Part shown: positions 1-64,000 of the stretch, piece after piece
Layout: every line of letters begins with the position of its first letter
Position numbering within the stretch: the first letter of the stretch is position 1
NCBI GenBank assembly: GCA_964530945.1
Contig: CAZHCJ010000002.1
Location: 14,899-78,898, forward strand
Direction of reading: 5' to 3'
Length of the DNA stretch: 64,000 nt
Source of the DNA: Candidatus Woesearchaeota archaeon
GTDB taxonomy: Archaea > Nanobdellota > Nanobdellia > Pacearchaeales > GW2011-AR1
Notes under the pieces: generated by a model
Told to the model about the DNA's origin: nothing
Seen by the model: the letters and a program-made list of their open reading frames with translations, nothing else
Databases searched by the model: none
Program-made: the position numbers and the translations under genes

Positions 1-344
1 GTCAGGCCAGTCAGTATTTACAATACAGGGTTAATGTTTTGTTCAAAGAAAACTAAGCCATTATTATTTAATTTTAAAAAGCCGTCTAGATTTAAGATAA
101 CTTCTTTGTTCGTTTTCTTTACATTCGTTGCAGTTTGGCTTGATGATAAGAATAATGTCTTGGAAATAAGAAAGGTTAAGCCTTTTACTTTTTCTGTTAA
201 ACCAATAAAAAAAGTTTCTAAACTTTTAGAAATCCCTCTTAATTGTGAGAATCGGGATACTATTGGACTTCTCGTCGATGATTAGAAAAGTTTATATATT
301 AATTTAGCTTTTTTTTAACACGTTATTAAAAGGAGGTGTAAATT

Positions 345-536
345 ATGGGAAAAATTATCGTCAAAAATGCTGTTCAGAGGAAGCCAGGACATCTATATTA
401 TGTAGATGGTAAGGGTAATGTTTGTGAGGCAAAAATGGCACGAGGCGGAAAAAAGAAGAAAAAGGCAACTAAGAAAAAAGCAAAGCCTAAGAAAGCTGCA
501 AAAAAGAAGCCTGCAAAGAGAAAAAAGCGAAGATAA
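345..536 (+). CDS. small lysine-rich basic protein (probable nucleic-acid binding), 63 aa
   Basis: Strong SD AGGAGGTG 6-13 nt upstream; C-terminal half is K/A/R-rich (KKKKKATKKKAKPKKAAKKKPAKRKKRR); no recognisable family. Confidence 0.5.
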   Translation: MGKIIVKNAVQRKPGHLYYVDGKGNVCEAKMARGGKKKKKATKKKAKPKKAAKKKPAKRKKRR

Positions 537-575
537 ATCTTCACATATTTTTTATTTTTATTTCTTAATATTCTT

Positions 576-935
576 TTATTGATTGTAGACTTTTTGGAGA
601 ATCCCTTCTAGCACTAGGCTCTTTCCTACGGGGATTTCTTCCCCTCTTTCAAATCTATTTGTGTATATATTCCTCTCTTCTCTATCTAAAGTAACTGTAT
701 ATTTTCCTTGGAAGGATCTGTATTTTCCCAAACTTTCAAGAGTTATACTTTCTGGAATTTCTTTTAAATTAATTCTTTTAATATTCCCTTTTTTGGATTC
801 TCTTAAGATTATTCTTCCTTCCAAAGGACCTCTTTCTTTAGGGGCAAGAAACACAAAAGATATTTTGTAAAAATCTGAGAAAGGGTCCTGAATTACTTTT
901 TGTTCTTTTTTTGACATGTTCAAAAAAGAAATCAT
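576..935 (-). CDS. hypothetical protein
   Basis: 119-aa ORF, no recognisable motifs. Confidence 0.3.
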   Translation of the reverse strand: MISFLNMSKKEQKVIQDPFSDFYKISFVFLAPKERGPLEGRIILRESKKGNIKRINLKEIPESITLESLGKYRSFQGKYTVTLDREERNIYTNRFERGEEIPVGKSLVLEGILQKVYNQ

Positions 936-996
936 GGAAATATATATTTTATTGCGATGGAGTATATTTTAAAAATCCGGCTTTCTTCCAGGAGAT

Positions 997-1998
997 ATGG
1001 CAATAATACTCGGAATAGAGAGCACTGCACATACTTTTAGCGTCGCTGTCGTGTCAAATGGAAAGATTTTGTCGAATATTAGGGATACTTATACCACTGA
1101 AAAAGGAGGCATTATTCCAAATGAAGCTGCGAAGCATCATAAACGTGTAAGAGAAGAAATTTATGAAAAAGCAATGGAAGAATCAAGCGTTGTTGATAGT
1201 GAGATTGATGCTATTGCCGTCTCTCAAGGTCCAGGATTGGCACCTTGTCTGTTGGAAGGAATGCGTTTTGCGAAGAAGCTTTCGAAGGAAATTAAAAAGC
1301 CAATTGTCCCAGTAAATCATTGCATCGCACATTTGGAAATTGGGAGAGTTACTGGAGCCGAAGATCCTGTAATGCTGTACGCTTCTGGCGCGAATACACA
1401 AATAATTGCATATGCGTCCGGAAAATACCTTGTTTTTGGTGAGACTCTTGATGTAGGCATAGGGAATTTTATTGACACTTTTGCTCGCGATGCGGGACTG
1501 GGTTTTCCTGGCGGTCCAAAAATAGAAAAACTTGCCTTAGAAAATAAATCAAAGAGTTATATAAGGTTGCCATATAGTATCAAAGGAATGGACATTGCTT
1601 TAAGCGGTATTCAAACAAACCTTAAACAAAAACTTAATTCTAAAAAAGAAGAATGCGGTTTGCCCGAATTGAGTTTTTCCCTTCAAGAAACTGTGTTTGC
1701 AATGCTTGTGGAGGTTTCTGAAAGAGCTTTGGCCCATGTCGGAAAAAATGAACTTTTGCTTGGCGGAGGTGTGGCATGCAACAAGCGCTTACAAGAAATG
1801 TGTAAGATAATGTGCGAGGAACGTGGTGCAAAGTTTTTTTGCCCGGATAATTCTTTGCTTGTAGATAATGCTGGGATGATTGCGTTTCTTGGAGAAATTA
1901 TGTTCCACAAAGGAATAAGTGTCAGTCATGAAAATCTCAGCAAATTAGATATTAAGCCAAGACAGCGCACGGATGATGTTGAGATTAGTTGGAGATAA
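997..1998 (+). CDS. kae1: tRNA N6-threonylcarbamoyladenosine synthase Kae1 (KEOPS catalytic subunit, Kae1/TsaD family), not fused to Bud32
   Basis: N-terminus ILGIESTAHTFSVAVV, metal-binding HCIAHLE, GGGVACN segment typical of Kae1/TsaD/ASKHA fold; 333 aa. Confidence 0.9.
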   Translation: MAIILGIESTAHTFSVAVVSNGKILSNIRDTYTTEKGGIIPNEAAKHHKRVREEIYEKAMEESSVVDSEIDAIAVSQGPGLAPCLLEGMRFAKKLSKEIKKPIVPVNHCIAHLEIGRVTGAEDPVMLYASGANTQIIAYASGKYLVFGETLDVGIGNFIDTFARDAGLGFPGGPKIEKLALENKSKSYIRLPYSIKGMDIALSGIQTNLKQKLNSKKEECGLPELSFSLQETVFAMLVEVSERALAHVGKNELLLGGGVACNKRLQEMCKIMCEERGAKFFCPDNSLLVDNAGMIAFLGEIMFHKGISVSHENLSKLDIKPRQRTDDVEISWR

Positions 1999-2064
1999 GA
2001 ACACAGTGTGTTTTCTCACGACATATGTCATGAACCTACACGGGATAAGAACACACAGAAATCT

Positions 2065-2072
2065 TTATAAAG
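2065..2072 (+). promoter_or_regulatory. TATA-like box TTTATAAA upstream of L7Ae gene
   Basis: AT octamer about 80 nt upstream of the rpl7ae ATG; implies a roughly 50-nt leader. Confidence 0.3.
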
Positions 2073-2090
2073 CAAAATTTTCTCACTTAG

Positions 2091-2144
2091 TTACCGATGA
2101 ACGAACCTTGCTTCGGGAGGGATCGTTCTAAACTGTTAATGGAG
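2091..2144 (+). promoter_or_regulatory. structured 5' leader of L7Ae mRNA: GAUGA followed by a hairpin closed by a C(UUCG)G tetraloop with A-A and G-G mismatches, then a GGAG SD
   Basis: CGATGAACGAACCTTGCTTCGGGAGGGATCGTTCTAAACTG: GAACGA pairs with TCGTTC, inner CC/GG and a UUCG loop; GC-rich relative to surroundings. Confidence 0.35.
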
Positions 2145-2150
2145 TAAAAG

Positions 2151-2453
2151 ATGACTGATATATATACAATTGTTGAGAAAGCACGCAAAACAGGCAAGGT
2201 AGAGAAAGGCACAAACGAAGTTACAAAAGCCATAGAGAGAGGTACGGCAAAATTAGTTGTGTATGCTACCGATGTTGAACCTAAAGAAATTATTCAACAT
2301 ATCCCTTTACTTTGCAAAGAAAAAGGAATTTTGTGTAAAGAAGCAGATAACAAACAAAAACTTGGAATTGCAGTAGGCATTCCGGTGTCTAGTTCAAGTG
2401 TCGCAGTAATAGATGCAGGTGATGCAGAAAAAGAAATTAGTTCTTTGAAATAA
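2151..2453 (+). CDS. rpl7ae: ribosomal protein L7Ae (K-turn binding, L7Ae/L30e family)
   Basis: [26 protein letters not shown]...[10 protein letters not shown] matches L7Ae core; conserved position before S28e/L24e. Confidence 0.9.
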
Positions 2454-2460
2454 AATTAAA

Positions 2461-2751
2461 ATGGCTAAATCACAAAAGAAACAACAAAAACAACAACAGA
2501 AGAGTAAAAGTAGCGATAGGATTGTGGGGGAAAGTGCTGCTGCCATAGTTCAAGAGATTGTAGGACGCACTGGGTTTAGGGGAGAAATAACCCAAGTTAA
2601 ATGCCTTGTAACAGAAGGACGTGACAAAGATAGAATTATGAGACGTAATGTTAAAGGTCCTGTAAGAGTGGGAGATGTTTTAATGTTGAGAGAGACAGAA
2701 ATTGAAGCACGTAGAATTCGAAGCAAAGTTTCAAAAGGAGCGTATACATAA
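2461..2751 (+). CDS. rps28e: ribosomal protein S28e
   Basis: [57 protein letters not shown] is the S28e signature. Confidence 0.9.
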
Positions 2752-2752
2752 T

Positions 2753-2974
2753 ATGGCAAAAATATCTCTTTCAAAGATTTTAGAAAAAGGAATAATCCTT
2801 GAAAGAGGAGATGTTGTAGAATATATTCCTGGAGAAGAAGAGGATTCTTCGTCCGTATTGGGAGGAATAAGACAAGAGATAATTGAAGCAGGATATATTG
2901 TGGACAGTGGTAGAGGTCCAGATAAAGAGGGAAGATATAATTTTTTTATTGGAGGTAAGAGAGAAGATGCCTAA
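2753..2974 (+). CDS. hypothetical small protein between rps28e and rpl24e (74 aa from internal ATG)
   Basis: Track ORF 2702-2974 overlaps S28e; the ATG at 2753 gives a non-overlapping 74-aa product; no recognisable family. Confidence 0.3.
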   Translation: MAKISLSKILEKGIILERGDVVEYIPGEEEDSSSVLGGIRQEIIEAGYIVDSGRGPDKEGRYNFFIGGKREDA

Positions 2975-3137
2975 ATGTAGTTATTGTGGTAGAGATTATG
3001 AACCTCCAAGAGGGTTAACATTGGTTCAAAACGATAGCAATGTTAAACATTTATGTTCTTCTAAGTGTAGAAAGAATATGAAACTTAAACGAAGAAAAGT
3101 TCGTTGGATTTCAAAAGAAAAGAAAAAGAAAGAGTAG
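2967..3137 (+). CDS. rpl24e: ribosomal protein L24e
   Basis: MPKCSYCGRDYEPPRGLTLVQNDSNVKHLCSSKCRKN is the L24e zinc-ribbon; GGAGGT SD 11 nt upstream of the ATG at 2967; upstream part of track ORF 2883-3137 is likely not translated. Confidence 0.85.
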   Translation: MPKCSYCGRDYEPPRGLTLVQNDSNVKHLCSSKCRKNMKLKRRKVRWISKEKKKKE

Positions 3138-3167
3138 TTTAATCACAATAATCCTTTTAATGCTTTT

Positions 3168-3461
3168 TTGAGATGTATTTTCATGGCAATACGTTTTGAA
3201 TTAGATGTCGAAAAATACCAATGGCTTCCTTCTCTGGAAAAAAGAATTTTTACTAAAACATTATACAATCGAGAGTTTGGTTCTATTGAAGAAGCATTAA
3301 ACCAAGAATTTCAAGGCAAGAAGGTAGGTGGTTTTTGGGGATTTAGTGTTGGAGAAGGAGATGACTCTAGGAGTGTTTATGTGGCTTTCCATAAGGGAAA
3401 TCAATGGAAAAAACTTCCCGTATTTAGATATTATGGCTCTTCAGATAAGCTTTCCAGATAA
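3168..3461 (+). CDS. hypothetical protein
   Basis: 97-aa ORF, no recognisable family. Confidence 0.35.
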   Translation: MRCIFMAIRFELDVEKYQWLPSLEKRIFTKTLYNREFGSIEEALNQEFQGKKVGGFWGFSVGEGDDSRSVYVAFHKGNQWKKLPVFRYYGSSDKLSR

Positions 3462-3670
3462 AAATAAAAAAGTAATTTTTACATATCTTTCCAACTTTTA
3501 AATAAGTCTTTATTAATCTTTGTTTTCACTCATAAATTTTATCAAAATTTTTAATTTCTCGACGACAAATTGGATTTTTGTGGAGAAAGGTTTATAAACT
3601 GAAAACACTTTTTTTGAGTACAAATTGGAGAAAATAACGCTGCCTAAAAACGTTTAAATTTTCTATAAAA

Positions 3671-6133
3671 ATGGCTAAAAAATCAGATTATACAGGGAAA
3701 GACATTCATGTTTTAGAAGGGCTTGAAGGTGTTCGAAAACGTCCTGCAATGTACATAGGGGGAACGGGCAAAGACGGATTGCATCACATGATTTACGAGG
3801 TGGTGGATAATGCTGTAGATGAAGCTCTTGCGGGATATTGCAAAAAAATTCTTGTACGTATAAACAAAGATGGAAGTGTAACAATAGAAGATGATGGTAG
3901 GGGAATCCCTGTAGACAAACATCCTAAGTTGAAAATTCCTGCTGTCGAAGTCGCACTAACTAAGCTTCATGCAGGGGGAAAATTTGATAAAAAATCTTAT
4001 GAAATATCTGGAGGTTTGCACGGTGTTGGTATAAGTGTTGTTAATGCCTTGTCCAAGAAACTTGTTGTGGAGATTAAACGTGATGGGAAAATATACAGGC
4101 AAGAGTATAGGCGCGGAAAAAGAGAGAACGCACTGAAACCAGTGGGAAAAACAAAAGAGACAGGGACTAAAATTACATTCTGGCCAGATGAAGAGATTTT
4201 CTCAACACTGAAATTCGATTACCTAACTCTTCAAACACGTCTACGCGAAATAGTCTTCTTAAATGCGGGTTTGAAAATTTTGTTGGTTGATGAAGAAAAA
4301 AAGAAGAAAAAAGAGTTCTTTGCTTCTGGAGGATTAATAGAATTTGTTAAGTGGATAAACAAATCAAAAGATGTTTTACATAGTAAACCAATTTATTTTA
4401 AAAAAGTAGAAGGAGATAATGTTGTAGAAGTTGCAATCCAATACAATAATTCTTATCAGACAAATATATTTGGTTTTGTTAACACTATAAACACTGTTGA
4501 AGGAGGGACGCATGTATCTGGATTTAAATCTGGTTTAACCAGGGTAATAAATGATTATGTGAAGCGTAAGAATCTTCTTAAGACAGGCTCGCTCCATGGA
4601 AATGATGTTCGCGAAGGAGTTACAGCTATTATTAGTATAAAGATGAAAGAGCCCCAGTTCGAAGGACAAACTAAAACCAAATTGGGAAATAGTGAGATGA
4701 ACGGTATTGTCAATTCAATAATTACTCAATCATTGGGAGAGTTTTTTGAGGAAAATCCGAGCATTGCTAAGAAAATAACTTCCAAATCTATAGATTCTGC
4801 TAAAGCGCGTTTGGCTGCAAAAAAAGCCAAAGATCTTGTAAGAAGGAAGAACGCCTTTTCTCTTGGCGGCTTGCCTGGAAAACTTACGGATTGTTCAAGC
4901 AAAAAATCTGATCGCTCAGAAATTTATATTGTAGAAGGAGAAAGTGCTGGAGGTTGTTTTTCTGGAGAAACGAAGGTTGCTCTTACTGATGGAAGAGATA
5001 TTTCTTTTAAACAACTTGTTAAAGAAAATAAAGAAGGAAAAAAGAATTTTGTTTACACAATAATGAGAGATGGAAAATTAGGTATAGAGGAAATAAAAAA
5101 TCCAAGAATTACTAAAAAAAATGCTGAAGTAATTAAAATAATATTGGATAATGACGAAGAGATAGTTTGTACACCAGACCATAAATTTATGTTAAGAAAT
5201 GGAAATTATAAAGAGGCCGAACATTTAACGAAAAATGATTCTCTTATGCCTCTATATAGAAAACACTCTAAAATAGGGGAAAATATAACTATAGAAGGTT
5301 ACGAAATGGTACTTGACTCTAAAAGAAAATGGATATTTACCCACATGTTGGCAGACGAATACAATCTCCGAAATAAAATAGATGATAAAAAACAGATGTT
5401 AGAAGCAGTAAATGAATATAATCATAAAATAAAAAAAATCTTAAAATTAAAAAAGAAGATTGATGTTTATGATATGGAAATTCCAAATACACATAATTTT
5501 GCTCTTTCCTCTGGTGTTTTCGTGCATAATAGCGCAAAGATGGCGCGAAACAGAGAAATCCAGGCGATATTGCCATTAAGAGGAAAAATTCTTAATGTTG
5601 AAAAATCAACACCTGTAAAAGTTTTTTCAAACACTGAAATTGCGAACCTAATTACTGCAATAGGTGCGGGCGTAGGGGATGAATTTAATTTAGATAAAAT
5701 AAGATACAATAAAGTAGTCATCATGACTGATGCCGATGTTGATGGAGAGCATATCAAAACTCTGTTGTTAACCTTCTTCTTTAGGTTTATGCCTGAACTT
5801 ATTGAAAACGGGCATATTTATGTTGCTTTGCCTCCTTTGTATAGGATTAGGAAAGGTAACAAGGACAAATATGTTTACTCGGATAAAGAATTAGAAAAAG
5901 TTAAGAGCAAGCATAAAAATGTCAAAGTTACACGCTTCAAGGGTTTAGGAGAGATGAGTTCTAATCAGCTTTGGGACACGACAATGAATCCAAAAACCCG
6001 TAAAATCAAGAAGGTTTACATTGAAGATGCTGTTGAAGCAGATCAAACATTCAGTATGCTCATGGGGAGTGATGTCCAAGCCAGAAAAGAATATATTCAA
6101 GAAAATGCACAGGAGGCGACTTTAGACGTTTAA
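3671..6133 (+). CDS. gyrB: DNA gyrase subunit B, interrupted by a mini-intein (extein about 628 aa)
   Basis: GHKL ATPase N-terminus (HHMIYEVVDNAVDEALAG), Toprim EGESAGG|..|SAKMARNRE, PLYRIRKG and C-terminal QENAQEATLDV; 820 aa is about 190 aa longer than an intein-free GyrB. Confidence 0.92.
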   Translation: MAKKSDYTGKDIHVLEGLEGVRKRPAMYIGGTGKDGLHHMIYEVVDNAVDEALAGYCKKILVRINKDGSVTIEDDGRGIPVDKHPKLKIPAVEVALTKLHAGGKFDKKSYEISGGLHGVGISVVNALSKKLVVEIKRDGKIYRQEYRRGKRENALKPVGKTKETGTKITFWPDEEIFSTLKFDYLTLQTRLREIVFLNAGLKILLVDEEKKKKKEFFASGGLIEFVKWINKSKDVLHSKPIYFKKVEGDNVVEVAIQYNNSYQTNIFGFVNTINTVEGGTHVSGFKSGLTRVINDYVKRKNLLKTGSLHGNDVREGVTAIISIKMKEPQFEGQTKTKLGNSEMNGIVNSIITQSLGEFFEENPSIAKKITSKSIDSAKARLAAKKAKDLVRRKNAFSLGGLPGKLTDCSSKKSDRSEIYIVEGESAGGCFSGETKVALTDGRDISFKQLVKENKEGKKNFVYTIMRDGKLGIEEIKNPRITKKNAEVIKIILDNDEEIVCTPDHKFMLRNGNYKEAEHLTKNDSLMPLYRKHSKIGENITIEGYEMVLDSKRKWIFTHMLADEYNLRNKIDDKKQMLEAVNEYNHKIKKILKLKKKIDVYDMEIPNTHNFALSSGVFVHNSAKMARNREIQAILPLRGKILNVEKSTPVKVFSNTEIANLITAIGAGVGDEFNLDKIRYNKVVIMTDADVDGEHIKTLLLTFFFRFMPELIENGHIYVALPPLYRIRKGNKDKYVYSDKELEKVKSKHKNVKVTRFKGLGEMSSNQLWDTTMNPKTRKIKKVYIEDAVEADQTFSMLMGSDVQARKEYIQENAQEATLDV
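4955..5530 (+). mobile_element. mini-intein (192 aa) inserted in the GyrB Toprim motif EGxSAGG^S
   Basis: Begins with Cys right after EGESAGG (CFSGETKVAL, block A), has a TPDHKF block B and terminal ...NTHNFALSSGVFVHN, followed by +1 Ser (SAKMAR); too short for a LAGLIDADG endonuclease domain. Confidence 0.8.
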
Positions 6134-6135
6134 AG

Positions 6136-6378
6136 ATGGAAGAAAATAATTTACCTGAAACTGGAGAAAAATATAGGCATTTTAAGGGAGGAGTTGTGGA
6201 GATAGATTGCGTGGCAAGAGATACAGATGAACCTAAAAGAAGATTAGTGGCATATCATTATACTGAAGATAATGAAGGAAATCATCTGGGAGATTATTGG
6301 GCGCGTTCGTTAGATGAATTTTTAGAATTTAAAGAATTAAATGGAGAAAAGATTAAACGTTTCAAAAAATTAGAGTAA
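6136..6378 (+). CDS. DUF1653-like small protein
   Basis: KYRHFKGGVVEI...VAYH...DYWARSLDEF resembles the conserved DUF1653 core (YRHYKG...W.RP...F). Confidence 0.5.
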   Translation: MEENNLPETGEKYRHFKGGVVEIDCVARDTDEPKRRLVAYHYTEDNEGNHLGDYWARSLDEFLEFKELNGEKIKRFKKLE

Positions 6379-6734
6379 TGGCGTTAAAAACACCCGACTG
6401 GATACTTGAGGGATATGATTCAAAGAGCGATTGGGCTAAGAAAAACCCCGAAAAGGCTGCTGTCCAGTCGATAGAGAAACCAAAAAATAAGAAAGGGAAG
6501 AAAAAATCTAAGAAAAGCAAATCAAGAGATGAAGACCTTTCAAAAAAGAAGTTCAAAGTTCGACGTTGCCCCAAGTGCGATAGCGATGAGGTTAAAGTTG
6601 TTGTAGAGAGGGATGCTAAAGGAGATTGGGAGTGTAAAGAATGTGGATGGACAGGCAAAAAACCAAATATGGAAGAACTTACCGAAGAGGAATTCATGAA
6701 ATATTTAGATGAAAAAGGGGAGGAGGTAGCTTAA
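6378..6734 (+). CDS. zinc-ribbon protein with lysine-rich linker
   Basis: CPKCDSDE...CKECGW (C-x2-C x18 C-x2-C), N-terminal K-rich tract. Confidence 0.45.
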   Translation: MALKTPDWILEGYDSKSDWAKKNPEKAAVQSIEKPKNKKGKKKSKKSKSRDEDLSKKKFKVRRCPKCDSDEVKVVVERDAKGDWECKECGWTGKKPNMEELTEEEFMKYLDEKGEEVA

Positions 6735-6735
6735 A

Positions 6736-6993
6736 ATGGTAAAAGAACTAATAGAAAAATTTGAAGAATTGGATAAAATTATGAATTGCGATTTACCAGA
6801 TGAACTTCCGCAAGAGGTAGATGAGATGTTTCAAGCAGCATATAGATTATGGGGAAAATATAGGTTTAAGATTGAAAGGGGGAACAGAATAAGTTCCAGA
6901 GAAGAAAGAGAATTTTCAAATCTTTTAGATAATATAGAAGAAAGGTTTGAATACATTAGAGATGGTATCTATGGGGTGGTTTTTGCAAGATAA
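6736..6993 (+). CDS. hypothetical protein
   Basis: 85-aa ORF directly upstream of gyrA. Confidence 0.3.
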
Positions 6994-7003
6994 AAATATA
7001 AAA

Positions 7004-9457
7004 ATGACATCAAAAAAGAAAAAGGCGAAGGAAATTGCAACATTGTCAGAAAAAGATAATATAATTAACTCAGAGATATCTGAAGAAATGAAGAAGGCTT
7101 ATTTGGATTATGCGATGAGCGTCATTGTTTCTCGTGCTATTCCAAGTATTGAAGACGGATTGAAACCTGTGCAGAGAAGAATTTTACATAGTATGAATCT
7201 TATGGGTTTGAAGCCTGGGAGTCAAACAAAAAAATCCGCAAGAATTGTCGGAGATGTTATAGGTAAGTATCATCCTCATGGAGATAGCGCAGTGTATGAT
7301 GCCATGGTAAGAATGGCTCAAAACTTTTCTCTTAGGTATCCTTTAGTTTTTGGGCAAGGAAATTTTGGAAGCATTGATGGAGATGGTCCGGCTGCCTACA
7401 GATATACAGAAAGTCGTTTGATGCCCATAGCTAAAGAGCTGTTGGAAGACATAGATAAAAACACGGTTAAATTTGTTTCAAATTTTGACAACTCTCTCGA
7501 AGAGCCAAAACTTTTACCAGGAAAACTTCCTGCCCTTATTTTGAATGGGGCAACAGGTATTGCGGTTGGGATGAGCACAAACATTCCTCCCCATAACTTA
7601 AGCGAAGTTAGTGATGCAATAATCGAATACATAAAAAACCCAGATATTTCTATTGAAGAGCTTCATGAAATTGTGAAAGGTCCTGACTTTCCTACAGGGG
7701 GACACGTAACAGGAGATATTTTAAAAATATATCAAACTGGAAAAGGAAGGTTGACTATGCGCGGGCGTACAGAGATTGAGAAGAAAAAGAAAAAAGAACT
7801 TGTTGTTATAACAGAGATTCCTTATTTGCTTAACAAAACTACATTGATAGAACAAATTGCAAAGATAATTCAAGATAAAAAAATAAAGAATGTTAAAGAT
7901 TTGCGTGACGAGAGTTCAAAAGGCAAGATACGCATTGTTCTTGAATTGAAAAAAGGCACAAATCCTAAATTTGTTGTTAACTCACTTTATAAATATACTC
8001 GGTTGCAGGACTATTTCAATGTTAAAAATTTGGCGTTGGTTAGAGGGCAACCAAAAGTTTTGAGTTTGAAGGATTTTGTTTCTGAATATGTTGATTATAG
8101 AAAAAAGATAATTACCCGTAGCACACAATTTGATTTGAATCGTGCGGAACAGCGTTTAGAGATAGTTGAAGGATTAATGATTGCATTAAAAAATATAGAT
8201 AAAATTATTTCTTATATTAAAAAATCTAAAGGTGCAAAAGAAGCTGAAGAGGGTTTGATGAAAACCTATAAACTTAGTCAGAGGCAGGCTAAAGCAGTTT
8301 TAGAGACAAAATTACAGCAACTTACCTCTTTAGAACAAGATAAGCTAAAGAAAGAAAATGAAGAACTTTCAAATGCAATAAAAGAATTTAAGAAAATTTT
8401 AGGAAGTGAGAAAGAAATTTTAAAGATAATTACTAATGAAGTTAAAGATTTGAAGAAAAAGTATGGCGATGCTCGAAGGACAAATGTTTTGGATAAAATT
8501 AAGAAAATTTCTGAGAAAGATGTTGTTCAAAAGAAAGATGTTGTTATCACAATAACCGAGAAAGGATATTGCAAACGTATGGATTTAAATACCTATAGAG
8601 AACAACGTAGAGGAGGTAAAGGAGTAAGAGGAAGCAACCTTGCGACGGGGGATTTTGTAAAACAGTTAATCACGTGTTCTACACACGATTATTTAATGTT
8701 TTTCACAACTCGTGGACGTGTGCTTTGGTTGAAAGCGTACGATATTCCTGAAGCAATGAGGTATAGTAAAGGGAAAGCAATTGTGAATTTATTGAACTTA
8801 AAAAATGAGAAAATTACAAGTGTAATCCCTGTTAATAATTTTGATGATTTCTTGTTCATGGCTACAAAGAAAGGTCAAGTGAAAAAGATATCTCTTGAAA
8901 AATTCTCTAGGCCAAGAAAAGGAGGAATTAAGGCAATGAAACTTCCTAAAGACAACTCAGACATGTTGATAGATGTCAAAGTTGTTTCAAAAGATCATGA
9001 AGTGTTTTTAGCTACAAAGAAAGGTCAAGCAATTCGTTTTTCAAGCAAAGAGGTTAGGGACATGGGGCGTGCAAGTTATGGAGTTATAGGAATAAAACTA
9101 GCAAAGGGAGATGAAGTTGTAAGCCTAGAGGTGTTGGACGAGAGTGCAGGAGATGCAATACTTACTATAACAGAGAAAGGTTACGGTAAGAGAACGGCTT
9201 TGAAAAATTATAGAAAAATTTCTAGAAGTGGCAAGGGAGTAATAAATCTTAAAACTTCAAACGTCACAGGAGATGTTGTAACGACGAGTTTCGTTAATGA
9301 TAAGGATAGCATAATTATTACGACATATAAAGGAATGGTAATACGAACTACGTTGAAAAATATACGTCGCATGGGTCGCGCTACTCGTGGAGTACGTATT
9401 GTAAAGCTTCAACCAGGAGATAAAGCTACTGACTTGGTTAAAGTTCCTGAAGAGTGA
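7004..9457 (+). CDS. gyrA: DNA gyrase subunit A
   Basis: [11 protein letters not shown]...[39 protein letters not shown] active-site region, GyrA-box-like C-terminal beta-pinwheel repeats; start taken at ATG 7004 (MTSKKKK) rather than track start 6947. Confidence 0.92.
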
Positions 9458-9517
9458 GTTCTGAAACATCTTTTTGAAACTAATAATCTTTTTAAATTAT
9501 GAATCGTATCTGCATTT

Positions 9518-9799
9518 ATGACAAGTGAAAATAGTGAATATAGACAATATCAAGTGGCAGTAGAATATGATAGTACTAGAGTTGGAGAAATTATTGGTGC
9601 AGGATTCGATAAAAAAGAAGGTTTGCAAATAGTGGGGCTAGGAGGAGCTTTTGATTTATCAGGTAGAGGATATGTTCTTGATGCCCATTTTTTCTATATA
9701 GGGCCAGAAGAAGATGCAAACACTTTTGCTGATAGGATGAGGGAAACTGGACTTGCAAAAGCAATCCATGTAGATCCCGTTTCGGATAGATTATCTTAA
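9518..9799 (+). CDS. hypothetical protein
   Basis: 93-aa ORF. Confidence 0.3.
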   Translation: MTSENSEYRQYQVAVEYDSTRVGEIIGAGFDKKEGLQIVGLGGAFDLSGRGYVLDAHFFYIGPEEDANTFADRMRETGLAKAIHVDPVSDRLS

Positions 9800-10578
9800 C
9801 TCTCAGAATTATTCCAAGCAGGACAAATATCTTTATATTCGCACCAATCACAGAGAACAGATTTGTTTGGAGGAAAGTGTGTTGTTGATTCTATTTCTTT
9901 TATCAATTCAAGAGTTTCTTTTTTAAGTTGTTTGAGTTGTTCGTTCGTTCTTTTTGATACAACTTTTTGATTATGTGCGAGAAAATGCCATATTAATTTT
10001 ACGGGCTTGTCTTCCCCAAACTTTTCTTTGATAGCAATTGAGTAAAGTGCTAGTTGTCTGTCTTGTTCACCATGGTTGTGTCTTGGTTGACTGTTACTTG
10101 TTTTGTAGTCATGTATTTCTAGTGTGTCACGCTCGAGGTCATGAACCAATCGGTCTATGAAACCTACTAGTTTAGTGTTTTCATCTAGGTCAATATAAAT
10201 CTTTTTTTCTATATCTATAGTGTTGTCATCAAAGGGTTTGTTTTGGAAGTAGTAATCCAGAAGAAAATGTATTCCTTTATTAAAATAATCTTCATGAGTC
10301 TTTCCTGGTTTTACTATAACCATTTTTGGATTGAATTCTTCTTTCCATATTTCGGCGTATTTTTTAATCAAGTCATCGACTTCAGGAAAACTATTTCCTT
10401 CATGGCTTTTTAATTTATTGTAAAACCATTCTAATGTACTATGAACAGAGCTTCCTAAATGAGCTTCAATACTTTTTTCAATCTTAGGAATGATTTTGTC
10501 AATGTAGCGAAATTTGTATTTAAGCTTGCATTGTTCAAAAGTAGAAAGTTTTGAATGCGAGTAAAACTTTATTGCCAT
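9796..10578 (-). CDS. PD-(D/E)XK nuclease, Cas4/RecB-like with Fe-S cysteine cluster (stand-alone)
   Basis: N-terminal Cys (FEQCKLKY), D..E.K core (GFIDRLVHD ... LEIHDYKTS), C-terminal CDWCEYKDICP (C-x2-C-x5-C): the Cas4/AddB-type 4Fe-4S arrangement; no cas genes or CRISPR nearby. Confidence 0.65.
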   Translation of the reverse strand: MAIKFYSHSKLSTFEQCKLKYKFRYIDKIIPKIEKSIEAHLGSSVHSTLEWFYNKLKSHEGNSFPEVDDLIKKYAEIWKEEFNPKMVIVKPGKTHEDYFNKGIHFLLDYYFQNKPFDDNTIDIEKKIYIDLDENTKLVGFIDRLVHDLERDTLEIHDYKTSNSQPRHNHGEQDRQLALYSIAIKEKFGEDKPVKLIWHFLAHNQKVVSKRTNEQLKQLKKETLELIKEIESTTHFPPNKSVLCDWCEYKDICPAWNNSES

Positions 10579-10631
10579 TAAATGAAAAACAAGAAGATGT
10601 TTATAAGTTTTTATTAGAATTTGGGAATTGT

Positions 10632-11714
10632 TTAATCGTTGGCTTCTGTCTCGGTTTCGCTTTCAGCCTCTATATCATTGGCCAGAAATCCCCACCAAGG
10701 TGCATTTTCTTGTAGAACTTCTCCTGTTTCAGAGTTTAATCTGAGTCTGAGACGCTCTTTTATTTTGAACAACCCTAAGAAACGTGCTTCTTTTCTTACT
10801 TCTGCCCTGTATTCTCCTTCTTCATCAAGTTCTATCTCTGTTTCGTTTTCATTGATTCTAGCTTCCAAGTGCGCTTTTATCTTTTCCATAACTTCTCCCG
10901 GGAGGACTTCAATTAAACGAGTTTCGTTATCTTTGAAAATTCCGTATACGCTTCTATTGTGGTGGTAAAGGGTAACGTTTGTTGAAGCATTAATGTTCTT
11001 TGATTGGATGATTATGTTTCCTGATTTTCCTGCATGGATTGTCATTGTTCTTTCTGTTTCCATTTTTCTAGTGATTTTAATTTTTATTTCCGCTTCTTCA
11101 TTTTCGGAAACTAACGAGGAAACTTCCTCGACAATTTCTTGTGTTAATGTCAATTGTTCTTCTGTCAAATCGCCTTTAGTTTCACTTTCAATATCTATCT
11201 CGCCATCATCTGTTTCTGCTTCTAATTCAAATTCTGCTTCGTACTCTAATGCATTGAAACTCTCTCTTAATTCTGTAATCGTCTCTCTCAATTCTTCTGA
11301 AAGGTCCACATTGCTTTCAATATCTATTTTTGTCCTTAATTTTTCTTGTGCTTGACATTTTAAAACAGCGCCAGTCCTATTACACCCTTCGGGAGAGCTT
11401 GCATTGTTTTGAGAATGAATTCTTAATCTGTTGCTTTCTTTCAATGCTTCTTGGAATCTTTCCCTAATTCTTTCAGCTTCTGCACCTTTTGCTTTTATCT
11501 TAATCTTTCTCTTTTCTCCTTCTGATTCAATCTCAATCTTTACTTCAGTATCTTCTTCCTCGATTTCTTCACCAACAATCGCATTGATTATATTCTCTCT
11601 TGCAGCCCTTTCTTTTTCTTCTGATCCGTTATCTTGTGCTAAAGTTAAAGGAATTCCCAGAACTATTCCTAATAAAAGAAGGATTGCGAAAAAGGTGAAC
11701 ACTCTTTTTTCCAT
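10632..11714 (-). CDS. secreted, highly acidic Glu-rich protein with N-terminal signal/TM segment
   Basis: N-terminal hydrophobic segment FAILLLLGIVLGIPLTLA then E/K-rich low-complexity. Confidence 0.55.
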   Translation of the reverse strand: MEKRVFTFFAILLLLGIVLGIPLTLAQDNGSEEKERAARENIINAIVGEEIEEEDTEVKIEIESEGEKRKIKIKAKGAEAERIRERFQEALKESNRLRIHSQNNASSPEGCNRTGAVLKCQAQEKLRTKIDIESNVDLSEELRETITELRESFNALEYEAEFELEAETDDGEIDIESETKGDLTEEQLTLTQEIVEEVSSLVSENEEAEIKIKITRKMETERTMTIHAGKSGNIIIQSKNINASTNVTLYHHNRSVYGIFKDNETRLIEVLPGEVMEKIKAHLEARINENETEIELDEEGEYRAEVRKEARFLGLFKIKERLRLRLNSETGEVLQENAPWWGFLANDIEAESETETEAND

Positions 11715-11750
11715 TTTAATAAATAAGCCTAGTTTTCCATACTTTTAAAT

Positions 11751-12983
11751 TTAACCTTTGAGGATTTCTCCCCATCCAATAAGTCGCCAGTGCTTGTCTA
11801 TGTTTCTAGCCAAACCAACATTATCGCCGGGTAGAGGGATTATGGGAATGTTTAGTGACAACTCAATCTCTTTTTCATTTTTTGAAAGTTTTTCAATTAT
11901 TCCAACACTTATGGTGGTATTTGTGCTTAACATTAACATTTCTTTTGTTTTCAAAGGTTCTACTTTTTTGTGTCCTTTTATTCCTAAAATTTCTTTGAAA
12001 AGTTTCATGGAGATTTTTATTTTGTTCGATATTTCTGGAAGTTTTCCTTTTAGCGACACGAGCGAGCCAGAAAGCGAATCTGTTTTTGCTAAACTTGGAT
12101 CTAGACTAGTTTCAAGAGAGATGCTTGCTCCAGGTCCAACTTCTTTTACTTGTTCTTTGCCTTTATGTATGGAGAGTATCTTTGCGTTGATTGTTAAGTA
12201 CTCTTTTTTGTGAGCTTTTTCAACAGTTATTCCTGGTTTGAGCTCTATTTCATCACCAATTTTAAGAGTCCCTTTCTTTAAAATTCCTCCAAGCACGCCA
12301 CCCTTGATGTTTTTTATAGGGGTTCCTGGGCGGTTAATGTCGAAACTTCTTGCTACGAGGAAGATAGGGTCTGAATTTGTATCTCTTTTTGGGATGTCTA
12401 TATTTAGGATTTCTTCAAGTATTTTATTTATGTTTACTCCTTGTTGTGCAGAGACAGGGATTATTGGTGCGTTTTCAGCAATTGTGTCTTTGAGAAATTC
12501 TTTTATTTCTTTATGGCTTTCTAAAGCACGTTTTTTGTCAACTAAATCTATTTTGTTTTGAACAACAATAATATTTTTTATTTTTTTTGCTTGTAAGGCC
12601 ATAAAATGTTCCCTTGTTTGGGGTTTTATTCCTTCATTTGCCGCAATTACAAGAATTGCTGCATCCATTGTTGCAGCTCCCGAAAGCATTGTAGCCATTA
12701 GCATTTCGTGTCCAGGGGCGTCTACAAAACTCACATAACGAAGAGGTTTCGCTTTTTTAGTGTCTTTTGGTTTTACGGTCAATTCCTCTTTTTCGGTTTT
12801 GTAAATAGTCATATCTGCATAACCTAATTTAATTGTTATTCCTCGTTTGAGTTCTTCTGAATGTGTGTCAGTGAACTTTCCGGAAAGTTGACTAAGAAGA
12901 GTAGTTTTCCCGTGGTCAATGTGTCCCACTACACCAATATTTATTTCTGGAATTTTCTTAGTTTTTGTATCGGATTTAGCCAT
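11751..12983 (-). CDS. eif2g: translation initiation factor aIF2 gamma subunit
   Basis: NIGVVGHIDHGKTTL...TDTHSEELKRGITIKLGYA, NKIDLV, domain II/III colinear with aIF2-gamma; 410 aa; zinc knuckle absent. Confidence 0.9.
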   Translation of the reverse strand: MAKSDTKTKKIPEINIGVVGHIDHGKTTLLSQLSGKFTDTHSEELKRGITIKLGYADMTIYKTEKEELTVKPKDTKKAKPLRYVSFVDAPGHEMLMATMLSGAATMDAAILVIAANEGIKPQTREHFMALQAKKIKNIIVVQNKIDLVDKKRALESHKEIKEFLKDTIAENAPIIPVSAQQGVNINKILEEILNIDIPKRDTNSDPIFLVARSFDINRPGTPIKNIKGGVLGGILKKGTLKIGDEIELKPGITVEKAHKKEYLTINAKILSIHKGKEQVKEVGPGASISLETSLDPSLAKTDSLSGSLVSLKGKLPEISNKIKISMKLFKEILGIKGHKKVEPLKTKEMLMLSTNTTISVGIIEKLSKNEKEIELSLNIPIIPLPGDNVGLARNIDKHWRLIGWGEILKG

Positions 12984-13021
12984 ATAAATTTTAGAAATAG
13001 TTTGTTAAAAAAGGTTTGGGT

Positions 13022-13618
13022 TTATTCTTTCTTTTCTTCTTCTGATTTCTTCTCTGATTTTTCAGAATGTTTTTCCCCATTTTCTTTTTCTTTTGGCTTT
13101 TCTCCGCTTTGCTCTTCTTTTTCTGTTTCCTCTTTCTTAGATTCTTCTTTCTTTTCTTCAGTTTTTTCTTCTGTTGGTTTTGACTCTTTTTTACTTTCTT
13201 CAGTAGGTTTTGATTCAAAAATATTTTCAAGAGGTTTTTTACCTTCTTTTAGGACTTTAAGATTGATTTGAGTTATTATCTCAGAAATAGTTTCTCCACG
13301 GACTGTTTTTCTTAAACGTAAGCCTCCCGGAGTGGGATTCGAGCGTTTCTTTTTACCTTCGAATTTTTGTCTCTTATGCATTCCTTTTCCGTACTCTAAA
13401 AGAACTTTTTTAAGGCCGATTCCGGGAACTCCTTTTATCGCAGTGAAGCCAGATTTGTCACTAGTCCCAGAAATTTCGAATTCATAACCTTCTAAGTCAG
13501 GAAGAATTTCTTTTCCTTGAATTTTATCTCCTAGGTTTTTACCATTGAAAAATTCTGTCTCTAGTTCAACTTTGTAAGTTTTTCCGGTTTTGTTTGGGAT
13601 GTTTATTTTAAAAACCAT
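13022..13618 (-). CDS. rps6e: ribosomal protein S6e with K/E-rich C-terminal tail
   Basis: MVFKINIPNKTGKTYKVE...ISGTSDKSGFTAIKGVPG...LLEYGKGMHKRQ...GGLRLRKTVRGETIS matches S6e; start placed at the internal ATG 13618, upstream track extension is likely not translated. Confidence 0.85.
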   Translation of the reverse strand: MVFKINIPNKTGKTYKVELETEFFNGKNLGDKIQGKEILPDLEGYEFEISGTSDKSGFTAIKGVPGIGLKKVLLEYGKGMHKRQKFEGKKKRSNPTPGGLRLRKTVRGETISEIITQINLKVLKEGKKPLENIFESKPTEESKKESKPTEEKTEEKKEESKKEETEKEEQSGEKPKEKENGEKHSEKSEKKSEEEKKE

Positions 13619-13656
13619 AATAACTAGTTGAGAATTGAGTTTAAAAAGGTTATTGG

Positions 13657-13848
13657 TTAAATATTCATTCCAATAAGAAGAAGTATCAATGCGATGATTA
13701 GTTCGATGAGTGCTACACGTTTTAATGTTTTCTCTTTCAACCATTTTTTCATGACGTTTATGCTCCAATGCGGGAAAATAAGAAGGATTAAACTTTCAAT
13801 TAAAGCAACAATGCCTATCACATTAAAGACGATGTTCCATGCAACCAT
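13657..13848 (-). CDS. small membrane protein (2 TM)
   Basis: MVAWNIVFNVIGIVALIESLILLIFP..., internal ATG at 13848. Confidence 0.35.
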   Translation of the reverse strand: MVAWNIVFNVIGIVALIESLILLIFPHWSINVMKKWLKEKTLKRVALIELIIALILLLIGMNI

Positions 13849-13948
13849 GCTAAAATAAAAGAAGTTTATTTTATAAACTTGCCGAATCCTGCACACTGAT
13901 ATGTTTGAGTACAATTAATTATTTAAATCCCGCGAAAGTTTTTTTAAG

Positions 13949-14239
13949 ATGAGTGAAGAAAGAGACCAAGGTGAAGGAAAAGTTGAGAGTATTATTCTGG
14001 ATGCAAGAGAAGTGGACTTGGCAAGTTTGCAAACAGATTTTGGAATAGGAAATACGCATCATTTAAAAGGACATTACGAAATTCCAGAGACGGAAAGAGT
14101 TGAATCTTATGAAGGAGGAATAAGTCCAGAAGAGCATAAAAGAATAAGTAAAATGCTAAGTAGGAAAGGGGTTGTAGGAGTTTCAGTTACTTATAATTTT
14201 TATTTGGAAAAATCAGAAAAATTGTTGGAGGAAGATTAA
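13949..14239 (+). CDS. hypothetical protein
   Basis: 96-aa ORF. Confidence 0.3.
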   Translation: MSEERDQGEGKVESIILDAREVDLASLQTDFGIGNTHHLKGHYEIPETERVESYEGGISPEEHKRISKMLSRKGVVGVSVTYNFYLEKSEKLLEED

Positions 14240-15996
14240 ACTCCCCAATCTTCTTCGGTGTGAGACTTTATCTCTTTTATTTCTTGTAATGCTTTGATTT
14301 CGTTTTGGGATAAAAGGTCTTTGTTTTTCTTAAACGCACGAAATTGTTTTTTGCTTATGTTAGTGTAAAGGTTTTCTACGTTTTTCATTCTTCGTTCAAA
14401 GTTAACTCCTGGAATTGATATGGCAAGCTCCATTCCTTCTGTGGCTTCATCGACACTCTTGTTTTCCGATTGCAATTTCTTTACTCTACCCACACGTTCT
14501 CCTTTTTGATCTATCAATTCTGTGTTAGGTTTTAGGGTTCCGGCCTCTACTTTTACTCCAAAAATAGCAGGGGCAGTGTTTCTGAAGACAAATCTGTGTA
14601 AAACGTTTAGTTTTGAGATTTGTGCAAGAGACATAAGACGTTCTTTCTCAATTTCTTGTTGTTTTTTTTCGCGTTCCTCGGTAAGATTCTCAATAAGCTT
14701 ATACACTATGTCATCCGTCAAAATTTTTATATCTTCTTTTTCTTTGATGCTTTTTACGAATTCTTTTGCCTCTTCATTCATTTCTGTGTTAAATCCTACA
14801 ATCATTGCATCGAGTTTGTTGATTTCTAGATTTGCCTTAGCACAGATTATGTCTGTTTTGTTTATTTTTCCTATGCCTGCTTTCACGACAGGGATGTTGT
14901 TTTGGCCCAGTATAAGCAGTAAAGCTTCCAAACTTCCTAATGAATCTGCCTTGGCAATAATTCCTTGTTTATCTAAATCTACAATCCCCGAAATTTCTTT
15001 TTTAAACTCTTTTTGGATTTCTTCCATGTTGTTTTTATGTACTCGGAAAGGCATTCCTGGAAGAATATCTTTTTTAGAGGTTATTTGCATTCTTATTCCT
15101 GTAGATGCCTGGACTTTTTCTTTTGGACTGAATTTATCACTAAGTGGATTTATTTCTTCTAAAACACGAATGTTTGTCAAGATGGGATTTCCTTCAAAAT
15201 CTGCTATAGCAACTTCATCCTCTTTTTTAAGCTGTCCATCGTAAAGAATGCTTTCAAGATAAATACAATCTTTAATCCTTTTTATTTCTAAGACAACACC
15301 TTTCCCGGAATTCTTTATTTTCAAATTTCCTGATAGATATTTTTGACTGATTCCACAAAGAACCATTATGAGTTCTTGAATTCCTTCACCTGTCTCGGCA
15401 GAGCAAGGCACTAGGGCAACTTTTTTGCTGAAGTCGTTGATGTTGTAAAATAAATCACTATCGAATCCGTGACTTTGAAGAGCTCCTATTAAGGTCATGT
15501 AGCGTTCTTGAAACGTTTGTTTTGTGTTTTGGCTTTGATTTTCGACATTTTCTTTTAATCCAGATTCTTTACTTGTTCTCCATCCTGAGATGTTATCTAT
15601 TTTGTTTAAGGCTATAAGAAAAGGGGTTTTGTTATGTTGAAGTATTTGGATTACTTCTGCCGTTTGAGGTTTAATGCCTTCATTTATGTCTATAACAAGT
15701 ATGGCTAAATCTGCCAAACTACCTCCGCGTTTTCTGAGATTTGTAAATGCTGCGTGTCCCGGGGTGTCTATAAATAAAAATCCTGGAAGATTGAGGCTTA
15801 TACCGGATTTTTCAATTAATGGACAAGCCGCTTTCATATCTTCCATAGGATACAACGTAAATGAAATTTTTTGAGTTATCCCTCCTGCTTCCCCGACTTG
15901 AACGGAGCTACTTCTAAGTTTATCTAAAATGCTTGTTTTTCCATGGTCTACGTGTCCGCAAACTGTGACAATTGGTTGACGTATTGATTGTTTCAT
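14236..15996 (-). CDS. infB: translation initiation factor aIF5B (IF-2 homolog)
   Basis: PIVTVCGHVDHGKTSILDKLR, DTPGHAAF, NKIDN G-domain motifs, 586 aa with C-terminal beta-barrel domains. Confidence 0.9.
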   Translation of the reverse strand: MKQSIRQPIVTVCGHVDHGKTSILDKLRSSSVQVGEAGGITQKISFTLYPMEDMKAACPLIEKSGISLNLPGFLFIDTPGHAAFTNLRKRGGSLADLAILVIDINEGIKPQTAEVIQILQHNKTPFLIALNKIDNISGWRTSKESGLKENVENQSQNTKQTFQERYMTLIGALQSHGFDSDLFYNINDFSKKVALVPCSAETGEGIQELIMVLCGISQKYLSGNLKIKNSGKGVVLEIKRIKDCIYLESILYDGQLKKEDEVAIADFEGNPILTNIRVLEEINPLSDKFSPKEKVQASTGIRMQITSKKDILPGMPFRVHKNNMEEIQKEFKKEISGIVDLDKQGIIAKADSLGSLEALLLILGQNNIPVVKAGIGKINKTDIICAKANLEINKLDAMIVGFNTEMNEEAKEFVKSIKEKEDIKILTDDIVYKLIENLTEEREKKQQEIEKERLMSLAQISKLNVLHRFVFRNTAPAIFGVKVEAGTLKPNTELIDQKGERVGRVKKLQSENKSVDEATEGMELAISIPGVNFERRMKNVENLYTNISKKQFRAFKKNKDLLSQNEIKALQEIKEIKSHTEEDWGV

Positions 15997-16046
15997 ATGT
16001 TTTGAAGCATAGTTTTATTTTTAAAGTTTGATGTGATTGGAAGTTT

Positions 16047-16487
16047 ATGGGAAAAGGATATTTGAGAGTTGAAAATTCTGATGGAAACTATCTAGAACAG
16101 TATGTTGTTAGAGTGAGCAGTCATAGACACACAGAGGAGTGGAGCAATCATGTTAAAGGTGAAGAAGGTGTTTTAAGTTTTTATTTACAGTGGTATGAAG
16201 TTCAAGGTCAGAAGTATGGGGGACAAAGGATGGAATTGGTGTTGCCGGACGATTTTTCTGAGAAAACACGGAAGGTTCTTGAACATATGGTAGAGATGAA
16301 TAATGAGTCTAGAAGGGCATGGTTTATGTATGGAGGATTGAGGAATGCTATTTTAATGGGTGATGGAGAATTTAGAGAGAAATTTCCACAAGGACCAAGA
16401 GAAGAGATTTTGAAAAAATTGACTGAAGAATATGATGGAATGTCTAGAGAAGATGTTGATAGTTTAATGGATAGGACAGGTTGGTAA
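16047..16487 (+). CDS. hypothetical protein
   Basis: 146-aa ORF. Confidence 0.35.
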   Translation: MGKGYLRVENSDGNYLEQYVVRVSSHRHTEEWSNHVKGEEGVLSFYLQWYEVQGQKYGGQRMELVLPDDFSEKTRKVLEHMVEMNNESRRAWFMYGGLRNAILMGDGEFREKFPQGPREEILKKLTEEYDGMSREDVDSLMDRTGW

Positions 16488-16494
16488 TTTTTTA

Positions 16495-16860
16495 TTAAAA
16501 TTCACACCCGGAAGCTTCACTTAGTTTTTCAAGTTGTTGAACACCTACAAGTTTTTCATTGTTGTTCATTACCCATGTAGGTGTTGCGCTTATTCCTTCT
16601 GCAATACATGTTTCTCTATTGTAGATGCAATCCACCACATCTAACCTGGAATAATGTTCTTTAAACATTTGTTCCTGGACTGCACATGCTCCACACCCTT
16701 CTTGAACATAAAGTGTTGAACTTTGACCGAGGCATGTAGCAAAGCTTTCCGTTACTTCAGTATTGGTATTTGGATTTTTATTTATGAGCAATATTGAAAT
16801 AAACAGAATGAGGATTATTATCACGACACTTGTAATAAGCGTCTTCTTTTTGATTTTCAT
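16495..16860 (-). CDS. membrane-anchored thioredoxin/glutaredoxin-like protein (CGAC active site)
   Basis: N-terminal TM, EGCGACAV CxxC motif, cis-Pro-like GISATPTWV. Confidence 0.6.
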   Translation of the reverse strand: MKIKKKTLITSVVIIILILFISILLINKNPNTNTEVTESFATCLGQSSTLYVQEGCGACAVQEQMFKEHYSRLDVVDCIYNRETCIAEGISATPTWVMNNNEKLVGVQQLEKLSEASGCEF

Positions 16861-16894
16861 ATCTCAAGGAGAAAACTAACCTATTTAAAGCTTA

Positions 16895-16995
16895 AGAAAA
16901 AAGTCAGGAGAAAAACGTCCGGAGTCGACAGGCACAAGACCAATGAAGACCAAGGCCAAGTCAATTCTCCCGCAATCCGCCTGACTAAGTGATAT
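16895..16995. ncRNA. candidate small structured RNA in a GC-rich intergenic patch
   Basis: GTCAGG...CCTGAC terminal inverted repeat, AATGAAGA (C-box-like) and CTGA (D-box-like) about 40 nt apart; minus strand reading ends in a T-run. Confidence 0.2.
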
Positions 16996-17053
16996 AAGTT
17001 AAGAAAGTGCTTTTTTTAAGAATTTCTTTTAATTTAAAAGTTTCAAAAGTAAG

Positions 17054-17389
17054 TTAATAATCAGGCAATTCTTCTTTGTCGGGTTCGTTAGTTTTTCCCT
17101 CTTCTTGTTTTTCGGGCTTTTTCAACTTTTGTTGGTTTTTTGGAGGTTCAGATTCCAGGTTATCATTTTCGGATTCTTCCAAGTCGGCTTCATCTATGGA
17201 GTTAATCATCTCTTTAAAAGTCTTGAAATCTGATGCGCCAATCCTAACTCCTGACTTTGTAAAACCAGTGTATCTCTCAGATGTGACGAACTCTCGAATT
17301 GTTAAACCTTTTCTGCCTCCGAAGTCATCTATGCGAACAACTATGTCTGTTGTGTCGTTTTTCTTAAGTTTTCCAATATCTTTTTCCAT
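17054..17389 (-). CDS. PC4/Sub1-like ssDNA-binding domain protein with acidic tail
   Basis: DIVVRIDDFGGRKGLTIREFVTSERYTGFTKSGVRI...FKTFKEMI resembles the PC4 C-terminal domain (YdbC-like). Confidence 0.5.
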   Translation of the reverse strand: MEKDIGKLKKNDTTDIVVRIDDFGGRKGLTIREFVTSERYTGFTKSGVRIGASDFKTFKEMINSIDEADLEESENDNLESEPPKNQQKLKKPEKQEEGKTNEPDKEELPDY

Positions 17390-17414
17390 TTTAATATGTT
17401 TAAGATGTCTTGGA

Positions 17415-17693
17415 ATTATATAAAGTTTTTGGAAAATGTGTTTTTTAATAAATCTTTTTTATATGGCCAATGTCCAGAACATAGACCATTAACACATTTT
17501 CTTGTATTTCATAAATTGTCCTGTATTTTCCAATTCTTGAACTCTACAATCCCGAGAGGTTTGCAGTCAGCGGTTTTCCAAGACGGGGATTTTCCTCTAA
17601 ATCCATAAACTTCTTTGTTATTCTTTTTTGGGTTTGCTTGTCGAGTTTCTTGAGAAATTTATCTGCCTGTTTTTTCAACTCGACTTTATACAT
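17415..17693 (-). pseudogene. RelE/ParE-family toxin gene disrupted by an in-frame TAG
   Basis: Minus-strand reading MYKVELKKQADKFLKKLDKQTQKRITKKFMDLEENPRLGKPLTANLSGL-TAG-SSRIGKYRTIYEIQENVLMVYVLDIGHIKK; the stop at 17544-17546 sits where RelE/ParE toxins have W in the conserved L.G.L(W)E/S.R.G.YR motif; starts 4 nt after the upstream antitoxin stop. Confidence 0.55.
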
Positions 17694-17694
17694 T

Positions 17695-17952
17695 TCACAT
17701 TCCTAGCCTTTTTTTAACTTCTTCGAGTGGAACGCTTGGAGAAGTATCTTCAAGCGCTTCTTTGATACCCCTCATTAAAGTGGGGTCGCTTAAAACTTCA
17801 ATTGTTTCTATAAGACTGTCTTCGTCTATTTTAGAATTTGCTTTTTTCTCAAGTATTCTTTTGAGAGCATCATTGTAACTTTCGTTAGGATGTATCTTAA
17901 AGGAATCTAATTTGTTCTTAACACTTTTGTTTAGCCTAATTGTTGTTTCCAT
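17695..17952 (-). CDS. antitoxin-like small protein (METTIRL family), partner of the disrupted RelE
   Basis: METTIRLNKSVKNKLDSFKI..ESYNDALKRILE; paralogs at 60587 and 44585 pair with RelE-like toxins; the upstream part of track ORF 17695-18093 overlaps tRNA-Ser and is likely not translated. Confidence 0.6.
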   Translation of the reverse strand: METTIRLNKSVKNKLDSFKIHPNESYNDALKRILEKKANSKIDEDSLIETIEVLSDPTLMRGIKEALEDTSPSVPLEEVKKRLGM

Positions 17953-17996
17953 ATACCTATGTATAGGTATGTATACTTTACGAAATTTGTGGAAAA

Positions 17997-18077
17997 CGCC
18001 CATGGCAGGAATCGAACCTGCGAGCCCAAACGGGCCGACCGTTCCAGGGTCGTGCAATACCACTATGCGACATGGGC
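17997..18077 (-). tRNA. tRNA-Ser (anticodon GGA), type II with long variable arm
   Basis: Minus-strand GCCCATG..anticodon stem CGACC/GGTCG with loop CTGGAAC (GGA)..variable stem-loop GCCCGTTTGGGC..T-arm GCAGG TTCGATT CCTGC..CATGGGC G. Confidence 0.8.
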
Positions 18078-18139
18078 TTGTAAAAGACATCACACCTGAT
18101 GGCTTGTAAAAGTATCTTTTAAGAATTATTTAAACTTAA

Positions 18140-18448
18140 TTATTCTTTCATTTCTATCTTGATGTTCACATTTTTTGGAATTCTCATCTTCATGATATGA
18201 TGCAAAACACGTTCATTTGCAGGTAGGTCAATAAGACGCTTATGAATTCTCATTTCAAAATTATCAAATGTTGCAGTGCCTTCACCGTCAGGGCTTTTAC
18301 GAGTTGTAATTTTAAGTTTTTTTGTGGGCAATGGAACAGGACCAGAGATTTCTATTCCTGCTTTTTTTGCAATTCCATTAATAGACTCACAGATAGCATT
18401 AATCATTTTTATGTCCGTGCTGTTAAGTCTTATTCTTACTTTTGCCAT
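18140..18448 (-). CDS. rps10: ribosomal protein S10 (uS10)
   Basis: KVRIRL...GPVPLPTKKLKITTRKSPDGEGTATFDNFEMRIHKRLIDL is near-identical to the archaeal S10 consensus. Confidence 0.9.
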   Translation of the reverse strand: MAKVRIRLNSTDIKMINAICESINGIAKKAGIEISGPVPLPTKKLKITTRKSPDGEGTATFDNFEMRIHKRLIDLPANERVLHHIMKMRIPKNVNIKIEMKE

Positions 18449-18560
18449 TGAAAATCTCCAGCGGGTTTTTCATAATTCCCGCAACCATATAAATAAGATT
18501 TTATGTTTGTTTAAAAACCTTTTTATACCTGCCCTGTTTGAATATCTTAAGAGGTGAATA

Positions 18561-20267
18561 ATGGCAGAAGTTTTTGCACAAATAAGTTTTATAATTTTGA
18601 TTGTTTTAGCAGTGTCAGTGGTTATGAGATTTCTTAAACAACCTTTAATAATAGGTTACATCATTTCAGGAGTTATTGCAGGACCGTTTTTTCTTGGAAT
18701 AATCCCTCAAATTGGAGCGTTAAATGTGTTTTCTGATTTAGGAATAGCTCTTTTGCTTTTCATAGTTGGCTTGCATCTTTCTCCAAAAGTAATAAAAGAG
18801 GTAGGAAAGGTATCTCTTTTGACAGGATTAGGGCAAATAATTTTTACTTCTGCAATAGGGTATATAATCGCAATCATTTTAGGATTTTCTCTTTTGACTT
18901 CACTTTATATTGCAATGGCCTTGGCTTTCTCATCTACGATTATAATAATGAAACTTCTTTCAGACAAAGGAGATTTAGAGAGTCTTTATGGCAAAATTTC
19001 CATTGGCTTTTTACTTGTTCAAGATTTGGTCGCAATAATTATTCTGATTATTGTTTCTGCCATTTCAGAAGGAGGGAATGTTGTAAGCCAAATTGGGGCA
19101 ACAATGTTGAAAGGTGTTTTAATAATCTCTTTACTCCTTCCGATTAGTTTGTATTTTTTGCCAAGGTTTCAAGATTTTTTCGGAAAGTCTCAAGAATTTT
19201 TGTTCGTGTTTTCTCTTGCATGGGGCTTGGGAATAGCTTCAGTGTTTTATTATGCAGGTTTGTCTATTGAAGTTGGTGCTTTGATTGCGGGTGTTTTGCT
19301 TTCTGTTTCTCCATATAATGTAGAGATGAGCTCAAGACTGAAACCTTTAAGAGATTTTTTCATAATTTCTTTCTTTTTACTGTTAGGGGCCCAAATGGCG
19401 GTAGAGAATATCACTCAATATGTATTTCCTGCAATAGTATTATCCTTGTTTGTGTTAGTCGGAAATCCATTTATAGTTATGTCTATTTTAGGTATTTCAG
19501 GATATACAAAGAAAACAAGTTTCTCTTCGGGGTTGACTGTTGCCCAAATATCCGAATTTTCATTGATACTTATAGCTCTAGGCGTAAAGGTTGGACATCT
19601 GTCTAATGACATACTTTCATTTGTGACGCTTGTTGCGTTGATAACGATAGCGGGTTCCACATACATGGTTATTTATTCCAATCAGATTTATTCGAGAATT
19701 TCTAGTATGCTTTCTGTTTTTGAGAGGAAAAACGTACGTGAAGGGGAAAAAATTTCTCGTAAGTTTGACACGGTTTTATTTGGATATAATCGTATAGGGT
19801 TCAGTATTCTGAAGTCTCTGAAAAAGATAAATAAGAAGTATTTGGTGATTGATTTTAATCCTAGTGTGATTAAGGATTTAAGAAGGTTAGGTATTCCGAG
19901 TTTGTATGGTGATGTGGATGATGAAACTTTGCTTGGAGAATTGCCTTGGGAAGATATGAAGATGGCCATATCTACCATACCTGATTTAGAGACAAATATT
20001 CTTTTGATAGACAAAATAAAATCTTCAAATCCAGAAACGATTATAATAATGAGGGCACATACCATTGGAGCCGCTTTAGAATTATATCAAAAAGGTGCAG
20101 ATTATGTTTTGACACCTCATTTTGTAGGAGGAGATTATTTGGGAAAATTGATTAAAGATTTTAAAGTTGATGAAAAAGAATATGCAAAAGAAGGAAAAAG
20201 ACATATAAAGAATCTTAAAGAGAGATTGAGGGAAGGACATAAGCACCCCCATGTAGAGAGAGATTAG
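18561..20267 (+). CDS. Kef-type cation/proton antiporter (CPA2) with C-terminal RCK/TrkA-N domain
   Basis: About 12 TM segments then VLFGYNRIGFSILKSLKKINKKYLVIDFN...YGDVDDETLL (Rossmann-like TrkA-N). Confidence 0.8.
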   Translation: MAEVFAQISFIILIVLAVSVVMRFLKQPLIIGYIISGVIAGPFFLGIIPQIGALNVFSDLGIALLLFIVGLHLSPKVIKEVGKVSLLTGLGQIIFTSAIGYIIAIILGFSLLTSLYIAMALAFSSTIIIMKLLSDKGDLESLYGKISIGFLLVQDLVAIIILIIVSAISEGGNVVSQIGATMLKGVLIISLLLPISLYFLPRFQDFFGKSQEFLFVFSLAWGLGIASVFYYAGLSIEVGALIAGVLLSVSPYNVEMSSRLKPLRDFFIISFFLLLGAQMAVENITQYVFPAIVLSLFVLVGNPFIVMSILGISGYTKKTSFSSGLTVAQISEFSLILIALGVKVGHLSNDILSFVTLVALITIAGSTYMVIYSNQIYSRISSMLSVFERKNVREGEKISRKFDTVLFGYNRIGFSILKSLKKINKKYLVIDFNPSVIKDLRRLGIPSLYGDVDDETLLGELPWEDMKMAISTIPDLETNILLIDKIKSSNPETIIIMRAHTIGAALELYQKGADYVLTPHFVGGDYLGKLIKDFKVDEKEYAKEGKRHIKNLKERLREGHKHPHVERD

Positions 20268-20270
20268 TTT

Positions 20271-20969
20271 TTATTTAACACTTTGCGAAGTGTTAGCTTT
20301 TGTATTTGTTTGTTCTTCGGGTTCTTCATCTGTCAGGCCAAACGCAGTGAAAATGAGGTCAAAGAATCTTAATATAACTTCCAATAAAAATATGAAAGAT
20401 AAATAGTTGAGTATATTTGTGTAAAGTGAAGGGAGTGTGCTTATATGTCTCAAGACACGGCTAAATTCGAAGAAATTTGGGTCAAGTATAAATACGCCTA
20501 AGAGAGTGTAAGGGATTACCTTTGCTATTTCTTGGGCAATATTATTTCCGTTTTTTGGAATATAAGAAACCATACGTATTGCTGCTATGATTGTGACAGA
20601 TAAGAACAGAATCGTTTGAATCTCTAGATTTTCTGATAATAAAATGAGGAAAGATGCAAAAACTGCAAACCATATGAAGATTAGGAAAGGTAAAATGATG
20701 ATGTATTCTATGAAGTAAAGGAATCCTGCGAACATTTTTGTGAAGAAAGGGTGTTCAGAAGTGTTATATTTGTTCAGATTTAGCCGAATAATATTCTTTC
20801 TTCCAATGAATCTGTAAAATTTCCAAACCAAAACAGCATAAATCGTAATAAGCAAAACCATAAGAAAGATGTTGACAAAGTCTTGGAGATATGATGGAAA
20901 AACAGACAAAACTCCGTTATACGTGTTCAGAAAAACTGAGCTTGTTTGGTTCACCTCTGCCATAAACAC
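20271..20969 (-). CDS. polytopic membrane protein, unknown function
   Basis: Multiple hydrophobic segments; acidic C-terminal tail. Confidence 0.4.
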   Translation of the reverse strand: MFMAEVNQTSSVFLNTYNGVLSVFPSYLQDFVNIFLMVLLITIYAVLVWKFYRFIGRKNIIRLNLNKYNTSEHPFFTKMFAGFLYFIEYIIILPFLIFIWFAVFASFLILLSENLEIQTILFLSVTIIAAIRMVSYIPKNGNNIAQEIAKVIPYTLLGVFILDPNFFEFSRVLRHISTLPSLYTNILNYLSFIFLLEVILRFFDLIFTAFGLTDEEPEEQTNTKANTSQSVK

Positions 20970-21215
20970 ATATGGTTAAGGTTATTTTTAAAGGTTTTTA
21001 GAGCGTTTCTATAGCTAGTTATATTCCTGCACCTAAATATTTAAAAGTATTATTTAAGTAGTGGGTTTATGGAAAGAATGTCTTTAAAATTGAATGAAGG
21101 TGATAAGAATAAAATAAGCCTCGAAAAAGTAAAGACCGAGATTAAAGAAAAAACAGAACGGGATTTGATAAGATTTAGGACTTGTTGTGCTGATTGCAGA
21201 GCCAGCCGATAAACC

Positions 21216-21623
21216 ATGCCTATTGAATTCTTAGATAGGTTGGGTAATTCTTTAGAACTTCCCTTCAAGAAAGGTGAAAGTGTAAAAAAAGTCTTATCGA
21301 GACATTTTATCCCTGTGGATTCCGTAATGATATATTTAGGGGATAAAATCATAAATGAAGATTATGTTTTATACAAGGAAGACGAAGAAATTTTTGTTAG
21401 GCTTATAGAAGGTTTTGATATAGTTTCTTTAATAAAAAATTTAAAAAAAGAAGTCAAATCGAGCTCTAAAGAGATATACAAAAAAAAGACCTTATCAATA
21501 AATAGGTTTGGAGATGTAAAAATGAATATTGAAAATATGTCTCCAGAACGGTTGAAAGAGTATGTCGAAGAGGTTTTTTTTGAAACTGTTATGGAATCCA
21601 GAATAATGATAGGATTGTTTTAG
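21216..21623 (+). CDS. N-terminal beta-grasp (MoaD/ThiS/TGS-like) domain ORF, likely the 5' part of the downstream PP-loop ATPase gene
   Basis: Frame ends ...ESRIMIGLF* while the next frame simultaneously reads NNDRIVLGLSGGIDS; see finding. Confidence 0.4.
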   Translation: MPIEFLDRLGNSLELPFKKGESVKKVLSRHFIPVDSVMIYLGDKIINEDYVLYKEDEEIFVRLIEGFDIVSLIKNLKKEVKSSSKEIYKKKTLSINRFGDVKMNIENMSPERLKEYVEEVFFETVMESRIMIGLF

Positions 21624-22417
21624 GTTTATCTGGAGGGATCGATAGCACATCCATGCTCCTGCTTTTAAGTACCTTAAAGGAGAGATTACCCTCTTTTGAA
21701 ATATTTGCAGTTACTTATGATGATTTTAAGGGAAAGGAAGATCCCACTTACAATTATATAAAGGATTTAGCTGATTTTTTTGGAATAAATCATGAGATAA
21801 TAACTGAAAAGGAAATCATGTCTTTATTTAATCTTAAGATATCTCCAAAGAAAATTTTTAAAAATCTTATGAAAACAGAAGATGCCGATAAAGTTATGTA
21901 TGCAGATCATCATGTAATGAGAAGGACAATTGAGGCTTTTGCTGAAGAAAATAAAATCAAAAAAATTTTCTTAGGGTTACATGCTTCAGACATAATTGCG
22001 GGATTTTTGAACAGTTACATCACAGGATATGTTTCCAATCCGGCACCTAGAAGAATTGTGGGAGATTTTGAATATATGCTCCCATTATGTAACCTAACAA
22101 AGAAAGAGTTAAAAATCTATTCGAGTGTGAATAAATTGACACATATATCCTCTTCCGAGATAAACTCTTGGGAAATAAATCCTTTAGATTGTAATCTATA
22201 TTATTATTTAGCCGATCAGCTACAATTTTTTTGGCCAAATATCCATTCGTGGCTTATAGAAGGCCATAAAAGATTGTTTAAAAACTTAAGAAAAGAAGAT
22301 TATGTTCTTTGTAAAAATTGCAGGTCTCCTATCTTACCCCAGTCTAGAGACAAAATCTCCTTATGTGATGTATGTAAATTATTTGAGAAACATAATTATC
22401 TTCAGAGTAAGTTTTAA
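21584..22417 (+). CDS. PP-loop (adenine nucleotide alpha hydrolase) ATPase domain with C-terminal zinc-ribbon cysteines; no in-frame start codon for its SGGxDS motif
   Basis: RIVLGLSGGIDSTSMLLLL PP-loop motif lies upstream of the first ATG (21653) of this frame; C-terminal CKNCRSP...CDVCKLF. Confidence 0.55.
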   Translation, partial: NCYGIQNNDRIVLGLSGGIDSTSMLLLLSTLKERLPSFEIFAVTYDDFKGKEDPTYNYIKDLADFFGINHEIITEKEIMSLFNLKISPKKIFKNLMKTEDADKVMYADHHVMRRTIEAFAEENKIKKIFLGLHASDIIAGFLNSYITGYVSNPAPRRIVGDFEYMLPLCNLTKKELKIYSSVNKLTHISSSEINSWEINPLDCNLYYYLADQLQFFWPNIHSWLIEGHKRLFKNLRKEDYVLCKNCRSPILPQSRDKISLCDVCKLFEKHNYLQSKF

Positions 22418-22441
22418 ATACAATTATAGCGTGTTTGAGGT

Positions 22442-23707
22442 ATGATCGACATAAAGTATATTCAGGAAAATCCCAAGGTGATAAAATATTCCGTAAAGGC
22501 AAGAGAGTTGGACGTGAATGTAGATTTACTTTTAAAAAAGTATGAAGAATGGAAAAAACTGAAAAAAGACCTAGATAATTTGCGTAGGGAACGGAATGTT
22601 TTAAGTGAAAAAGTTAATGAAGCAAAGAAAAAGAAAAAAGATTTCAAGAAATTTATAAAGCAGAGTAGAGAAAATAACAAAAAACTTGAGCAGACGGAAA
22701 CAAAAGTAAAAAAAGTTTGGAAAGAGTATGAAAGATTAGCTTACAAAATACCGAATGTACTCCATAAAGATGTTCCTATAAGTGATAAAGATAGGGTTGA
22801 TTGGGAAAGCAAAATCAAGAAACCCAAATTTAATTTTAAACCAAAAACAAATTGGGAAATTCTAGTAGATACAGACATGGCTGATTTCAATAGGGCCATT
22901 AAGGCAGCAGGAGATAGAGGCTGGATGCTAAAAGGAGATGCCGCTAGACTAAATAGAGCCATCACAAATTTTGTTTTGGATTTTTGGAGAAAGAAGGGTT
23001 ATTTTGAATTAATTCCTCCCTATTATGTGAACGAAGAAAATCTTTACATAACAGGGCACTATCCGGGAGGAGAAGAAGAGGTTTACAAAACAGAAGATGG
23101 AAAAGTTTTTGTTGGAACGGGAGAAATTTCTGTTTTGGCAGTTTTCAAAAATGATATTTTCAATAAAAAAGAACTTCCAAAAAAATTCATGTGTTATACT
23201 CCTTGTTATCGTAGAGAGGCGGGGAATCATGCAGATGATAAAGGATTGTATAGAACGCACCAATTTGATAAAGTTGAGCTTACGCATATAACGACCCCGG
23301 AAAAGGAAGAAAAAGAGTACAATCAAATTTTTGAAGATGCAAAAGAGCTTTACAAAATATTGGGTTTGCCACACAGAATCATTACCCATAGAGCAAACGA
23401 TATGCCAAATAAAGCCACCCTAGAAAAAGATATTGAAATTTATATGTCTGCAGAAGAGAGATGGGGGGAAGCAGCAAGTATTGGAATGACGGCAAGTTTT
23501 CAAGCAAGAAGAGGAAACATACAATTTGTTGGGGAAGGAAAAAAAGAATTTGTGCACACGATTTATGCAACAGGAGGCGTGGCAAATAGAATTTTAATAG
23601 CAATTTTAAATAATTTTCAAAACAAAGACGGCTCTGTTAACATTCCAAAAGTTTTACAGAAATATATGGGCAAGAAGAAAATTGTCGGAAAGAAAAAACT
23701 TAAATAA
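22442..23707 (+). CDS. serS: seryl-tRNA synthetase
   Basis: N-terminal coiled coil, class II motifs (ARLNRAITNFVLDFW, FMCYTPCYRREAGNHADDKGLYRTHQFDKVEL, GEGKKEFVHTIYATG). Confidence 0.92.
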   Translation: MIDIKYIQENPKVIKYSVKARELDVNVDLLLKKYEEWKKLKKDLDNLRRERNVLSEKVNEAKKKKKDFKKFIKQSRENNKKLEQTETKVKKVWKEYERLAYKIPNVLHKDVPISDKDRVDWESKIKKPKFNFKPKTNWEILVDTDMADFNRAIKAAGDRGWMLKGDAARLNRAITNFVLDFWRKKGYFELIPPYYVNEENLYITGHYPGGEEEVYKTEDGKVFVGTGEISVLAVFKNDIFNKKELPKKFMCYTPCYRREAGNHADDKGLYRTHQFDKVELTHITTPEKEEKEYNQIFEDAKELYKILGLPHRIITHRANDMPNKATLEKDIEIYMSAEERWGEAASIGMTASFQARRGNIQFVGEGKKEFVHTIYATGGVANRILIAILNNFQNKDGSVNIPKVLQKYMGKKKIVGKKKLK

Positions 23708-23830
23708 AACAAAATCTTGTTTGTAATATGAAAAAGAAGGTGCCAAATTGGCTTCATTATGCCACATGGGCGTTAGGAATAATAGCTCTTTTATTGTTGA
23801 TTTATGGAATAATTAGGGCGCTCGTTTAAG

Positions 23831-24010
23831 ATGAGACATGGAGATTATCCTTCATTACTTTCTCACGCAATTAATTTTGCAATTTTTATTTACTTTGCTA
23901 TATTTTTGTTAAAATTAAATGCACTAGATGTGTTTGGATTGTTTATAGCCGCCTTCGGTTTGTTTGTGTCTTTAGTGGCTAACATAATCTCTATAATTGA
24001 GAATCAATAA
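23831..24010 (+). CDS. small membrane peptide (59 aa)
   Basis: ORF below the track threshold; two hydrophobic helices. Confidence 0.25.
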   Translation: MRHGDYPSLLSHAINFAIFIYFAIFLLKLNALDVFGLFIAAFGLFVSLVANIISIIENQ

Positions 24011-24015
24011 ATAAA

Positions 24016-24294
24016 ATGGCAAAAAGAAGAATAATGGCAAACAATAAATTAGACGCTGTGAAGTTTGGCTTGGCTGGAGGGATAGTTGCGGGCTTGTGTG
24101 TCTTTATCACAACTTTGCTTGCTTTGATATCTACAGGCTATGCTGCCAGTTGGACTAGCGCTATAAGCAGCGTATACGGGTTTCTTGGCTACAATATAAG
24201 TTTCGTTGGGGCTATACTTGGAGCAATCTATGCATTCATAGATGGCTTTATCCTTACATGGATTTTTGCCTTGATTTACAACAAGCTTTTGTAA
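24016..24294 (+). CDS. small membrane protein (3 TM)
   Basis: Hydrophobic ORF; opposite-strand ORF 24049-24354 rejected. Confidence 0.4.
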   Translation: MAKRRIMANNKLDAVKFGLAGGIVAGLCVFITTLLALISTGYAASWTSAISSVYGFLGYNISFVGAILGAIYAFIDGFILTWIFALIYNKLL

Positions 24295-24390
24295 ATAGGA
24301 GAAGGAAGCTTTAGAAAATAGAATTTCAGGAACTTGTTGAATTATGGTTTCCACAACCTTTAAAAATAAATTCTATCATAATATTATATT

Positions 24391-24462
24391 GCCTACGTGG
24401 TCTAATGGCTATGACTCATCCCTGTCGCGGATGCGATCCGGGTTCGATTCCCGGCGTGGGCG
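24391..24462 (+). tRNA. tRNA-Asp (anticodon GTC)
   Basis: GCCTACG..D-arm..anticodon stem CATCC/GGATG loop CTGTCGC (GTC)..T-arm CCGGG TTCGATT CCCGG..CGTGGGC G; 72 nt. Confidence 0.85.
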
Positions 24463-24465
24463 TGT
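24452..24465 (+). repeat. direct repeat copy 1 (tRNA-Asp 3' end, CGGCGTGGGCGTGT)
   Basis: 14-mer repeated with 1 mismatch at 25355-25368; GC-rich in an AT-rich genome. Confidence 0.4.
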
Positions 24466-24511
24466 ACGTCTACATGGAAACATTTATAAATAATGTGGAC
24501 GTATATCTTCT

Positions 24512-24976
24512 ATGACATATACTGAAATTAAAAAGAGAAATGGAAAGAAATATTATTATAGGGTTAGATCTGTCAGAAAAGGGAAGAAAGTTCAGAAAGA
24601 AAGAAAATATCTTGGAGTTAATCTTTCTAAAATTGATTTAAGCAAAAAAGAAAAAGAAGCAGATATTTCTTTAAATAGAAATAAAGAAAATAAAGAATTA
24701 GAAAAGATAAAACAGAAAATCAAAGAAGTTCTTAAGAAAAATAAAGTAAAAAGAGCAGGAATATTTGGAAGTTATTCAAGAGGAGATCAACGAAAAAATA
24801 GTGATATTGATATCTTGATTGAAGTAAAAGGAAGAAAATTTAGTTTATTTGATTTAGTTGGACTTGAGATGGAACTAAAAGAAATATTGAAAAGAGATGT
24901 TGATCTTTTAACATATTCTGGAATCCACCCTCTTTTAAAAGAAAGGATATTAAATGAAGAAGTAAGAATAATATGA
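24512..24976 (+). CDS. MNT-type nucleotidyltransferase (HepT/MntA system antitoxin) with K-rich N-terminal extension
   Basis: GIFGSYSRGDQRKNSDIDILIEV ... DLLTY is the minimal nucleotidyltransferase (GSx9-13Dx[DE]) fold. Confidence 0.75.
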   Translation: MTYTEIKKRNGKKYYYRVRSVRKGKKVQKERKYLGVNLSKIDLSKKEKEADISLNRNKENKELEKIKQKIKEVLKKNKVKRAGIFGSYSRGDQRKNSDIDILIEVKGRKFSLFDLVGLEMELKEILKRDVDLLTYSGIHPLLKERILNEEVRII

Positions 24977-25314
24977 AAAAAGATCCTTTAATATTTATTG
25001 AACATATTTTAGAAAGTATTATAGCTATAGAAGAATTTTCTAAAAATATAAGTAAAAAAGAATTAGGTTCAAATAGGTTGATACAAAGTGCAACTGTAAA
25101 AGAGATTGAAATTATTGGGGAAGCCACCAAGAACCTTTCTTTGAATTTCAGAGAAAAATATCCTGAAGTCCCTTGGAATAAAATTGCTGGAACAAGAGAT
25201 AAATTAAGTCATCATTATTTTGGAATCGATATAGGTATCATTTGGGATGTTATCAAAGAAGATATTCCGGTATTAAAAAAACAAATACAAAAAATTAGAA
25301 AGGATTTGGAATAA
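24973..25314 (+). CDS. HepT-like HEPN toxin (DUF86)
   Basis: C-terminal RDKLSHHYFGID (Rx4-6H HEPN motif); overlaps the MNT gene stop by 4 nt. Confidence 0.75.
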   Translation: MKKDPLIFIEHILESIIAIEEFSKNISKKELGSNRLIQSATVKEIEIIGEATKNLSLNFREKYPEVPWNKIAGTRDKLSHHYFGIDIGIIWDVIKEDIPVLKKQIQKIRKDLE

Positions 25315-25354
25315 TTAAAAAATAAACCTAACTGAGACACTTTTATCTCAAGCA

Positions 25355-25368
25355 CGACGTGGGCGTGT
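25355..25368 (+). repeat. direct repeat copy 2 (CGACGTGGGCGTGT), att-like duplicate of the tRNA-Asp 3' end
   Basis: Bounds a roughly 0.9 kb segment carrying the MNT/HepT pair. Confidence 0.4.
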
Positions 25369-25616
25369 TATTGTTTCTTTTTATGATAAAGATCTAAAAT
25401 GTAAATTAGATTTTCATTTTTGAAATATTTATAAGATAATCTAAACGGTTTGATGTACAATTCTCTTGTGCCTTTTCTCACATTCCTCATTGGCTTTCCG
25501 ATTTCAGGATTTTTAGAAATTTTCTTAATTTGTTTAGAAATCTTTTGTTTCAAAGACATGTCTTTTAATTTAGAAAAAATAATTGTGAATTTTTTATCGA
25601 AACGTATCTCTACCAT
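25368..25616 (-). CDS. RelE/ParE-family toxin
   Basis: 82 aa, ...ELYIKPFRLSYKYFKNENLIYILDLYHKKK matches the RelE C-terminal core; overlaps the upstream antitoxin. Confidence 0.65.
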   Translation of the reverse strand: MVEIRFDKKFTIIFSKLKDMSLKQKISKQIKKISKNPEIGKPMRNVRKGTRELYIKPFRLSYKYFKNENLIYILDLYHKKKQ

Positions 25617-25879
25617 TTCATCATTTCTTCTTCGAGATTTTCAGAATCAACACTAATGAATTTTCCAGATTCGATTCTCTTGTATGCTTCTTCAGTTCTT
25701 TTTGCAAATTCTAAGTCTTCTTTAAGAGCTTTATCCATTTCGCTAGCCTTTTTTAAGATTAATTGGTTTTTGTTTTGGATAATCAATAGTTTGTCTCCTG
25801 AGGTTAGGTTCTTTCTCATACTTTGAGGAATAACGATTTGTCCTTTAGAGCTCATCTTGATTACATCAATATTTGTCAT
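25610..25879 (-). CDS. AbrB/MazE/SpoVT-family antitoxin
   Basis: MSSKGQIVIPQSMRKNL swapped-hairpin motif; start taken at the internal ATG 25879. Confidence 0.6.
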   Translation of the reverse strand: MTNIDVIKMSSKGQIVIPQSMRKNLTSGDKLLIIQNKNQLILKKASEMDKALKEDLEFAKRTEEAYKRIESGKFISVDSENLEEEMMKW

Positions 25880-26094
25880 GGTAAGATTAGTCTTACTTAA
25901 TTTATAAATCTTCTTATTTTGTTGTTCTAATTGCGATGCTTCCCTACAAAAACAAACCCTATACTTTATAAACTCAAATTTCAACCATATTATATTACTA
26001 ATGTGAAGGTTCTTGAACATGTTTCAAGGAACCTGTTCAAGAATAGATGATTCTTGATAAACCTCTAACGAGGAATTAAAGTAAGGAGAATAGA

Positions 26095-27483
26095 ATGAAT
26101 AACAAATTTAAGAAATTAGGACTTAGTGAAGATTTGCTTTATATCTTGGATAAAAAAGGTTTTGAAATACCTACGGAAATTCAAGAAAAAGCCATACCTT
26201 TAGTGTTAGAAGGAAAAGATGTAATTGGGGGCTCGGCAACAGGAAGCGGAAAAACTCTTGCGTTTTCTTCTTCAATAATTGAGAATTTAAAGCCTAATGA
26301 AAATGTTCAAGCTTTAATTTTAACCCCTACAAGGGAATTAGCAGAACAGGTTTCTGTTTCAATAAAAGAATTTTCAAAAGGTAAAAATTTGAATGTTGTT
26401 TCTGTTTACGGAGGTGTAAGTATAAACCCTCAAATAAGAAATTTAGCAGTTGCAGATATTGTTGTAGGGACGCCCGGAAGAATTTTAGACCATATACAAA
26501 GAAAAACATTAAGATTAGATAAGATTAATTTTTTAGTTATTGACGAAGTTGACAGGTTGTTTGACATGGGATTTATTGAAGATGTTGAAAAGATAATAAA
26601 CCAGTGTTCAAAAGATAGACAAACAATGCTCTTTTCAGCAACAATCTCCCCAGACGTTCATTATTTAGCTAAGAAATATACTAAAAATCCTATAGAGGTC
26701 TCAGTAGATTCTTATGTTGATTATTCAATGCTTGAACAAGTTTTTTATGATGTCCCAAATCATTTGAAATTTTCATTGCTGGTTCATTTGATGAAAAAAG
26801 AAGATTCTGATTTAATCATGGTTTTTTGTTCTACGAGAAGAAATGTGGATTTCATAAATTATAATTTACAAAAACAAGGAATTAATTCCCAAGCCATTCA
26901 TGGAGGTTTAAACCAAGGCAAAAGAAATAGTGTCATGAAATCTTTTCAAGGAAAAGGTCCTGGCGTTTTAGTTTGTACTGATGTGGCTGCTCGTGGTTTA
27001 GACATTGACAATGTTACGCATGTTTACAATTATGATTTACCTAACTCAAGTAAAGAATATATTCACAGGATTGGGAGGACTGCAAGAGCAGGAAAATCAG
27101 GAAAAGCAATAAATATTTTATCAAGTAGGGATTATGATAATTTTAGAGAAATAATGTCTGATGATTCTTTGAGAATAGAAAGAGAGGATTTGCCTGAGAT
27201 TGAGGTGGTTAGTGTGAGTACAAATTCAACAAGAAGCAGAAGAGGCGGAAGCAGAGGACGTAGCGGTAGCAGAAATTACAAAGGGAACAAAGGAAAATAT
27301 AAAGGAAGAAATTCAAGAAAAAGGAATAGCAGAGGCGGAAACAGAAAAGGAAACAAAGGCTCTGGAGGAAAAGGCGGTTATCAAGGTGGAAAAAGAAGTA
27401 GGGGAAAAGGGAAGAAAAGAAAATTCAATAAAAAAAGAGACCCTCGAGGAGGAATGTATGCCCAACCTCGTGGGCGATGTTGA
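26095..27483 (+). CDS. DEAD-box RNA helicase with Arg/Gly/Lys-rich C-terminal tail
   Basis: Q-motif, GSGKTLAF, DEVD, SAT, HRIGRTARAG; tail RSRRGGSRGRSGSRNYKGNKG. Confidence 0.9.
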   Translation: MNNKFKKLGLSEDLLYILDKKGFEIPTEIQEKAIPLVLEGKDVIGGSATGSGKTLAFSSSIIENLKPNENVQALILTPTRELAEQVSVSIKEFSKGKNLNVVSVYGGVSINPQIRNLAVADIVVGTPGRILDHIQRKTLRLDKINFLVIDEVDRLFDMGFIEDVEKIINQCSKDRQTMLFSATISPDVHYLAKKYTKNPIEVSVDSYVDYSMLEQVFYDVPNHLKFSLLVHLMKKEDSDLIMVFCSTRRNVDFINYNLQKQGINSQAIHGGLNQGKRNSVMKSFQGKGPGVLVCTDVAARGLDIDNVTHVYNYDLPNSSKEYIHRIGRTARAGKSGKAINILSSRDYDNFREIMSDDSLRIEREDLPEIEVVSVSTNSTRSRRGGSRGRSGSRNYKGNKGKYKGRNSRKRNSRGGNRKGNKGSGGKGGYQGGKRSRGKGKKRKFNKKRDPRGGMYAQPRGRC

Positions 27484-27699
27484 GTAGTTTCATCTAAGTA
27501 ATCTTTTGGTTAAACAGAAAATTATAAATTATATATTTTTTTTAGATGAATTTAGAAGGAGTTAAAAGAAATTAGTGCTTGGAATACTAACAGGAAATGG
27601 CAAAACAAATTAAAAGAATATTATGATATAAATAATGACATATTATCTATATCTAACAAGGAAAAAATAGAAACATCTATAGATATTGGAGATTTTATC

Positions 27700-27951
27700 T
27701 TGAATATTAACAATAGAAATCTTATTTGTGGCATAGAGGTAATGGATGCCAGCGAGAATCTTGGTATCTCAAAAAGTATTTTAAAGAATATTAAGAATGT
27801 AAAAATATCTGTTTCATACAAAACGAATTATGTCCATAATTTGCTTATAATTAATTTTATGAAAAAAGGAAAAGATGTAAATGTCCCCATACCTCTAACT
27901 TTGAATTTGGGTCATAAAAAACCCAAAAAAGATATTTTAATTTACAATTGA
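27700..27951 (+). CDS. hypothetical small protein (TTG start in track; frame is open from 27556)
   Basis: No canonical start; weak support. Confidence 0.2.
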   Translation: MNINNRNLICGIEVMDASENLGISKSILKNIKNVKISVSYKTNYVHNLLIINFMKKGKDVNVPIPLTLNLGHKKPKKDILIYN

Positions 27952-27953
27952 TT

Positions 27954-29879
27954 TTATCTCTCTTTTCTCTGCAACTTTCTAACCGCATCTAAAACTCTTA
28001 TGTCTGGAGAAAGAATATAGACGTGGTCGTTAGGGCTGCGTAGAGCTCTATATATTCTCTGAAGGAATTCACGCCAGGCTTTGTCACGATAAAATTCCCA
28101 ATAGTAATCTTTATGTGTTTTTTGAAGAACTTTCCAAAAAGTATCGGACACGTTTGGATTGGGGTATTTTGTGAAAATTATTGAACGACAAATCTTGCCA
28201 GGGAAGTCTACACCACGAGAGCATTTAGTGCTGAATAATTTTTTTTGAACGCCTTGTTTGAAATCCGATACTGCCTTGCCTGTTTTATCTTCTCCTTGAG
28301 CAATTTTTATTTCTTCTACACTTGTTATGTGGTCTAAGTCAAAGAGTTCTTTTTCTTTTTCAGTAGGCAAATCTTTGTATGCAGTTACGTGGATTAGTGC
28401 AGGAATTTCTGCGGCTTTTATTGAGGCTGACAAAGCATCGAGATAATCTACGCGTTCTTTTTCTCCCGATTTGAATGTAGAATAACGACAATCAAATTCT
28501 TTTCCCGTCATTATTATTTCTGTTGAACCAAAGTTTAAATCTTCGGCGATAACTTTAGCAAAGTTTTCAATTTTGAATATATTTTTTATTATACTGTCGC
28601 TGTGAAGTGTGCCTGACATGAAAATAAGAGTTTTTGTTTTGTCTAAAAGGTCTTGGAACTTTCCAGAGATATCTGTACTTACAAGTTTAACAATTATGTT
28701 TTCTTCGTTACTATCCTCTTTCTTTTCTTTTCTGTATGTGAGGTAAAGTTTCTTCATTGTGTGTTTAAAATCTCTCGCTACCTCTAATGCGTTGTTCGCA
28801 TAGTTCATTTCATCGATAGAAATTTCTGCTTCAAGTTCATCGTTTGAAGTGAATTCTTCTAAAACATCTTTTATTTTTGTATCTTTAACATGTAGAACGG
28901 CATTTTTGTCTACTCCGATAGCTTTTTTATTTTGTAATTCCAATTCAATTAATCGTTTTATCTTGTCTAAGGAGCGTTGAGCTTTTGGAGATTCTGGATG
29001 TATCGTTTTTATATTTGAGAGCAAGCGTGTGAGGTTTAATTCATCTTGTTGGAAGAATTGATCCAAGAATTCGTCTGCTTCATCTATTATGTCTACTTCT
29101 GTTAAGGGTTTGCGTCCCATCACCATCTCAGTACGGTATTTTGCCGAATTGAAAATCATTGCGTCTGCATCAAGATAAGCTTCATATTGGTCATAATAAC
29201 TACAACCTGGTTTTCTATGGTAAAATACAAAAGTCTCTCCTGAAACCCCTTTGTAGCGTCTTTTACGTGCGTCTGTTAAGGTCTTTAACTCAAAACTTGA
29301 TGGTAAAATGGGGCTCCAGTAAGGGTTTGCTCCTGCGACTGCAGCACGTCTAAGATTATTCATGCTTATCCCTCTGTGATGGTCCATGAATGGGTTGTCT
29401 CTGACGTACTCTCTGATTCTATCTAAGTTTTTATCTACGAGTTTTATGTTCTCTGGCAATTCGAGGGAGGCACAGCTTTTTCCTGGAATAAAAACAGAGT
29501 CGTGGTTGTCTTTTCCAGTAATCATCGAAATTTTCATTTTTTTTCCATTAGTTTTTTTCAAATATTTGTCTTTTATGTAATCTTCTTCGTATTGTCTTTG
29601 TAAGGCTTTAACAGGCACCACTATAGAAGCTTTGCCAAGTGCACGAGCCACGTTTAACGCTATTGCACTTTTGCCACTACCACAAGTCCCGTGTAAGAAA
29701 ATTACTTTATACTCTTTAGTTTTTTCTAAAATCTCTTTGACAACATCTTCTTGAGTCTTTCCATTACTAAATTTTAATGGCTCTAAAGAGACATCTCCAC
29801 GGTATAAACTCCAATAGGGATTTTCAAAAATATCTAATGTTGGTTTATGATTTTGAATTTGCCTCTTTTTTTCTTTCAT
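27954..29879 (-). CDS. SF2 helicase of the Rad3/XPD/DinG family, apparently without the Fe-S domain
   Basis: Walker A FLHGTCGSGKSAIAL, DEAD-like IIDEADEF, C-terminal motif VI SRGVDFPGKICRSIIFTKYPNPN ... RALRSPNDHVYILSPDIRV typical of DinG/XPD; no 4-Cys cluster between motifs I and II. Confidence 0.6.
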   Translation of the reverse strand: MKEKKRQIQNHKPTLDIFENPYWSLYRGDVSLEPLKFSNGKTQEDVVKEILEKTKEYKVIFLHGTCGSGKSAIALNVARALGKASIVVPVKALQRQYEEDYIKDKYLKKTNGKKMKISMITGKDNHDSVFIPGKSCASLELPENIKLVDKNLDRIREYVRDNPFMDHHRGISMNNLRRAAVAGANPYWSPILPSSFELKTLTDARKRRYKGVSGETFVFYHRKPGCSYYDQYEAYLDADAMIFNSAKYRTEMVMGRKPLTEVDIIDEADEFLDQFFQQDELNLTRLLSNIKTIHPESPKAQRSLDKIKRLIELELQNKKAIGVDKNAVLHVKDTKIKDVLEEFTSNDELEAEISIDEMNYANNALEVARDFKHTMKKLYLTYRKEKKEDSNEENIIVKLVSTDISGKFQDLLDKTKTLIFMSGTLHSDSIIKNIFKIENFAKVIAEDLNFGSTEIIMTGKEFDCRYSTFKSGEKERVDYLDALSASIKAAEIPALIHVTAYKDLPTEKEKELFDLDHITSVEEIKIAQGEDKTGKAVSDFKQGVQKKLFSTKCSRGVDFPGKICRSIIFTKYPNPNVSDTFWKVLQKTHKDYYWEFYRDKAWREFLQRIYRALRSPNDHVYILSPDIRVLDAVRKLQRKER

Positions 29880-29985
29880 AGAATAATCAGTAGAAAAAAG
29901 GGTTTAAAATATTTTACATGGATTTAAACTAATTTTCACCTTTTTGAATATAAATTTTTAAAAAGCTAGAAATATTTTTTATAAG

Positions 29986-30276
29986 ATGAAGCGTTTGAAA
30001 GAGATAGTTACGCAGGGGAAAAGAGATATACGTATATTGGAAGACAACGAAGTTGCGAAAAACGAGATGCAAGAAGCATCTAACTTTAAGCTTCTTTGTG
30101 AAAATGGTTTTTCTGAAGAGGGGGCAAGAAAAAACTTAGTTATTAAAGCTTATGAAATGGAAGCAGATGCCATTTATATTGAACACGTAGGATACAATTA
30201 CGGGAATCAAATGCCTGGAAGAGAAAACAGCAGAAAAAAGTATAGGGCTAGCGGTGTTGCGATTTTTAACTCTTAG
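29986..30276 (+). CDS. hypothetical protein
   Basis: 96-aa ORF. Confidence 0.3.
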   Translation: MKRLKEIVTQGKRDIRILEDNEVAKNEMQEASNFKLLCENGFSEEGARKNLVIKAYEMEADAIYIEHVGYNYGNQMPGRENSRKKYRASGVAIFNS

Positions 30277-30318
30277 ATAGTCCAAAATATTTAAAAAAAC
30301 AGATTATAAATTTTTAAT

Positions 30319-30732
30319 ATGGGAAACGAAACAATTGAGAATATTAATGAGGAAAGAAAAGAGAAAGAAATGCAACAAGATGTAGAGCCTTCTCAAATAC
30401 CTCAAGTTCCACCTGAAGAAAGCGGGGTTCCTCAACAACCCGGAACACAAATCCCTCCTACGCAACAATCAGAAGAAGGGCAATCCCCAGTACATCAATC
30501 TCAACAAGTCCAACAAGAAGAATCTCAACAAGCTTTGACTCAACAGCAGCCTGGACAGATTCCTGCACTTCCCGAGAAATCAGAGGTTCAGATAGAGACA
30601 GAAAAAGATGCAGTTAGGGAAAAACAAGAAGAGAAAGTTCAGAAGGAATCACAAACTCAAGAGCAAAATGTTGAACAGCAATTACGAATGGAAGAACAAA
30701 CATCTCAACAGAACCAGGAAAGACAAGAGTAA
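30319..30732 (+). CDS. Gln/Glu-rich low-complexity (disordered) protein
   Basis: Q/E/P-rich throughout. Confidence 0.4.
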   Translation: MGNETIENINEERKEKEMQQDVEPSQIPQVPPEESGVPQQPGTQIPPTQQSEEGQSPVHQSQQVQQEESQQALTQQQPGQIPALPEKSEVQIETEKDAVREKQEEKVQKESQTQEQNVEQQLRMEEQTSQQNQERQE

Positions 30733-30865
30733 GGGCAAAATCAACAATTCAGAGAATGGAAAATTCTAGAAAACTTATATGTCAGAAGCTAAAAATAATC
30801 TTTCATAAAAAATTCTCCCCATTCTTTATATGTTCTAGGGGTATCATCAGATTTATATAATTTAT

Positions 30866-31792
30866 TTGTTTTTTAATAACATGAAGTGGAAAAAATTTCT
30901 AAGCTTTCTTTTCATTATTTTAGTTGTACTTTTACTTGGGATGTATTGGTTTGTTCCGAACCAAGAACTAGAATTCTTCTTTGCGGAAAGAAATTATAAT
31001 TTTTCAGTAGGAAATCTTTCAGGAGAGATGCAATTTTATGATAATATGCGTTTTCCAACGAAGGATATAACCTATAGAATTGAAGATTGCACTATTCAAA
31101 AAGAAAGTGAAATGGAGCGCGCTTTTGAGATAATTGAAAATGAAACTTCATTGAATTTTGATTCTGTTTCTGAGAAAGAGCAAATACATGTCACTTGTGA
31201 TAGTAAGACAAAACTTAATGGGGCTTTATACATTGCAGGCGAAGGCGGCCCGTCGAATATAACCAAATCTGGCGAGTTTAATGTTATTGAAGGAGGCAAA
31301 ATTCTTTTAATAAGAGAGTCTCGTTGTGATAAACCCATTGTTCCCTTGCACGAATTGCTTCATGTTTTGGGGTTTAATCATTCACAAAATGAGAATAACA
31401 TAATGTATCCTGTCAGCAAGTGTAAACAAACAATCGGACAGGACATACTGGATTTTATAGAAAAGATTTATGGCTATCCTGGCTACTCCGATTTATTTTT
31501 TGAGGATGCTTCGGCTTCTAGAAGCGGCACATATCTCAATATCAATTTTACGGTTAGAAATGGAGGTTTAAACAACGCTGAGAATTCTAGTGTTGTAATT
31601 TATGCTGATGATTCAGAAATAAAGAGGTTTGAGGTTGAAGAAATGGGTATAGGGGAAGGAAGAAATGTTATCCTTAGTAATATATTTAGTTTGAAAAGAA
31701 ACATAAATGAAATGCGTCTTGAGTTAGAATATGGAGGAAGTGAGCTGAGTAAAGAAAATAATGTTGCGTTGCTTGAAATAAAAAATAATTAG
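30866..31792 (+). CDS. membrane-anchored metzincin-type zinc metalloprotease
   Basis: N-terminal TM; HELLHVLGFNHS (HExxHxxGxxH) plus Met-turn-like NIMYP. Confidence 0.6.
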   Translation: MFFNNMKWKKFLSFLFIILVVLLLGMYWFVPNQELEFFFAERNYNFSVGNLSGEMQFYDNMRFPTKDITYRIEDCTIQKESEMERAFEIIENETSLNFDSVSEKEQIHVTCDSKTKLNGALYIAGEGGPSNITKSGEFNVIEGGKILLIRESRCDKPIVPLHELLHVLGFNHSQNENNIMYPVSKCKQTIGQDILDFIEKIYGYPGYSDLFFEDASASRSGTYLNINFTVRNGGLNNAENSSVVIYADDSEIKRFEVEEMGIGEGRNVILSNIFSLKRNINEMRLELEYGGSELSKENNVALLEIKNN

Positions 31793-31979
31793 AAAAAATT
31801 TTTAGATTTAGTCATCGAGTTCGAAATCTTCTAAATCTCGTTCGAAATCTTCTTCGTCTTCGAATTCATCGAAGTTTTTAGCCATTTTGGTCATCCACCT
31901 CGTTTTTATTAATTCAACTTTAAGAGATATACTTGTTTTTAAAGATTTCTATGACGAGAAATAAGGTTTTGTTGAAGGG

Positions 31980-32411
31980 TTAATTTAATCTTCTTATAGA
32001 ATCTTGAGTTGTCAAAGGAAGACCCAGAGGGCCAATCTCTAGAAGAGCGTTTCTTGGTTCAAAGAATTTCAATTCAATTTTTCCAAAAGAGCTATCTCCA
32101 AGACTCTTTTCAACTTTGACATGATGGATCGTTCCTCTTCTCACAAGATGCTCTTTATCAACAATTCTTAGAGTGTAAGGTTTAGAAGTGCCTACAAACC
32201 CATATCTCTCATTTCCCATCATTTCTCTTACTTCTTCTGGAGTTACTTCTCTGTAAGAAACTCCTTTATGTTCAAAAGACCCCATAGTGACTTTTCCTTG
32301 CCCGAGCGTTTTTTCATCTATGCTATCCATTAACTCCTTAATTCTTGATAAACCTTCATACGTGCCTGTCCAAGTTTTGGTAGAGTATCTTCTTCTTGCC
32401 GAAGTTCTCAT
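31980..32411 (-). CDS. hypothetical protein
   Basis: 143-aa ORF, R-rich N-terminus. Confidence 0.4.
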   Translation of the reverse strand: MRTSARRRYSTKTWTGTYEGLSRIKELMDSIDEKTLGQGKVTMGSFEHKGVSYREVTPEEVREMMGNERYGFVGTSKPYTLRIVDKEHLVRRGTIHHVKVEKSLGDSSFGKIELKFFEPRNALLEIGPLGLPLTTQDSIRRLN

Positions 32412-32496
32412 GAAGAAGAATGCACAATATCTTTTTTAAAAATTATTAATGTAAAAAGTATATGTTAAGATTTCAGAAAACTCTAAATTAAAAAAA

Positions 32497-32538
32497 GGAG
32501 GTCCGAAGACCTCCAAGGTGTCTTGCCGAAACAAGACA
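32497..32538 (-). terminator. two tandem hairpins with UUCG/CGAA-type loops followed (minus strand) by U7; putative terminator downstream of tRNA-Tyr
   Basis: GGAGGTC-CGAA-GACCTCC (perfect 7 bp) and TGTCTTG-CCGAAA-CAAGACA (7 bp); A7 precedes on plus, i.e. U7 follows on minus. Confidence 0.4.
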
Positions 32539-32628
32539 ATATATCTAGGATATTGCCATATTTAAGTGTTTTGTTTTTGCTTATGCGAACTTGCAGGAGT
32601 TTTTAGAAAATCAACAAGAGAAGAAAAA

Positions 32629-32831
32629 TCCCTCCACCAAGATTCGAACTTGGGATCTCCCGGGGACTGCGTTGTTTTTTGAACGTGCGAGTCTCGAAAG
32701 ATTGACTAATCAGGCTTCATAGAATTTCCCTTGTGGGAATCTCCACCCTAGTTTAACACTACAGCCAGGCGCTCTAACCATTGCTCCTTTTCCAGAGTTT
32801 TTACATCTAAAAAAGTCTGAGCTATGGAGGG
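32629..32831 (-). tRNA. candidate tRNA-Tyr (anticodon GTA) split by two introns: about 36 nt in the D-loop and about 95 nt after the anticodon
   Basis: Minus-strand 5' CCCTCCA TA GCTCAG[...]TGGTTAGAGC G CCTGG CTGTAG[...]C CCGGG AGAT CCAAG TTCGAAT CTTGG TGGAGGG A; C1-G72 pair and A73 are archaeal tRNA-Tyr identity elements; BHB motifs not verified. Confidence 0.5.
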
Positions 32832-32918
32832 ATTATTTTTGTTACCCACTTAGTTTTGGGTAATCCTTAAAGGTAAGGATAGAAAGAGAAGTTATTTAGG
32901 TTTTTTAAGGTTTTTTGT

Positions 32919-34319
32919 TTACCCTAAATCAACCTTATCAGAGTCCTTATCTTTTTCTATAGGTTCTGTTACAAAATAAGCACGGTTACTTTCTGATTCG
33001 TTTATATCTCCTTCACGTTCAAATATTGCCGTTGCTCTCGGAAGCGCAAATTTGCCCATGACTCCGACTTTAGAATAAATTATGTAACTTAGAACTCGAA
33101 CTTCTCCAGCTTCGAGTTTTTCAAAATTCCATTCTATTTTTTTAGATTTTTCATCAACTCTATCTGGTTTTTCCACTCCGAATTTATCGTAAATTTTTAC
33201 CAATGGAGGCAAACGGTCAATGACGTTTACGCGTTCAATGTATTTTTGAGATTTAAGCATTATAGTTACTTTAAGTGCAAATTCTCCTCCTTTAGATCTT
33301 ACGTGAGAGACCCTCTTTCTTATTACGAGATTTGTTCTAGAGTATTTCTTGACTATTATCACTATTGCCACAATAAACAAGATTAGTATGAATGGAAAAA
33401 GCCAGTTTGTTTGCACGTTTATTTTTAGTGATTCTCCTGGGTTTATTTCTCGGCTCCAGGTATAATAAATCTTGAAGCCTTGACGCTCAACATTATCTGG
33501 TTGAGGGCTCAAAGTGGTAAAAAGTCTTGAAATAATATTTTTCTTTATCGTTGTTTCAGATTCTACTATTGTGTTTCCTTTGTTGTTTTTTTCAATAATT
33601 TGATTGTTTATGAAAAATCCGTAATCCTGACGTGTTGTTGTTAGTAAATCTTTTTCTTCAAATTCAATAGTGCCTTCAATGTTTGTTGTCTCGCCATGAG
33701 TTTTTATTTCTGCGTTAAGAGTGTAGAATCCTGCCTTTAACTTTTTGAATTCTTCTTCATTTAAATCAAAATCAAAATCCACTCTTTCTTTTGGTCCTAA
33801 ATCAAAAGTTTCTTCAGTTTGGAAAAAAACACTCTCAAATTCTACTTTAGTTTCACCAAAATCAAAGTTTTTCAAATTTTGGAGATAGATACTTATCGTG
33901 TTGGAATCTATATCTACTTCGCTTGAGCCAACTTCAAAAGCATTTTCTAATGGAACAATCTCGAAAGTCAATCTCTCTTCTTGTTCTTCACCATCGTTTG
34001 CCTTTATATGATATGTGAATGTGTAAAATCCTTTTTTATCGATTTCGGAAATGGGTTTTATTTTAAGCTCAACATTTTCAGTTGCACCTTGGGGAATGTA
34101 AACAGTTCCTTTAGGAAACATCTCAAATCCCAAAAGATTGTAAAACTGAAAATTCTCGCTTTGTCCGAAATTCTTTATCTCTAGATTGAAGGTTGCCGGT
34201 TGGTTTAGTTCTTGTATTAACACACCTTTTTCTCCTATCTGTTCAACATTTAAATTTATTGCTATTACTGAAGGCAAAATTATTAACATACATAAAAACC
34301 ACACCAGTATTTTTTTCAT
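32919..34319 (-). CDS. cell-surface protein: signal peptide, large extracellular domain, C-terminal TM anchor and short cytoplasmic domain
   Basis: N-terminal ILVWFLCMLIILPSVIA; TM FPFILILFIVAIVIIV near residue 300; no recognisable catalytic motifs. Confidence 0.55.
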   Translation of the reverse strand: MKKILVWFLCMLIILPSVIAINLNVEQIGEKGVLIQELNQPATFNLEIKNFGQSENFQFYNLLGFEMFPKGTVYIPQGATENVELKIKPISEIDKKGFYTFTYHIKANDGEEQEERLTFEIVPLENAFEVGSSEVDIDSNTISIYLQNLKNFDFGETKVEFESVFFQTEETFDLGPKERVDFDFDLNEEEFKKLKAGFYTLNAEIKTHGETTNIEGTIEFEEKDLLTTTRQDYGFFINNQIIEKNNKGNTIVESETTIKKNIISRLFTTLSPQPDNVERQGFKIYYTWSREINPGESLKINVQTNWLFPFILILFIVAIVIIVKKYSRTNLVIRKRVSHVRSKGGEFALKVTIMLKSQKYIERVNVIDRLPPLVKIYDKFGVEKPDRVDEKSKKIEWNFEKLEAGEVRVLSYIIYSKVGVMGKFALPRATAIFEREGDINESESNRAYFVTEPIEKDKDSDKVDLG

Positions 34320-34416
34320 ATAAAATCAAAATAGAATTTCTATTTAAAGGTTTTTATAGTTAATCACTATGGACATCTATATAAATCATTTTATACTGTT
34401 TATACATGGATGAGGT

Positions 34417-34719
34417 ATGAGATTCATAAAATCTAAGGAACTAGAAAAACACATTGGGGAAAGAGTGTTTGTGGGAGACAGAAAGGGAAACATAGAGGAT
34501 TTTATTGATGAAAAAGATTCAGATGCAAAGTTTGGCATCTTGGGAAAAGATAATCTTGGGTTTTTTGTGGATGTTTGCGATTTCAATTCTTTAAGATATC
34601 CTTTAATAGGTATTAACAAAAAAGAGGAGATGGTAAGATTAGGAGATAGAGGAGTTGTGGGGTTGGAATATAGCAATGGTCAAATTATTTGTTATAATTA
34701 TAAATTCGATTTAGAGTGA
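34417..34719 (+). CDS. hypothetical protein
   Basis: 100-aa ORF. Confidence 0.3.
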   Translation: MRFIKSKELEKHIGERVFVGDRKGNIEDFIDEKDSDAKFGILGKDNLGFFVDVCDFNSLRYPLIGINKKEEMVRLGDRGVVGLEYSNGQIICYNYKFDLE

Positions 34720-34733
34720 TTATTTCTTACTTT

Positions 34734-35240
34734 CTAAGATTTTTTACCTTCTAAGTCTAACCATGCTTTCGCTTGCCCTAAGAACTGGTCGCACCCGTTT
34801 GCAATTTTGTCTTCCATTTCATCAACTCTAGATTTTATGACCCATTTCTCATAAATCCCTCTCAGAAATTTTTTCATTGCAGTCCCTTCAAACTTGTTAT
34901 CATAATCTTTTACTAAAATTCCTTTAACTTTGATTTTAACTGAACCTTGGTTTGTTCTTATTTTAACCCCCTCACGCATTGCTTCAACATTTTTCAAAGC
35001 TTTTGCTTCCATTATAATTTTCATCTCAAATTTGAAATAATCTGTCATTTTTCTAGAACCTTTCCATTCGGCTTTTATTTCTTTTTCATCACCCTTTATC
35101 TTTTCTTCATATTTCTCTTCTTCAACATCAAGCATTGTTTCATCTGTTAACCATTCATAGCAAAATTGATAGAAGTCTTTAAATGAAAATACACCTCCAT
35201 ATTTTATTTCGCTGGAGAAGATTGTGTCTTTCTCTGCCAT
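34734..35240 (-). CDS. hypothetical protein (start at internal ATG, MAEKD...)
   Basis: K/E-rich, no family recognised. Confidence 0.4.
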   Translation of the reverse strand: MAEKDTIFSSEIKYGGVFSFKDFYQFCYEWLTDETMLDVEEEKYEEKIKGDEKEIKAEWKGSRKMTDYFKFEMKIIMEAKALKNVEAMREGVKIRTNQGSVKIKVKGILVKDYDNKFEGTAMKKFLRGIYEKWVIKSRVDEMEDKIANGCDQFLGQAKAWLDLEGKKS

Positions 35241-35539
35241 TACTTTAAAAAAAGAATGACGATTTAAATATTTAACTAAACACACGAATGTTTTTAATCT
35301 TGAAATATTTTTAGTTTTAATGAAGTTAAGGGAAATTCTACTTTACGAGAATGGTTCTAAAAGAAATTTTTACGTTGTTTTATCTAGGGGTTTTTATGGC
35401 TGTTATGAGAATTTCCAAAATGGAGATAGAGACCATTTAGTAAGTTTTCCCATTTTAGATTTAGAAAGAATGGTTCTTGAAGAACTTTTTGGAGACGGAA
35501 AATCGGATGAAATATGGGTGATTAATTACGATAAATAAA

Positions 35540-36109
35540 TCATATCTCTGAACTGCAAGATTCACAAATTATTCTGCCATCAACTTTGTAAAGGATATCT
35601 GTTTCGCCACATTCTTCACATATGCCTTCGTGCATGAATTTTCTATGTTTTGCTTTTTCAATTCTTTTGAGTTTTTCTTGTTCTTCCCGGATTTTTGCAT
35701 ACTCTTCTAATTCAGGGTAAATCTCTGGTTGGAAGCTTAAAATATCTTTAACCGTGACAATTCCAATGAGCTTTTTTCCCTTGAGCACAACAGGAAGTCT
35801 GTCAAATTTCTTTTTTTCCATTTTGTTTACTGCATCTCTAATATCTGAGTCTGGTTTAATGGTCACGACTTTTTTTGCTGCGACTTGTTTTGCTTTGATG
35901 TTTTTCAAATCTTTTTTGGATTTTTTTACAATCGCCCATAAAATGTCTTTTTGAGAAAGGAAGCCCACGACTTTATTATCTTTATTGACTAAGATTAAGC
36001 TACCTACGCGTTTCTTAACCATTTTCTTAGAACATTTTAACAAGTCATCATCAGGATTTGCAACAACAGAGTCACGGGTCATAACATCTGCAACATGGAT
36101 TGTTTCCAT
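35540..36109 (-). CDS. CBS-domain pair protein with C-terminal zinc ribbon
   Basis: Two CBS repeats (VADVMTRDSVV..., GIVTVKDIL) and CEECGETD...CESC. Confidence 0.7.
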   Translation of the reverse strand: METIHVADVMTRDSVVANPDDDLLKCSKKMVKKRVGSLILVNKDNKVVGFLSQKDILWAIVKKSKKDLKNIKAKQVAAKKVVTIKPDSDIRDAVNKMEKKKFDRLPVVLKGKKLIGIVTVKDILSFQPEIYPELEEYAKIREEQEKLKRIEKAKHRKFMHEGICEECGETDILYKVDGRIICESCSSEI

Positions 36110-36578
36110 GTTTCATATAAGAATATGATGCTTATAAAGTTTATGAGGTTTTTGTGTATTCTATAATCTAAACCTTTTGATTTTGCCACAATAATCATCT
36201 TGAAAAATCTAGAAAACAGAGTTTCTTGACCCAAAAAATCAAAGCATTTTTTGAGTATTAGACAAAACCAAAACTTTATCACAATAATGTTTAAATAAGG
36301 AACACTGATTATTTTAGTTATGGGTGTAAGTATATGTCCTCGTGCCAATTCTTGTAGGGCTTACAGTTTTTATAAAGTTTTTACTGGGGATGAAACAAAT
36401 GGAAATGTTTTGAAGAGAGACGAACGTGGCCATTATAATTGTAGAGCGTTGGAAGTTGCTAGAAGCACAACTTCTGATAAATCGATAAAGTGTCCCGGTT
36501 ATCTAAAGAGCATAAATAAAGAGATTTTGAGTGAAGGAGGAGGTTTAGTATGGTTAATGGGGGGCTCGACGACTTAAA

Positions 36579-38219
36579 ATGGCAGATAAACCAGTAGTTT
36601 TGATGCCTGAAGACATCCAACGCATTATGGGAAAAGATGCTCAGAGAAACAATATTTTAGCGGCTAGAATGGTTTCAGAGATAGTCAAAACAACACTTGG
36701 GCCTAGAGGAATGGATAAAATGCTTGTTTCTCCTACTGGTGAGATAATTGTTACGAATGATGGAGTCACAATTCTTAACGAAATGCAAATTGAACATCCT
36801 GCCGCAAAGATGATGGTTGAAATTGCCAAAACTCAAGAATCAGAGGTTGGAGATGGTACTACGACCGCTGTTATGCTTGCAGGAAAATTACTTGAAAATG
36901 CAGAGAAGTTGCTTGATAGTAAAATACATCCTACTGTTATAACGAAAGGTTATCGTATGGCTGCTGAAAGACTTCAAGAAATACTTAAAGATGTTTCATT
37001 GAAAATTACTCCTGAGGATGAAGATGTTCTAAAACAAATAGCAATGACTGCTATGACCGGAAAAGGAGCTGAAGATTCAAGAGAGCATTTTGCGACGATA
37101 ATTGTCAATGCTGTGAAACAGATTAGAGAGCAAGGAAAAATTGATTTAGATAACATTAAAATTGAAAAATCTAAAGGAGACGGGATAAAAGACACTGAGT
37201 TAATCACAGGCATAGTGGTTGATAAGGAGCGAGTTTCTAAAGATATGCCTAGAGTCATTGAAAATGCCAAAATTGCAATGATTGATTTTCCTTTAGAATT
37301 GAAAAATCCTGAAATTGAAACAAAAATTTCAATTACCTCACCAGACCAATTAAAGAGTTTTTTGGCTCAAGAGGAAACTGAGATAAAAGAACTCATAGGA
37401 AAAGTTAAAGAATCTGGGGCGAATGTTGTTTTTTGTCAGAAAGGAATAGATGATTTCGCACAATATCTTTTATCTAAAGAAGGTATTTATGCTATAAGGC
37501 GAGTAGCAAGAAGCGATATGGAAAAACTTGCAAAAGCAACCAGTGGAAAAATAGTTTCAAATATTTCAGAGTTGACTCCTTTTGAGTTAGGGAATGCAAA
37601 ACAAGTTGAAGAGGTGAAACACGGTGAGGATACGCTTACTTATGTTAAAGGTTGTGAAAATCCTAAAGCTTTAACTATTCTTATTCATGGAGGGACGGAC
37701 CATGTTATAGACGAAATTGAGAGAGCTATAAGAGACGGATTGGGGGACGTTTCTTGCGCTTTGGAGTCTGGCTTGGTTGTAACAGGAGGTGGGGCAATAG
37801 AAATTGAACTTGCTAAACGTCTCCGTGAATTTTCTCAGGGTTTAAGTGGCAGAGAACAACTAGCTGTAGAAGAATTTGCCTCTGCTCTTGAATTCATACC
37901 CATTACGTTGGCCGAAAATGCTGGCTTAGACCCTATAGATATTCTTACAGAACTCAAAGCGAAACACGATTCAGGGGAAAAGAATGCTGGGCTGAATTTA
38001 TTTACCGGGAAAATTGAAAATGTTCTTGAGGCACGTATCGTAGAGCCATGGAAGATAAAAAGTCAGGCAATAAATTCTGCTAGTGAAGTAGCCATAATGA
38101 TTTTAAGAATTGATGATGTTATTGCTTCAAACGACGGAAGTAGTAGTGGTGCGAGAAAAGGTCGTTTAGCCGGTAGGGGTCAGGGTGCAGGTATGCCTGG
38201 AATGTATGATGAGTTTTAA
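36579..38219 (+). CDS. ths: thermosome subunit (group II chaperonin)
   Basis: [13 protein letters not shown]-binding GDGTTT, C-terminal Gly/Met tail [13 protein letters not shown]; 546 aa. Confidence 0.92.
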
Positions 38220-38225
38220 GAAGAG

Positions 38226-39437
38226 TTATTCTATATCCACGCCTTTTTCCGCTTTGTAGATATTTAAACCCCAGTTATTACTCATTTCGTGAAAATTTTC
38301 TAAGTAAGTGTCGAACGAATAGCTATTTCTTCTTTCAAAATCTTCTTTTGCTTTTGTCAGTGTCTCGGGATTTTCTATTGAATTCTTCCAATTGGTGACA
38401 TCTCTTAGATATCTCCATGTCAATCCTTTTCCGACTTTTCCTGGGGCCCGGTAATATTCTACTCCGTAATCCCAACTTCCATGAATTCTTTCTCCTTCAG
38501 AAACAATTCTTCCGGCTACATCCAAAACCTTTATTAAGTGAGCTCTGTCATCATATTCTTGCGCACATACAGGGTCATAGTCACATTCTTCCAACATTTC
38601 TTTAATTTCTTTTCCGTGTGTGAAATCACTTGCACTTGTGGAATTTCCAAGAATTGTCATTCCCCATTGCTCTGCAGTAGTTCCTTGAACATGGACAACT
38701 CCCAATCCACCATCATTGCTCGCATTTGGCTGAACAGGATCTCCATAACTCTCTTGCATAATCATTCCTGCCAAAGTGTTTTCTGGTATTCCGTATGCTT
38801 CTTCAACAGCATGATAAATAGGTTGCCATCTTAGCGTTCTTTGAATTCTCCCTATTGTTGAGTTTTTTTCTGCAAGTCTTGTTCCTGAAAAATCGTGCTC
38901 AACTAAAGGTTCATATCCTAATCTTTCATATAAAGAACCTTCCTGTCCGTGAGGTGTGGCTGGTCTTGAAGTTGCTTCCGATGCAGTTTCATCAGATTGT
39001 TCAATCATTTGCTCTTGTGTAAAATCACTAATGACCTGGTTTGCGTAAGGTTTTAGTTGGCTTCCACTAAAGGCAAGTCCTGAAACCAATGCTCCTGTTT
39101 TCAGCCAAGATAAAGGTCTGATTTCTTCAACTTTTGAATTAATTTTACCTACAAAATTCTTAACTTTGGTGAGTTTTTCTTTATTCAATACCATATAATC
39201 GGTGACACCCAATGCAGCACCTGTTCCCAACATAATGAGTGCATTTGTAGGATCAGAATATTCTGATTTATCTATCAAATCCGTTGTAGCAAGTATTGCG
39301 CCTCCATTTACGGCACCAAAGGCTAGTATTTTATCTAAGCCATTCCCAATTTTCTGCTTACCAGTATCTAACGCCCTTGCAGCACTTTCAATAGTTTCTG
39401 TTATTGTCATTTTCAATAAAAAATGATGAAAAAACAT
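38226..39437 (-). CDS. lytic transglycosylase-like (SLT/lysozyme-like domain) protein with N-terminal hydrophobic region
   Basis: ENTLAGMIMQESYGDP...SNDGGLGVVHVQGTTA resembles the SLT catalytic E-S...GLMQ core; the sequence as printed around 39415-39425 appears one A short of what both overlapping track ORFs imply, so the exact start is uncertain. Confidence 0.5.
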   Translation of the reverse strand: MFFHHFLLKMTITETIESAARALDTGKQKIGNGLDKILAFGAVNGGAILATTDLIDKSEYSDPTNALIMLGTGAALGVTDYMVLNKEKLTKVKNFVGKINSKVEEIRPLSWLKTGALVSGLAFSGSQLKPYANQVISDFTQEQMIEQSDETASEATSRPATPHGQEGSLYERLGYEPLVEHDFSGTRLAEKNSTIGRIQRTLRWQPIYHAVEEAYGIPENTLAGMIMQESYGDPVQPNASNDGGLGVVHVQGTTAEQWGMTILGNSTSASDFTHGKEIKEMLEECDYDPVCAQEYDDRAHLIKVLDVAGRIVSEGERIHGSWDYGVEYYRAPGKVGKGLTWRYLRDVTNWKNSIENPETLTKAKEDFERRNSYSFDTYLENFHEMSNNWGLNIYKAEKGVDIE

Positions 39438-39487
39438 ATTTAAAAACCTTTCTATTGTAGTTATTTGATAGAAGTAACAATATGCTT

Positions 39488-40252
39488 CTAACCTGTTTTT
39501 GAAAGTGCTAAATTGAATTCTTCTTGCGAAATGAAACCATATTCATGCAAAAGCCACAACCTTCTTCTAATTTTTGAGTTGTTTGGATGATGGAGCTCAA
39601 GTATGTTGGTGTTTAATTCAGAATTTATTCCAACTTTCAAAGAATAAACATATCTGTTTGTTTCTGCAATATCTTCTTCGAGATTAGATCCTGCAAGAAC
39701 AGATACAAGTCCTTCCCGTATTAAATCTTCTCTCTTATTTCTATAATCTCCATATTTTGTGCCTATTGAATTCCATTCTTCTATGAGTTTTAAGCGTTTT
39801 CTATAAGGCATCTTTCTGAATGCTACATGCCCCCCAATTTCGTGGACCATTACACCTCCATCGGGAGAATAGATTTCAACTATAAAACCAGGTTTCAAAA
39901 AATAATTATCTCTTGAAGGATGATCTTTTGGAGCAAAATATGTTTTTCCCAGCGCTCTAGTATTCCCAAACATCCCTTGGGTGACAGACTTTTCACCAAT
40001 TCCAAAACCTCTGATTTGACTTATGTGTGAATCAAAAGTGTCCCAGTTTTCTTTGGCCTGGGAGTAGGCCTGAGAAAGAACATTTCTATACTTTCTTATT
40101 TCTTCTTCAGATAAATTTTCAGAGATGAAAATTTCTTCAGGAATGAAATAAGTGATGTTTTCATTAGATGTATTGCTTGAGAGATTTAGTGTGCTTCCTA
40201 AACTAAGTAAACCCACTAAACCCAAGGCTAATGATTTTTTTATTTTTTTCAT
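39488..40252 (-). CDS. secreted putative zinc metallopeptidase (HEIGGH)
   Basis: Signal peptide LALGLVGLLSLGS; MVHEIGGHVAF HExxH motif. Confidence 0.5.
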   Translation of the reverse strand: MKKIKKSLALGLVGLLSLGSTLNLSSNTSNENITYFIPEEIFISENLSEEEIRKYRNVLSQAYSQAKENWDTFDSHISQIRGFGIGEKSVTQGMFGNTRALGKTYFAPKDHPSRDNYFLKPGFIVEIYSPDGGVMVHEIGGHVAFRKMPYRKRLKLIEEWNSIGTKYGDYRNKREDLIREGLVSVLAGSNLEEDIAETNRYVYSLKVGINSELNTNILELHHPNNSKIRRRLWLLHEYGFISQEEFNLALSKTG

Positions 40253-40343
40253 AAAGAATTATTCAAAGCGTTACTTATAATTTTTTATTTAAAAAATTGT
40301 AATAATAAAAAAGAAAGAGAAAGCCTAAGGCTTTCTTTAAGAA

Positions 40344-40712
40344 TTATTTCTTCTTTTTGTGCTTACTCTTCATTACATTCCAACCAGCAATTAAGCTATA
40401 GCCAGAGATTGCCACTAAGTGCAATAGGAATGAAGACCATCTGCCCCAGTTAAACGCAAATGCGGCGACCAATAATATAATCATTGGCGGTATTACAGTA
40501 TACTTAAGCTTGTAGTTTGCAAGTATTGCAATTCCGAATACTATTTCAGACAAGATTAAAATCCATGCCCAGAATCCGGGTGCCCATGCGAACAAAGCTA
40601 TTCCAGAAAGCATTCCTGTAACTCCTGCTACTCCTGTAGAGAATAACTTAAGCAAGCCAGGTACTAGCATTAGCAAACCAAGTAACCATCTGTTGATTGT
40701 CTTTAAATCCAT
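40344..40712 (-). CDS. DoxX-family small membrane protein
   Basis: 4 TM, DoxX-like N-terminal LLGLLMLVPGLLKLFS. Confidence 0.5.
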   Translation of the reverse strand: MDLKTINRWLLGLLMLVPGLLKLFSTGVAGVTGMLSGIALFAWAPGFWAWILILSEIVFGIAILANYKLKYTVIPPMIILLVAAFAFNWGRWSSFLLHLVAISGYSLIAGWNVMKSKHKKKK

Positions 40713-40850
40713 TCTACCTCCCTAGATTTATTTAAACTTCAAATATTAAGATGTTTTTAAATCTTAAGTTTTTGAAAAACATTATAAACTAAATTTTCTT
40801 TTTTTAAATATGAAAAAGAGATTGCGCATACGCTTTGCGGGGAACTGAAT

Positions 40851-41393
40851 ATGAAAAAGAGAGAGATCAAAAGAAGAGCTTTAGAAAGACGCTATCTTCC
40901 TGAATTTGTTTATGGAGGTATTGACGGTGCAGTCACGACATTTGCAATAGTCTCTGGAGTGGTCGGAGCTGCCCTAAGTCCTGTAATTGTTTTAATTCTT
41001 GGCTTTGCTAATTTATTCGCAGACGGTTTTTCAATGGCTATTTCAAATTATCTTTCTGTTAAATCAAAGAATGATTTGATTCGCATGAAAGGGAAGAAAA
41101 TAAATGCAAAAAAGACATCGATAGCGACGTTTTTTGCATTCTTATTGATAGGTTTCATTCCGTTGTTTTCCTTTGTTGTTGCTAGTTTAACTCAAAACAA
41201 ATATTTAATCGAAACGCAATTCCGAAACTCTTTTATACTTACAGGAATTGCACTAGTCATAGTGGGCTGGTTTAAAGGAGAGGTTTCAGGAAAATCTAAA
41301 ACGCGCTCGGCTTTGCAAACGCTTTTGATTGGCGGAGTTGCGGCAGCGTTGGCGTTTTTTGTGGGATGGTTAATTAAATCTCTTATAGGATAA
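40851..41393 (+). CDS. VIT1/CCC1-family (DUF125) iron/manganese transporter-like membrane protein
   Basis: GGIDGAVTTFAIVSGV signature. Confidence 0.65.
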   Translation: MKKREIKRRALERRYLPEFVYGGIDGAVTTFAIVSGVVGAALSPVIVLILGFANLFADGFSMAISNYLSVKSKNDLIRMKGKKINAKKTSIATFFAFLLIGFIPLFSFVVASLTQNKYLIETQFRNSFILTGIALVIVGWFKGEVSGKSKTRSALQTLLIGGVAAALAFFVGWLIKSLIG

Positions 41394-41420
41394 ATAAAAT
41401 GAGAAAATCAAATAAATAAA

Positions 41421-41651
41421 ATGAGTGTAAAAATTTATTCCACACCCACATGTCCTTGGTGCAACAAAGCCAAAGAGTTTTTTAAAGAAAACGATATAGA
41501 TTTTGAAAATATTGATGTAAGCAAAAATAGAAAAGCTGCACAAGAAATGGTTCAAAAATCAGGACAAATGGGTGTCCCGGTTATAGAAATTAATGATAAT
41601 GTAATCGTTGGTTTTAACGAACCGGAAATTAAAAAAGCATTAGATCTTTGA
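41421..41651 (+). CDS. glutaredoxin-like protein (NrdH/Grx, CPWC)
   Basis: VKIYSTPTCPWCNKAKEF ... GVPVIEIN. Confidence 0.7.
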   Translation: MSVKIYSTPTCPWCNKAKEFFKENDIDFENIDVSKNRKAAQEMVQKSGQMGVPVIEINDNVIVGFNEPEIKKALDL

Positions 41652-41658
41652 ATTAATA

Positions 41659-42624
41659 ATGATTGAAGAAAAATTTGATTTAATCGTTCTAGGTGGAGGC
41701 GGAAGTGGTTTAGCTGGAGCCATGTATGCTGCACGTTTGAATCTTAATGTTTTGGTATTGGGGCATACTCATGGAACAGAACTCCCAATCGGAGGGGTTA
41801 TAACGACCACACATGTGGTAGAAAATTATCCCGGATTTAAGAAACTTTCAGGACCCGAATTGGCAAAAAAATTAGAAGAACATGCTCGCGCGTATGATGA
41901 AGTTACAATTAAGACGGAGAAAGCAGAAAGTGTTGAAAAACAAAACAAAAAGTTTGTGGTTAAAACAAGCAAAGGAGAGTATGAAGGCAAAACCTTACTT
42001 TTTGCTACCGGAACAAAATGGAGAAAACTTCCTGAAAGTGTTGGGGGCAGTCGCGAATTTGAGAATCGTGGCATTTCTTATTGTGCTTTGTGCGACGGAC
42101 CTTTGTACAAAGGAAAAACAATTGCAGTGATTGGAGGTTCGGATAGTGCAGCAAAAGATGCTTTGCTTTTGAGTGAACATGCTAAAAAGGTTTATATTAT
42201 TTATCGTGGAGAAAGCATTCATCCAGAGCCAATAAACTTAGAACGTGTTGAAAAAAACAAAAAGATTGAAGTGATTAACAATACAAATATTGTTGAGATT
42301 AAAGGAAATGATATGGTTCAAAGTGTGGCTTTAGATAAAGCCCACAAAGGTTCAAAAGAACTTAAACTTGATGGTGTTTTTGTGGCTATTGGACACATTG
42401 CACTTTCTGATTTGGCGAAGCCTTTAGGTGTTAAATTGAACAAAAAAGGAGAGATTGTGATTAATCATATGACTTCTGAAACTAATGTTCCTGGAGTGTT
42501 TGCTGCAGGGGATGTTACAGATAAACATTTCAAACAACTTATTACAGGTGTGGCAGATGCTTGCACTGCTGCGCACAGTGCTTACGAACATATGATGAAT
42601 GAAGAAGTAAAGACAGGACAATAA
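41659..42624 (+). CDS. trxB: thioredoxin reductase
   Basis: FAD site LIVLGGGGSGLAGAMYAA, redox CALCDG, NADPH site VIGGSDSAAKDALLL, GVFAAGDV. Confidence 0.85.
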   Translation: MIEEKFDLIVLGGGGSGLAGAMYAARLNLNVLVLGHTHGTELPIGGVITTTHVVENYPGFKKLSGPELAKKLEEHARAYDEVTIKTEKAESVEKQNKKFVVKTSKGEYEGKTLLFATGTKWRKLPESVGGSREFENRGISYCALCDGPLYKGKTIAVIGGSDSAAKDALLLSEHAKKVYIIYRGESIHPEPINLERVEKNKKIEVINNTNIVEIKGNDMVQSVALDKAHKGSKELKLDGVFVAIGHIALSDLAKPLGVKLNKKGEIVINHMTSETNVPGVFAAGDVTDKHFKQLITGVADACTAAHSAYEHMMNEEVKTGQ

Positions 42625-42687
42625 TGTTACTTCTCTTGAATTAATACAAATAGAAAGATTTATAAAGTTATTTTCATCACTCTTTTT

Positions 42688-43227
42688 ATGGAAGAAGAGT
42701 TTAGAAGAGTAAGAGAATCTATAAGAGCACTTGAAAGATCTTGTAAGCGGGAGCTTGGAGATGCTACTCGGAGAGTGAATGAACTCGAAGGAAATACTTA
42801 CCAACACGGAAGAAGAGTTGAAGGTGCTTATGATAAAGGAATGCGTGCTGGGAGAAGTGAGAGCTACCAAAATGTTTATGATTCACTAGACACATTTTTC
42901 AGAGGCGAGGGAGAAGTTTATGTTATGGAAGCTCATAATCCAGAAGAATGGAACGGAGATTTTAATCTAAGACCTCTTTCAAGTGGCGAGGTAGAATCTA
43001 TTTATACAAAAGTTTCGGATTTGCCGAAAATCCAAAGTCGCGCAGTAAGAAGTTTAGAACATGAAGGAGTCACGAGATTAGGGCAGGTTGCATTAAGAAC
43101 AGAAGAACAACTTTTGAATGTGGACAATTTTGGAGTCAAATCTCTTGAATTTTTTAGGCAGGCTTTAGCAGAAAGAGGCTTGCGTTTTGGAATGGACTTA
43201 TTGGGGTATGTGCCTTCTACTGAGTAA
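42688..43227 (+). CDS. protein with C-terminal helix-hairpin-helix domain resembling the bacterial RNA polymerase alpha C-terminal domain; Arg-rich, elevated GC
   Basis: VRSLEHEGVTRLGQVALRTEEQLLNVDNFGVKSLEFFRQALAERGL follows the alphaCTD pattern (..v..L.......LL...N.G.KSL.EI...L...GL); local GC is visibly higher than neighbours. Confidence 0.4.
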   Translation: MEEEFRRVRESIRALERSCKRELGDATRRVNELEGNTYQHGRRVEGAYDKGMRAGRSESYQNVYDSLDTFFRGEGEVYVMEAHNPEEWNGDFNLRPLSSGEVESIYTKVSDLPKIQSRAVRSLEHEGVTRLGQVALRTEEQLLNVDNFGVKSLEFFRQALAERGLRFGMDLLGYVPSTE

Positions 43228-43273
43228 ACCAAAACTCTTTTAACTGGAATTCTTTCTAGATAATTAACTTAAA

Positions 43274-43531
43274 ATGGCAAAGATGACAAACACTCGTGGT
43301 AAAACAATAAAGCTGGAAGATGGAGAAAAGGTCAGAGATGCGGCTGAAAAGTTAGGAGTTAAATTCTCGTGTAGGAATGGGCTTTGCGGCACGTGTATGA
43401 CTGATGTTGTTGAAGGTCAAGAAAATCTTTCTGAGTTGACGGAGCAAGAAAAAGTGTTCCATTTGGATAAAGAAATGAGACTTATGTGCCGGTGTAAAAT
43501 TAAATCTGGAGATGTGAAAATAAAACCTTAA
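43274..43531 (+). CDS. plant-type [2Fe-2S] ferredoxin-like small protein
   Basis: CRNGLCGTC...(30 aa)...C = C-x4-C-x2-C-x30-C; stop overlaps or abuts the dph2 start. Confidence 0.7.
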   Translation: MAKMTNTRGKTIKLEDGEKVRDAAEKLGVKFSCRNGLCGTCMTDVVEGQENLSELTEQEKVFHLDKEMRLMCRCKIKSGDVKIKP

Positions 43532-43532
43532 A

Positions 43533-44525
43533 ATGACACTAAACTTCGAAAAAGAAAAACTCGTTCGTGAACTGAAGAAACGCAAACCGAAAAAGGTTTT
43601 AGTTCAGCTTGCTGAAGGGATAAAACAAAACGCTGTTGAACTTTCTGAAACGATGCACGAGGCTGTGCCTGGGTTGGAAATTATATTTTCTGGAGAGACG
43701 TGTTGGGGTGCTTGCTCTGTAAGTGTGCAAGAGGCAGAATACTTCAATGTGGATCTAATTGTTCATTTTGGACACGCGCGTTTTATTGACATTGATTTTC
43801 CTATTTTATATATTGAAGTTCAAGATGAACTTAACTTAGAACCATTAATGAAACGTTCCTTGAAAGAGCTGGAAAAATTTGAAGTTATTGGACTTAGTTA
43901 TTCTATTCAGCATAGACACGATTTAGAAAAAATGAAAAAGTTTTATGAATCTCAAGGCAAGAAAGTTGTTCTTTCTGAAAAAATAGGGAATGTTGACTAT
44001 GAGGGACACATAGTGGGATGCCAATATGAAGGTCTTAAGGCAATACAAGAAAAGGTTGATGTGTTTTTAATTTTTGGAAACCAGTTTCATTCTATGGGAG
44101 CATCTTTAGCGGTTGAAAAACCTGTTGTGCTTGTGGATGTTTATAACGACTCTGTAAGAAGCATGAAAGGTTTGCGCGACAAAATACTTAAGCAACGTGC
44201 AATATCCATTGACAAACTTAAGAATGCTAAAAAGGTAGGGATAATTGTCGAGATAAAACCAGGACAGCAGTTTGGTTCAGCAAAGTATCTTTTGAAAGAA
44301 ATGAAAAAAACAGGAAAAGAAGCCGTTGTTATCACGATGAATGAACTTACTCCGGAGAAACTTATGAATTTTTATAATATTGATGCTTTCGTGGAATTAG
44401 CTTGTCCTCGCATAGCTGTGGACGACTTTTTCAAGTATGAAAAACCAATTTTAACATTTAAAGAAGCACTTATTGCTCTTGGCTTGATGTCTTGGGAAGA
44501 AGGCTTGAAAACTGGTTTGGTCTGA
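43533..44525 (+). CDS. dph2: diphthamide biosynthesis enzyme Dph2 (2-(3-amino-3-carboxypropyl)histidine synthase)
   Basis: VLVQLAEGIK...IIFSGETCWGACSVSVQEA...DLIVHFGHA, three-domain Dph2 layout, 330 aa. Confidence 0.85.
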   Translation: MTLNFEKEKLVRELKKRKPKKVLVQLAEGIKQNAVELSETMHEAVPGLEIIFSGETCWGACSVSVQEAEYFNVDLIVHFGHARFIDIDFPILYIEVQDELNLEPLMKRSLKELEKFEVIGLSYSIQHRHDLEKMKKFYESQGKKVVLSEKIGNVDYEGHIVGCQYEGLKAIQEKVDVFLIFGNQFHSMGASLAVEKPVVLVDVYNDSVRSMKGLRDKILKQRAISIDKLKNAKKVGIIVEIKPGQQFGSAKYLLKEMKKTGKEAVVITMNELTPEKLMNFYNIDAFVELACPRIAVDDFFKYEKPILTFKEALIALGLMSWEEGLKTGLV

Positions 44526-44584
44526 TAGAAAAGTATTTAAATTAGGATTCTTATATAATTTATAATAGTTATAAATATTATAAA

Positions 44585-44797
44585 ATGGAAAAAACAACAA
44601 TTGCTATAAGTAAAGATTTGAAAAAGAAAATTGCAACATTTGGAAATGCTGGAGAAAGTTATTCTGAGGTGCTCGAAAGAATCTATGATGCTGCAGTAAA
44701 AACTCAAATAAGAGAATTGTTGTTAAATGAAGAAGGATTTATTTCTTTAAATGATTTTGAAAAAGAGGTTGAAAAGAAATGGCCAAGGTCGAAATAA
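44585..44797 (+). CDS. antitoxin-like small protein (same family as 17695 and 60587)
   Basis: MEKTTIAISKDLKKKIATFGNAGESYSEVLERIYD. Confidence 0.5.
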   Translation: MEKTTIAISKDLKKKIATFGNAGESYSEVLERIYDAAVKTQIRELLLNEEGFISLNDFEKEVEKKWPRSK

Positions 44798-45117
44798 TCG
44801 ACTCATTGGCAAGAGAGATTAAAAAGAGATTCAAAGGAGAATCCCACGAAATCATTAAATTATTAAGAAGTCTGGAAAAGAATCCAAAGAAAGGAAGATC
44901 TTTGGGAAACGTTGGGGGAATTGTGATAAAGGAGATAAGATACAAAAAGTATAGATTTTATTTTGTTACGGATGGATATAAAATTAAGGTTTATGGTATA
45001 TCAGAATTGAAAGATTTATTGATTAGGTTTGTTAGAATGTCAGATAAAAAAGCACAGCAGAAAACTATAAATGAGATAAGAAATATCTTAAGAAGTTTTG
45101 GAAGCGAAGGGTTTTGA
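44779..45117 (+). CDS. RelE/ParE-like toxin
   Basis: ...GIVIKEIRYKKYRFYFVTDGYKIKVYGI; overlaps the upstream antitoxin by 19 nt. Confidence 0.45.
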   Translation: MAKVEIIDSLAREIKKRFKGESHEIIKLLRSLEKNPKKGRSLGNVGGIVIKEIRYKKYRFYFVTDGYKIKVYGISELKDLLIRFVRMSDKKAQQKTINEIRNILRSFGSEGF

Positions 45118-45195
45118 AAACCGGTTTGATTTGATTTTATGCTTGTTAAAGGGGAATATTTAAAAGATATACTCTACTCTTAATAAAGAATAAAA

Positions 45196-47205
45196 ATGAG
45201 GTTAAAACAATTTACATTAATTTTTTCAATTACTCTACTTTTGTCTTTTTCTCCGTTTGTTTTGGCGGGAGAAATCAAACCAGATTTATCTGAGATAATT
45301 TCTGAAAAATATATGGGGGAAAAAGTTTCCGTAATTATTATACTTGAAAATTTACCAACCCCTGAAGATATAAGTATTCTCCAATCGGATGGAGCTGACA
45401 TTGAACATCAATATGGTATAATAAATGCTGTCGCTGCACAAATTCCTGTACAGGCCGCAGAAAAGATAGCAGAAAGAAATTTTGTTAAACTGGTTGAGCC
45501 AGATTATAGTGTTAAACTTGTTCTTGATGAAAGCATTCCTCAAATCCAAGCGGATAGGGTTTGGGATTTAGGAGTTAGTGGAAAAGAAATAGATGTTGCA
45601 GTTTTAGATACAGGGATTTATGACGAACATTCTTCTTTAAGTGTTGAAAGAGAAATAGATTACACTGGGGAAGGAACAAATGATTTACATGGTCATGGGA
45701 CGCATGTAGCAGGAATAATAGCTTCTAGCGATTCAACTTATAGGGGTGTTGCTTTTGATTCTGATTTGTTTAATGTAAAAGTTTTAAATAAAGAAGGAAG
45801 TGGTTATGGTTCAGACGTTATTGAAGGAATTGAATGGGCAATTGATAATGGGGCAGAAGTTTTAAGCATGAGTTTTGGGGCAGAAATAGATAATTGTGAT
45901 GGAACGGACGCTCTTTCTATGGCTGTTGATGAGGCAGTAAGTCAGGGCATTGTGGTAGTGGTTGCAGCGGGAAACTCAGGACCTGATGAAGGAACAATAA
46001 CAACACCAGGATGTTCAAAAGGAGCAATTACCGTGGGAGCTGTAGATGGCAACGACAATATTCCAAGTTTTAGCAGTAGAGGTCCAACAGACGATGGAAG
46101 AACAAAACCAGATTTGGTTTCTCCTGGAGTCGCAATAATTTCTACATGGAAAGATAATTCGTTTGAGTCGTTATCAGGAACATCGATGTCAACACCCCAT
46201 GTTTCAGGAATTGTTGCTTTATTGATGGAAGTGAATTCGACTCTTAACCCCTCTGAGATAAAAGAATCACTAAAATCGACTGCTCTTGATTTAGGTTTAG
46301 ATGAGAATACTCAGGGTTCTGGGAGAGCCGATGCTTATGAATCTTATCTATACGTTTTAAATTTCACAAGTAATGATGAATTTAGAGATGATACGAATGA
46401 TACTGAAAATCCTAAAGAAGAAAATGAATCAGATGGAATAAACGAATCGGATGGAACAGAAGAAGCAAAGAATGAAACAGAAGAAGATTCAAGATTTAAT
46501 CCCGGAATAAAACCTGGAAGTATTTTTTACGGCTTAGATAAACTTTTCGAGAGAATAAATTTGGCTTTAACATTTGACCATTTGGAAAAAGCAAAGCTTC
46601 ATGTTGAATATTCTGAAGAAAGATTGGGAGAAGCACAATATTTGATTGAAAAAGGAGATATTGAAAGTGCTCAAACATCCATAGAAGATTATGGAGAAAG
46701 TTTAAACAATTCTATGAGAATATCTAAAATGGCTAAGGGTTTAGGGGAAAATACAACTAGCGTTGATGCACTTGTTGCGGAAGCAACATCTATACATTTG
46801 AAAGTTCTTGGAGAGATATATAATAAAGTTCCAGAACAAGCGAGAAGCAGTATTGAAAAATCAATAGAAAACAGTGCAAGAGGAAGAGAAAATGCAGTTA
46901 ACGCCTTGAGAGAAACAGATAAATCAAAAGAAAGCATACAAGAGGAAATAGAAGAAGAGGGGAGAGAATCTAATATGGGAGAAAATAAAACAAAAGAGTC
47001 TGGAGAGGGTGAAGAAAGTGAAAGAGATGAAATTGATAAATCTTTGGAGGGTCTTGAAGATCCTGCCAAAACGAAGATAAAAGAAATTCAAGAAAAAGTA
47101 ATTTCTGAAAAGGTTTCTTCCAAAAGTAATTCTCTCCCTGCAGAAGATAAAGCCACAGGTTCTAATCCCCCAAGTTCAGCAAATTCCAATAGAGGTGGAC
47201 CTTAA
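45196..47205 (+). CDS. secreted subtilisin-like serine protease (S8) with long acidic Ser/Glu-rich C-terminal extension
   Basis: Signal peptide; catalytic triad contexts VAVLDTGI (D), HGHGTHVAGIIAS (H), GTSMSTPHVSGIVALL (S). Confidence 0.9.
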   Translation: MRLKQFTLIFSITLLLSFSPFVLAGEIKPDLSEIISEKYMGEKVSVIIILENLPTPEDISILQSDGADIEHQYGIINAVAAQIPVQAAEKIAERNFVKLVEPDYSVKLVLDESIPQIQADRVWDLGVSGKEIDVAVLDTGIYDEHSSLSVEREIDYTGEGTNDLHGHGTHVAGIIASSDSTYRGVAFDSDLFNVKVLNKEGSGYGSDVIEGIEWAIDNGAEVLSMSFGAEIDNCDGTDALSMAVDEAVSQGIVVVVAAGNSGPDEGTITTPGCSKGAITVGAVDGNDNIPSFSSRGPTDDGRTKPDLVSPGVAIISTWKDNSFESLSGTSMSTPHVSGIVALLMEVNSTLNPSEIKESLKSTALDLGLDENTQGSGRADAYESYLYVLNFTSNDEFRDDTNDTENPKEENESDGINESDGTEEAKNETEEDSRFNPGIKPGSIFYGLDKLFERINLALTFDHLEKAKLHVEYSEERLGEAQYLIEKGDIESAQTSIEDYGESLNNSMRISKMAKGLGENTTSVDALVAEATSIHLKVLGEIYNKVPEQARSSIEKSIENSARGRENAVNALRETDKSKESIQEEIEEEGRESNMGENKTKESGEGEESERDEIDKSLEGLEDPAKTKIKEIQEKVISEKVSSKSNSLPAEDKATGSNPPSSANSNRGGP

Positions 47206-47269
47206 TCAAACTTCTTATAAAATTACAAAGGATATTTTCACGTATCAAAAAAAGGTTATCACAACATCA

Positions 47270-47420
47270 GGATTTAGAGAAGTTGTTGCGAAGCAAAAAT
47301 ATGGGTGAAAATCGAGCCAAGATGCGAACCTCTAAATCTTTGTTATACGCCCCGAAGAATGAATGATGAGAATGCAGCGTGGAAAAATCCGAAAAATTCT
47401 GAATTAGATAACCGAACGTA
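47270..47420. ncRNA. candidate structured RNA / C-D box-like element in a 360-nt intergenic region
   Basis: 9-bp inverted repeat GATTTAGAG...CTCTAAATC, then AATGATGAG (RUGAUGA-like) and CTGA 30 nt downstream; track ORF 47305-47490 judged non-coding. Confidence 0.2.
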
Positions 47421-47591
47421 CCTAAGAATTCAATGGATGTTTCAGTATTTTTGGATGAGAAATATACTTAATTCTTTACATAATTTTTGAGAAATAAATG
47501 TTGTCCTCGAGAACCAAAACCTTAATAAACGTCTCTTTATCTCTATAAATACTTCTTAATCAATCTTAAATTGAGTGAAAGGAGGTTAAAA

Positions 47592-48305
47592 ATGTCTGAA
47601 GAAAATACAATAACGTTCAAAAAAGATACTCTATGGAAAGTTGGAACAGCTGTGTTTGCTATTCTTTTTGTATTTGCATTGCTCGGCGGATTCGGCTCAT
47701 TAGGAAGTAGTTCAGGAGCCGTTGTCGATGACAAAGATGCAGGACAACAAGATGATGTGAATGCAAAAGCTCTTATTGAAGATAATGATCCTGTTTTAGG
47801 AAATGAAGATGCTGAAGTTTCAATCGTCGAATTTAGCGATTTTCAGTGTTCATTTTGCGCGAGAGCCCATACAGGAGCGATGGCTGATTTTAAGGCAAGT
47901 AGTTATTTTACCAATGGTGAAGTAAATTTTGTTTACAAGCATTTGCCTTTGAATAGCATTCATCCACAAGCTCAAGAAGCTGCAGAAGCTTCATTATGTG
48001 CTCAAGACCAAGAATCTTTCTGGGAATACCATGATATGCTTTTCGCAAATCAAGGAGCTCTAGATACAAGTAGTTTGAAATCTTATGCTGCACAACTTGG
48101 ACTCGACACAGGAGAGTTTAATGAGTGTCTTGATAGTGGAGAAAAAGCTTCCGAGGTTAATAAAGAGACGGCTCAAGCAACTTCTGCTGGAGCGAGAGGA
48201 ACACCTTATTTCCTTGTTGTTAACACAAAAACGGGAGATGCTACAAGTGTTTCAGGAGCAGTTCCATTTTCACAATTCGAGACCGCAATTAATGCGGTTC
48301 TTTAA
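47592..48305 (+). CDS. DsbA-like thiol:disulfide oxidoreductase, membrane-anchored (copy 1)
   Basis: SD AAAGGAGG; N-terminal TM; FSDFQCSFCARAH CxxC in a thioredoxin fold; cis-Pro region GTPYFLV. Confidence 0.7.
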   Translation: MSEENTITFKKDTLWKVGTAVFAILFVFALLGGFGSLGSSSGAVVDDKDAGQQDDVNAKALIEDNDPVLGNEDAEVSIVEFSDFQCSFCARAHTGAMADFKASSYFTNGEVNFVYKHLPLNSIHPQAQEAAEASLCAQDQESFWEYHDMLFANQGALDTSSLKSYAAQLGLDTGEFNECLDSGEKASEVNKETAQATSAGARGTPYFLVVNTKTGDATSVSGAVPFSQFETAINAVL

Positions 48306-48374
48306 TTTTTTATTTTTAAGAATATTTTTTATTTTTTTGCTTAAGTTTAAATAAACAAAATAACAGAAACTAGT

Positions 48375-48890
48375 ATGAAAAAATCACGTAAAAGAAGAAT
48401 AAAGAATGCATTTAGAGGTCGCTATTTAGTACTTTTTGTATTATGGTTTTTAGCATATGTTGCATTAAATGTCTATTTTAATGAATTATATGTTAGTCTG
48501 GAAATATGGAGCTCATACAATCAATTATTTCTAATTCCTTTTGTATTGTTCAACTTCTTAATTGTTCCTTTTCTTATTTCTCTAACAGTAAATCTTAGCA
48601 TTTTGCGTTTCAAAGAAGCAGGAAGTGGTTTTGGAGATAGAAGTGCATCAGGAGTTGGAGGTGTTGGGGCTTTGATAGGAATTGTTGCCGGCGCTTGCCC
48701 GGGATGTTTTGTCGGTTTGTTTCCCGCAGTTTTAGGTATTTTTGGAGTAAGTGCAACGCTTTCTGCCTTGCCTTTATTCGGGTTGGAATTACAAGTGCTT
48801 TCTTCTGCTCTCTTGTTGTTGGCCATATATTTGTTAACCAAAGATATTGTTTGCGAAGTTCCTTTGGAGATGAAAGGAGGTGACAAGTAA
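48375..48890 (+). CDS. membrane protein with intramembrane CPGC motif
   Basis: GIVAGACPGCFVGLFPAVLG inside a hydrophobic helix. Confidence 0.4.
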   Translation: MKKSRKRRIKNAFRGRYLVLFVLWFLAYVALNVYFNELYVSLEIWSSYNQLFLIPFVLFNFLIVPFLISLTVNLSILRFKEAGSGFGDRSASGVGGVGALIGIVAGACPGCFVGLFPAVLGIFGVSATLSALPLFGLELQVLSSALLLLAIYLLTKDIVCEVPLEMKGGDK

Positions 48891-49295
48891 ATGAATAGAA
48901 AATTAATTTTAGGAATAGGTGTAATTGTGGTGGTGTTTGTTTTGTTTTTTGCTTTTGCAGGAAATGAATCTCAAGGTGATGTTGTTTCTGAATCAGAAGA
49001 AAATCAGGCGAGTACACGGGCTGTGAAGGAGTTCGATGTTGTTGCTAGAAATTGGGAATTCGTTCCAGGAACGATAGAGGTGAATCAAGGAGACAGGATT
49101 GTGTTGAATGTTGAAAGTGTGGATGGGGATCATGGAATAATGATTTCTGAATTTGGAGTAAACGAGCACTTGTCTCCCGGAGAAGAAACAATGATAGAGT
49201 TTGTTGCAGACAAGAAAGGAACATTCACGTTTTTTTGTAATGTTTATTGTGGGGCAGGACACTCTAATATGAGAGGAGAGCTTATTGTGAGATAA
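48891..49295 (+). CDS. membrane-anchored cupredoxin-domain protein with CuA-type copper ligand pattern
   Basis: H (DGDHGIMI) ... FCNVYCGAGHSNM = C-x3-C-G-x2-H-x2-M as in COX II/N2OR CuA; SD GGAGGTG upstream. Confidence 0.6.
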   Translation: MNRKLILGIGVIVVVFVLFFAFAGNESQGDVVSESEENQASTRAVKEFDVVARNWEFVPGTIEVNQGDRIVLNVESVDGDHGIMISEFGVNEHLSPGEETMIEFVADKKGTFTFFCNVYCGAGHSNMRGELIVR

Positions 49296-49296
49296 A

Positions 49297-49701
49297 ATGA
49301 AATACCTCATAATACTCGTTTTGTCATTGCTTGGATTTTTCTTAGCTGGCTACATAAATCTTAAAACGGAAAGGAAAGAAAAGCTTGTTTGTGTTATTGG
49401 AAATGATTGCAATAAAGTTATAAAGAGCAAATATGGAAAAACTTTTGGTATGGACAACACTTTTCTTGGGATGATTTATTATCTTGTTGTTTTGATTTTG
49501 GCTCTTGACGTTTTGATTTTTCCTTGGATAGTTAGCGTTGGTTTGTTTTACTGGGTGTTTTTTCTCATCACTTTGGGAGCTGCCCTTTTCTCTGTGTATC
49601 TAACCATTATACAATTGTTTGTAATTAAAGAGTTGTGTGAGTATTGCCTTCTTACGGCTTTAAACACAATATTAATATTTGTACTGTTTATTGTTTTGTA
49701 A
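49297..49701 (+). CDS. VKOR-family (vitamin K epoxide reductase-like) membrane thiol oxidoreductase, the DsbB-analog partner of DsbA-like proteins
   Basis: Loop Cys pair CVIGNDC, SKYGKTFGM, and CEYC CxxC at the start of the last TM. Confidence 0.6.
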   Translation: MKYLIILVLSLLGFFLAGYINLKTERKEKLVCVIGNDCNKVIKSKYGKTFGMDNTFLGMIYYLVVLILALDVLIFPWIVSVGLFYWVFFLITLGAALFSVYLTIIQLFVIKELCEYCLLTALNTILIFVLFIVL

Positions 49702-49702
49702 A

Positions 49703-50293
49703 ATGAAATTTTCAAAAAAAGAAACCAAAGATTTGACGTTTGCCGGAATAATGATTTCTTTAGCTTTTGCCATACTTCTTGCAGGAGGATTCAATATTTT
49801 AAGTGAAGGGTTTTTCAGTGTTTTCATAATTGCGTTTTTTACCGCCGGAATTGGGTTTTTATTGCATGAACTGATGCATAAATTTGTTGCTCAGCGTTAT
49901 AAAATGTGGGCAGAGTTTCGTGCAGATTATAAAATGCTTTGGGTTGCAATAGCTTTCGCATTTTTCGGATTTATTATTGCGGCACCAGGAGCAGTTTACA
50001 TTCGTGGAAGAATCACAAATGAAAAAAATGGGAAGATTTCTCTTGCAGGTCCTATGACAAACCTAGTACTTGCGATTTTGTTTTTAATTCCTTTACTTTT
50101 AGTTAGTTTTAGTTCGCAAATTCTCTATGCGTTTTTCAGTTTTGGCTTAACAATTAATTCTTTGCTTGCGGCATTTAACATGATTCCGGTTATGCCTTTT
50201 GACGGTGCAAAGATAATAAAATGGAATAAAGAATGGTATTACTTTACTTTGCTTGCAGGGGTCGGCCTTTTTATTCTGAGTTTTGTGGTTTGA
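49703..50293 (+). CDS. site-2 protease family (M50) intramembrane zinc metalloprotease
   Basis: HELMHK inside TM and downstream AAFNMIPVMPFDGAKI (LDG-type third ligand motif). Confidence 0.6.
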   Translation: MKFSKKETKDLTFAGIMISLAFAILLAGGFNILSEGFFSVFIIAFFTAGIGFLLHELMHKFVAQRYKMWAEFRADYKMLWVAIAFAFFGFIIAAPGAVYIRGRITNEKNGKISLAGPMTNLVLAILFLIPLLLVSFSSQILYAFFSFGLTINSLLAAFNMIPVMPFDGAKIIKWNKEWYYFTLLAGVGLFILSFVV

Positions 50294-50326
50294 TAGTTTT
50301 ATAAACGCTTTTGATTATTTTAAAAA

Positions 50327-50818
50327 ATGGAAAATAAGCATGTGGGTTATCTTGTTTTAGGAATCGCTGTTGTTTTAGTTGGAATCATATTCTTATATCA
50401 AAACGCTATGCAAGAGATAGTTTATCTTAGCTGTGGTTTAGAACACAGTGTTACATGTCCCATGAATCAAACCATAATGCAACAAACCTATTTGGCCTTG
50501 GGAATTGTAGGTATTTTAGTAGTTATTGCTGGTCTGTTAATATTTAGCAAACCTAAAGAGAGAATCATTGTTAAAGAAAAGAAAGTTAAAGTTAAAGAAA
50601 AACGTAAAAGGCCAAGTGTTAAAGACCTAAGTGCTAAGGAGAAAAAAGCCTTGGATTTGATTGAAAAAGAAGAAGGCGCGATGTTCCAATCTGAACTGAA
50701 AGAAAAGCTAGATATAGGAAAAGTCGGAATGACTCGCCTTTTAGATAAACTTGAAGCTAAACAATTCTTGGAAAGGAAAAGAAGAGGAATGAATAACATT
50801 GTTGTGCTGAAGTATTAG
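50327..50818 (+). CDS. membrane-tethered winged-helix transcription regulator with extracytoplasmic Cys pair (copy 1)
   Basis: TM1, loop SCGLEHSVTCPMNQ, TM2, K/R-rich then wHTH ...MTRLLDKLEAKQFLERKRRGMNNIVVL. Confidence 0.55.
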   Translation: MENKHVGYLVLGIAVVLVGIIFLYQNAMQEIVYLSCGLEHSVTCPMNQTIMQQTYLALGIVGILVVIAGLLIFSKPKERIIVKEKKVKVKEKRKRPSVKDLSAKEKKALDLIEKEEGAMFQSELKEKLDIGKVGMTRLLDKLEAKQFLERKRRGMNNIVVLKY

Positions 50819-50861
50819 TTGCTTACGAAAAGTTTAAATAAAAGTAAGATTAATCTTATTT

Positions 50862-51080
50862 ATGAAAATAGACACAACGAAGATGAGTTCTAGAGGACAA
50901 ATAGTTATTCCTAGAGATTTACGCGAAGGCATAAATGCAGGAGAAAAATTGATAGTTATAAGGAAAAAAGACGAAATAATATTGAAAAAATCACTTCCTG
51001 AGAATGCCTTATGGTCTGAAAAATCTTTGTCAAAAACGTGGCTGAATAAAGAGGAAGACGAAATATGGAAAGATTTGTGA
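50862..51080 (+). CDS. mazE: MazE/AbrB-family antitoxin
   Basis: MSSRGQIVIPRDLRE. Confidence 0.6.
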   Translation: MKIDTTKMSSRGQIVIPRDLREGINAGEKLIVIRKKDEIILKKSLPENALWSEKSLSKTWLNKEEDEIWKDL

Positions 51081-51397
51081 AAGGAGATGTTGTTGTCATG
51101 GATTTCCCTTTTTCTAATTTAAAAAATTCTAAAAGAAGACCTGCGCTGGTGATTAAAGTTCCTAAAGGAGATGATTTAATTGTATCTCAAATAACAGGAA
51201 AATCTTATGAAGAAGATTTAGAAATTGAGATTACAAAGAAAGATTTTGCAAAAGGTAAGTTGAAAGTAAACAGCTATCTTAGAATAGATAAATTTTTTTC
51301 AATTGAGAAATATCTTATCAAATATAAAATCGGAAAGTTAAAACCTAAGAAATTTAATGAGATAATTGATTCCATAATCGATTTTTTGAAAAAGTGA
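51065..51397 (+). CDS. mazF: MazF/PemK-family toxin (mRNA interferase)
   Basis: KGDVVVMDFPFSN...RPALVIKV matches the MazF N-terminal core; overlaps the antitoxin. Confidence 0.65.
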   Translation: MERFVKGDVVVMDFPFSNLKNSKRRPALVIKVPKGDDLIVSQITGKSYEEDLEIEITKKDFAKGKLKVNSYLRIDKFFSIEKYLIKYKIGKLKPKKFNEIIDSIIDFLKK

Positions 51398-51498
51398 TTT
51401 TTTTTCTATTTTGGGATGGTTTTATCTAAAACCTTCAAAAAGTTCCATGTAACTAGTTACACCGAAGCGGTTATAATAAATGATTTCTTGGGTTTTGC

Positions 51499-52128
51499 AT
51501 GGTTAAGAAAAAATCAACAGGCAAAAAAACAGATTGGGAGTTTTATGCTCAGATAGGAGTTGTAGTAATATTAGCTGGCATATTGATATATTCTTTAAAT
51601 CTTCCTAGTGTTTCTGCTTCAGGAGTTATTCCTACCGGAGTTCCAGAGGTTTATGGAGAAGAGCTCGGTATTACATATGATGATGTTTCACCTCAAAACC
51701 AGCAACTTGCTGATAAAACTATAAGATTACTTGGCAACATAGATCGTTTGGAAACTCTTGACGAATCTAAGATGGGGCGTTACATAAACATATTGTATAG
51801 TATGAATAATGGAATCTCTTGTGAGTATTGTTGTGGGGCTCGTTCAGTAATATTTGAAAACGGACAACCGGCCTGTGGGTGTGCACATAGTTATGCTATG
51901 CGTGGTCTGACAAAATACTTGTTAATAAATCATCCTGATATGAATGATGAACAGATACTTGAAGAAGTAGGGAAATGGAAAACATTATTTTTCCCCGGAA
52001 TCATTCAAGGTAAAGCAGATATAATGGAAAGCCAAGGACTTGATACGGATTATTTGAGTTTGACAACAAATAAGTATAGAGGAATAGAGCAAGGGCAGGT
52101 AAGCGGAGGAATGATTGGCGCTTGTTAA
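51499..52128 (+). CDS. membrane-anchored secreted Cys-rich protein ending in ...SGGMIGAC
   Basis: TM near N-terminus; CEYCCGARS...CGCAHS; C-terminal tail shared with the next small ORF. Confidence 0.45.
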   Translation: MVKKKSTGKKTDWEFYAQIGVVVILAGILIYSLNLPSVSASGVIPTGVPEVYGEELGITYDDVSPQNQQLADKTIRLLGNIDRLETLDESKMGRYINILYSMNNGISCEYCCGARSVIFENGQPACGCAHSYAMRGLTKYLLINHPDMNDEQILEEVGKWKTLFFPGIIQGKADIMESQGLDTDYLSLTTNKYRGIEQGQVSGGMIGAC

Positions 52129-52146
52129 TTAAATTCGAGGAGGAAA

Positions 52147-52317
52147 AATGAAAATAAATAAAGATAAGGCTAGAGTTGCATTGTGGGTCGTGATAGGAGT
52201 GCTTTTGCTTGCTGTAGTGTATGTGGTGTTTTTCAAAGACGCATCAACAGCTTCAACACTAAGCGCTAATTCAGGACAAGCTGCAAGTGCTTATAGCGGA
52301 ATGGTTGGTGGCTGTTA
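52147..52317 (+). CDS. small membrane-anchored peptide (56 aa) ending in ...SGMVGGC
   Basis: SD GAGGAGG 6 nt upstream; below the track size cutoff; C-terminal motif matches the preceding protein. Confidence 0.35.
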
Positions 52318-52381
52318 AAACTTTTAAAAGTTTTAACTCAGAGGATTGGTTTGAGATAAAACTAACTTTCAGACAAATAAA

Positions 52382-52861
52382 ATGAACAAAAAATTTTTAA
52401 TAGGAATGGGAGTATTGGCATTAATCTTTTTAGTCGTAGTCTTACTCCCAAGTCCAAGTGCTGCAGATTATGAAAATATTAATGCTGTTGAAAGCGAGAT
52501 AGAAATTTATAAATCGGCTACATGTGGGTGCTGTGGAATTTACACAAGCTATTTTGACGGAAAAACAAGTCCAGATATAGAATCTTTGAATGTTCAAGAT
52601 ACTTATTCTATTAAAAGAGAACACGGCGTTCCTCCTGAATTAGAAAGTTGCCATACTACCTTAATTGATGGATACTTTGTTGAAGGACATATTCCTTTAG
52701 AAGCTATTGAAAAACTTTTATCTGAAAAACCGGATGTTGCAGGAATTGCTATGCCCGGAATGCCTTCTGGAAGTCCAGGAATGCCAGGGCCTAAAAGAGG
52801 AGATTTTGTAATATACAGTGTAAACCATGATGGAAGCTATCAAGAGTTCATGAGGATATAG
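52382..52861 (+). CDS. DUF411-like (CopG-type) periplasmic metal-binding protein
   Basis: Signal peptide; CGCCGIY motif, CHTTLIDGYFVEGHIP, Met/Pro-rich GIAMPGMPSGSPGMPGP. Confidence 0.55.
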   Translation: MNKKFLIGMGVLALIFLVVVLLPSPSAADYENINAVESEIEIYKSATCGCCGIYTSYFDGKTSPDIESLNVQDTYSIKREHGVPPELESCHTTLIDGYFVEGHIPLEAIEKLLSEKPDVAGIAMPGMPSGSPGMPGPKRGDFVIYSVNHDGSYQEFMRI

Positions 52862-52870
52862 TTAGGAAAA

Positions 52871-53398
52871 ATGGATAAAAAACTTTTTTCTTTATTTTTT
52901 GGATGGATTTTTTTAATATCTTTTTCTAAATTAGTTTCTGCACATTGTCCCTTGTGTACTATTGGAGCTGGGGCGGCCGCAGGAGCAGCTGTTTGGTTAG
53001 GGATTAGCAAAGTTGTAGTTGCATTGTTTATTGGGGCTTTTGCAATGTCAATGGGGATATGGTTTTCAAATATTAAATATTTGAAAAAGAAACGTTTTCC
53101 TTTCCAGAAAACCCTAATTGTTTTAGGTGTCTTTCTTTTGACATTCATTCCTTTATTGCCCATAATTAGCGCAATAGGTCCATTGTATTTGTCTTTTATT
53201 GGAGAATATGGAACAACTTACGCCTTTAATTACTCTATTTTAAGTGGGCTTTTTGGAGGGATTTTAGTTTTTTCAGCCCCAGGTTTAAGCAAAAAATTAA
53301 CCCAACTAAGAAAAGGAAAAATGCTTCCTTTCCAAGGAATCTTGATAACATTCTCATTGTTAATCTTCACAGGGGGGCTTATACAAGTTTTAATTTAA
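52871..53398 (+). CDS. membrane protein with N-terminal HCPLC motif
   Basis: SAHCPLCTIGAGAAAGAAV then several TM. Confidence 0.4.
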   Translation: MDKKLFSLFFGWIFLISFSKLVSAHCPLCTIGAGAAAGAAVWLGISKVVVALFIGAFAMSMGIWFSNIKYLKKKRFPFQKTLIVLGVFLLTFIPLLPIISAIGPLYLSFIGEYGTTYAFNYSILSGLFGGILVFSAPGLSKKLTQLRKGKMLPFQGILITFSLLIFTGGLIQVLI

Positions 53399-53824
53399 AT
53401 GGAAATTTTAACACTTGTTTTGCTTGGAGTTATTCTATTATTTTTTATATTTTTAGCAATGAAAAACCTAATCGGAAGTGAAAGGATTTGTGCAATATGC
53501 TTTTCAGTTCTGTTCACTTGGATATTTTTACTTCTAGGGTATTTTTGGGGGTTGTTTTTCAATAAAATAATAATAGCCATTTTGATGGGGATGAGTGTGT
53601 TAGGAATATATTATGTTGCCGAGAAAAAAGTCAAAAAAAGATTCTTGGTTTTTAGGTTGCCTTTTTTACTGACATTAATATTTGTTGTTTATTTTGTTTT
53701 AGAAGAATTTATTTTAGAAAGTTTTATTTTATTAGGCGTTTTATGGGTATTTTTCATCCTAATTTATTCATTCAAATTTAATGGATTTGCAAAAAAACTT
53801 GTGGAGTGCTGCAAAAAATGGTAA
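53399..53824 (+). CDS. membrane protein, C-terminal CCKKW
   Basis: Hydrophobic ORF. Confidence 0.35.
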   Translation: MEILTLVLLGVILLFFIFLAMKNLIGSERICAICFSVLFTWIFLLLGYFWGLFFNKIIIAILMGMSVLGIYYVAEKKVKKRFLVFRLPFLLTLIFVVYFVLEEFILESFILLGVLWVFFILIYSFKFNGFAKKLVECCKKW

Positions 53825-54279
53825 AGAGAAAAAGCAATAATGGGAACAGCAATGCAGTTTTATATGGTGTGTTGGCAGGTGTAGGATTGTTAGTATTTTA
53901 TGTTTTAGTTGTTTCTCTTTTTCAAAGCGTGGATTTCGCTCTTTTGAATATTAGAAGTTTGTGGTATTTGGTCATTCCTTTGGTAATAGGTTTTGGAACG
54001 CAAATAGGTCTTTATAGCTCAATACGTCACACTGCTACTGTCACGGGAACCGCTGCGGCCACGGGAGGGATTTCTGCAGGAGGAATGTTAGCATGTTGTA
54101 GCCATTTCCTTTTGAACATAATTCCTTTGGCAGGAGCATCTGGTTTGGCTATATTTCTTATGAAATACCAGCCTGCATTTCTTGGAGTGGGAATTGCTTC
54201 AAGTATTTTTGGAATTGGATTGATGGTTAAGCATAAAAAATCTATGAAAAAAGGTTTGAAAGGAGGTAAATGTCATTAA
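53806..54279 (+). CDS. membrane protein with intramembrane ACCSH motif
   Basis: GGISAGGMLACCSHFLLNIIPLAG; C-terminal GGKCH. Confidence 0.4.
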   Translation: MLQKMVKRKSNNGNSNAVLYGVLAGVGLLVFYVLVVSLFQSVDFALLNIRSLWYLVIPLVIGFGTQIGLYSSIRHTATVTGTAAATGGISAGGMLACCSHFLLNIIPLAGASGLAIFLMKYQPAFLGVGIASSIFGIGLMVKHKKSMKKGLKGGKCH

Positions 54280-54813
54280 ATGAATAAAAAAATTTTACTT
54301 TATGGTGCTTTAGGTTTGGTGGTTTTAGTCTTAGCCCTTTTCACAATTTTTCCAGGAATGATTTATGCAGTAAAAGATGCCGGAATTACAGGGAATAGTC
54401 TTTCAAATTCTACAAATGACAAATGTTCTCCTGCTCCAGGTTATGATGAAGAATCATGGAGAGAACACATGAGTCATCATCCAAATATATACAAAGAGTG
54501 TTTTGTCTCTGATCTAGAAAGTGATGAATTTGAAGAATTTGTCGAAAGTGATAATGTTTTCATAATAAACACTCATACCCCGTATATTGGGGAAATAGAA
54601 GGAACAGATTTGATTGCTAAAGACTGGCAAAATATAGCCTCTTATGAAGATCAGTTGCCAGAAAATAAGAATGCACCTATAGGGGTTTATTGTAGAAGTG
54701 GAAGTATGTCTTCGAGTGCTGCTAGCCAATTAATTGATTTGGGCTATACAAATGTTTACAATCTTGAAGGTGGAATGAATGCCTGGCGGGATTCAGGAAG
54801 AACTTTGATTTAA
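54280..54813 (+). CDS. membrane-anchored rhodanese-domain sulfurtransferase
   Basis: IGVYCRSGSMSSSAASQLIDLGYTNVYNLEGGMNAW (active-site Cys loop). Confidence 0.7.
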   Translation: MNKKILLYGALGLVVLVLALFTIFPGMIYAVKDAGITGNSLSNSTNDKCSPAPGYDEESWREHMSHHPNIYKECFVSDLESDEFEEFVESDNVFIINTHTPYIGEIEGTDLIAKDWQNIASYEDQLPENKNAPIGVYCRSGSMSSSAASQLIDLGYTNVYNLEGGMNAWRDSGRTLI

Positions 54814-54870
54814 CTTATTTTTATTAATTTAAATAAGAAGTTTTATTAATTAATCTTAGTTCTTGCTTTT

Positions 54871-55365
54871 ATGAAACCTCGTTATTTGGGTATATCCATT
54901 GTCATTGTTAGCCTTGTTGTTTTAGGGGGCCTCTTTTATCTTAATTCTAGTTTAAATAAACAGAACTTTGAGAATTGTATAACTTCTTGCGAAATGCAGG
55001 AAAACACTTCATGTTCCGTAGAATCATGTAATTTGGAAAGAGGCCATAATGATTTTGAGGAATTTATCTCTATATTAGAAATTTTAGTTGCGTTCCTTGC
55101 AGGAATAGGATTTTACCTTTCTTTAACAAAAAAAGAAAAGATAATTGAACAGAAAGAATATGATTTGAGTAAATTAAACAAAGAAGAAAAAAGGGTTTTT
55201 TTGCTTGTTAAGAAAAATAAAGAAAAAGGGATTTATCAAAGTAATATTGTAAAAGAGTTTGATTTTTCAAAATCTAAAGTGACTCGGATATTAGATCGTT
55301 TAGAACAATCTAAACTGGTTGAGAGAAAAAGGCGCGGGATGACAAATCTTATTGTCCTTAAATAA
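54871..55365 (+). CDS. membrane-tethered winged-helix regulator with extracytoplasmic 4-Cys segment (copy 2)
   Basis: TM1, NCITSCEMQENTSCSVESC, TM2, wHTH ending ERKRRGMTNLIVLK (same ending as copy 1). Confidence 0.55.
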   Translation: MKPRYLGISIVIVSLVVLGGLFYLNSSLNKQNFENCITSCEMQENTSCSVESCNLERGHNDFEEFISILEILVAFLAGIGFYLSLTKKEKIIEQKEYDLSKLNKEEKRVFLLVKKNKEKGIYQSNIVKEFDFSKSKVTRILDRLEQSKLVERKRRGMTNLIVLK

Positions 55366-55424
55366 AATCAGTTTCAGGTGTAAAACTAGTTTCACGTTAT
55401 ATTTATAAACCGTTTTTTTAAGTC

Positions 55425-55643
55425 TTGTGTATGAAAAAAGAGATTGTTGTCTTGAATATAAAAAATATTGATGTTAATCATTGTCTTGCTCTTCCAGAGT
55501 TGGGAATTAATGAAGAATTAATTCCTGAAAAAAAGATTGCAGTTGAGTTTGTTGTAGATAAAAAAGGAAGTTTTACATTTTTTTATAATGTTTATTATGG
55601 AGCAGGGCATAACTCAGTGAGTAGGAGATTGATAGTAAAATAA
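55425..55643 (+). pseudogene. degenerate remnant of the CuA-type cupredoxin (copper ligands lost)
   Basis: VEFVVDKKGSFTFFYNVYYGAGHNSVSRRLIV aligns with IEFVADKKGTFTFFCNVYCGAGHSNMRGELIV of 48891-49295 with both Cys replaced by Tyr and Met by Val; N-terminal cupredoxin barrel missing. Confidence 0.45.
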
Positions 55644-55662
55644 AGATGAAAGGAGGTTTAAT

Positions 55663-56409
55663 ATGTCGAAAGAAACAATTACATTAAAAAGAGACACTTT
55701 GTGGAAAGTTGCTACAGGTATTTTTGCGTTATTATTTATAGTTGCATTGTTTTCGGGAGGGCTTAATTTTTCGGGACCTGATAGTCAAGGAACTTCAGGA
55801 AACAGCGTGGTTCAACAACCAAATCAACGGCCTTCAATAGTGGAAGCTAGTGTTGATGATGATCCTGTTTTTGGAAATGAAAATGCTCCTGTAACAATGA
55901 TAGAATTTAGTGATTACCAGTGTCCTTTTTGTAGAAAATTCTGGACAGAAACATTACCACAAATAAAATCAGAATATATTGATACAGGTAAAGTTAAATT
56001 TGTTTACCGTGATTTTCCTTTGAATAGTATACATCCAAGTGCCCAGGCAGCGGCAGAAACTGCTGAATGTGTGAGAGATAACTATAGTGAAGATGCTTAT
56101 TGGGAAATACATGATAAGATTTTCTCAGAGCAAAATATTCTTGATGGAGGAGACCCTATAATAGGTCCTGTAAAAGGAACAGTGCAATTTAGTGAAAATG
56201 ATCTAAAGAATTGGGCAAGTGATCTAGGATATGAAATAGGAGGTTGTCTTGATTCTGGAAAATTCACGAGCGAAGTTCAAAAAGATATTACTGATGCAAC
56301 AGCCGCAGGAGGTCGTGGAACACCATATTTTGTCATTAATGGTCAACCATTGAGCGGAGCACAACCTTTTAGTTCATTTAAGCAGGTAATTGATGCAGAA
56401 TTATCTTAA
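55663..56409 (+). CDS. DsbA-like thiol:disulfide oxidoreductase, membrane-anchored (copy 2)
   Basis: SD AAAGGAGG; FSDYQCPFCRKFW; same architecture as copy 1 (ITLKRDTLWKVATGIFALLF). Confidence 0.7.
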   Translation: MSKETITLKRDTLWKVATGIFALLFIVALFSGGLNFSGPDSQGTSGNSVVQQPNQRPSIVEASVDDDPVFGNENAPVTMIEFSDYQCPFCRKFWTETLPQIKSEYIDTGKVKFVYRDFPLNSIHPSAQAAAETAECVRDNYSEDAYWEIHDKIFSEQNILDGGDPIIGPVKGTVQFSENDLKNWASDLGYEIGGCLDSGKFTSEVQKDITDATAAGGRGTPYFVINGQPLSGAQPFSSFKQVIDAELS

Positions 56410-56453
56410 AAAAATTTAATTTATTTTTATTTTTTAATTCTTTATTATAAAAA

Positions 56454-56609
56454 ATGGATAAAACAATCTTTTTAGGACACCATCCTCTGAATGACCCCAC
56501 ATTGGTAGGAACTGGCGCCACCTCAAATACAGGAGGGTTTATCATAGCAGGAATGTTCTTGTTGTTCTTTATAGGATTAATTTACTGGTTAGCCAAAAAA
56601 TCTCGCTAG
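56454..56609 (+). CDS. small membrane peptide (51 aa)
   Basis: Below track cutoff; single TM. Confidence 0.25.
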   Translation: MDKTIFLGHHPLNDPTLVGTGATSNTGGFIIAGMFLLFFIGLIYWLAKKSR

Positions 56610-56654
56610 CCTACTAACGAAAGATTTAAATAAACATATGTATGATAATATCAT

Positions 56655-57017
56655 ATGATAGACAAGAACATATTAAAAACATGTCACAGTGAAGGTTATG
56701 AAGAAGATGATATTTATGGCGCGTATAAAATATTTTTTGGAACTCTTGTGAGTGAGTCAAGATTAAGAATAATTAATGTCTTAAGAAAAGGTAAAAAAAA
56801 TGTTTCAGGGATTATTAAAGAATTAAAAATGGATCAAACAAGCGTTTCACACAATCTTTCAAGGCTTAAACAATGTGGATTTGTTGATTCCAAAAGAAAT
56901 GGAAAATTTGTTTATTATGAATTAAACGAGAAAACAATTAATCCTCTGATGGATTTAATTGATAAACATATGTCAAGACATTGTTTGCACATACTCAAGG
57001 AGATAAAAAATGAATAA
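56655..57017 (+). CDS. ArsR/SmtB-family metalloregulator
   Basis: LRIINVLRKGKKNVSGIIKELKMDQTSVSHNLSRLKQCGFVDSKRNGKFVYYEL HTH plus N- and C-terminal Cys/His. Confidence 0.75.
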   Translation: MIDKNILKTCHSEGYEEDDIYGAYKIFFGTLVSESRLRIINVLRKGKKNVSGIIKELKMDQTSVSHNLSRLKQCGFVDSKRNGKFVYYELNEKTINPLMDLIDKHMSRHCLHILKEIKNE

Positions 57018-57495
57018 AATAAATTTGATGGTTTTTTTAGCAATAGCATTTATTGTTTTTAGCTTTGCTTCTGTTCCAACTATTTTGGCACATAGTGATG
57101 AAACACTTTTAGAGGCAGAACATTTAGTTGAAGAACAAATTTCTTGCGATGAGCTTACAAATACTCAATTAGCAGCAATAGGAGATTATTATATGGAACA
57201 GATGCATCCTGGAGAAGAGCATGAGTATATGGATGAGATGATGGGTGGAGAAGGCTCAGAAAGTTTGGAAGCGATGCATATAAACATGGCATACAGATTT
57301 TATTGTGATGGCTCATATGAAAATTCAGAATACGGGATTGCCGCAAATAATATGCCTATGATGAATAATTATTTCAGTAATTCTAGTTACATGGGTTTTC
57401 AATGGATGCCTTTGTCGGTTGCAATAATTCTTGTTTTGTTAGTTGTTTTGGTTGCCTTACAAGTTAAAAAGAAATCAAAAGGAAGTAAAAAATGA
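57010..57495 (+). CDS. secreted Met/His-rich putative copper-binding protein with C-terminal TM anchor
   Basis: Signal peptide; MEQMHPGEEHEYMDEMMGG, NNMPMMNNY. Confidence 0.5.
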   Translation: MNKINLMVFLAIAFIVFSFASVPTILAHSDETLLEAEHLVEEQISCDELTNTQLAAIGDYYMEQMHPGEEHEYMDEMMGGEGSESLEAMHINMAYRFYCDGSYENSEYGIAANNMPMMNNYFSNSSYMGFQWMPLSVAIILVLLVVLVALQVKKKSKGSKK

Positions 57496-57583
57496 TTAAA
57501 AAAATATTTAACTACAGCTTGCCAATTTTTTTATTGGTTTTATCTCAGCGCATACTGGAGATGATTATTATACTCATCATTCT

Positions 57584-57706
57584 ATGATGGATGGTTATTC
57601 CGGATGGTTTTTTGGAGGGGTTTTGATGATTTTAGTTGTAATTGCTCTGATTTTAGGGATAATTTGGTTGATTAAACAAATAAGTGAAAAACCAAAAAAG
57701 AGATAA
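57584..57706 (+). CDS. small membrane peptide (40 aa), paralog of 60303-60509
   Basis: MMDGYSGWFFGG...LGIIWLIKQISEK vs MGYGMMGSYFGGGFMW...LGILWLIKELKK. Confidence 0.3.
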   Translation: MMDGYSGWFFGGVLMILVVIALILGIIWLIKQISEKPKKR

Positions 57707-57708
57707 AA

Positions 57709-57909
57709 ATGGCATTACTAAAGAAGAAATGTGCTTACTGCGGAGACAAGATTGAAAGAGAAAAAGAGATATTCAGAGATGTGAAAACCCCTGGATTTGT
57801 AGGAACAAGAAAGAAAGCATTCATGTCTGAGGAGCATGCAGATAAATATGAAAAAGAAGTTGAAGAGCATATGAAAAAACCTTCTAAGGGAGGGGGCTGT
57901 TGTGGTTAA
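57709..57909 (+). CDS. TRASH/YHS-like metal-binding small protein with C-terminal GGGCCG
   Basis: CAYCGDKI...KKAFMSEEHADKYEKE resembles the YHS/TRASH fold (CxxC ... YYFCSeeC..F) with Met/His in place of the second Cys pair. Confidence 0.45.
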   Translation: MALLKKKCAYCGDKIEREKEIFRDVKTPGFVGTRKKAFMSEEHADKYEKEVEEHMKKPSKGGGCCG

Positions 57910-57928
57910 ACAAAATAAAGAATTGTTT

Positions 57929-58045
57929 ATGTGTGAAGAATGCGAATTGAGTTATGATGATAAAAAATTTGCTAAGAAATGTGAATCATGGTGCAAAAAA
58001 CACAAATCTTGCAATCTTGAAATAACTAGACACGCTGTGAATTAG
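57929..58045 (+). CDS. small Cys-rich zinc-ribbon/TRASH-like peptide (38 aa)
   Basis: [28 protein letters not shown]: CxxC-x12-CxxxC-x5-C. Confidence 0.3.
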
Positions 58046-58046
58046 A

Positions 58047-60278
58047 ATGAAAAAACCTGTTAAAGCAATAATTTCAATACAAGGAATGCATTGTGCTAGT
58101 TGCGCATCTAACATAAAGAAAAATCTTGGGAAGGTTAAGGGCGTGAAAGAGGCTAGTGTGAGTCTTATGACAAATAAGGCTGTTGTTGAACTTGATGGAG
58201 AAAAAGTTCCTGAAGAGAAATTAAGAAAAGCTATTTCTTCTGTTGGGAATTATGAAGCTTTAAACATTGAGTACTCTGACTCTGGAAAAAAGAGTGAGGA
58301 AAAACAAAAACACGAAGAGTACTCTAAAGAGCATAAACATCCTCATGGTGTTGCAAGCAATGCCGAGGAGAAAAATTGGAAACGCAAGATGGCTTGGGGG
58401 TGGATTATAACCCTTCCTGTAGCATTTCTTATGTTTTCAGAAAGATTTTTTAATATTGAAATAGGTCATATCTTGACCACTTACTTAATTCTAATACTTT
58501 CTTTTCCAGTAGTTTTTATTTTAGGCTGGAACACAATAAAAGGTGGCTTCAAGGGCCTTTCAAAATTTTACTTTAATATGGATTTGCTCATAGCTCTTGG
58601 AACGATTATAGCATATGTTTCTGGAATACTAACTTTCTTTTTACCTCTTGAAAATTATTCTGGTGTTGCAGCAATGATTATGACCATTTTTCTTACGGGA
58701 AAGTATATTGAAGCCCGTGCTCGCGGAAGAGCAGGACAGGAAATAAAGAAACTTTTGGAGTTAGGGGCTAAAAAGGCTAGGCGTTTAAAAAATGGCGAAG
58801 AAATTGAAATAGATGTTTCTGAAATAAAAAAAGGAGATATTTTGATAGTTAAACCAGGAGAAAAGATACCTACCGACGGGGTTGTTGTTAAAGGGGGAAG
58901 TAGTGTTGATGAATCAATGGTTACAGGAGAAAGTATTCCTATAGACAAAACAAAAGGTAGTAATGTTATTGGGGCAACGGTAAATCAAGATGGGATTTTA
59001 CATATTAAAGCTACAAAAGTGGGCAAAGACACATTTCTCTCACATATAATTGAATTAGTTGAAAAGACCCAAAGTTCAAAAGTCCCAATACAAGCTTTTG
59101 CAGACAAAATAACAAATATTTTTGTCCCTACAGTAATACTCATTACAATTTTAACTTTTATAGGATGGATTCTTTTTGGCGCAAGTGTCAGCAATGCTCT
59201 TGCCATAGCAATAGCTGTTTTAGTTATAGCTTGTCCGTGTGCCCTTGGACTAGCGACGCCGACTGCTTTAATGGTTGGCTCTGGAATTGGAGCTAAAAAT
59301 GGAATTTTAATTAGAAAAGGCGAGGCAATACAAACAATGAAAGAAGTTAAAACAATTGTATTAGATAAAACAGGAACAATTACTAAAGGAAAACCAGAGG
59401 TTGTTGAAGTGTATTCTTTGGGTAAAGAAAAAGAATTGATTGGAATTGCTGCAAGTTTAGAAAAGCTGAGCGAGCATCCATTATCTCATGCCATAGTTGA
59501 AAAAGGTAAAGAAATGAAAGCAAAAACCTTGAAAGTTAAAAATTTCAAAATACTTAGAGGGCGAGGAGTTCAAGGAAAAATTGGCGGTAATGATATTCTT
59601 ATTGGAAATAGTAATTTAATCAAAGAGAAAAATATTCCTCTCGGAAAACTCAAGAAAAAAGTTTCTGAGTTTGAAAATAGAGGTCATACTACAATAATCG
59701 TTTCTGAAAATAAACGTGTTTTGGGAATTATTGGTGTTGCAGATGCACCTAAAGATGATTCTAAAGAAGCAATTTTAAAACTTAAAAAAATGGGGTTGGA
59801 AGTGGTTATGATGACTGGAGATAATGAAGCGACAGCTAAAGCAATTGGCAAAAAAGTGGGCATTAATGAGGTTCTTGCAAGCGTCATGCCTGGAGATAAA
59901 GCAAAAGAAGTAAAATCTTTGCAAAATAAAAATAAAGGAATGGTTGCTTTTGTCGGAGATGGAATAAATGACGCTCCTGGATTGAAGCAAGCAAACGTGG
60001 GAATTGCGATGGGAACAGGAACAGACATCGCTATTGAAGCAGGGGACATAGTGATAGTTAAAGGCTCTCTTAATGGAGTAGTCCAAGCAATAAATCTAAG
60101 TAATGCAACATTCAGCAAGATTAAACAAAATGTATTTTGGGCATTCGCATATAATATCATTGCCATACCTGTAGCAATCGCTGGTTTGTTGCATCCTATA
60201 ATTGCAGAGCTTGCAATGGCTCTTTCGTCTGTAAGTGTTGTAGGAAATGCGAATCTGCTAAGAAGAAAAAAGATTTAA
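58047..60278 (+). CDS. copA: copper-translocating P1B-type ATPase CopA
   Basis: [18 protein letters not shown] ([14 protein letters not shown]), [25 protein letters not shown]. Confidence 0.9.
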
Positions 60279-60302
60279 ATAAAACAAAAAATTGTATTCA
60301 AT

Positions 60303-60509
60303 ATGAAAAAAGATAATTTGTTAGGGATTGTGGCTCTGGCAGTCATAGTACTGGCTTTGTTATTTGGATTCTTCTCTATGGGGTATGGGATGATGGGCTC
60401 GTATTTTGGAGGAGGTTTTATGTGGATTTTCATGTTCATAATCTGGATATTGGTTATTGTGTTTCTTATTTTAGGAATTTTGTGGTTAATCAAAGAATTG
60501 AAGAAGTAG
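60303..60509 (+). CDS. small Gly/Met-rich membrane protein
   Basis: 68 aa, 2 TM, paralog of the 57584 peptide. Confidence 0.4.
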   Translation: MKKDNLLGIVALAVIVLALLFGFFSMGYGMMGSYFGGGFMWIFMFIIWILVIVFLILGILWLIKELKK

Positions 60510-60586
60510 TGTTTAATGCTTTTCTTTGATTAAATAAGATATTTTAGACGAAATATTTATAAATTTACATCTGTATACACAAGTAA

Positions 60587-60796
60587 ATGGAAACAACAAT
60601 ACGTCTTTCTGGAAACGTTAAAAAACAGTTAGATAAGATGAAGATTCATAGTAAAGAAAGCTATAGTGATGTAATAGAATTTCTCATAGAAGATCATCTG
60701 GAATTGAGTGAAGAAACAAAGAGAAGAATTAAAAAAGCAAAAAAAAGTGAAAATTGGATTTCCCATGAAGAAGTTAAAAAAAGATTTGGTTTATAA
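60587..60796 (+). CDS. antitoxin (METTIRL family), partner of RelE/ParE
   Basis: METTIRLSGNVKKQLDKMKIHSKESYSDVIEFLIE; stop overlaps the toxin start. Confidence 0.6.
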   Translation: METTIRLSGNVKKQLDKMKIHSKESYSDVIEFLIEDHLELSEETKRRIKKAKKSENWISHEEVKKRFGL

Positions 60797-61050
60797 TGGT
60801 AGAGATAAAATGGGAAGAAAATGTTTTGAGACAATTAGATAAGCTTCCAGATGTTATTTCTAAACGAATTGTTAAAAAAGTTGATTCATTAAGAATAAGC
60901 CCATTTTCAAAAATTAAAAAATTGAAGGGTGAAGATGTATTTAGATTAAGAATCGGAGATTATAGAATAATTTTAGATGTCGATGTTAAAAACAAATTAA
61001 TAAGAATCTTATATCTAGGACACAGAAAGAATATTTATAAGAAGAAATGA
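60796..61050 (+). CDS. RelE/ParE-family toxin
   Basis: ...VFRLRIGDYRIILDVDVKNKLIRILYLGHRKNIY canonical RelE/ParE C-terminus. Confidence 0.7.
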   Translation: MVEIKWEENVLRQLDKLPDVISKRIVKKVDSLRISPFSKIKKLKGEDVFRLRIGDYRIILDVDVKNKLIRILYLGHRKNIYKKK

Positions 61051-61830
61051 TTAATCCTCTTCAATCCAGCTATAACCTTTTTCTTCCAGTTTATTAACCA
61101 GTTCTCCTGTTCCAGAATGGACAATTTTACCTTTATTAATAATTGAAACTCTGTCAGGTTTGATGTGTTCAAGAATACGCTTATAGTGGGTAATGATTAA
61201 AACTGTTTTTCCTTTACCTATGTTTGTATCTGATTCTTGTGATTTGAAAGTGTTTATTCCCCGGGCAACTAACTTTAAAGAATCTATATCCAATCCAGAG
61301 TCAGTTTCATCTAAGACAGCAAGTTTAGGATTGAGAATCAACAATTGGAGAATTTCCATTTTCTTTTTCTCTCCCCCGGAGAAACCTTCATTAAGATAAC
61401 GATCAAGAAAACTTTTATCAACTCCTAGTTTTTTAGAGTGCTCCTTTAATAATTTATTAAATTCTAAAACTGACAAGAGAGATTTTTTATGAAGAGAGTT
61501 GTAAGCTTGCCTTAGAAATTTTTGTATTTGAACCCCTGAAACTTCAACAGGATTTTGAAAACTCAGAAAGATTCCTTTTTGCGCTCTTTCGTTTGGCTCT
61601 AATCCTAAAATATCTTCTCCATTTAGTAGAATCTTGCCTTGAGTAACTTTGTAGCGAGGGTCCCCCATGAGCACCTTTGCCAAGGTAGATTTTCCAGAGC
61701 CATTTGGGCCCATCAGGGCATGTGTTTGACCTCTTTCTAATTCAAGAGTTAATCCATTAAGAATTTTTATGGGTGTTTTTTTATCCTCAGGGTTCTCAAT
61801 TTCAACATGTAAGTCTTTTATTTTAAGCAT
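61051..61830 (-). CDS. sufC: Fe-S cluster assembly ATPase SufC
   Basis: Walker A GPNGSGKST, ABC signature FSGGEKKK, Walker B LAVLDETDSGLD, H-loop ITHY. Confidence 0.85.
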   Translation of the reverse strand: MLKIKDLHVEIENPEDKKTPIKILNGLTLELERGQTHALMGPNGSGKSTLAKVLMGDPRYKVTQGKILLNGEDILGLEPNERAQKGIFLSFQNPVEVSGVQIQKFLRQAYNSLHKKSLLSVLEFNKLLKEHSKKLGVDKSFLDRYLNEGFSGGEKKKMEILQLLILNPKLAVLDETDSGLDIDSLKLVARGINTFKSQESDTNIGKGKTVLIITHYKRILEHIKPDRVSIINKGKIVHSGTGELVNKLEEKGYSWIEED

Positions 61831-61838
61831 TAAAAGAA

Positions 61839-62153
61839 TTATATGCCTGCTCTTTTAAGTCTTTCTTCAAGATAACTTAATACGTTAATGGGTTTGGTCA
61901 AAGGATTTTCTCGTACATTTTTTACCGACAAAATATCCTGTCTTTTAGTGAATTCCTTAAAAATTATACTTTCAATATTCCCTTTCTCTGTTTTGTAAGC
62001 AACAACATAAAACCACGGAGCAAATTCTTCACGTCTAACATTGAGTTTTCTCCTCCATCCAAGATAGATTCCCTTACCCACTTCTTTTCCGTTGACAAAT
62101 ATCCTATAAGAGGTATTCCATTTGGGATGTTTTAAGGCGCCGTACTTTTTCAT
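61839..62153 (-). CDS. hypothetical protein in suf cluster
   Basis: 104 aa, no family recognised. Confidence 0.35.
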   Translation of the reverse strand: MKKYGALKHPKWNTSYRIFVNGKEVGKGIYLGWRRKLNVRREEFAPWFYVVAYKTEKGNIESIIFKEFTKRQDILSVKNVRENPLTKPINVLSYLEERLKRAGI

Positions 62154-62201
62154 AAGAAAATATGTTTTTCATTTTTTAAAAGAATTGTTGTGGAGTAAGT
62201 G

Positions 62202-62492
62202 CTACTTCAATGCCTTTTCTAAGGTTTCTCTTGCAGCTTCTTCATTTTTTATTGGAACTTCCTTTGCATTTATTATTTCTAGTTCATTAATGCTCGCACG
62301 GCAATAATTGAACTTGTACCCTCTGATTATCTCTTCTCCAAGACTAATCACAATTATAGAACGGTATTTATTCCCCTTTACTCCTTCAAGCTTTGTTATT
62401 AATCCTTTCCCTTCAAAAATTACTTCACCTTTTTCAATAATAGATGTGTCATATACTTCCCCTATTCTCACATCGCTGTGAAAATAAACCAT
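62202..62492 (-). CDS. hypothetical protein in suf cluster
   Basis: 96 aa, single Cys. Confidence 0.35.
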   Translation of the reverse strand: MVYFHSDVRIGEVYDTSIIEKGEVIFEGKGLITKLEGVKGNKYRSIIVISLGEEIIRGYKFNYCRASINELEIINAKEVPIKNEEAARETLEKALK

Positions 62493-62493
62493 C

Positions 62494-62871
62494 TTACATC
62501 AATGCTTTCTTCGCGGCTTCTAAAGGAAGAAGGGCACATTTAATGCGTGATGGCGAAAGTTTGAGTTTTAACATTTTTAGCATATCATTTTTGTTCATCT
62601 CTTTAACATCTTTAACGCTAAGATTTTTTAGTTTGTTTGTTAACATAGACGCAGAAACTATAGACATCACGCAACCACTTCCAGAAAACTTCACTTCAGA
62701 AATTTTTCCGCCCTTAACGATGAGATGCATGGTTATTTCATCTCCACAAAGTGTATTGTATTCTGTTGCCTTGTGAGTGGGCTTTTCAAGTTTTCCGTAG
62801 TTTTCAGGACTTTTGTACAGCTCTAGAATGTGTTCTCGGTATAAATCATCAGAGATGTTTTTGTGAGTCAT
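62494..62871 (-). CDS. sufU: SufU/IscU-like Fe-S scaffold/sulfur acceptor (NifU N-terminal domain)
   Basis: LYREHILELYKSPENYG...NTLCGDEI...FSGSGCVMSIVSASMLT...RIKCALLPLEA three conserved Cys. Confidence 0.7.
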   Translation of the reverse strand: MTHKNISDDLYREHILELYKSPENYGKLEKPTHKATEYNTLCGDEITMHLIVKGGKISEVKFSGSGCVMSIVSASMLTNKLKNLSVKDVKEMNKNDMLKMLKLKLSPSRIKCALLPLEAAKKALM

Positions 62872-64000
62872 CTATTAAACCTCGCGTTTATTTTTTTCAA
62901 ACTTTTAATAAGTTTATCTATGTCCTTTTTTGTTGTGAAAACTGAGAAGCTTGCTCTGCAAACTCCTTTAACTCCTAGAATGCTCATAAGAGGCATTGCA
63001 CACATGTGTCCTCCACGGATTGCAATTTTATCTCTGTTTAGCAACTCTGCAACGTCATGAGGATGTACATTTTTTATGTTGAACGAAACAATGCCTAGTG
63101 AGTTTTTTAAGCCAGGATTGTAAATTTCAATGTTTGGGACATTCTTCATTTCTTTTAATGCATAAGCCAAAAGTTTTCTTTCGTTTTTTCTAATGGAAGT
63201 TAGACCAATTTTGCGAAGATATTTTATTGATTCTGCTAAACCCATTGCTTCTGAAATGTTTTGAGTTCCTGCTTCAAATTTTTCAGGGGGGTTTGTGTAG
63301 GTGGCATTTTTAAAACTGACAGATTTTATCATTCCTCCTCCAAGATTAAAAGGTTTAAGTTCATTGAGCAGTTTCTCTTTGCCGTAAAGAACCCCTATTC
63401 CCATTGGCCCCAACATTTTGTGGCTTGAGAATGCTAAAAAATCGGGTTTTAATTCTTTAACGTTTATTGGCAAATGTGAGATACTTTGGGCAGCATCAAT
63501 TAGTGTTAATGCCTTGTTTTTTCTTGCAAGATTTATTATTTTTTTAATTGGATTTATTGTACCGAGAACATTTGAGACGTGTGTGAATGCAACCAAAGCT
63601 GTGTGTTTGTCAATTTTTTCTTTTGCATCTTTCATATCTAGTGTAAATGTGTTTTTATTTAGTTTTATGAAACGCAATTCCATTTTGTTATCTTTTGCAA
63701 AACGTTGCCACGGAATAAGGTTGCTATGGTGTTCCATTTCGGTCAAAACAATGTTGCGCTTGCCTTTTTTAATTAAAGGTTTAATGCTGTTTGCAAGAAG
63801 GTTGATGGATTCTGTAGTATTACGTGTAAAGACAATCTCGTTTGGTTTGGAGTTTATGAAACTCGCTATAATTTTTCTTGCATTATTGTATTTTTGCATT
63901 GCCCGATCTGCCAAAGTGTACAACCCTCTGTCAACATTTGCATTATCTTTTCTTGAGAAATTAGATATCGCTTCGATTACTTGTTTTGGACGTTGGCTTG
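62868..64000 (-). CDS. sufS: cysteine desulfurase SufS (partial; N-terminus lies beyond the window end)
   Basis: PLP-Lys context SSHKMLGPMGIGVLYG, catalytic Cys RGGHMCAMP; track start is a TTG, and the frame stays open to position 64000 reading ...RPKQVIEAISNFSRKDNANVDRG. Confidence 0.8.
   Translation of the reverse strand, partial: SQRPKQVIEAISNFSRKDNANVDRGLYTLADRAMQKYNNARKIIASFINSKPNEIVFTRNTTESINLLANSIKPLIKKGKRNIVLTEMEHHSNLIPWQRFAKDNKMELRFIKLNKNTFTLDMKDAKEKIDKHTALVAFTHVSNVLGTINPIKKIINLARKNKALTLIDAAQSISHLPINVKELKPDFLAFSSHKMLGPMGIGVLYGKEKLLNELKPFNLGGGMIKSVSFKNATYTNPPEKFEAGTQNISEAMGLAESIKYLRKIGLTSIRKNERKLLAYALKEMKNVPNIEIYNPGLKNSLGIVSFNIKNVHPHDVAELLNRDKIAIRGGHMCAMPLMSILGVKGVCRASFSVFTTKKDIDKLIKSLKKINARFNR

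Follow-up and report, generated by a model that had tools for sequence, protein, structure and literature searches.

The ferredoxin gene lying directly before dph2 in the window, by which the whole 64-kb stretch of DNA analysed is meant, probably belongs to an island of redox and oxidative-stress genes in which its product (hereafter Fer2) acts as a general or stress-linked carrier, with Dph2 as one possible client and not a dedicated partner; we give this reading a probability of about 0.5. Fer2 would be a soluble FdC-like [2Fe-2S] ferredoxin moving one electron at a time, and the island, which appears conserved in Pacearchaeota-like genomes, would run in the order Grx - TrxR - Fer2 - (peroxiredoxin) - (SOD) - dph2 - DsbA. 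The most likely source of electrons would be an NAD(P)H-dependent flavoprotein resembling FNR and cytochrome b5 reductases, and the charged ferredoxin could then serve any Fe-S or radical-SAM clients of the small genome. The position of Fer2 directly before dph2 may be explained as inherited synteny in a lineage that has no peroxiredoxin gene between the two.

The 85-aa protein (43274..43531, + strand, ATG start) is by sequence a member of the Fer2 family of FdC-like, plant-type [2Fe-2S] ferredoxins. Pfam Fer2 PF00111 matched it with an E value of 1.9e-13 and 50.6 bits, far above the cut-off of 21, and the C-x4-C-x2-C-x30-C motif described in the earlier note was read from the ORF translation as C33, C38, C41 and C72. 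These four ligand cysteines are invariant in the orthologue alignments and in all 33 orthologues listed, so that the earlier description of the gene as [2Fe-2S] ferredoxin-like holds and binding of a [2Fe-2S] cluster would be expected; a fifth cysteine of the window protein, C74, is not conserved among its relatives. Among solved structures R. capsulatus FdC (9i2a) comes closest, with E 2.9e-14 for residues 10-85, and the score against TIGR02008 (fdx_plant) was 31.5 bits for a cut-off of 81. Pfam and NCBIfam searches matched ferredoxin families alone, with no homology to Dph3/Kti11 (CSL zinc finger), and the exact-sequence look-up of the 85-aa protein returned no record. An AlphaFold2 model, made from an alignment of only 8 sequences, had a mean pLDDT of 60.3, with values below 50 in the cluster loop, a quality insufficient for comparing its fold with the beta-grasp fold of ferredoxins.

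The 330-aa ORF downstream (43533..44525, + strand) is, as judged from its matches, a bona fide archaeal Dph2, 2-(3-amino-3-carboxypropyl)histidine synthase. It matched Diphthamide_syn PF01866 (E 2.7e-73), exceeded the cut-off of the archaeal Dph2 equivalog TIGR03682 (arCOG04112; 263.6 bits against 202.8) and aligned over the full length with the archaeal Dph2 structures 6q2d (E 5e-58), 3lzc and 6bxm. Its predicted [4Fe-4S] cysteines, C61, C163 and C291, which come from three domains, align with cysteines of the solved chains and are invariant in 16 relatives, in agreement with the earlier assignment of this gene as dph2. Because of these family, equivalog and structure matches and the conserved cysteines, both ORFs can be taken as real genes and not chance ORFs.

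The junction of the two genes reads TAA-A-ATG (43529..43535, + strand), the stop codon of Fer2 occupying 43529-43531 and the A at 43532 being the single base before the dph2 ATG at 43533, which fits the 1-2 nt distance claimed before. The genes are probably co-transcribed in this genome. The claim of translational coupling was borne out only as far as the genes abut with a 1-nt spacer, but this spacing is undistinctive and ordinary for this genome: by crude gene calls, 22 of the 68 same-strand neighbour pairs in the window are separated by at most 1 nt and 27 of the 68 by at most 8 nt. Directly adjacent Fer2 and dph2 genes were found in 21-22 unique loci, with a spacer of -1 to +8 nt in 13 of the 21 measured, a share of 62% compared with a base rate of about 40% in the window. 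The comparative data caution against equating tight spacing in a compact DPANN genome with functional coupling. Nevertheless the same-strand, always-upstream, adjacent pairs with short spacers resemble a functional operon, and this is evidence against the reading of Fer2 as a general carrier.

Such pairs would be expected if Fer2 were a dedicated Dph2 reductant, co-translated with the enzyme and reducing its [4Fe-4S] cluster for SAM cleavage in a Dph3-like role, an explanation that we consider unlikely. The archaeal diphthamide set consists of Dph2, Dph5 and Dph6 only, Dph3 being absent (PMC6143161; PMC3541065), and PhDph2 was activated in vitro with dithionite (PMC8251694). The literature searched names no physiological donor for archaeal Dph2, as the earlier note had stated, and this, together with the lack of Dph3, leaves room for a dedicated ferredoxin. 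A search of GTDB found 417 dph2 loci. In a dph2-centred survey of loci from 80 Pacearchaeota-like genomes, with neighbours found by HMM scan, Fer2 lay upstream of dph2 in 31, directly adjacent in 16, and in 27 of the 51 genomes whose upstream flank extends for 5 kb or more, counts that come from gene neighbourhoods and contigs and are phylogenetically non-independent. Where both genes were present they were always on the same strand with Fer2 upstream. Seen from the ferredoxin, dph2 was downstream in 14 of the 27 loci having at least 5 kb of downstream flank. The adjacency also outlasts the loss of the thioredoxin reductase-like gene (TrxR), the Fer2-dph2 pair being kept in loci L028, L066 and L086, and this, like the 13 short spacers, favours a dedicated donor. 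A rapid decay of the linkage, suggested by a word-indexed search (8 clusters, first four contexts), was rejected in view of the count obtained by the HMM scan.

Several observations argue against a dedicated partnership. Linkage to dph2 is commoner for TrxR (44/80 loci) than for Fer2 (31/80), and a DsbA-like gene is near dph2 in 41/80. In a large Pacearchaeota clade TrxR and dph2 remain syntenic and Fer2 is absent within 10 kb, and at several loci TrxR directly adjoins dph2 and Fer2 is missing. No substitute small Fe-S gene was found in the Fer2 slot of the Fer2-less loci, where 4Fe-4S motifs were lacking and no family of such genes recurred; the slot holds scattered Cys-rich ORFs, mostly antisense, and a recurrent 135-aa family with zero cysteines. 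The linkage follows the clades of the Dph2 tree and is restricted to one DPANN group, within which it is inherited vertically. No ferredoxin was seen near dph2 in the three euryarchaeal outgroup loci read (Methanobrevibacter, Methanoperedens-like and Thermococcales-like), the outgroup matches to solved Dph2 sequences being dominated by Methanobrevibacter. Moreover, the Fer2 subfamily is small, with 202 representative clusters at E<=1e-10 in an exhaustive search, in comparison with a pan-archaeal Dph2. The closest characterised relative, R. capsulatus FdC, is a monomeric [2Fe-2S] carrier whose Em of -285 mV is not especially low (PMC12223475).

The neighbourhoods of the ferredoxin itself point to other partners. 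In a survey of 79 metagenome contigs, scanned with a narrow Fer2 subfamily alignment, about half of the Fer2 loci had no dph2 within 10 kb, which also counts against a dedicated donor. The 3 kb downstream could be read in 23 unique loci and contained a peroxiredoxin (Prx) gene in 15 of them, dph2 in 11 and a superoxide dismutase (SOD) gene in 11; the immediate downstream neighbour was Prx in 13 and dph2 in 2. The spacers have a median of 28 nt between Fer2 and Prx (n=30) and measure 9-69 nt between Prx and SOD, and about 24 contigs carry Fer2-Prx-SOD with neither dph2 nor TrxR. Fer2 thus pairs with peroxide and superoxide defence genes at least as often as with dph2, and the gene that usually accompanies it in an operon codes for peroxiredoxin, SOD being present or absent, and not for Dph2. 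The same association is visible in the dph2-centred survey, in which SOD genes occur in 9 of the 31 loci with Fer2 and in 0/49 without it.

Since the pairing with Prx and SOD is at least as frequent, Fer2 is a plausible but nonspecific donor for Dph2, and because it heads Prx/SOD operons elsewhere, any diphthamide role is likely to be shared with, or secondary to, that of a general or stress-linked carrier. The linkage confined to one group, the preference for Prx and the outgroups without a ferredoxin therefore indicate that Fer2 is not "the" archaeal donor. The proposal that it is the missing donor survives in a narrower form, as a reasonable candidate in these DPANN whose association appears nonspecific, TrxR and dph2 being kept together without it; its extension to archaea in general fails. 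The conserved linkage on which that proposal depended does exist on the same strand in the related genomes, but appears nonspecific, is clade-bound and weaker than that between Fer2 and Prx, and was seen in none of the three outgroup loci. A role in diphthamide synthesis, if there is one, would be limited to some members of a single archaeal group.

The frequent company of TrxR and Prx can also be explained if Fer2 delivers electrons to the adjoining non-canonical TrxR, acting in the manner of the ferredoxin-dependent flavin thioredoxin reductases (FFTRs), and from there to a Grx-like thioredoxin and a 2-Cys peroxiredoxin, with dph2 as a bystander, which we hold to be rather improbable. In the window a glutaredoxin-like small thioredoxin (41421..41651, + strand; Pfam Glutaredoxin E 2.9e-20), which recurs upstream in related loci, is followed by the TrxR-like flavoprotein (41659..42624, + strand; Pyr_redox_2 E 4.8e-41), the best conserved of the genes that precede dph2. 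In many loci Fer2 stands between this Grx-TrxR pair and Prx, and the Fer2-Prx and Prx-SOD spacers are operon-like. TrxR was found in 25 of the 31 dph2 loci with Fer2 and in 19 of the 49 without it. In addition, the window TrxR has a CALC active site and YRGESIH where the NADPH motif HRRDxFR would be expected; its family keeps CxxC and has GGSDSA/YRGxxIHPEP as opposed to the GGGDxA/HRRDxFR of solved NADPH-type thioredoxin reductases (NTRs). However, the best PDB matches of this protein are NTRs, and it is nearer to S. solfataricus TrxB-3, an NTR (215 bits), than to the FFTR 6gna (121 bits). TrxR also occurs in many loci without Fer2, there are Fer2-Prx-SOD contigs with no TrxR nearby, and TrxR and Fer2 are usually kept apart by a gene that is variable or on the opposite strand. 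In the window this slot is taken by a 179-aa ORF with an RNAP alpha-CTD-like helix-hairpin-helix (42688..43227, + strand; PF03118 E 2.5e-7), a clustering singleton with no orthologue in the related loci, which carry unrelated genes there. On the other side, downstream of dph2 and conserved there in the lineage of the window, lies the gene for a DsbA/Thioredoxin_4-like protein (47592..48305, + strand; Thioredoxin_4 E 2.3e-22 for an orthologue).

It is also conceivable, but quite improbable, that Fer2 is a ferredoxin of Fe-S biogenesis or cofactor maintenance, similar to ISC Fdx or YfaE, which would provide the electrons for building clusters or for reductively repairing those damaged by oxygen, the Dph2 cluster included. 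The association of Fer2 with SOD and Prx is consistent with this, as is the repair of [3Fe-4S] Dph1-Dph2 reported for Dph3 (PMC8251694). In L124, L159 and L160 the gene immediately before Fer2 codes for a cysteine desulfurase, and the window has a SufS/SufC-like cluster 17-20 kb downstream. Direct adjacency of desulfurase and Fer2 is nevertheless limited to about 3 unique loci, and the desulfurase is equally common in dph2 loci with Fer2 (6/31) and without it (7/49). The NCBIfam matches to fdx_isc and YfaE are weak and far under their cut-offs (27.5 against 132 and 25.4 against 75, respectively).

For the general or stress-linked carrier, the origin of the electrons is suggested by a protein of a Nanoarchaeota MAG, P0174, which consists of FAD_binding_8 and NAD_binding_1 domains followed by a C-terminal Fer2 of the window subfamily. 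Its N-terminal part is 31% identical (E 5e-22) to the stand-alone FNR-like neighbour of Fer2, a protein that among solved structures is most similar to NADH-cytochrome b5 reductases. Wherever this stand-alone homologue occurs (16/16 loci), it is next to Fer2 or in its vicinity, and about 7 contigs show the order cysteine desulfurase-Fer2-...-FNR-like by Pfam assignments. FNR-like genes are present in 5 of the 31 dph2 loci with Fer2 and in 0/49 without it; the 64-kb window was found to contain no FNR-like gene. The longer Fer2 matches are fusions with FNR-like, FeoA, FGE-sulfatase or Pyr_redox_2 domains, or tandem Fer2. No fusion of Fer2 with Dph2 was present among the best 120 Dph2 matches listed in either search (profile total 3296, E<=1e-10) or among the best 150 of the 202 Fer2 representatives, which argues against a dedicated donor. 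The sole informative Fer2 fusion found joins an FNR/cytochrome-b5-reductase-like flavoprotein and not Dph2.

On the other hand, the relation of the FNR-like partner to b5 reductases parallels yeast, where Cbr1 reduces Dph3 (PMC8251694), and to that extent speaks for Dph2 as the destination of the electrons. A doubtful three-part chain would lead from a cytochrome-b5-reductase-like NAD(P)H flavoprotein through an FdC-type ferredoxin to Dph2, keeping its oxygen-labile cluster reduced or repaired, with Prx and SOD co-regulated. Any transfer from Fer2 to Dph2 would make the ferredoxin the first physiological reductant identified for archaeal Dph2, and the full chain would be a non-homologous counterpart of Cbr1 -> Dph3 -> Dph1-Dph2 in oxygen-exposed Pacearchaeota-like lineages. 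The ferredoxin, its FNR/cytochrome-b5-reductase-like partner and the cognate Dph2 form a clonable candidate set for the archaeal Dph2 reductant.

Among known systems, those of FFTR (6gna) resemble the window in having a ferredoxin gene beside a TrxR-like flavoprotein without the canonical HRRxxxR, but the window TrxR is nearer to the NADPH-type enzymes and its family often occurs without Fer2. YfaE is an 84-aa [2Fe-2S] ferredoxin of E. coli that maintains the cofactor of class Ia RNR, and its gene adjoins the metalloenzyme that it serves, a precedent for a small ferredoxin as cofactor-maintenance partner. Fer2 is likewise a stand-alone protein of near-equal size; unlike YfaE, it has no RNR gene near it in the window. 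The PetF-type ferredoxins (TIGR02008, PF00111) share the Pfam family and a C-x4-C-x2-C-x~29-C arrangement with Fer2, which is about 12 residues shorter and lacks photosynthetic partners. The present case has a candidate likeness to Dph3/Kti11 with Cbr1, which donates electrons to Dph1-Dph2 in eukaryotes, in that a small metalloprotein encoded beside Dph2 could be combined with an NAD(P)H flavoprotein of the FNR superfamily. Dph3, which belongs to the rubredoxin-like CSL zinc-finger proteins and carries a single iron, is not homologous to Fer2, which by its sequence falls in another family. FdC (Ferredoxin-4, fdxC; 9i2a) shows the same CxxGxCGTCMT...EG.ENLSE...RLxCxC pattern as Fer2 and has each of its four ligand cysteines. 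It differs in being a bacterial protein of 104 aa linked to nitrogen fixation, whereas the 85-aa archaeal Fer2 is encoded in a neighbourhood of thiol and ROS defence together with dph2.

The gene for the putative [2Fe-2S] ferredoxin (Fer2, 85 aa; 43274-43531, + strand) encodes a product that falls in Pfam Fer2 (PF00111, E 1.9e-13; 50.6 bits, cut-off 21) and shows the cysteine pattern C33-x4-C38-x2-C41-x30-C72. Its TAA stop (43529-43531) is separated by 1 base from the ATG (43533) of the 330-aa Dph2 gene (43533-44525, + strand; PF01866, E 2.7e-73), whose product scores 263.6 bits with the NCBIfam archaeal Dph2 equivalog TIGR03682 (cut-off 202.8), aligns over its full length with the solved Dph2 proteins 6q2d, 3lzc and 6bxm and keeps the three cluster cysteines; its named homologues are called Pacearchaeota or Nanoarchaeota. 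Since family matches identify an adjoining Fer2 and a bona fide archaeal Dph2, the earlier note's observation of a ferredoxin-motif gene ending just before the dph2 ATG is confirmed. The 1-nt gap by itself is not meaningful, because 22 of the 68 same-strand neighbour pairs in the window have a gap of at most 1 nt (27/68 at most 8 nt; crude gene calls).

The pair is surrounded by genes for Kae1, an intein-containing GyrB, GyrA, aIF2-gamma, aIF5B, SerRS, the thermosome, a Cu-ATPase and a SufS/SufC-like cluster. These genes and the labels of the named Dph2 homologues together assign the window to a DPANN archaeon with a small genome. The intein of gyrB (3671-6133; Intein_splicing domain, residues 438-620) interrupts the Toprim region, and gyrA (6962-9457) follows. 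Directly 3' of dph2 (44585-45117) a VapB-like 70-aa antitoxin gene and a 112-aa gene of unknown family overlap by 19 nt, a pair also found 3' of dph2 in three fetched related loci (L003, L008, L043). Two DsbA/Thioredoxin_4-like genes flank a series of genes for small membrane or secreted proteins (47592-56409) in which several families (HTH-membrane, cupredoxin-like and others) occur in two copies, which suggests a duplicated cassette. At 58047-63899 an HMA-domain copper P-type ATPase precedes a minus-strand group made up of a SufC-like ABC ATPase, small ORFs and a class-V aminotransferase (cysteine desulfurase). Fer2 may act in Fe-S assembly or repair; it lies 17-20 kb from this assembly cluster.

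Dph2 was scanned in one genome per GTDB species (417 loci), and the best 80, 59-85% identical to the window Dph2 and nearly all labelled DPANN, were taken with 10-kb flanks. A ferredoxin-subfamily HMM found a Fer2 orthologue (94-161 bits) in 31 of these 80, and in 27 of the 51 with upstream flanks of 5 kb or more; a word-indexed homologue search gave 8 Fer2 clusters, far below the linkage shown by the HMM. All 31 are upstream of dph2 on the same strand, at distances from overlapping to 4.6 kb. No ferredoxin-family gene was present within 5 kb of dph2 in three outgroups (a Methanobrevibacter genome, a Methanoperedens-like MAG and a Thermococcales-like contig). The contigs labelled Omnitrophota, Bacillota and Paceibacteria (L047, L063, L076) encode an archaeal Dph2 among Pacearchaeota-type neighbours and are probably mis-binned.

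Fer2 is not the most conserved dph2 neighbour; thioredoxin reductase (TrxR) precedes dph2 in 44/80 loci, and a DsbA-like gene follows it in 41/80. The recurrent order is thermosome, glutaredoxin-like gene (Grx), TrxR, an optional variable gene, Fer2, optionally peroxiredoxin (Prx) or a variable gene, dph2 and DsbA. TrxR abuts dph2 directly in seven loci where Fer2 is absent, and Fer2 does so in three where TrxR is absent. The neighbour-joining tree of Dph2 contains one large clade of Fer2-bearing loci, a second (about 24 loci) with TrxR-dph2-DsbA and no Fer2, and a mixed, divergent group. This distribution is as expected from vertical inheritance accompanied by losses and insertions, not from repeated independent assembly.

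Scanning JGI metagenome contigs with the Fer2 alignment gave 79 loci. Where at least 5 kb lay downstream of Fer2 (n=27), dph2 followed on the same strand in 14 and was missing within 10 kb in 13. In the 23 unique loci whose downstream flank reaches 3 kb or more, a 2-Cys peroxiredoxin (AhpC-TSA) occurred within 3 kb in 15 (immediate neighbour in 13), Dph2 in 11 (immediate neighbour in 2) and Fe/Mn superoxide dismutase (SOD) in 11. Three context classes separate on the Fer2 tree. Class I (about 24 loci, DPANN metagenome contigs) has Nre/PepF followed by Fer2-Prx-SOD with neither dph2 nor TrxR nearby, and some of its ferredoxins are 61-63% identical to the window Fer2; tight operons of this kind are seen at L113:9971-11498 and in L114, L117, L123, L128, L137, L147 and others. 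Class II (about 7 loci) runs from cysteine desulfurase and Fer2 to a flavoprotein of ferredoxin-NAD(P)H reductase type (FNR-like) and DsbA. Class III, to which the window belongs, is Grx-TrxR-x-Fer2-(Prx)-dph2. Because its Prx-containing and Prx-less loci are interleaved on the tree, direct Fer2-dph2 abutment reflects merely the absence of Prx relative to the nearest relatives. Spacers are 28 nt (median, n=30) from Fer2 to Prx, 9-69 nt from Prx to SOD and 6-404 nt from Prx to dph2. Across both scans the two genes occur together in 56 unique loci and are directly adjacent in 21-22.

These observations support a real conserved ferredoxin gene, often first in its operon. It co-varies with oxygen-defence genes; the gene downstream is most often Prx (with or without SOD), then dph2, and in some loci an FNR-like reductase. 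The test of conserved linkage to dph2 proposed in the earlier note comes out positive, in 31 of 80 related genomes, but non-specific, Prx being the commoner Fer2 neighbour, and the electron donor role is a reasonable hypothesis. A dedicated Dph2 reductant would agree with the constant upstream, same-strand position of Fer2, with the somewhat higher share of very short spacers (at most 8 nt in 13 of 21 measured adjacent pairs versus 27/68 in the window) and with the pair outlasting loss of TrxR, yet we regard it as rather unlikely. Ranked first, at a probability of about one half, is that Fer2 would be a general or stress-linked electron carrier within a redox gene island, with Dph2 as one possible client, because its partner varies, it tracks oxygen-defence genes and Dph2 is, to our knowledge, universal among archaea.

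Fer2 may also donate electrons to the neighbouring TrxR (41659-42624; about 60 orthologues in L007-L165). This family keeps its CxxC as CALC and has GGSDSA and YRGxxIHPEP in place of the GGGDxA and HRRDxFR of solved NADPH-dependent TrxRs, so that its reductant may be other than NADPH, although overall the protein resembles NADPH-type TrxRs. Between TrxR and Fer2 sits a 179-aa ORF (42688-43227) whose C terminus carries a helix-hairpin-helix like that of the RNA polymerase alpha-CTD; no fetched locus has an orthologue, and unrelated genes occupy the slot elsewhere. The general carrier and the other three roles are mutually compatible.

An exhaustive Fer2 profile search yielded 202 representative clusters (E<=1e-10). 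Almost all of these proteins stand alone, at 82-95 aa, and none of the best 150 is as large as a Fer2-Dph2 fusion would be. One match (P0174, 366 aa, Nanoarchaeota MAG) joins FAD_binding_8 and NAD_binding_1 to a C-terminal Fer2 of the same subfamily, and its N-terminal part is 31% identical (E 5e-22) to the stand-alone FNR-like gene near Fer2. That gene (e.g. L111:497-1177, L037:12744-13430) occurs in 16 fetched loci, all 16 with Fer2. Among Dph2-centred loci, which are not phylogenetically independent so that the counts are descriptive, it is present in 5/31 with Fer2 and 0/49 without, and SOD in 9/31 and 0/49. The 64-kb window has no FNR-like, Prx or SOD gene.

Curated NCBIfam ferredoxin families do not accommodate the window Fer2, every model scoring far under its cut-off (haloarchaeal 35.6 bits against 150, plant-type 31.5 against 81, ISC Fdx 27.5 against 132, YfaE 25.4 against 75), and its structure predicted from eight sequences is of low confidence (pLDDT 60). 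Among solved structures the window Fer2 comes closest to R. capsulatus FdC (9i2a, E 2.9e-14), with every ligand and the signature around them in common. FdC, a [2Fe-2S] monomer, has an Em of -285 mV, and its authors see in it a novel structural class (PMC12223475).

The best solved relatives of the FNR-like protein are NADH-cytochrome b5 reductases (2eix, E 1.2e-12; 7rom, titled 'NADH-cytochrome b5 reductase 1', E 1.6e-11), a class that presumably includes Cbr1. Archaea have only Dph2, Dph5 and Dph6, with no Dph3 (PMC6143161; PMC3541065), and dph genes are as a rule unclustered with one another (PMC3541065). PhDph2 was activated with dithionite (PMC8251694); our literature search found no physiological donor named for archaeal Dph2 and no mention of a ferredoxin beside dph2. 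A concrete three-protein set is offered here for learning how archaeal Dph2 is reduced. As a small ferredoxin, Fer2 may serve an enzyme of radical-SAM type. In the eukaryotic pathway yeast Cbr1 reduces Dph3 (PMC8251694), to which the FNR-like protein near Fer2 offers an intriguing parallel, through a weak similarity at the superfamily level.

Follow-up and report, generated by a model that had tools for sequence, protein, structure and literature searches.

The window, a stretch of 64,000 nucleotides from a tiny DPANN archaeon, carries a real copper-defence gene cluster. Every open reading frame that the first-pass annotation had described at 52382-60278 exists on the + strand with the coordinates given there, and the conserved unit begins upstream of that range, its 5′ limit being the p209 gene at 51499. 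An ordinary copper pump and sensor stand beside at least six conserved, unnamed families of cysteine-motif proteins.

47571-50818, +, disulfide module adjacent to the cluster (Pfam), comprising the next six genes
47571-48305, +, DsbA (Thioredoxin_4 4.7e-24)
48375-48890, +, CPGC membrane protein
48891-49295, +, CuA-motif cupredoxin, C-x3-C-x3-H-x2-M (Cupredoxin_1 4.1e-12)
49297-49701, +, VKOR (VKOR 4.2e-25)
49679-50293, +, M50 protease (Peptidase_M50 1.1e-09)
50327-50818, +, TM-MarR1, membrane-anchored MarR-type regulator (DUF7343/MarR)
51449-51480, +, thiol-arm promoter: palindromic operator GTAACTAGTTAC (51449-51460) and TATA box TTATAATAAA (51471-51480)
51499-52128, +, p209, predicted N-in, membrane-anchored, extracytoplasmic protein, 209 aa
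52148-52318, +, p56, TM-anchored tether with Ala/Ser-rich linker, ending …SGMVGGC-COOH
52382-52861, +, membrane-anchored DUF411/CopG-like protein, C48-G-C50-C51 (PF04214, 6WIS)
52871-53398, +, HCPLC membrane protein, five predicted TM segments, C-terminus predicted outside (458 homologs, hydropathy, K/R counts)
53399-53824, +, CCKKW membrane protein, five predicted TM segments (354 cluster representatives)
53818-54279, +, ACCSH membrane protein, helical bundle (236 homologs)
54280-54813, +, p70::rhodanese fusion (p70 part ~54280-54504; active-site C138 at nt 54691-54693)
54871-55365, +, TM-MarR2, membrane-anchored, MarR-type (DUF7343 3.1e-11, MarR_2 1.4e-06)
55382-55409, +, second operator copy AAAACTAGTTTC with one mismatch (55382-55393) and TATA box (55397-55409)
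55431-55643, +, decayed paralog of the 48891-49295 cupredoxin (46% identity across 69 aa), lacking a TM segment
55663-56409, +, second membrane-anchored DsbA-like thioredoxin, CPFC (Thioredoxin_4 6.7e-33, DSBA 1.2e-14)
56625-56657, +, arsR promoter, TTTAAATA-N2-CATATG-N11-CATATG
56655-57017, +, ArsR/SmtB-family regulator (Pfam HTH_5, E 1.6e-12)
57010-57495, +, secreted Met/His-rich protein, C-terminally anchored (homologs, hydropathy)
57584-57706, +, p40 membrane peptide
57709-57909, +, p66, TRASH-like by pattern and orthologs, 66 aa, C-terminus GGGCCG
57902-58045, +, p47, 38-aa Cys peptide (DUF7128 below cutoff)
58047-60278, +, CopA, P1B-1-type Cu(I)-ATPase, single HMA domain, His-rich linker (Pfam, motifs)
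60303-60509, +, p68, small Met/Gly-rich membrane peptide, p40 paralog (homology)

The cysteine-motif families are syntenic with CopA throughout DPANN genomes, where the recurrent order is p209 and tail-bearing tethers, DUF411, HCPLC, CCKKW, ACCSH, a 70-aa HMSHH peptide (p70), then ArsR and CopA further on; Pacearchaeota and Woesearchaeota loci show the same gene order. Among 80 species-genome loci, HCPLC was found in 60, CopA in 59, p70 in 54, p209 in 53, DUF411 in 45 and CCKKW in 44.

CopA is identified by Pfam (E1-E2 ATPase 1.6e-60, HMA 1.9e-17) and by the motifs CASC16, TGE293, CPC396, DKTGT440, SEHP475, GDGIND637, AYN701 and MALSS724. An 88-bp gap separates the arsR/Met-His-rich pair from p40-p66-p47-copA-p68, and gene overlaps and short gaps suggest a single operon. 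The Met/His-rich protein had no match in a Pfam search, and its homologs occur in 15 loci, including bacterial ones with a SHOCT end; p40 and p68 homologs lie on both sides of CopA in two loci (L005/L007). The small Cys proteins matched neither unrelated families nor any other above cutoff. For p47 (38/47 aa) Pfam returned only the sub-cutoff DUF7128 match, and its domain recurs as the C-terminal domain of PadR regulators adjoining CopA in L086/L088. The earlier assignment of p66 to TRASH/YHS was not sustained, given no significant Pfam match and an hhalign E of 0.11 against YHS; the resemblance comes only from the pattern CxxC…F[CM][CS]xxH and from orthologs, all of which have a GG[SG]CCG terminus and CxxC…FC[CS]xxH.

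The ArsR identification held, although its metal site departs from the textbook arrangement: in the ortholog alignment the canonical alpha3 CxC and alpha5 DxHx10HxxH/E sites were not found, and a family-conserved variant, C73 with D103-x-H105-x4-C110-x-H112, takes their place. A conserved putative operator, CATATG-N11-CATATG, lies at arsR, whose start codon falls inside the second CATATG (leaderless); the 23 orthologous loci that were compared show this architecture, a few with 1-nt box variants, and the element is unique in the window, with 0 expected by shuffling. Hg, Cd and As systems likewise employ sensors of the ArsR family and CC-tail relays, and vicinal Cys tails are reminiscent of the C-terminus of MerA, so that a thiophilic metal or metalloid other than copper (Ag, Hg, Cd, As, Au) might be the target. 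We consider this highly improbable, as CopA carries the P1B-1 Cu/Ag signature (CPC, YN, MxxSS), the DUF411 protein matches CopG, bacterial relatives carry CsoR and YHS, and no MerA, ArsB/Acr3 or ArsC is present.

The three membrane proteins gave no match in Pfam and NCBIfam searches. Their Cys motifs, HCPLC, CxxC…CC-COOH (CCKKW) and MxxCCxH (ACCSH), are invariant in 458, 354 and 236 homologs, respectively, and are thus not due to chance. Hydropathy and K/R counts place H25-C26-P-L-C29 of HCPLC in the first outside loop, with an invariant M59-S-M61 in TM2, whereas the CCKKW cysteines are predicted inside, C31-x-x-C34 where TM2 meets the cytoplasm and C137-C138 within the C-terminal tail; these four residues are invariant and W141 nearly so. 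For ACCSH, an ATG start at 53818 was preferred over GTG at 53806. Its TM3 bears M90-x-x-C93-C94-S-H96, with M90, C93, C94 and H96 invariant (236 homologs at 60-76% identity; AF2 pLDDT 78), and its predicted cytoplasmic tail, …KGGKCH, has the Cys in 75/120 homologs and lacks it in 45/120. ACCSH has 224 relatives adjoining CopA in species genomes, bacteria included: CopA is present in 30 of the 34 loci flanked by 8 kb or more at either end, and lies downstream on the same strand in 52/55, among them loci of CPR, Nitrospirae and Ignavibacteria in which CsoR, YHS and DUF302 occur as well. In many bacteria no homolog of HCPLC, CCKKW or p209 was seen within 10 kb of ACCSH and CopA, so the system does not require a conduit of three proteins.

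The DUF411 protein (PF04214, E 3.4e-25) matches Pseudomonas aeruginosa CopG (6WIS, E 1.6e-20) with the CxCC, SCHT and MPxGSPGM ligand motifs aligned; because the last of these aligns, the Met/Pro-rich stretch formerly described as a tail, though present, is part of the conserved domain and no appendage. The reported membrane-anchored rhodanese does contain a rhodanese domain (PF00581, E 1.6e-11; active-site Cys138 aligned, including against 6mxv), predicted to be extracytoplasmic from hydropathy and K/R counts, and its gene proved to be a fusion with p70. The latter is a conserved, TM-anchored module of ~70 aa, C49…WREHMSHHP…C74, with EHMSHH between the two Cys, and its stand-alone form directly follows ACCSH in 54/80 loci.

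The rhodanese is accessory and mobile and no core part: the domain occurs in 19/66 loci carrying HCPLC and/or p70, fused to HCPLC in 11 and free in 8, with the p70 fusion seen only in this window, and a C-terminal rhodanese is fused to 15/120 among the HCPLC homologs listed. Sulfane-sulfur chemistry can accordingly be no more than an option. It would have the extracytoplasmic rhodanese charge the C-terminal Cys arms with persulfide, much as a SoxY-like carrier is loaded, trapping copper as Cu-S species. The intact active-site Cys, the predicted outside location and the repeated fusions to cluster proteins speak for it, and a C-terminal Gly-Gly-Cys arm recalls the GGCGG carrier arm of SoxY. The best PDB matches of ArsR are ArsR-family entries, namely 6o8k-6o8o, which we take to be the persulfide sensor SqrR, together with SmtB, NmtR and CzrA; however, the SmtB match is almost as good, and the window's ArsR has Asn at what is presumably the position of the first sensing Cys of SqrR. 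Moreover, 47 of the 66 loci have no rhodanese, the complete clusters L007/L012 among them, and genes for sulfide, thiosulfate and persulfide-dioxygenase functions are absent from the cluster, which makes this chemistry quite improbable. The earlier suggestion of sulfur-based copper handling thus fares well if the sulfur is that of cysteine thiolates, and weakly if it is sulfane sulfur.

At the 5′ end, p209 (1,748 homologs) has Cys sites at C108-x-x-C111-C112 and C126-G-C128-A-H130 and ends …GGMIGAC-COOH. The tail pattern M-[VI]-G-x-C recurs in 108/109 p209 homologs, a few tails being without Met (QVGSC, QVGNC), and small tethers with GMVGGC ends come after p209. In the 80 genome loci, 80 small tail-bearing ORFs were found, 77/77 lying within 771 bp of a p209 homolog, and the tail was found only on p209 and the small proteins next to it: 132 ORFs carry it in the genome loci, and on metagenome contigs every in-frame match (158/158) was either a p209 homolog or a small anchored protein. 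Tail sequences of p209 and tethers do not strictly co-vary. This flexible Met-Val-Gly-Gly-Cys tail, common to several cluster proteins, has not been described before.

A conserved element, GAAACTAGTTTC plus a TATA box, precedes the p209 gene, whose ATG lies 18 nt downstream of TTATAATAAA (leaderless). The sequence GWAACYAGTTWC is equally placed upstream of p209 in 39/52 orthologous loci, and the operator co-occurs with a neighbouring TM-MarR gene in 29/37. TM-MarR2 is predicted to span the membrane twice, with four Cys (36, 40, 48 and 53) in its extracytoplasmic loop and a winged helix in the cytoplasm. This gene, the decayed cupredoxin, the second DsbA and the small membrane peptides lie inside the originally noted range and had been passed over.

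In the adjoining disulfide module, where DsbA was likewise confirmed, the CPGC protein, the cupredoxin and TM-MarR have homologs that sit inside the copper cluster of relatives, the cupredoxin in 27/80 loci. Bacterial CuA assembly requires thiol-reductase-type chaperones, and a path from an outside CxxC over a membrane CC to an inside Cys resembles import by MerP, MerT and MerA; the thiol proteins might accordingly capture scarce copper and metallate the C-x3-C-x3-H-x2-M cupredoxin or import the metal, rather than detoxify it. Against this stand the exporter and repressor physically joined to the cluster and the lack of a cupredoxin in most loci, the inner copy here being decayed (Tyr in place of both CuA Cys; COX2/Cupredoxin_1 matches below cutoff). 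Furthermore, bacterial ACCSH occurs in csoR…copA arrangements, which should be copper-induced, since CsoR de-represses under copper excess. Acquisition is thus very improbable.

A stronger competitor, unlikely in our view but to be taken seriously, is a reductant relay of the Scs/Ccm type, in which the Cys pairs carry electrons instead of copper. Electrons would pass from cytoplasmic thioredoxin to the inner face of CCKKW, through ACCSH and HCPLC to the outside, where the tethers and a CcmH-like p209 with a swinging Cys at its C-terminus would reduce misoxidised surface thiols or keep CopG reduced under copper stress, opposing the adjoining DsbA/VKOR oxidising pathway. CPxC is a classic oxidoreductase motif, and thiol-redox proteins such as ScsC are known copper-tolerance factors (PMC5524982). 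On two high-GC contigs, p209 homologs lie beside a triple-thioredoxin protein with no copper genes in view, CcdA also being there in L180; triple-thioredoxin and DsbD_TM genes adjoin p209 homologs in L128/L180, a glutaredoxin-like/DsbD-like fusion replaces DUF411 and HCPLC in L086/L088, and L001 has a DsbD_TM gene with a copy of the operator sequence in front. Genes for a glutaredoxin-like and a thioredoxin-reductase-like product are found 9 kb upstream. For part of the system, the triple-thioredoxin/CcdA neighbourhood and the L086/L088 replacement favour electrons over copper as the cargo. Nevertheless, none of HCPLC, CCKKW and ACCSH resembles DsbD_TM, many bacteria with ACCSH and CopA show none of the other components within 10 kb, vicinal CC pairs make poor redox disulfides, and disulfide exchange among Cys at the inner face, the outer membrane half and the outer face of separate proteins needs large movements. 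Electron transfer also leaves the invariant Met and His near the Cys unexplained. Every conserved unnamed family has invariant Cys, and the Met and His beside every invariant Cys pair complete the customary Cu(I) ligand set; from this residue chemistry and the gene neighbourhood, the families are read as candidate Cu(I) binders.

The best reading, which we hold tentatively and at somewhat short of an even chance, couples a CopA efflux arm to a cysteine-thiol arm handling copper outside the membrane. The efflux arm would comprise the leaderless arsR/Met-His-rich pair followed by p40, p66, p47, copA and p68. The ArsR-family repressor would occupy CATATG-N11-CATATG, immediately 3′ of the TATA box, and release it when a thiophilic metal binds C73/H105/C110/H112; Cu(I) would then be exported by CopA, to which small CC-tailed Cys proteins of the cytoplasm would deliver it in the manner of CopZ or CopT. 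The GAAACTAGTTTC-operator promoter would drive the thiol arm (p209, p56, DUF411, HCPLC, CCKKW, ACCSH and p70::rhodanese), probably under a membrane-anchored MarR with Cys in its outside loop. Outside the membrane, the CcmH-like p209 and the short tethers, each with a flexible M-V-G-G-C-COOH arm, may act as mobile thiolate carriers alongside a CopG-type Cu-thiol oxidoreductase and the His/Met/Cys peptide p70. Cu(I) captured at the cell surface would be handed among Cys/Met/His sites of p209, CopG, p70, HCPLC and ACCSH, with cytoplasmic-face Cys sites in CCKKW and, where present, the ACCSH tail, and the rhodanese as an optional helper. It counts against such a cation relay that its energy source is not evident and its direction not defined. 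The ACCSH tails that have no Cys, the few Met-less p209 tails and the want of strict co-variation between p209 and tether tails likewise speak against this reading.

The copper homeostasis set, with its CopG-like DUF411, P1B-1 CopA, ArsR with conserved operator and syntenic Cys-motif proteins, goes well beyond a CopA/CopZ pair, as first proposed. With a probability that we would put a little below one half, the region may represent the core of a copper-defence island, composite in make-up and conserved among DPANN archaea, in which copper would be buffered and redox-converted at the surface, so that it neither attacks exposed thiols nor re-enters the cell.

The region is most safely described as a composite copper-defence island, in which a cytoplasm-sensing efflux arm is combined with an envelope arm of cysteine thiols. 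The source of the window is an archaeon of low GC content (about 34%), with thermosome and Dph2 genes upstream of the island, and its closest syntenic relatives are Pacearchaeota/Woesearchaeota (DPANN) genomes, where the island lies between Dph2 and SufC/NifU/cysteine-desulfurase genes. All the ORFs listed in the first-pass annotation are present, and the conserved cluster begins upstream of the range it had delimited (52382-60278), its first gene here being that of p209. Synteny across loci L001 to L009 and 80 species-genome loci gave a recurrent order: a protein of about 210-230 aa, one or two small proteins, DUF411, HCPLC, CCKKW, ACCSH, a protein of about 70 aa and, further along, ArsR and then CopA.

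Island genes discussed here, all on the + strand (window coordinates)
51499-52128, +, p209, membrane-anchored extracytoplasmic Cys protein
52148-52318, +, p56, small tether
52382-52861, +, DUF411/CopG-like protein
52871-53398, +, membrane protein named HCPLC after its Cys motif
53399-53824, +, membrane protein named CCKKW after its Cys motif
53818-54279, +, membrane protein named ACCSH after its Cys motif
54280-54813, +, p70 module fused to a rhodanese domain
56655-57017, +, ArsR/SmtB regulator
58047-60278, +, CopA

Toxin-antitoxin pairs stand at both ends of the island, MazE/MazF-PemK at 50862-51397 and RHH antitoxin/ParE at 60587-61050; the MazEF pair separates p209 from TM-MarR1, a membrane-anchored MarR-type regulator, at a place where the close relative L005 has an intergenic spacer only. 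Just upstream of the disulfide module, 45196-47205 encodes a secreted subtilase that has a DUF5667 domain and ends in a long, acidic stretch of low complexity. About 9 kb upstream, at 41421-42624, are a glutaredoxin-like protein (CPWC) and a thioredoxin-reductase-like flavoprotein (CALC), both recognised by reading the sequence, which could act as a cytoplasmic reductant source. Clusters of relatives (L005 9123-9806; L001 5110-5790) include a Met-rich polytopic membrane protein of about 227 aa with the segments CMSGMMIGMTIGM and GKCCGIMGAMEGMMAGFMGG, for which no Pfam domain and no match among the 26 window genes compared were found.

The efflux arm would run from ArsR to CopA, with CC-tailed small Cys proteins. 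CopA had been annotated as carrying intact HMA, CPC, DKTGT and HP motifs, and Pfam matches (E1-E2 ATPase, 1.6e-60; HAD, 1.1e-33; HMA, 1.9e-17) and motif positions agree on this, with TGE at residue 293, DKTGT at 440, HP (SEHP) at 475 and GDGIND at 637. The P1B-1 Cu(I)/Ag(I) signature is present (CPC396, AYN701, MALSS724), and the CxxC of the N-terminal HMA domain is CASC16.

The ArsR/SmtB identity of the regulator was borne out by HTH_5 (E 1.6e-12) and by PDB matches to SmtB, CzrA and NmtR. Its metal site departs from the canonical ones: alpha3 contains no Cys, the N-terminal C10 is not conserved in 23 orthologs and the alpha5 DxHx10HxxH/E is absent, but C73 and a candidate variant site, D103-x-H105-x4-C110-x-H112, are conserved in the ortholog alignment. 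SqrR/BigR persulfide sensors carry a Cys pair in alpha2 and alpha5. A sensor of the SqrR type was rejected for the window protein, which in the alignment with 6o8k has Asn at the position taken for the first sensing Cys, and a possible counterpart for the alpha5 Cys only.

The arsR promoter (56625-56657) has the architecture TTTAAATA-N2-CATATG-N11-CATATG, with the start codon within the second box; it is unique in the window and visible in the 23 orthologous loci compared, a few of which show 1-nt box variants. As the candidate ArsR operator, these conserved CATATG boxes take the place of the 7-1-7 palindrome TATGATAATATCATA at arsR, which is not enriched in the window and was discarded. Upstream of p209 stands a different palindrome, GTAACTAGTTAC (51449-51460), followed by a TATA box 10 nt downstream and by the ATG 18 nt past that box. 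At the same position, GWAACYAGTTWC occurs in 39 of the 52 orthologous loci, and in 29 of 37 it has a gene for a membrane-anchored MarR beside it, often in divergent orientation. The window holds a second copy:

Second p209-type operator
55382-55409, +, p209-type operator with one mismatch and a TATA box, before a decayed cupredoxin and the second DsbA

The cupredoxin remnant (55431-55643) is 46% identical to the intact cupredoxin at 48891-49295, has no TM segment and carries Tyr in place of both CuA cysteines, while still lying behind its own operator and TATA box. Pfam confirmed the second DsbA (6.7e-33).

Two small Cys proteins are encoded between ArsR and CopA: p66, a 66-aa protein, and p47, a peptide of 38/47 aa. 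The TRASH/YHS assignment of p66 found no significant support: the Pfam search (PF08394, PF04945) gave no significant match and hhalign of the p66 family against YHS neighbours reached E 0.11 over 16 columns. For p47, the sole match, to DUF7128, was below cutoff. The Met/His-rich protein, p66 and the small peptides had no significant match in Pfam or NCBIfam, and no unrelated family emerged for the small Cys proteins. The copR-copT-copA cluster of Sulfolobus encodes a TRASH-domain regulator and chaperone. Like it, the island has small Cys-rich proteins immediately upstream of copA; the p47 domain recurs in some relatives as the C-terminal domain of PadR-family regulators next to CopA (Woesearchaeota, L086 3990-4616 and L088 4224-4736), and p66 orthologs show the pattern CxxC…FC[CS]xxH, of which the window copy has FMSEEH. 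Unlike in Sulfolobus, Pfam TRASH/YHS models find no significant match here and the regulator is ArsR-type.

The envelope arm opens with p209, whose family numbers 1,748 homologs. It is anchored N-in with its domain outside, and C-E-Y-C-C-G-A-R, A-C-G-C-A-H-S and the C-terminus M-[VI]-G-x-C-COOH are its invariant motifs. The terminal Cys is kept in 109/109 homologs and the pentapeptide MVGGC in 81/109. The next protein, p56, consists of a TM anchor and an Ala/Ser linker with the end SGMVGGC. Across the 80 genome loci, the ending [MQ][VI]G[GSN]C was found on 132 ORFs, comprising 52 p209 homologs and 80 small anchored proteins; where a p209 homolog is in view, it is no more than 771 bp away from every small tail protein (77/77). 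Scanning metagenomes for …GMVGGC-stop gave 158 in-frame matches, all of them p209 homologs or small anchored proteins. The small tail proteins form two classes, one with a plain linker and often a cytoplasmic MDCC…CCKD…KGG extension, which the window p56 lacks, and one defined by GWTENEIMNYEMHG. Many tethers with the N-terminal extension (MDCC…(G)CCKD…KGG) are bitopic, with Cys clusters on both membrane sides.

MVGGC tethers with the N-terminal extension, examples
L068 8002-8235
L067 8304-8540
L051 7453-7722

A sorting or processing signal was rejected as an explanation of the tail, given that no peptidase is conserved (M50 protease in 2/80 loci) and that the motif has no TM segment after it. 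The tails of one genome co-vary strictly in L001 and L074 only, four loci with a variant p209 tail keeping MVGGC on their tethers, and such co-variation was not used as evidence. The literature search found neither the tail motif nor the gene cluster in any paper; the two operator motifs and the common C-terminal Cys arm appear to be undescribed so far. A perfect palindrome of 24 nt, GTTAAAACTTTTAAAAGTTTTAAC (52314-52337), reaches from the p56 stop codon into the 63 bp that precede DUF411 and could be an RNA hairpin or a protein-binding site.

SoxY is a sulfur carrier whose arm has a C-terminal GGCGG. The tail of p209 is similar in that an extracytoplasmic protein carries Gly-Gly-Cys at its very C-terminus by way of a flexible linker, a feature common to proteins that must visit several partners. 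Unlike SoxY, p209 is helical rather than Ig-like, and its tail has a conserved Met and stops at the Cys (M-V-G-G-C-COOH). In the loci inspected closely, the cluster genes included no Sox genes (SoxZ/A/B/X), and the likeness is a functional analogy only.

Saccharibacteria encode proteins of about 310 aa containing RPCCGNSTYFPDCNHGMAMLGLLEL and FWFPDTY and ending in GGGCSV or GGCGI.

Saccharibacteria proteins of about 310 aa
L075 6822-7754
L077 6981-7940
L089 8754-9713

These CPR proteins (…PCCG…DCNHGMAMLGL…GGGCSV) may be distant p209 relatives, but their similarity to p209 is weak, collinear and at motif level only.

A Pfam search with p209 gave no match at E<=0.1, CcmH and PCYCGC included; PCYCGC membership (PF13798) was also rejected by hhalign against a true PF13798 neighbour in L001 (E 0.12, CGC…RGL segment only). 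The AF2 model of p209 is confident (pLDDT 87.7) and all-helical. CcmH, a membrane-anchored three-helix thiol-oxidoreductase (PMC3884852), is the sole candidate structural match of this predicted helical bundle, and because a Foldseek search of the PDB with the model gave no match, the CcmH-like fold is a lead rather than evidence of family membership. The lead gains weight from the thioredoxin-like and CcdA neighbours of distant p209 homologs. In two high-GC metagenome contigs without copper genes in view (L128 218-2807; L180 6054-9321), the gene after a homolog ending PGMVGGC encodes an anchored protein in which a thioredoxin-like CxxC repeat occurs three times, and in L180 a DsbD_TM/CcdA gene comes next. 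Both the fold and these contexts speak for the main rival reading of the envelope arm, namely that its Cys pairs are an electron relay of Scs or Ccm type. Cytochrome c maturation thioreduction (DsbD/CcdA to CcmG to CcmH) likewise uses a membrane-anchored extracytoplasmic protein; p209, however, has no LRCxxC but CxxCC, CxC-x-H and the C-terminal Cys arm, and neither a Pfam CcmH match nor Ccm heme machinery was found.

The DUF411/CopG-like identity of the next protein was confirmed (PF04214, 88 bits against a cutoff of 27, E 3.4e-25; P. aeruginosa CopG 6WIS, E 1.6e-20). Aligned to 6WIS, it has CGCC, SCHT and MPGMPSGSPGM as its CxCC, His and MPxGSPGM motifs; the Met/Pro-rich tail ascribed to it is thus present but belongs to the conserved domain instead of being an add-on. 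A Cys-bridged tetranuclear Cu cluster and Cu oxidoreductase activity are known for P. aeruginosa CopG only (cited in PMC8456105). As in CopG/CopA clusters of Gram-negative bacteria, a DUF411 protein with these motifs adjoins a Cu(I) P-type ATPase and a metal-responsive repressor; in contrast to them, the window protein is membrane-anchored, archaeal and set amid six uncharacterised Cys-motif families, and the cluster has no multicopper oxidase or Cus system. In L086 and L088, a glutaredoxin-like/DsbD-like fusion (in L086 a 393-aa glutaredoxin-like + SfLAP/DsbD-like membrane protein, 8616-9797) fills the position of DUF411 and HCPLC, a further point for an electron relay.

Judging by their alignments, HCPLC, CCKKW, ACCSH and the other unknowns are conserved families, not noise. 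HCPLC has 458 homologs, in which A-H-C-P-L-C-T-x-G-A-G-A-A and M59-S-M61 are invariant; CCKKW has 354 cluster representatives with invariant C31-x-x-C34 and C-terminal C137-C138 and a nearly invariant W141; ACCSH has 236 homologs at 60-76% identity, whose invariant residues include G88, M90, C93, C94 and H96. Hydropathy and positive-inside counts place the CxxC of HCPLC in an outside loop, with its C-terminus outside, and the Cys residues of CCKKW and the ACCSH tail on the cytoplasmic side, while the AF2 model puts the CCSH motif of ACCSH near the outer end of TM3. None of the three had a significant Pfam or NCBIfam match, the DsbD_TM model included. A DsbD-like HCPLC was rejected (hhalign against two DsbD-like neighbours, E 0.045 and 0.4, over irrelevant segments), as was membership in MerT/MerF/MerC, with which the sole common feature is a vicinal CC in a TM helix. 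A CPGC membrane protein compared with ACCSH is not homologous to it.

ACCSH relatives occur in 224 stretches of a collection of 185,579 species genomes, and copies of 34-42% identity reach Saccharibacteria, Paceibacterota, Nitrospirae, Ignavibacteria, Aenigmatarchaeota and Micrarchaeota. CopA accompanies ACCSH in 30 of the 34 loci with at least 8 kb on both sides, and lies downstream on the same strand in 52/55. A stand-alone 70-aa anchored peptide, C…W-x-E-H-M-S-H-H-P…C, directly follows ACCSH in 54 of 80 loci (DPANN), while in bacteria a secreted "PGGHHREG" protein follows. Bacterial ACCSH loci also contain CsoR, YHS proteins (PF04945, 4e-11), DUF302 and DUF5676. Bacterial copper loci further encode an unnamed Cys-tail family of small membrane proteins (about 100 aa), which have an 'ICCAVPL' motif in a TM segment and an HFFMM motif and end in …GHGCC[SH].

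Membrane proteins of about 100 aa ending in GHGCC[SH]
L076 9480-9779
L079 8844-9140
L081 1951-2259
L078 13062-13376

Within bacterial ACCSH/CopA loci there is an ICMT (isoprenylcysteine carboxyl methyltransferase)-family gene (L079 9128-9805, by Pfam; L083 13369-14097, a similar sequence recognised by eye), which is intriguing in view of the C-terminal Cys tails.

The rhodanese had been described as membrane-anchored. The domain is genuine (PF00581, E 1.6e-11), with active-site C138 in VYCRSGSMS aligned to the active-site loop of 6mxv, but it shares its gene with the 70-aa p70 module, to which it is fused. Relatives have the domain as a fusion at the HCPLC C-terminus (11 loci; 15 of 120 listed homologs) or on its own (8 loci), or lack it, and the fusions tie it to the outside face of the system. 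Present in 19/66 loci, the rhodanese is accessory and not a core component. The sulfur-based copper handling proposed in the first-pass annotation stands in so far as the envelope arm is built from cysteine thiols, and only weakly as regards sulfane sulfur.

Scs, an envelope thiol-redox system, has been linked to copper tolerance (PMC5524982). Like Scs (suppressor of copper sensitivity), the island has several membrane and extracytoplasmic CxxC proteins tied to copper tolerance; unlike it, the island showed no sequence relationship to ScsA-D, its thioredoxin-fold proteins are DsbA and DUF411 only, and its Cys motifs include vicinal CC pairs and C-terminal arms. The mercury relay Mer comprises MerP, MerT and MerA, the last with a C-terminal CC tail. 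The island recalls it in having CxxC on the outside, a CC pair within a TM helix, Cys pairs facing the cytoplasm and, at C-termini, flexible CC tails (p66, …GGGCCG), and by analogy this layout would suggest hand-over-hand thiolate transfer of a soft metal. Unlike in Mer, these proteins matched no Pfam/NCBIfam family, the cluster showed no mercuric-reductase gene among its genes and the partner is an exporter.

Between metal and electrons, Cu(I) is the tentatively favoured cargo of the envelope arm because Met and His flank every invariant Cys pair, because DUF411 is a homolog of a Cu-thiol oxidoreductase and because ACCSH tracks CopA even without the other parts. Cu(I) transfer and an electron relay may both operate, since copper-binding thiols must stay reduced beside the DsbA/VKOR oxidising module. 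The kind of system is known but not this composition: there is no Pfam or NCBIfam model for at least six of the families (p209, MVGGC tethers, HCPLC, CCKKW, ACCSH and p70). A bolder proposal, put forward tentatively and in our estimate rather doubtful, is that the M-x-G-G-C-COOH tail serves as an extracytoplasmic carrier arm of a new kind: short tethers, two or three per cell, and a CcmH-like protein would swing their terminal thiolate between the Cys/Met/His sites of CopG, p70, HCPLC and ACCSH and, together with the inner-face CCKKW, would form an unrecognised transmembrane thiolate relay for Cu(I) or electrons that accompanies CopA in ultra-small archaea and partly also in CPR bacteria.

DPANN and CPR organisms have tiny genomes, yet they have kept this copper island of 9 kb and roughly 20 genes. 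About half of it consists of families without a name, Pfam model or literature, and these unnamed families, whose Cys, Met and His motifs are invariant, count their members in hundreds to thousands. Although the organisms are uncultured, the hypothesis is open to direct in vitro testing, thanks to the shortness of the tail peptide and to the conservation of the two operator motifs. If the tail arm and relay were true, cells without an outer membrane would have a new way of handling metals or thiols in the envelope, and at least six 'hypothetical' families would gain functions in one step.

What the first reader, a model, noticed from the sequence alone, without database searches (positions are those of the whole stretch)
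54871..56409. Second, partly decayed copy of the regulator-cupredoxin-DsbA unit: segmental duplication with ligand loss
About 5 kb downstream there is a paralogous membrane-tethered wHTH regulator (4 outside Cys, same C-terminal ERKRRGMTNLIVLK ending). It is followed by a 72-aa fragment that aligns residue-by-residue with the C-terminal copper-binding strand of the cupredoxin, but with Cys to Tyr, Cys to Tyr and Met to Val substitutions and no N-terminal barrel. Then comes a second DsbA-like gene (CPFC). This looks like an old duplication of the module in which the cupredoxin decayed while the regulator and DsbA were kept. It provides an internal control for which parts are under selection.
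Basis: seen in the sequence. Interest (0 to 1): 0.55.

Follow-up and report, generated by a model that had tools for sequence, protein, structure and literature searches.

The report
Cupredoxin relic in regulator–DsbA unit
A 70-codon leftover of a copper-protein gene, with its copper site destroyed, sits between a membrane-bound regulator and the disulfide-enzyme gene it probably controls in a tiny (DPANN) archaeon; it is a one-off gene relic in a conserved two-gene unit, not proof of a duplicated three-gene module.

Summary
The sequence observation is real. Reg2 (54871-55365), a 70-72 aa ORF (55431-55643) and DsbA2 (55663-56409) each have a paralog 4.5-8 kb upstream (26%, 46% and 42% identity). 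The ORF aligns without gaps to the last 69 residues of the CuA-type cupredoxin, with Cys>Tyr, Cys>Tyr and Met>Val.

The cupredoxin piece is degenerate. It has no membrane anchor and lacks strands β1-β3. It has changed 9 of 28 family-conserved positions, is a long branch, and has no counterpart among 1.84 billion representative proteins.

There is no duplicated regulator-cupredoxin-DsbA module. Gene order is mirrored on the same strand. Reg1 and Reg2 are old paralog groups that co-occur in other genomes.

In 17 aligned loci with a Reg2 ortholog, the regulator gene is followed by a conserved operator and TATA box. That promoter drives dsbA2 with no cupredoxin in between. The relic occupies a variable cargo slot. 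Its ATG lies at the conserved leaderless start and its stop lies just before the dsbA2 ribosome-binding site.

Most likely it is a lineage-specific, internally deleted, copper-dead gene remnant, carried on the dsbA2 transcript. Interest is low to moderate. The conserved regulator-operator unit is the more useful result.

The parts
54871..55365 (+). Reg2: membrane-tethered winged-helix regulator. It has two TM helices (about residues 6-24 and 62-85), an extracytoplasmic loop with CxxxC...CxxxxC, and a C-terminal DUF7343/MarR-like wHTH domain.
   Evidence: Pfam DUF7343 at 43.4 bits, above the 27.6 cut-off. Orthologs at 60-68% identity keep the 4 Cys. Topology is inferred from the positive-inside rule.
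55366..55395 (+). Putative Reg2 operator: two palindromic sites about 20 bp apart. Site 1 is AATCAGTTTCA (degenerate in the window). Site 2 is AAACTAGTTTCAC, centred on CTAG.
   Evidence: Conserved immediately after the Reg2 stop codon in 17 other loci, with invariant AAC..GTT..CG. AACYRGTTWCAC occurs only twice in the 64 kb window (expected 0.06); the other copy lies after Reg1. Binding by Reg2 is inferred.
55402..55409 (+). Archaeal TATA box (TTTATAAA) of the Reg2-adjacent promoter.
   Evidence: TTATAA is invariant in alignment A3. An ATG follows 20-26 nt downstream in most loci, which fits a leaderless transcript (inference).
55431..55643 (+). 70-aa ORF (72 aa if read from the TTG at 55425): relic of a stand-alone CuA-type cupredoxin, corresponding to β4-β9 only. 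Ligand positions are H17, Y52 (55584-55586), Y56 (55596-55598), H60 and V63 (55617-55619).
   Evidence: BLASTP E 4e-24 to Cup1. phmmer gave 999 family hits, all of the listed ones full-length with the match at their C-terminus. 9 of 28 conserved positions are changed. Pfam hits fall below gathering scores. AF2 shows six strands. There is no ortholog anywhere.
55647..55656 (+). Ribosome-binding site of dsbA2 (TGAAAGGAGG). It starts 4 nt after the relic's stop codon.
   Evidence: The same TGAAAGGAGGT block precedes dsbA2 in all relatives and also precedes DsbA1 and Cup1 in the window (D7).
55663..56409 (+). DsbA2: N-terminally anchored DsbA-like thiol:disulfide oxidoreductase (CPFC). It is the conserved target gene of the promoter.
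   Evidence: Pfam Thioredoxin_4 at 114.6 bits and DSBA at 55 bits. 80 DPANN loci carry orthologs at up to 69% identity.
47592..50818 (+). The 'first copy': DsbA1 (47592-48305), CPGC membrane protein (48375-48890), Cup1 with an intact CuA site (48891-49295), VKOR (49297-49701), M50 protease (49679-50293) and Reg1 (50327-50818).
   Evidence: Pfam. PDB hits to the Thermus ba3 CuA domain and to NosZ. AF2 pLDDT 90.
51449..51478 (+). Sister operator and TATA box (GTAACTAGTTAC ... TTATAATAAA) in front of the p209-DUF411-...-rhodanese operon. In relatives this lies directly after Reg1.
   Evidence: (L002).

Best explanation
The locus is a conserved two-gene regulatory unit of Pace-/Woese-/Nanoarchaeota (DPANN archaea). 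It lies inside a copper/thiol-stress island.

How the unit is built: Reg2 is a membrane-tethered winged-helix regulator with a Cys-rich outside loop. Immediately after its stop codon come two palindromic operator sites and a TATA box. That promoter transcribes dsbA2, which encodes an anchored extracytoplasmic disulfide oxidoreductase.

The cargo slot: between the leaderless start position of the promoter and the dsbA2 ribosome-binding site there is a slot whose content varies among relatives. It holds nothing, a short uORF, or a 175-205 aa membrane protein.

What happened in this lineage: the slot once received a stand-alone CuA-type cupredoxin gene of the DPANN 'nosZ-like' family. An in-frame internal deletion then removed the membrane anchor, the linker and strands β1-β3. 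What remains is Met-Lys-Lys fused to β4-β9. The remnant also lost both bridging Cys, the Met ligand and two invariant Gly.

Consequence: the product cannot be exported, cannot close the β-sandwich and cannot bind a CuA centre. It is a gene relic that rides on the dsbA2 mRNA.

Shown: homology, truncation, ligand loss, uniqueness, the conserved operator/promoter, and the conserved Reg2-dsbA2 adjacency.
Inferred: Reg2 binds the operator and senses extracytoplasmic thiol or copper state; the transcript is leaderless; the relic arose by internal deletion of a cargo gene; it has no function of its own.
For: - Homology and exact ligand substitutions.
- Family-wide comparison: 137 homologs keep H/C/C/H/M. 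The relic keeps only 19 of 28 positions that are at least 80% conserved; it has lost G3, S12, G18, F24, A42, C52, C56, M63 and G65.
- Long branch: mean identity to the family is 44.5% against a median of 55.7%.
- AT drift: GC is 28.1% against 39.6% in the Cup1 counterpart. There are 33 G>A/C>T differences against 14 in the reverse direction.
- Missing parts: the Cup1 model has a TM helix at 3-19 and nine strands. The relic corresponds to strands 4-9 only. Its model superposes on only the C-terminal part of NosZ/COX2 CuA domains.
- Uniqueness: it is the only protein of its kind among 5.8 and 1.84 billion clusters and in JGI metagenomes.
- Orthologous loci: the 17 loci aligned in A3 show Reg2-stop/operator/TATA leading to dsbA2 without any cupredoxin. 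Four of them carry a different gene in the same slot.
- The relic's ATG lies 22 nt after TATAA, at the column where 12 of 18 aligned loci have an ATG.
- MKK-type N-termini followed by a hydrophobic helix are typical of the family.
- An intact ORF is not unexpected under neutrality: about 20% of simulated sequences keep it at the divergence needed to change 9 of 28 conserved positions.
- Island context: CopA-type ATPase, DUF411, ArsR, rhodanese, VKOR.
Against: - The ORF is intact, aligns without a single indel over 69 codons, and starts exactly at the conserved leaderless ATG. This is also what a still-translated small protein or leader ORF would look like.
- The simulation ignored indels, which would lower the neutral survival probability.
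- No closer relative (90% identity or more) exists in the databases. The full-length precursor in the slot and the timing of deletion versus ligand loss are therefore unobserved.
- No expression data are available.
- Several of the lost conserved residues cluster at the metal site, which could reflect directed remodelling rather than random decay.
Confidence: 0.65

Rival explanations
1. The 70-aa ORF is functional in a new role. It could be a translated leaderless upstream ORF whose translation to within 19 nt of the dsbA2 start tunes dsbA2 expression. Alternatively it could be a cytoplasmic, copper-free half-cupredoxin that acts by dimerising or by binding a partner.
For: The ORF is intact and gapless. 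Its ATG sits at the conserved leaderless position, where relatives have a short uORF or a real gene. Its stop lies 4 nt before the dsbA2 Shine-Dalgarno sequence. AF2 gives a confident six-stranded sheet with pLDDT 84, although that confidence is driven by the family alignment. The scaffold motifs FTFF-NVY-GAGH and both His are retained.
Against: It is a singleton with no ortholog in any collection. It has lost 9 of 28 conserved positions, including two invariant Gly, and is a long, AT-drifted branch. Neutral simulation keeps the ORF open in about 20% of runs. The uORFs of relatives are not conserved in frame or in presence. A β-sandwich missing three strands is unlikely to be stable on its own (inference).
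Confidence: 0.2
2. One reading: an ancient segmental duplication of a regulator-cupredoxin-DsbA module. In the second copy the cupredoxin decayed while the regulator and DsbA were kept.
For: Three paralog pairs lie within 9 kb on the same strand. Cupredoxin-like genes recur near DsbA and regulator genes in other DPANN loci, in various orders, for example L061 (regulator-cupredoxin-membrane protein-DsbA), L013 and L031.
Against: The order is mirrored with strands unchanged, and the offsets are 8.07, 6.35 and 4.54 kb. Regulator paralogs are 26% identical but have 55-68% orthologs elsewhere, and both types co-occur in five other genomes. None of the 17 aligned Reg2-dsbA2 loci has a cupredoxin or remnant between the two genes. 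A remnant as old as the Reg1/Reg2 split would not still be 46-53% identical to working family members. The relic is no closer to Cup1 than to foreign homologs.
Confidence: 0.08
3. An assembly or binning artefact: a chimeric join placed part of a cupredoxin gene in front of dsbA2.
For: The source is a metagenome-type assembly with no close relative for cross-checking.
Against: Both junctions are clean and biologically sensible. The 5' junction lies at the conserved leader just after the TATA box, and the 3' junction lies exactly between a stop codon and the native dsbA2 SD. The ligand codons differ from every other family member, so the piece is not a copy of a co-assembled intact gene. The flanking synteny over more than 8 kb matches L002, L003 and L036.
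Confidence: 0.02

Closest known systems
Stand-alone CuA-site cupredoxins of DPANN archaea ('nosZ-like' proteins; PMC10936187). Structurally these resemble the soluble CuA domain of Thermus thermophilus ba3 oxidase subunit II (PDB 2CUA) and the C-terminal domain of NosZ.
   Same: The relic shows clear sequence homology to this family (E 4e-24 to Cup1; 999 phmmer hits) and a matching fold for β4-β9 (TM-score about 0.8 on the query). The in-window Cup1 has the full H...C-x3-C-x3-H-x2-M motif.
   Different: The relic lacks the anchor, the linker and β1-β3. It has Tyr, Tyr and Val in place of Cys, Cys and Met. It scores below both Pfam gathering thresholds.
CyoA, subunit II of E. coli cytochrome bo3 quinol oxidase (PDB 1FFT chain B, 1CYX). 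This is the textbook cupredoxin domain that lost its CuA ligands during evolution (the ligand loss is cited from my own knowledge).
   Same: It is a CuA-type cupredoxin whose copper ligands have been substituted. 1fft_B appears among the fold matches, with TM-score 0.79 on the query.
   Different: CyoA is a complete, exported, conserved and functional domain within an enzyme complex. The relic is truncated, unanchored and unique to one genome.
Membrane-bound one-component transcription factors (ToxR, CadC and TcpP in bacteria), and anti-sigma-type systems released by site-2 (M50) proteases. This comparison is from my own knowledge.
   Same: Reg2 and Reg1 combine transmembrane segments and an outside sensory loop (Cys pairs) with a cytoplasmic DNA-binding domain. 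An M50 protease gene lies next to Reg1.
   Different: The DNA-binding domain is a C-terminal MarR/DUF7343-type wHTH after two TM helices, whereas ToxR has an N-terminal OmpR-type domain. The host is archaeal. No biochemical data exist, and no protease gene lies next to Reg2.
DsbA-VKOR/DsbB oxidative folding systems (PMC4555120, PMC11208910).
   Same: DsbA1 and DsbA2 have the thioredoxin/DSBA domain with CxxC and a Thr-Pro cis-proline motif. A VKOR homolog is encoded in the first cluster.
   Different: Both DsbAs are N-terminally membrane-anchored archaeal proteins. They are embedded in a copper-homeostasis island and placed under a dedicated membrane-tethered regulator.

Membership tests
CuA-type cupredoxin (Pfam COX2 PF00116 / Cupredoxin_1 PF13473) | Significant sequence homology to family members | tested here: met
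   BLASTP E 4e-24 to Cup1. phmmer gave 57 hits at or below 1e-10.
CuA-type cupredoxin (Pfam COX2 PF00116 / Cupredoxin_1 PF13473) | Score above the Pfam gathering threshold | tested here: not met
   COX2 scored 19.2 bits against a cut-off of 22. Cupredoxin_1 scored 18.3 bits against a cut-off of 27 and matched only profile positions 43-92 of 104.
CuA-type cupredoxin (Pfam COX2 PF00116 / Cupredoxin_1 PF13473) | Binuclear copper ligand set His...Cys-x3-Cys-x3-His-x2-Met | tested here: not met
   The relic has H17, Y52, Y56, H60 and V63. The two Cys are 99% conserved (135 of 137) and the Met 100% conserved (137 of 137) among homologs.
CuA-type cupredoxin (Pfam COX2 PF00116 / Cupredoxin_1 PF13473) | Complete Greek-key β-sandwich plus an export signal or membrane anchor | tested here: not met
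   Cup1 has a TM helix at residues 3-19 and nine strands. The relic begins at β4 and has no hydrophobic N-terminus. An in-frame stop lies 4 codons upstream of the ATG at 55431 (TAA 55419-55421).
Segmental duplication of a three-gene module | Collinear gene order and a constant offset between copies | tested here: not met
   Offsets are 8068-8074, 6348 and 4544 bp. The order is mirrored on the same strand.
Segmental duplication of a three-gene module | Paralogs within the genome are each other's closest relatives | tested here: not met
   Reg2 is 60-68% identical and DsbA2 60-69% identical to genes in other genomes, against 26% and 42% to the in-window paralogs. The relic is 53% identical to foreign homologs against 46-49% to Cup1.
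Gene relic / pseudogene | Truncated relative to all family members and absent from orthologous loci | tested here: met
   All 149 other listed hits are at least 116 aa, with the match at their C-terminus. No remnant is present in the 17 aligned Reg2-dsbA2 loci.
Gene relic / pseudogene | Loss of family-invariant residues and accelerated divergence | tested here: met
   9 of 28 conserved positions are changed. It has nearly the lowest mean identity in the family (only one homolog is lower). There is a GC-to-AT bias in the differences.
Gene relic / pseudogene | Disrupted reading frame (stop codons or frameshifts) | tested here: not met
   The ORF is open for 70 codons and gapless. Neutral simulation shows this is expected in about 20% of cases with substitutions only.
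Gene relic / pseudogene | dN/dS about 1 on its own lineage | tested here: inconclusive
   Only the distant Cup1 pair could be compared: pS 0.77 (saturated) and pN 0.28. No close relative exists.
DsbA-like thiol:disulfide oxidoreductase (DsbA2) | Thioredoxin/DSBA domain with a CxxC active site | tested here: met
   Thioredoxin_4 at 114.6 bits and DSBA at 55 bits. CPFC and GTPYF motifs are present.
MarR/DUF7343 winged-helix regulator (Reg2) | wHTH domain above the Pfam threshold | tested here: met
   DUF7343 at 43.4 bits, above the 27.6 cut-off. MarR_2 at 28.8 bits, above the 27 cut-off.
MarR/DUF7343 winged-helix regulator (Reg2) | Binds a palindromic operator at its target promoter | not testable with these tools
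   Conserved palindromes lie next to the gene in 18 loci, and the motif is enriched 2 observed against 0.06 expected. Binding itself needs EMSA or footprinting.

The most novel reading that the evidence does not exclude
The ex-cupredoxin ORF has been domesticated as a leaderless upstream ORF. Ribosomes would start at the transcript's 5' end, translate the 70 codons and terminate 4 nt before the dsbA2 Shine-Dalgarno sequence. In this way the relic would set or condition dsbA2 translation. Alternatively, its copper-free, Tyr-substituted half-sandwich would act as a small cytoplasmic protein. More broadly, the membrane-tethered Cys-loop wHTH regulators with a 3'-adjacent operator and a swappable 'cargo slot' would be an undescribed archaeal envelope-stress circuit.
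Probability: 0.12. Interest if true: 0.55.

Novelty: new member of a known kind. Interest (0 to 1): 0.3.

Why it matters
The relic itself is an ordinary truncated gene remnant. It matters mainly as a caution: co-localised paralogs in these small, shuffled DPANN genomes are not evidence of a module duplication, and the relic cannot serve as a same-age neutral control.

The useful by-product is a testable regulatory unit. A membrane-tethered, Cys-loop winged-helix regulator is followed directly by a conserved double palindrome and TATA box that drive an extracytoplasmic DsbA. A sister unit (Reg1 followed by the p209/DUF411/rhodanese operon) uses the same operator core. Both lie within a copper/thiol island.

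Almost nothing is known about transcriptional regulation or envelope redox and copper sensing in DPANN archaea. This unit offers defined DNA sites and protein domains for experiments.

Tried and rejected
- The word-indexed protein search with the relic found only itself.
- Exact-sequence contig look-ups for the relic and for DsbA2 found nothing on record.
- A metagenome scan with relic-derived peptide patterns found no relative.
- Cluster look-up showed that all five key proteins are singletons at 90% identity, so no near relative exists to date the truncation.
- Nei-Gojobori dN/dS for the three paralog pairs was rejected as uninformative. pS is 0.77 (beyond the Jukes-Cantor limit), 0.66 and 0.52.
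- I searched the window for the missing N-terminal half of the cupredoxin in any frame. Only chance-level hits appeared.
- I looked for gene conversion between Cup1 and the relic. An 83%-identical 65-nt patch contains seven synonymous differences and is explained by conserved residues plus AT-rich codon use, so this was rejected.
- The contexts of the relic's two nearest homologs (P0004, P0024) are unrelated: RFC/SSB genes and a ferredoxin gene. They give no hint of a donor locus.
- Rfam found no RNA family in the leader.
- The bacterial-type promoter and terminator scan was at chance level and is not applicable to an archaeon.
- ORF intactness as proof of function was rejected after the neutral simulation gave about 20% survival.
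Full report
**1. What is there**

The window is AT-rich (34% GC). All close relatives of its genes come from Pace-/Woese-/Nanoarchaeota MAGs, so it is a DPANN archaeon.

The ORFs around the finding, all on the + strand, are:

| Coordinates | Gene |
|---|---|
| 45196-47205 | subtilase |
| 47592-48305 | DsbA1 (CSFC) |
| 48375-48890 | CPGC membrane protein |
| 48891-49295 | Cup1 |
| 49297-49701 | VKOR |
| 49679-50293 | M50 protease |
| 50327-50818 | Reg1 |
| 50862-51397 | MazE/PemK pair |
| 51499-52128 | p209 |
| 52382-52861 | DUF411 protein |
| 52871-54279 | three membrane proteins |
| 54280-54813 | rhodanese |
| 54871-55365 | Reg2 |
| 55431-55643 | the short ORF |
| 55663-56409 | DsbA2 (CPFC) |
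| 56655-57017 | ArsR |
| 57010-58045 | His/Met-rich and Cys-rich small proteins |
| 58047-60278 | HMA-domain P-type ATPase |

The finding therefore sits in a copper/thiol-homeostasis island.

**2. Checking the observation**

The three paralog pairs are real.
- Reg1 vs Reg2: 26% identity, E 1e-18.
- Cup1 residues 66-134 vs the short ORF: 32 of 69 identical, no gap, E 4e-24.
- DsbA1 vs DsbA2: 42% identity, E 4e-65.

Cup1 carries the complete CuA motif: H81, C116-x3-C120-x3-H124-x2-M127. Its nearest solved relatives are the Thermus ba3 CuA domain and NosZ.

In the short ORF the corresponding codons read TAT, TAT and GTG instead of TGT, TGT and ATG. Both His are kept.

The ORF cannot be extended upstream, because an in-frame TAA lies at 55419-55421. 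No trace of the missing N-terminal half exists elsewhere in the window.

An AlphaFold model of Cup1 (pLDDT 90) shows a TM helix at residues 3-19, a linker and nine strands. The short ORF corresponds to strands 4-9 only. Its model superposes on only the C-terminal part of NosZ and COX2 CuA domains. It is therefore a partial cupredoxin, not an independent fold.

**3. Is it a decayed copy from a module duplication?**

No, for four reasons.

First, the pairs are not collinear. DsbA patches are offset by 8068-8074 bp, the cupredoxin patch by 6348 bp and the regulators by 4544 bp. The order is DsbA-Cup-Reg in one place and Reg-Cup-DsbA in the other, with no strand change. Nucleotide similarity exists only inside coding patches.

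Second, Reg1 and Reg2 belong to separate ortholog groups. Reg2-type genes in other genomes are 60-68% identical to Reg2, and Reg1-type genes are 44-65% identical to Reg1. The two groups are 25-30% identical to each other. Both types co-occur in L002, L005, L010, L084 and L085. The shared ERKRRGM.N..LK ending is a hallmark of the whole family.

Third, the larger synteny p209-DUF411-p175-p141-p157-rhodanese-Reg2-DsbA2-...-ArsR is conserved in L002, L003, L036, L061 and L069. Reg2-dsbA2 is thus an old unit in its own right.

Fourth, the short ORF is no closer to Cup1 (46-49%) than to homologs from unrelated contigs (up to 53%). Those contigs have unrelated neighbourhoods.

**4. The conserved unit and the slot**

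In 17 other loci, drawn from GTDB genomes and metagenomes, the Reg2 ortholog's stop codon is followed at once by four elements:
- two palindromic sites (GAACyrGTTTCA, 7-8 nt, GAACTAGTTyyAC);
- CG plus about 6 nt;
- an invariant TTATAA;
- a T-run.

Alignment A3 has invariant AAC..GTT..CG..TTATAA.

The core AACYRGTTWCAC occurs exactly twice in the 64-kb window, against 0.06 expected. One copy is here. The other is in front of p209, a promoter that directly follows the Reg1 ortholog in L002. In the window a MazE/PemK pair has been inserted between Reg1 and that promoter.

Downstream of the Reg2-side TATA box, 12 of 18 aligned sequences have an ATG 20-23 nt after TATAA. L001 and L004 have theirs at 25-26 nt. 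With a TATA box centred about 26-27 nt before the start site, which is general archaeal promoter geometry (my knowledge), this implies leaderless transcripts.

What follows that ATG varies:
- a 14-24 codon uORF and then the dsbA2 Shine-Dalgarno sequence (L005, L008, L010, L030, L081, L083-L087);
- no ATG at all at that position (L002, L003, L082);
- a 175-205 aa membrane protein (L001, L004, L012, L069).

None of these loci has a cupredoxin or a remnant there.

In the window the slot holds the 70-codon ORF. Its ATG is at +22 after TATAA. Its TAA stop lies 4 nt before the native TGAAAGGAGG of dsbA2.

**5. Relic or small protein?**

I compared the ORF with 137 homologs. It retains only 19 of 28 positions that are at least 80% conserved. 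Among the 11 positions that are at least 98% conserved, it has lost five: G18, C52, C56, M63 and G65.

Its mean identity to the family is 44.5%, against a family median of 55.7%. Only one homolog is lower.

Its GC content is 28.1%, against 39.6% for the Cup1 counterpart. The differences are strongly skewed toward G>A and C>T, 33 against 14. This is what mutation pressure does under relaxed selection, although Reg2 next door is also AT-rich.

It is unique. The only hit below 1e-30 among 1.84 billion representatives is itself. All other listed hits are at least 116 aa, with the match at their C-terminus. There is no relative in JGI metagenomes, and it is a singleton cluster.

The only argument for function is that the frame is open and gapless. 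A substitution-only neutral simulation was calibrated to change 9 of 28 conserved positions, which takes about 30-35 substitutions. It keeps the ORF and start codon intact in about 20% of runs. Intactness is therefore weak evidence, though unmodelled indels would lower that figure.

The low pN/pS against Cup1 (0.28/0.77) reflects the long shared history under selection, not the recent branch.

**6. Origin (inferred)**

The ORF begins Met-Lys-Lys and then runs straight into β4. MKK-type N-termini followed by a hydrophobic anchor are typical of the family: 41 of 125 homologs start M[KR][KRN], and 82 of 125 have an N-terminal hydrophobic helix.

The simplest history has three steps:
1. A full-length anchored CuA cupredoxin gene was inserted as cargo at the leaderless start of the Reg2 promoter.
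2. An in-frame internal deletion of about 65 codons removed the anchor, the linker and β1-β3.
3. Ligand loss occurred before or after the deletion.

The precursor state has not been observed.

**7. How the unit probably works (inferred)**

Reg2 has an N-in/C-in topology, with the four-Cys loop outside and the wHTH domain inside. This follows from the positive-inside rule applied to the sequences.

It would sense extracytoplasmic thiol oxidation or copper, and bind the two palindromes that abut the BRE/TATA of the dsbA2 promoter. It could do so while still tethered to the membrane, or after release by the M50 protease encoded next to Reg1. This would couple DsbA2 supply to envelope stress. In bacteria, disulfide isomerisation is part of copper tolerance (my knowledge).

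DPANN stand-alone CuA proteins have been described, and their function is unknown (PMC10936187).

**8. Verdict**

The relic is an ordinary lineage-specific gene remnant, so interest is about 0.3. The regulator-operator-slot architecture is the part worth following up.

Noticed in passing
window 50862-51397: A MazE-antitoxin/PemK(MazF)-toxin pair is inserted between the Reg1 stop codon (50818) and the conserved operator/TATA of the p209 operon (51449-51478). In L002 the Reg1 ortholog is followed directly by that operator. The toxin-antitoxin module therefore separates a regulator from its presumed target promoter.
   Followed up: partly
window 51451-51462 and 55384-55395: AACYRGTTWCAC occurs exactly twice in the 64 kb window, against 0.06 expected. 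One copy lies downstream of each membrane-tethered wHTH regulator, about 7-10 nt upstream of a TATA box. The two paralogous regulators seem to recognise near-identical palindromic cores.
   Followed up: partly
L005 5905-5960; L008 3250-3300; L010; L081; L083-L087 (leader between the Reg2 promoter and dsbA2): A short leaderless uORF (MSNRI.../MLNRL..., 14-24 codons) starts at the predicted transcription start and ends in or just past the dsbA2 Shine-Dalgarno sequence. Its first 3-4 codons are conserved, but its frame relative to the SD is not. It is absent in L002, L003 and L082.
   Followed up: partly
L001 5453-5980; L004 4115-4726; L012 4813-5400; L069 3287-3904: In four relatives the slot between the Reg2 promoter and dsbA2 holds a 175-205 aa membrane protein. 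Its C-terminal Cys-rich motif (...CCCKCWHWYAYEGLAKYLI...) resembles that of window p209 (51499-52128). The slot is therefore a hot spot for cargo exchange.
   Followed up: no
window 47592-50818: An intact stand-alone CuA cupredoxin (Cup1) is translationally packed between a CPGC membrane protein and a VKOR homolog. DsbA1 lies upstream, and an M50 site-2 protease and Reg1 lie downstream. This is an unusual pairing of a CuA protein with a disulfide-forming system in an organism group thought to lack respiratory oxidases (PMC10936187).
   Followed up: partly
window 56655-60278: The island continues with an ArsR-type regulator, a His/Met-rich secreted or anchored protein (57010-57495), two small Cys-rich ORFs (57709-57909, ending GGGCCG; 57902-58045, a weak DUF7128 hit) and an HMA-domain P-type ATPase with a CPC motif.
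   Followed up: no
L003, L008, L010, L014, L020, L023, L045, L048, L068, L081, L086 (1-3 kb downstream of dsbA2): Relatives carry a different cupredoxin-like family (...FTPTKKGTFRFACSMGMGYG..IVE, with no His ligands in the loop) between dsbA2 and ArsR, often flanked by CPGC membrane proteins. The window lacks this stretch and has only a 51-aa TM ORF (56454-56609) there.
   Followed up: no
window-wide: All five proteins checked (the relic, Cup1, Reg1, Reg2 and DsbA2) are singleton clusters at 90% identity among about 15 billion proteins. This genome has no sequenced close relative.
   Followed up: yes
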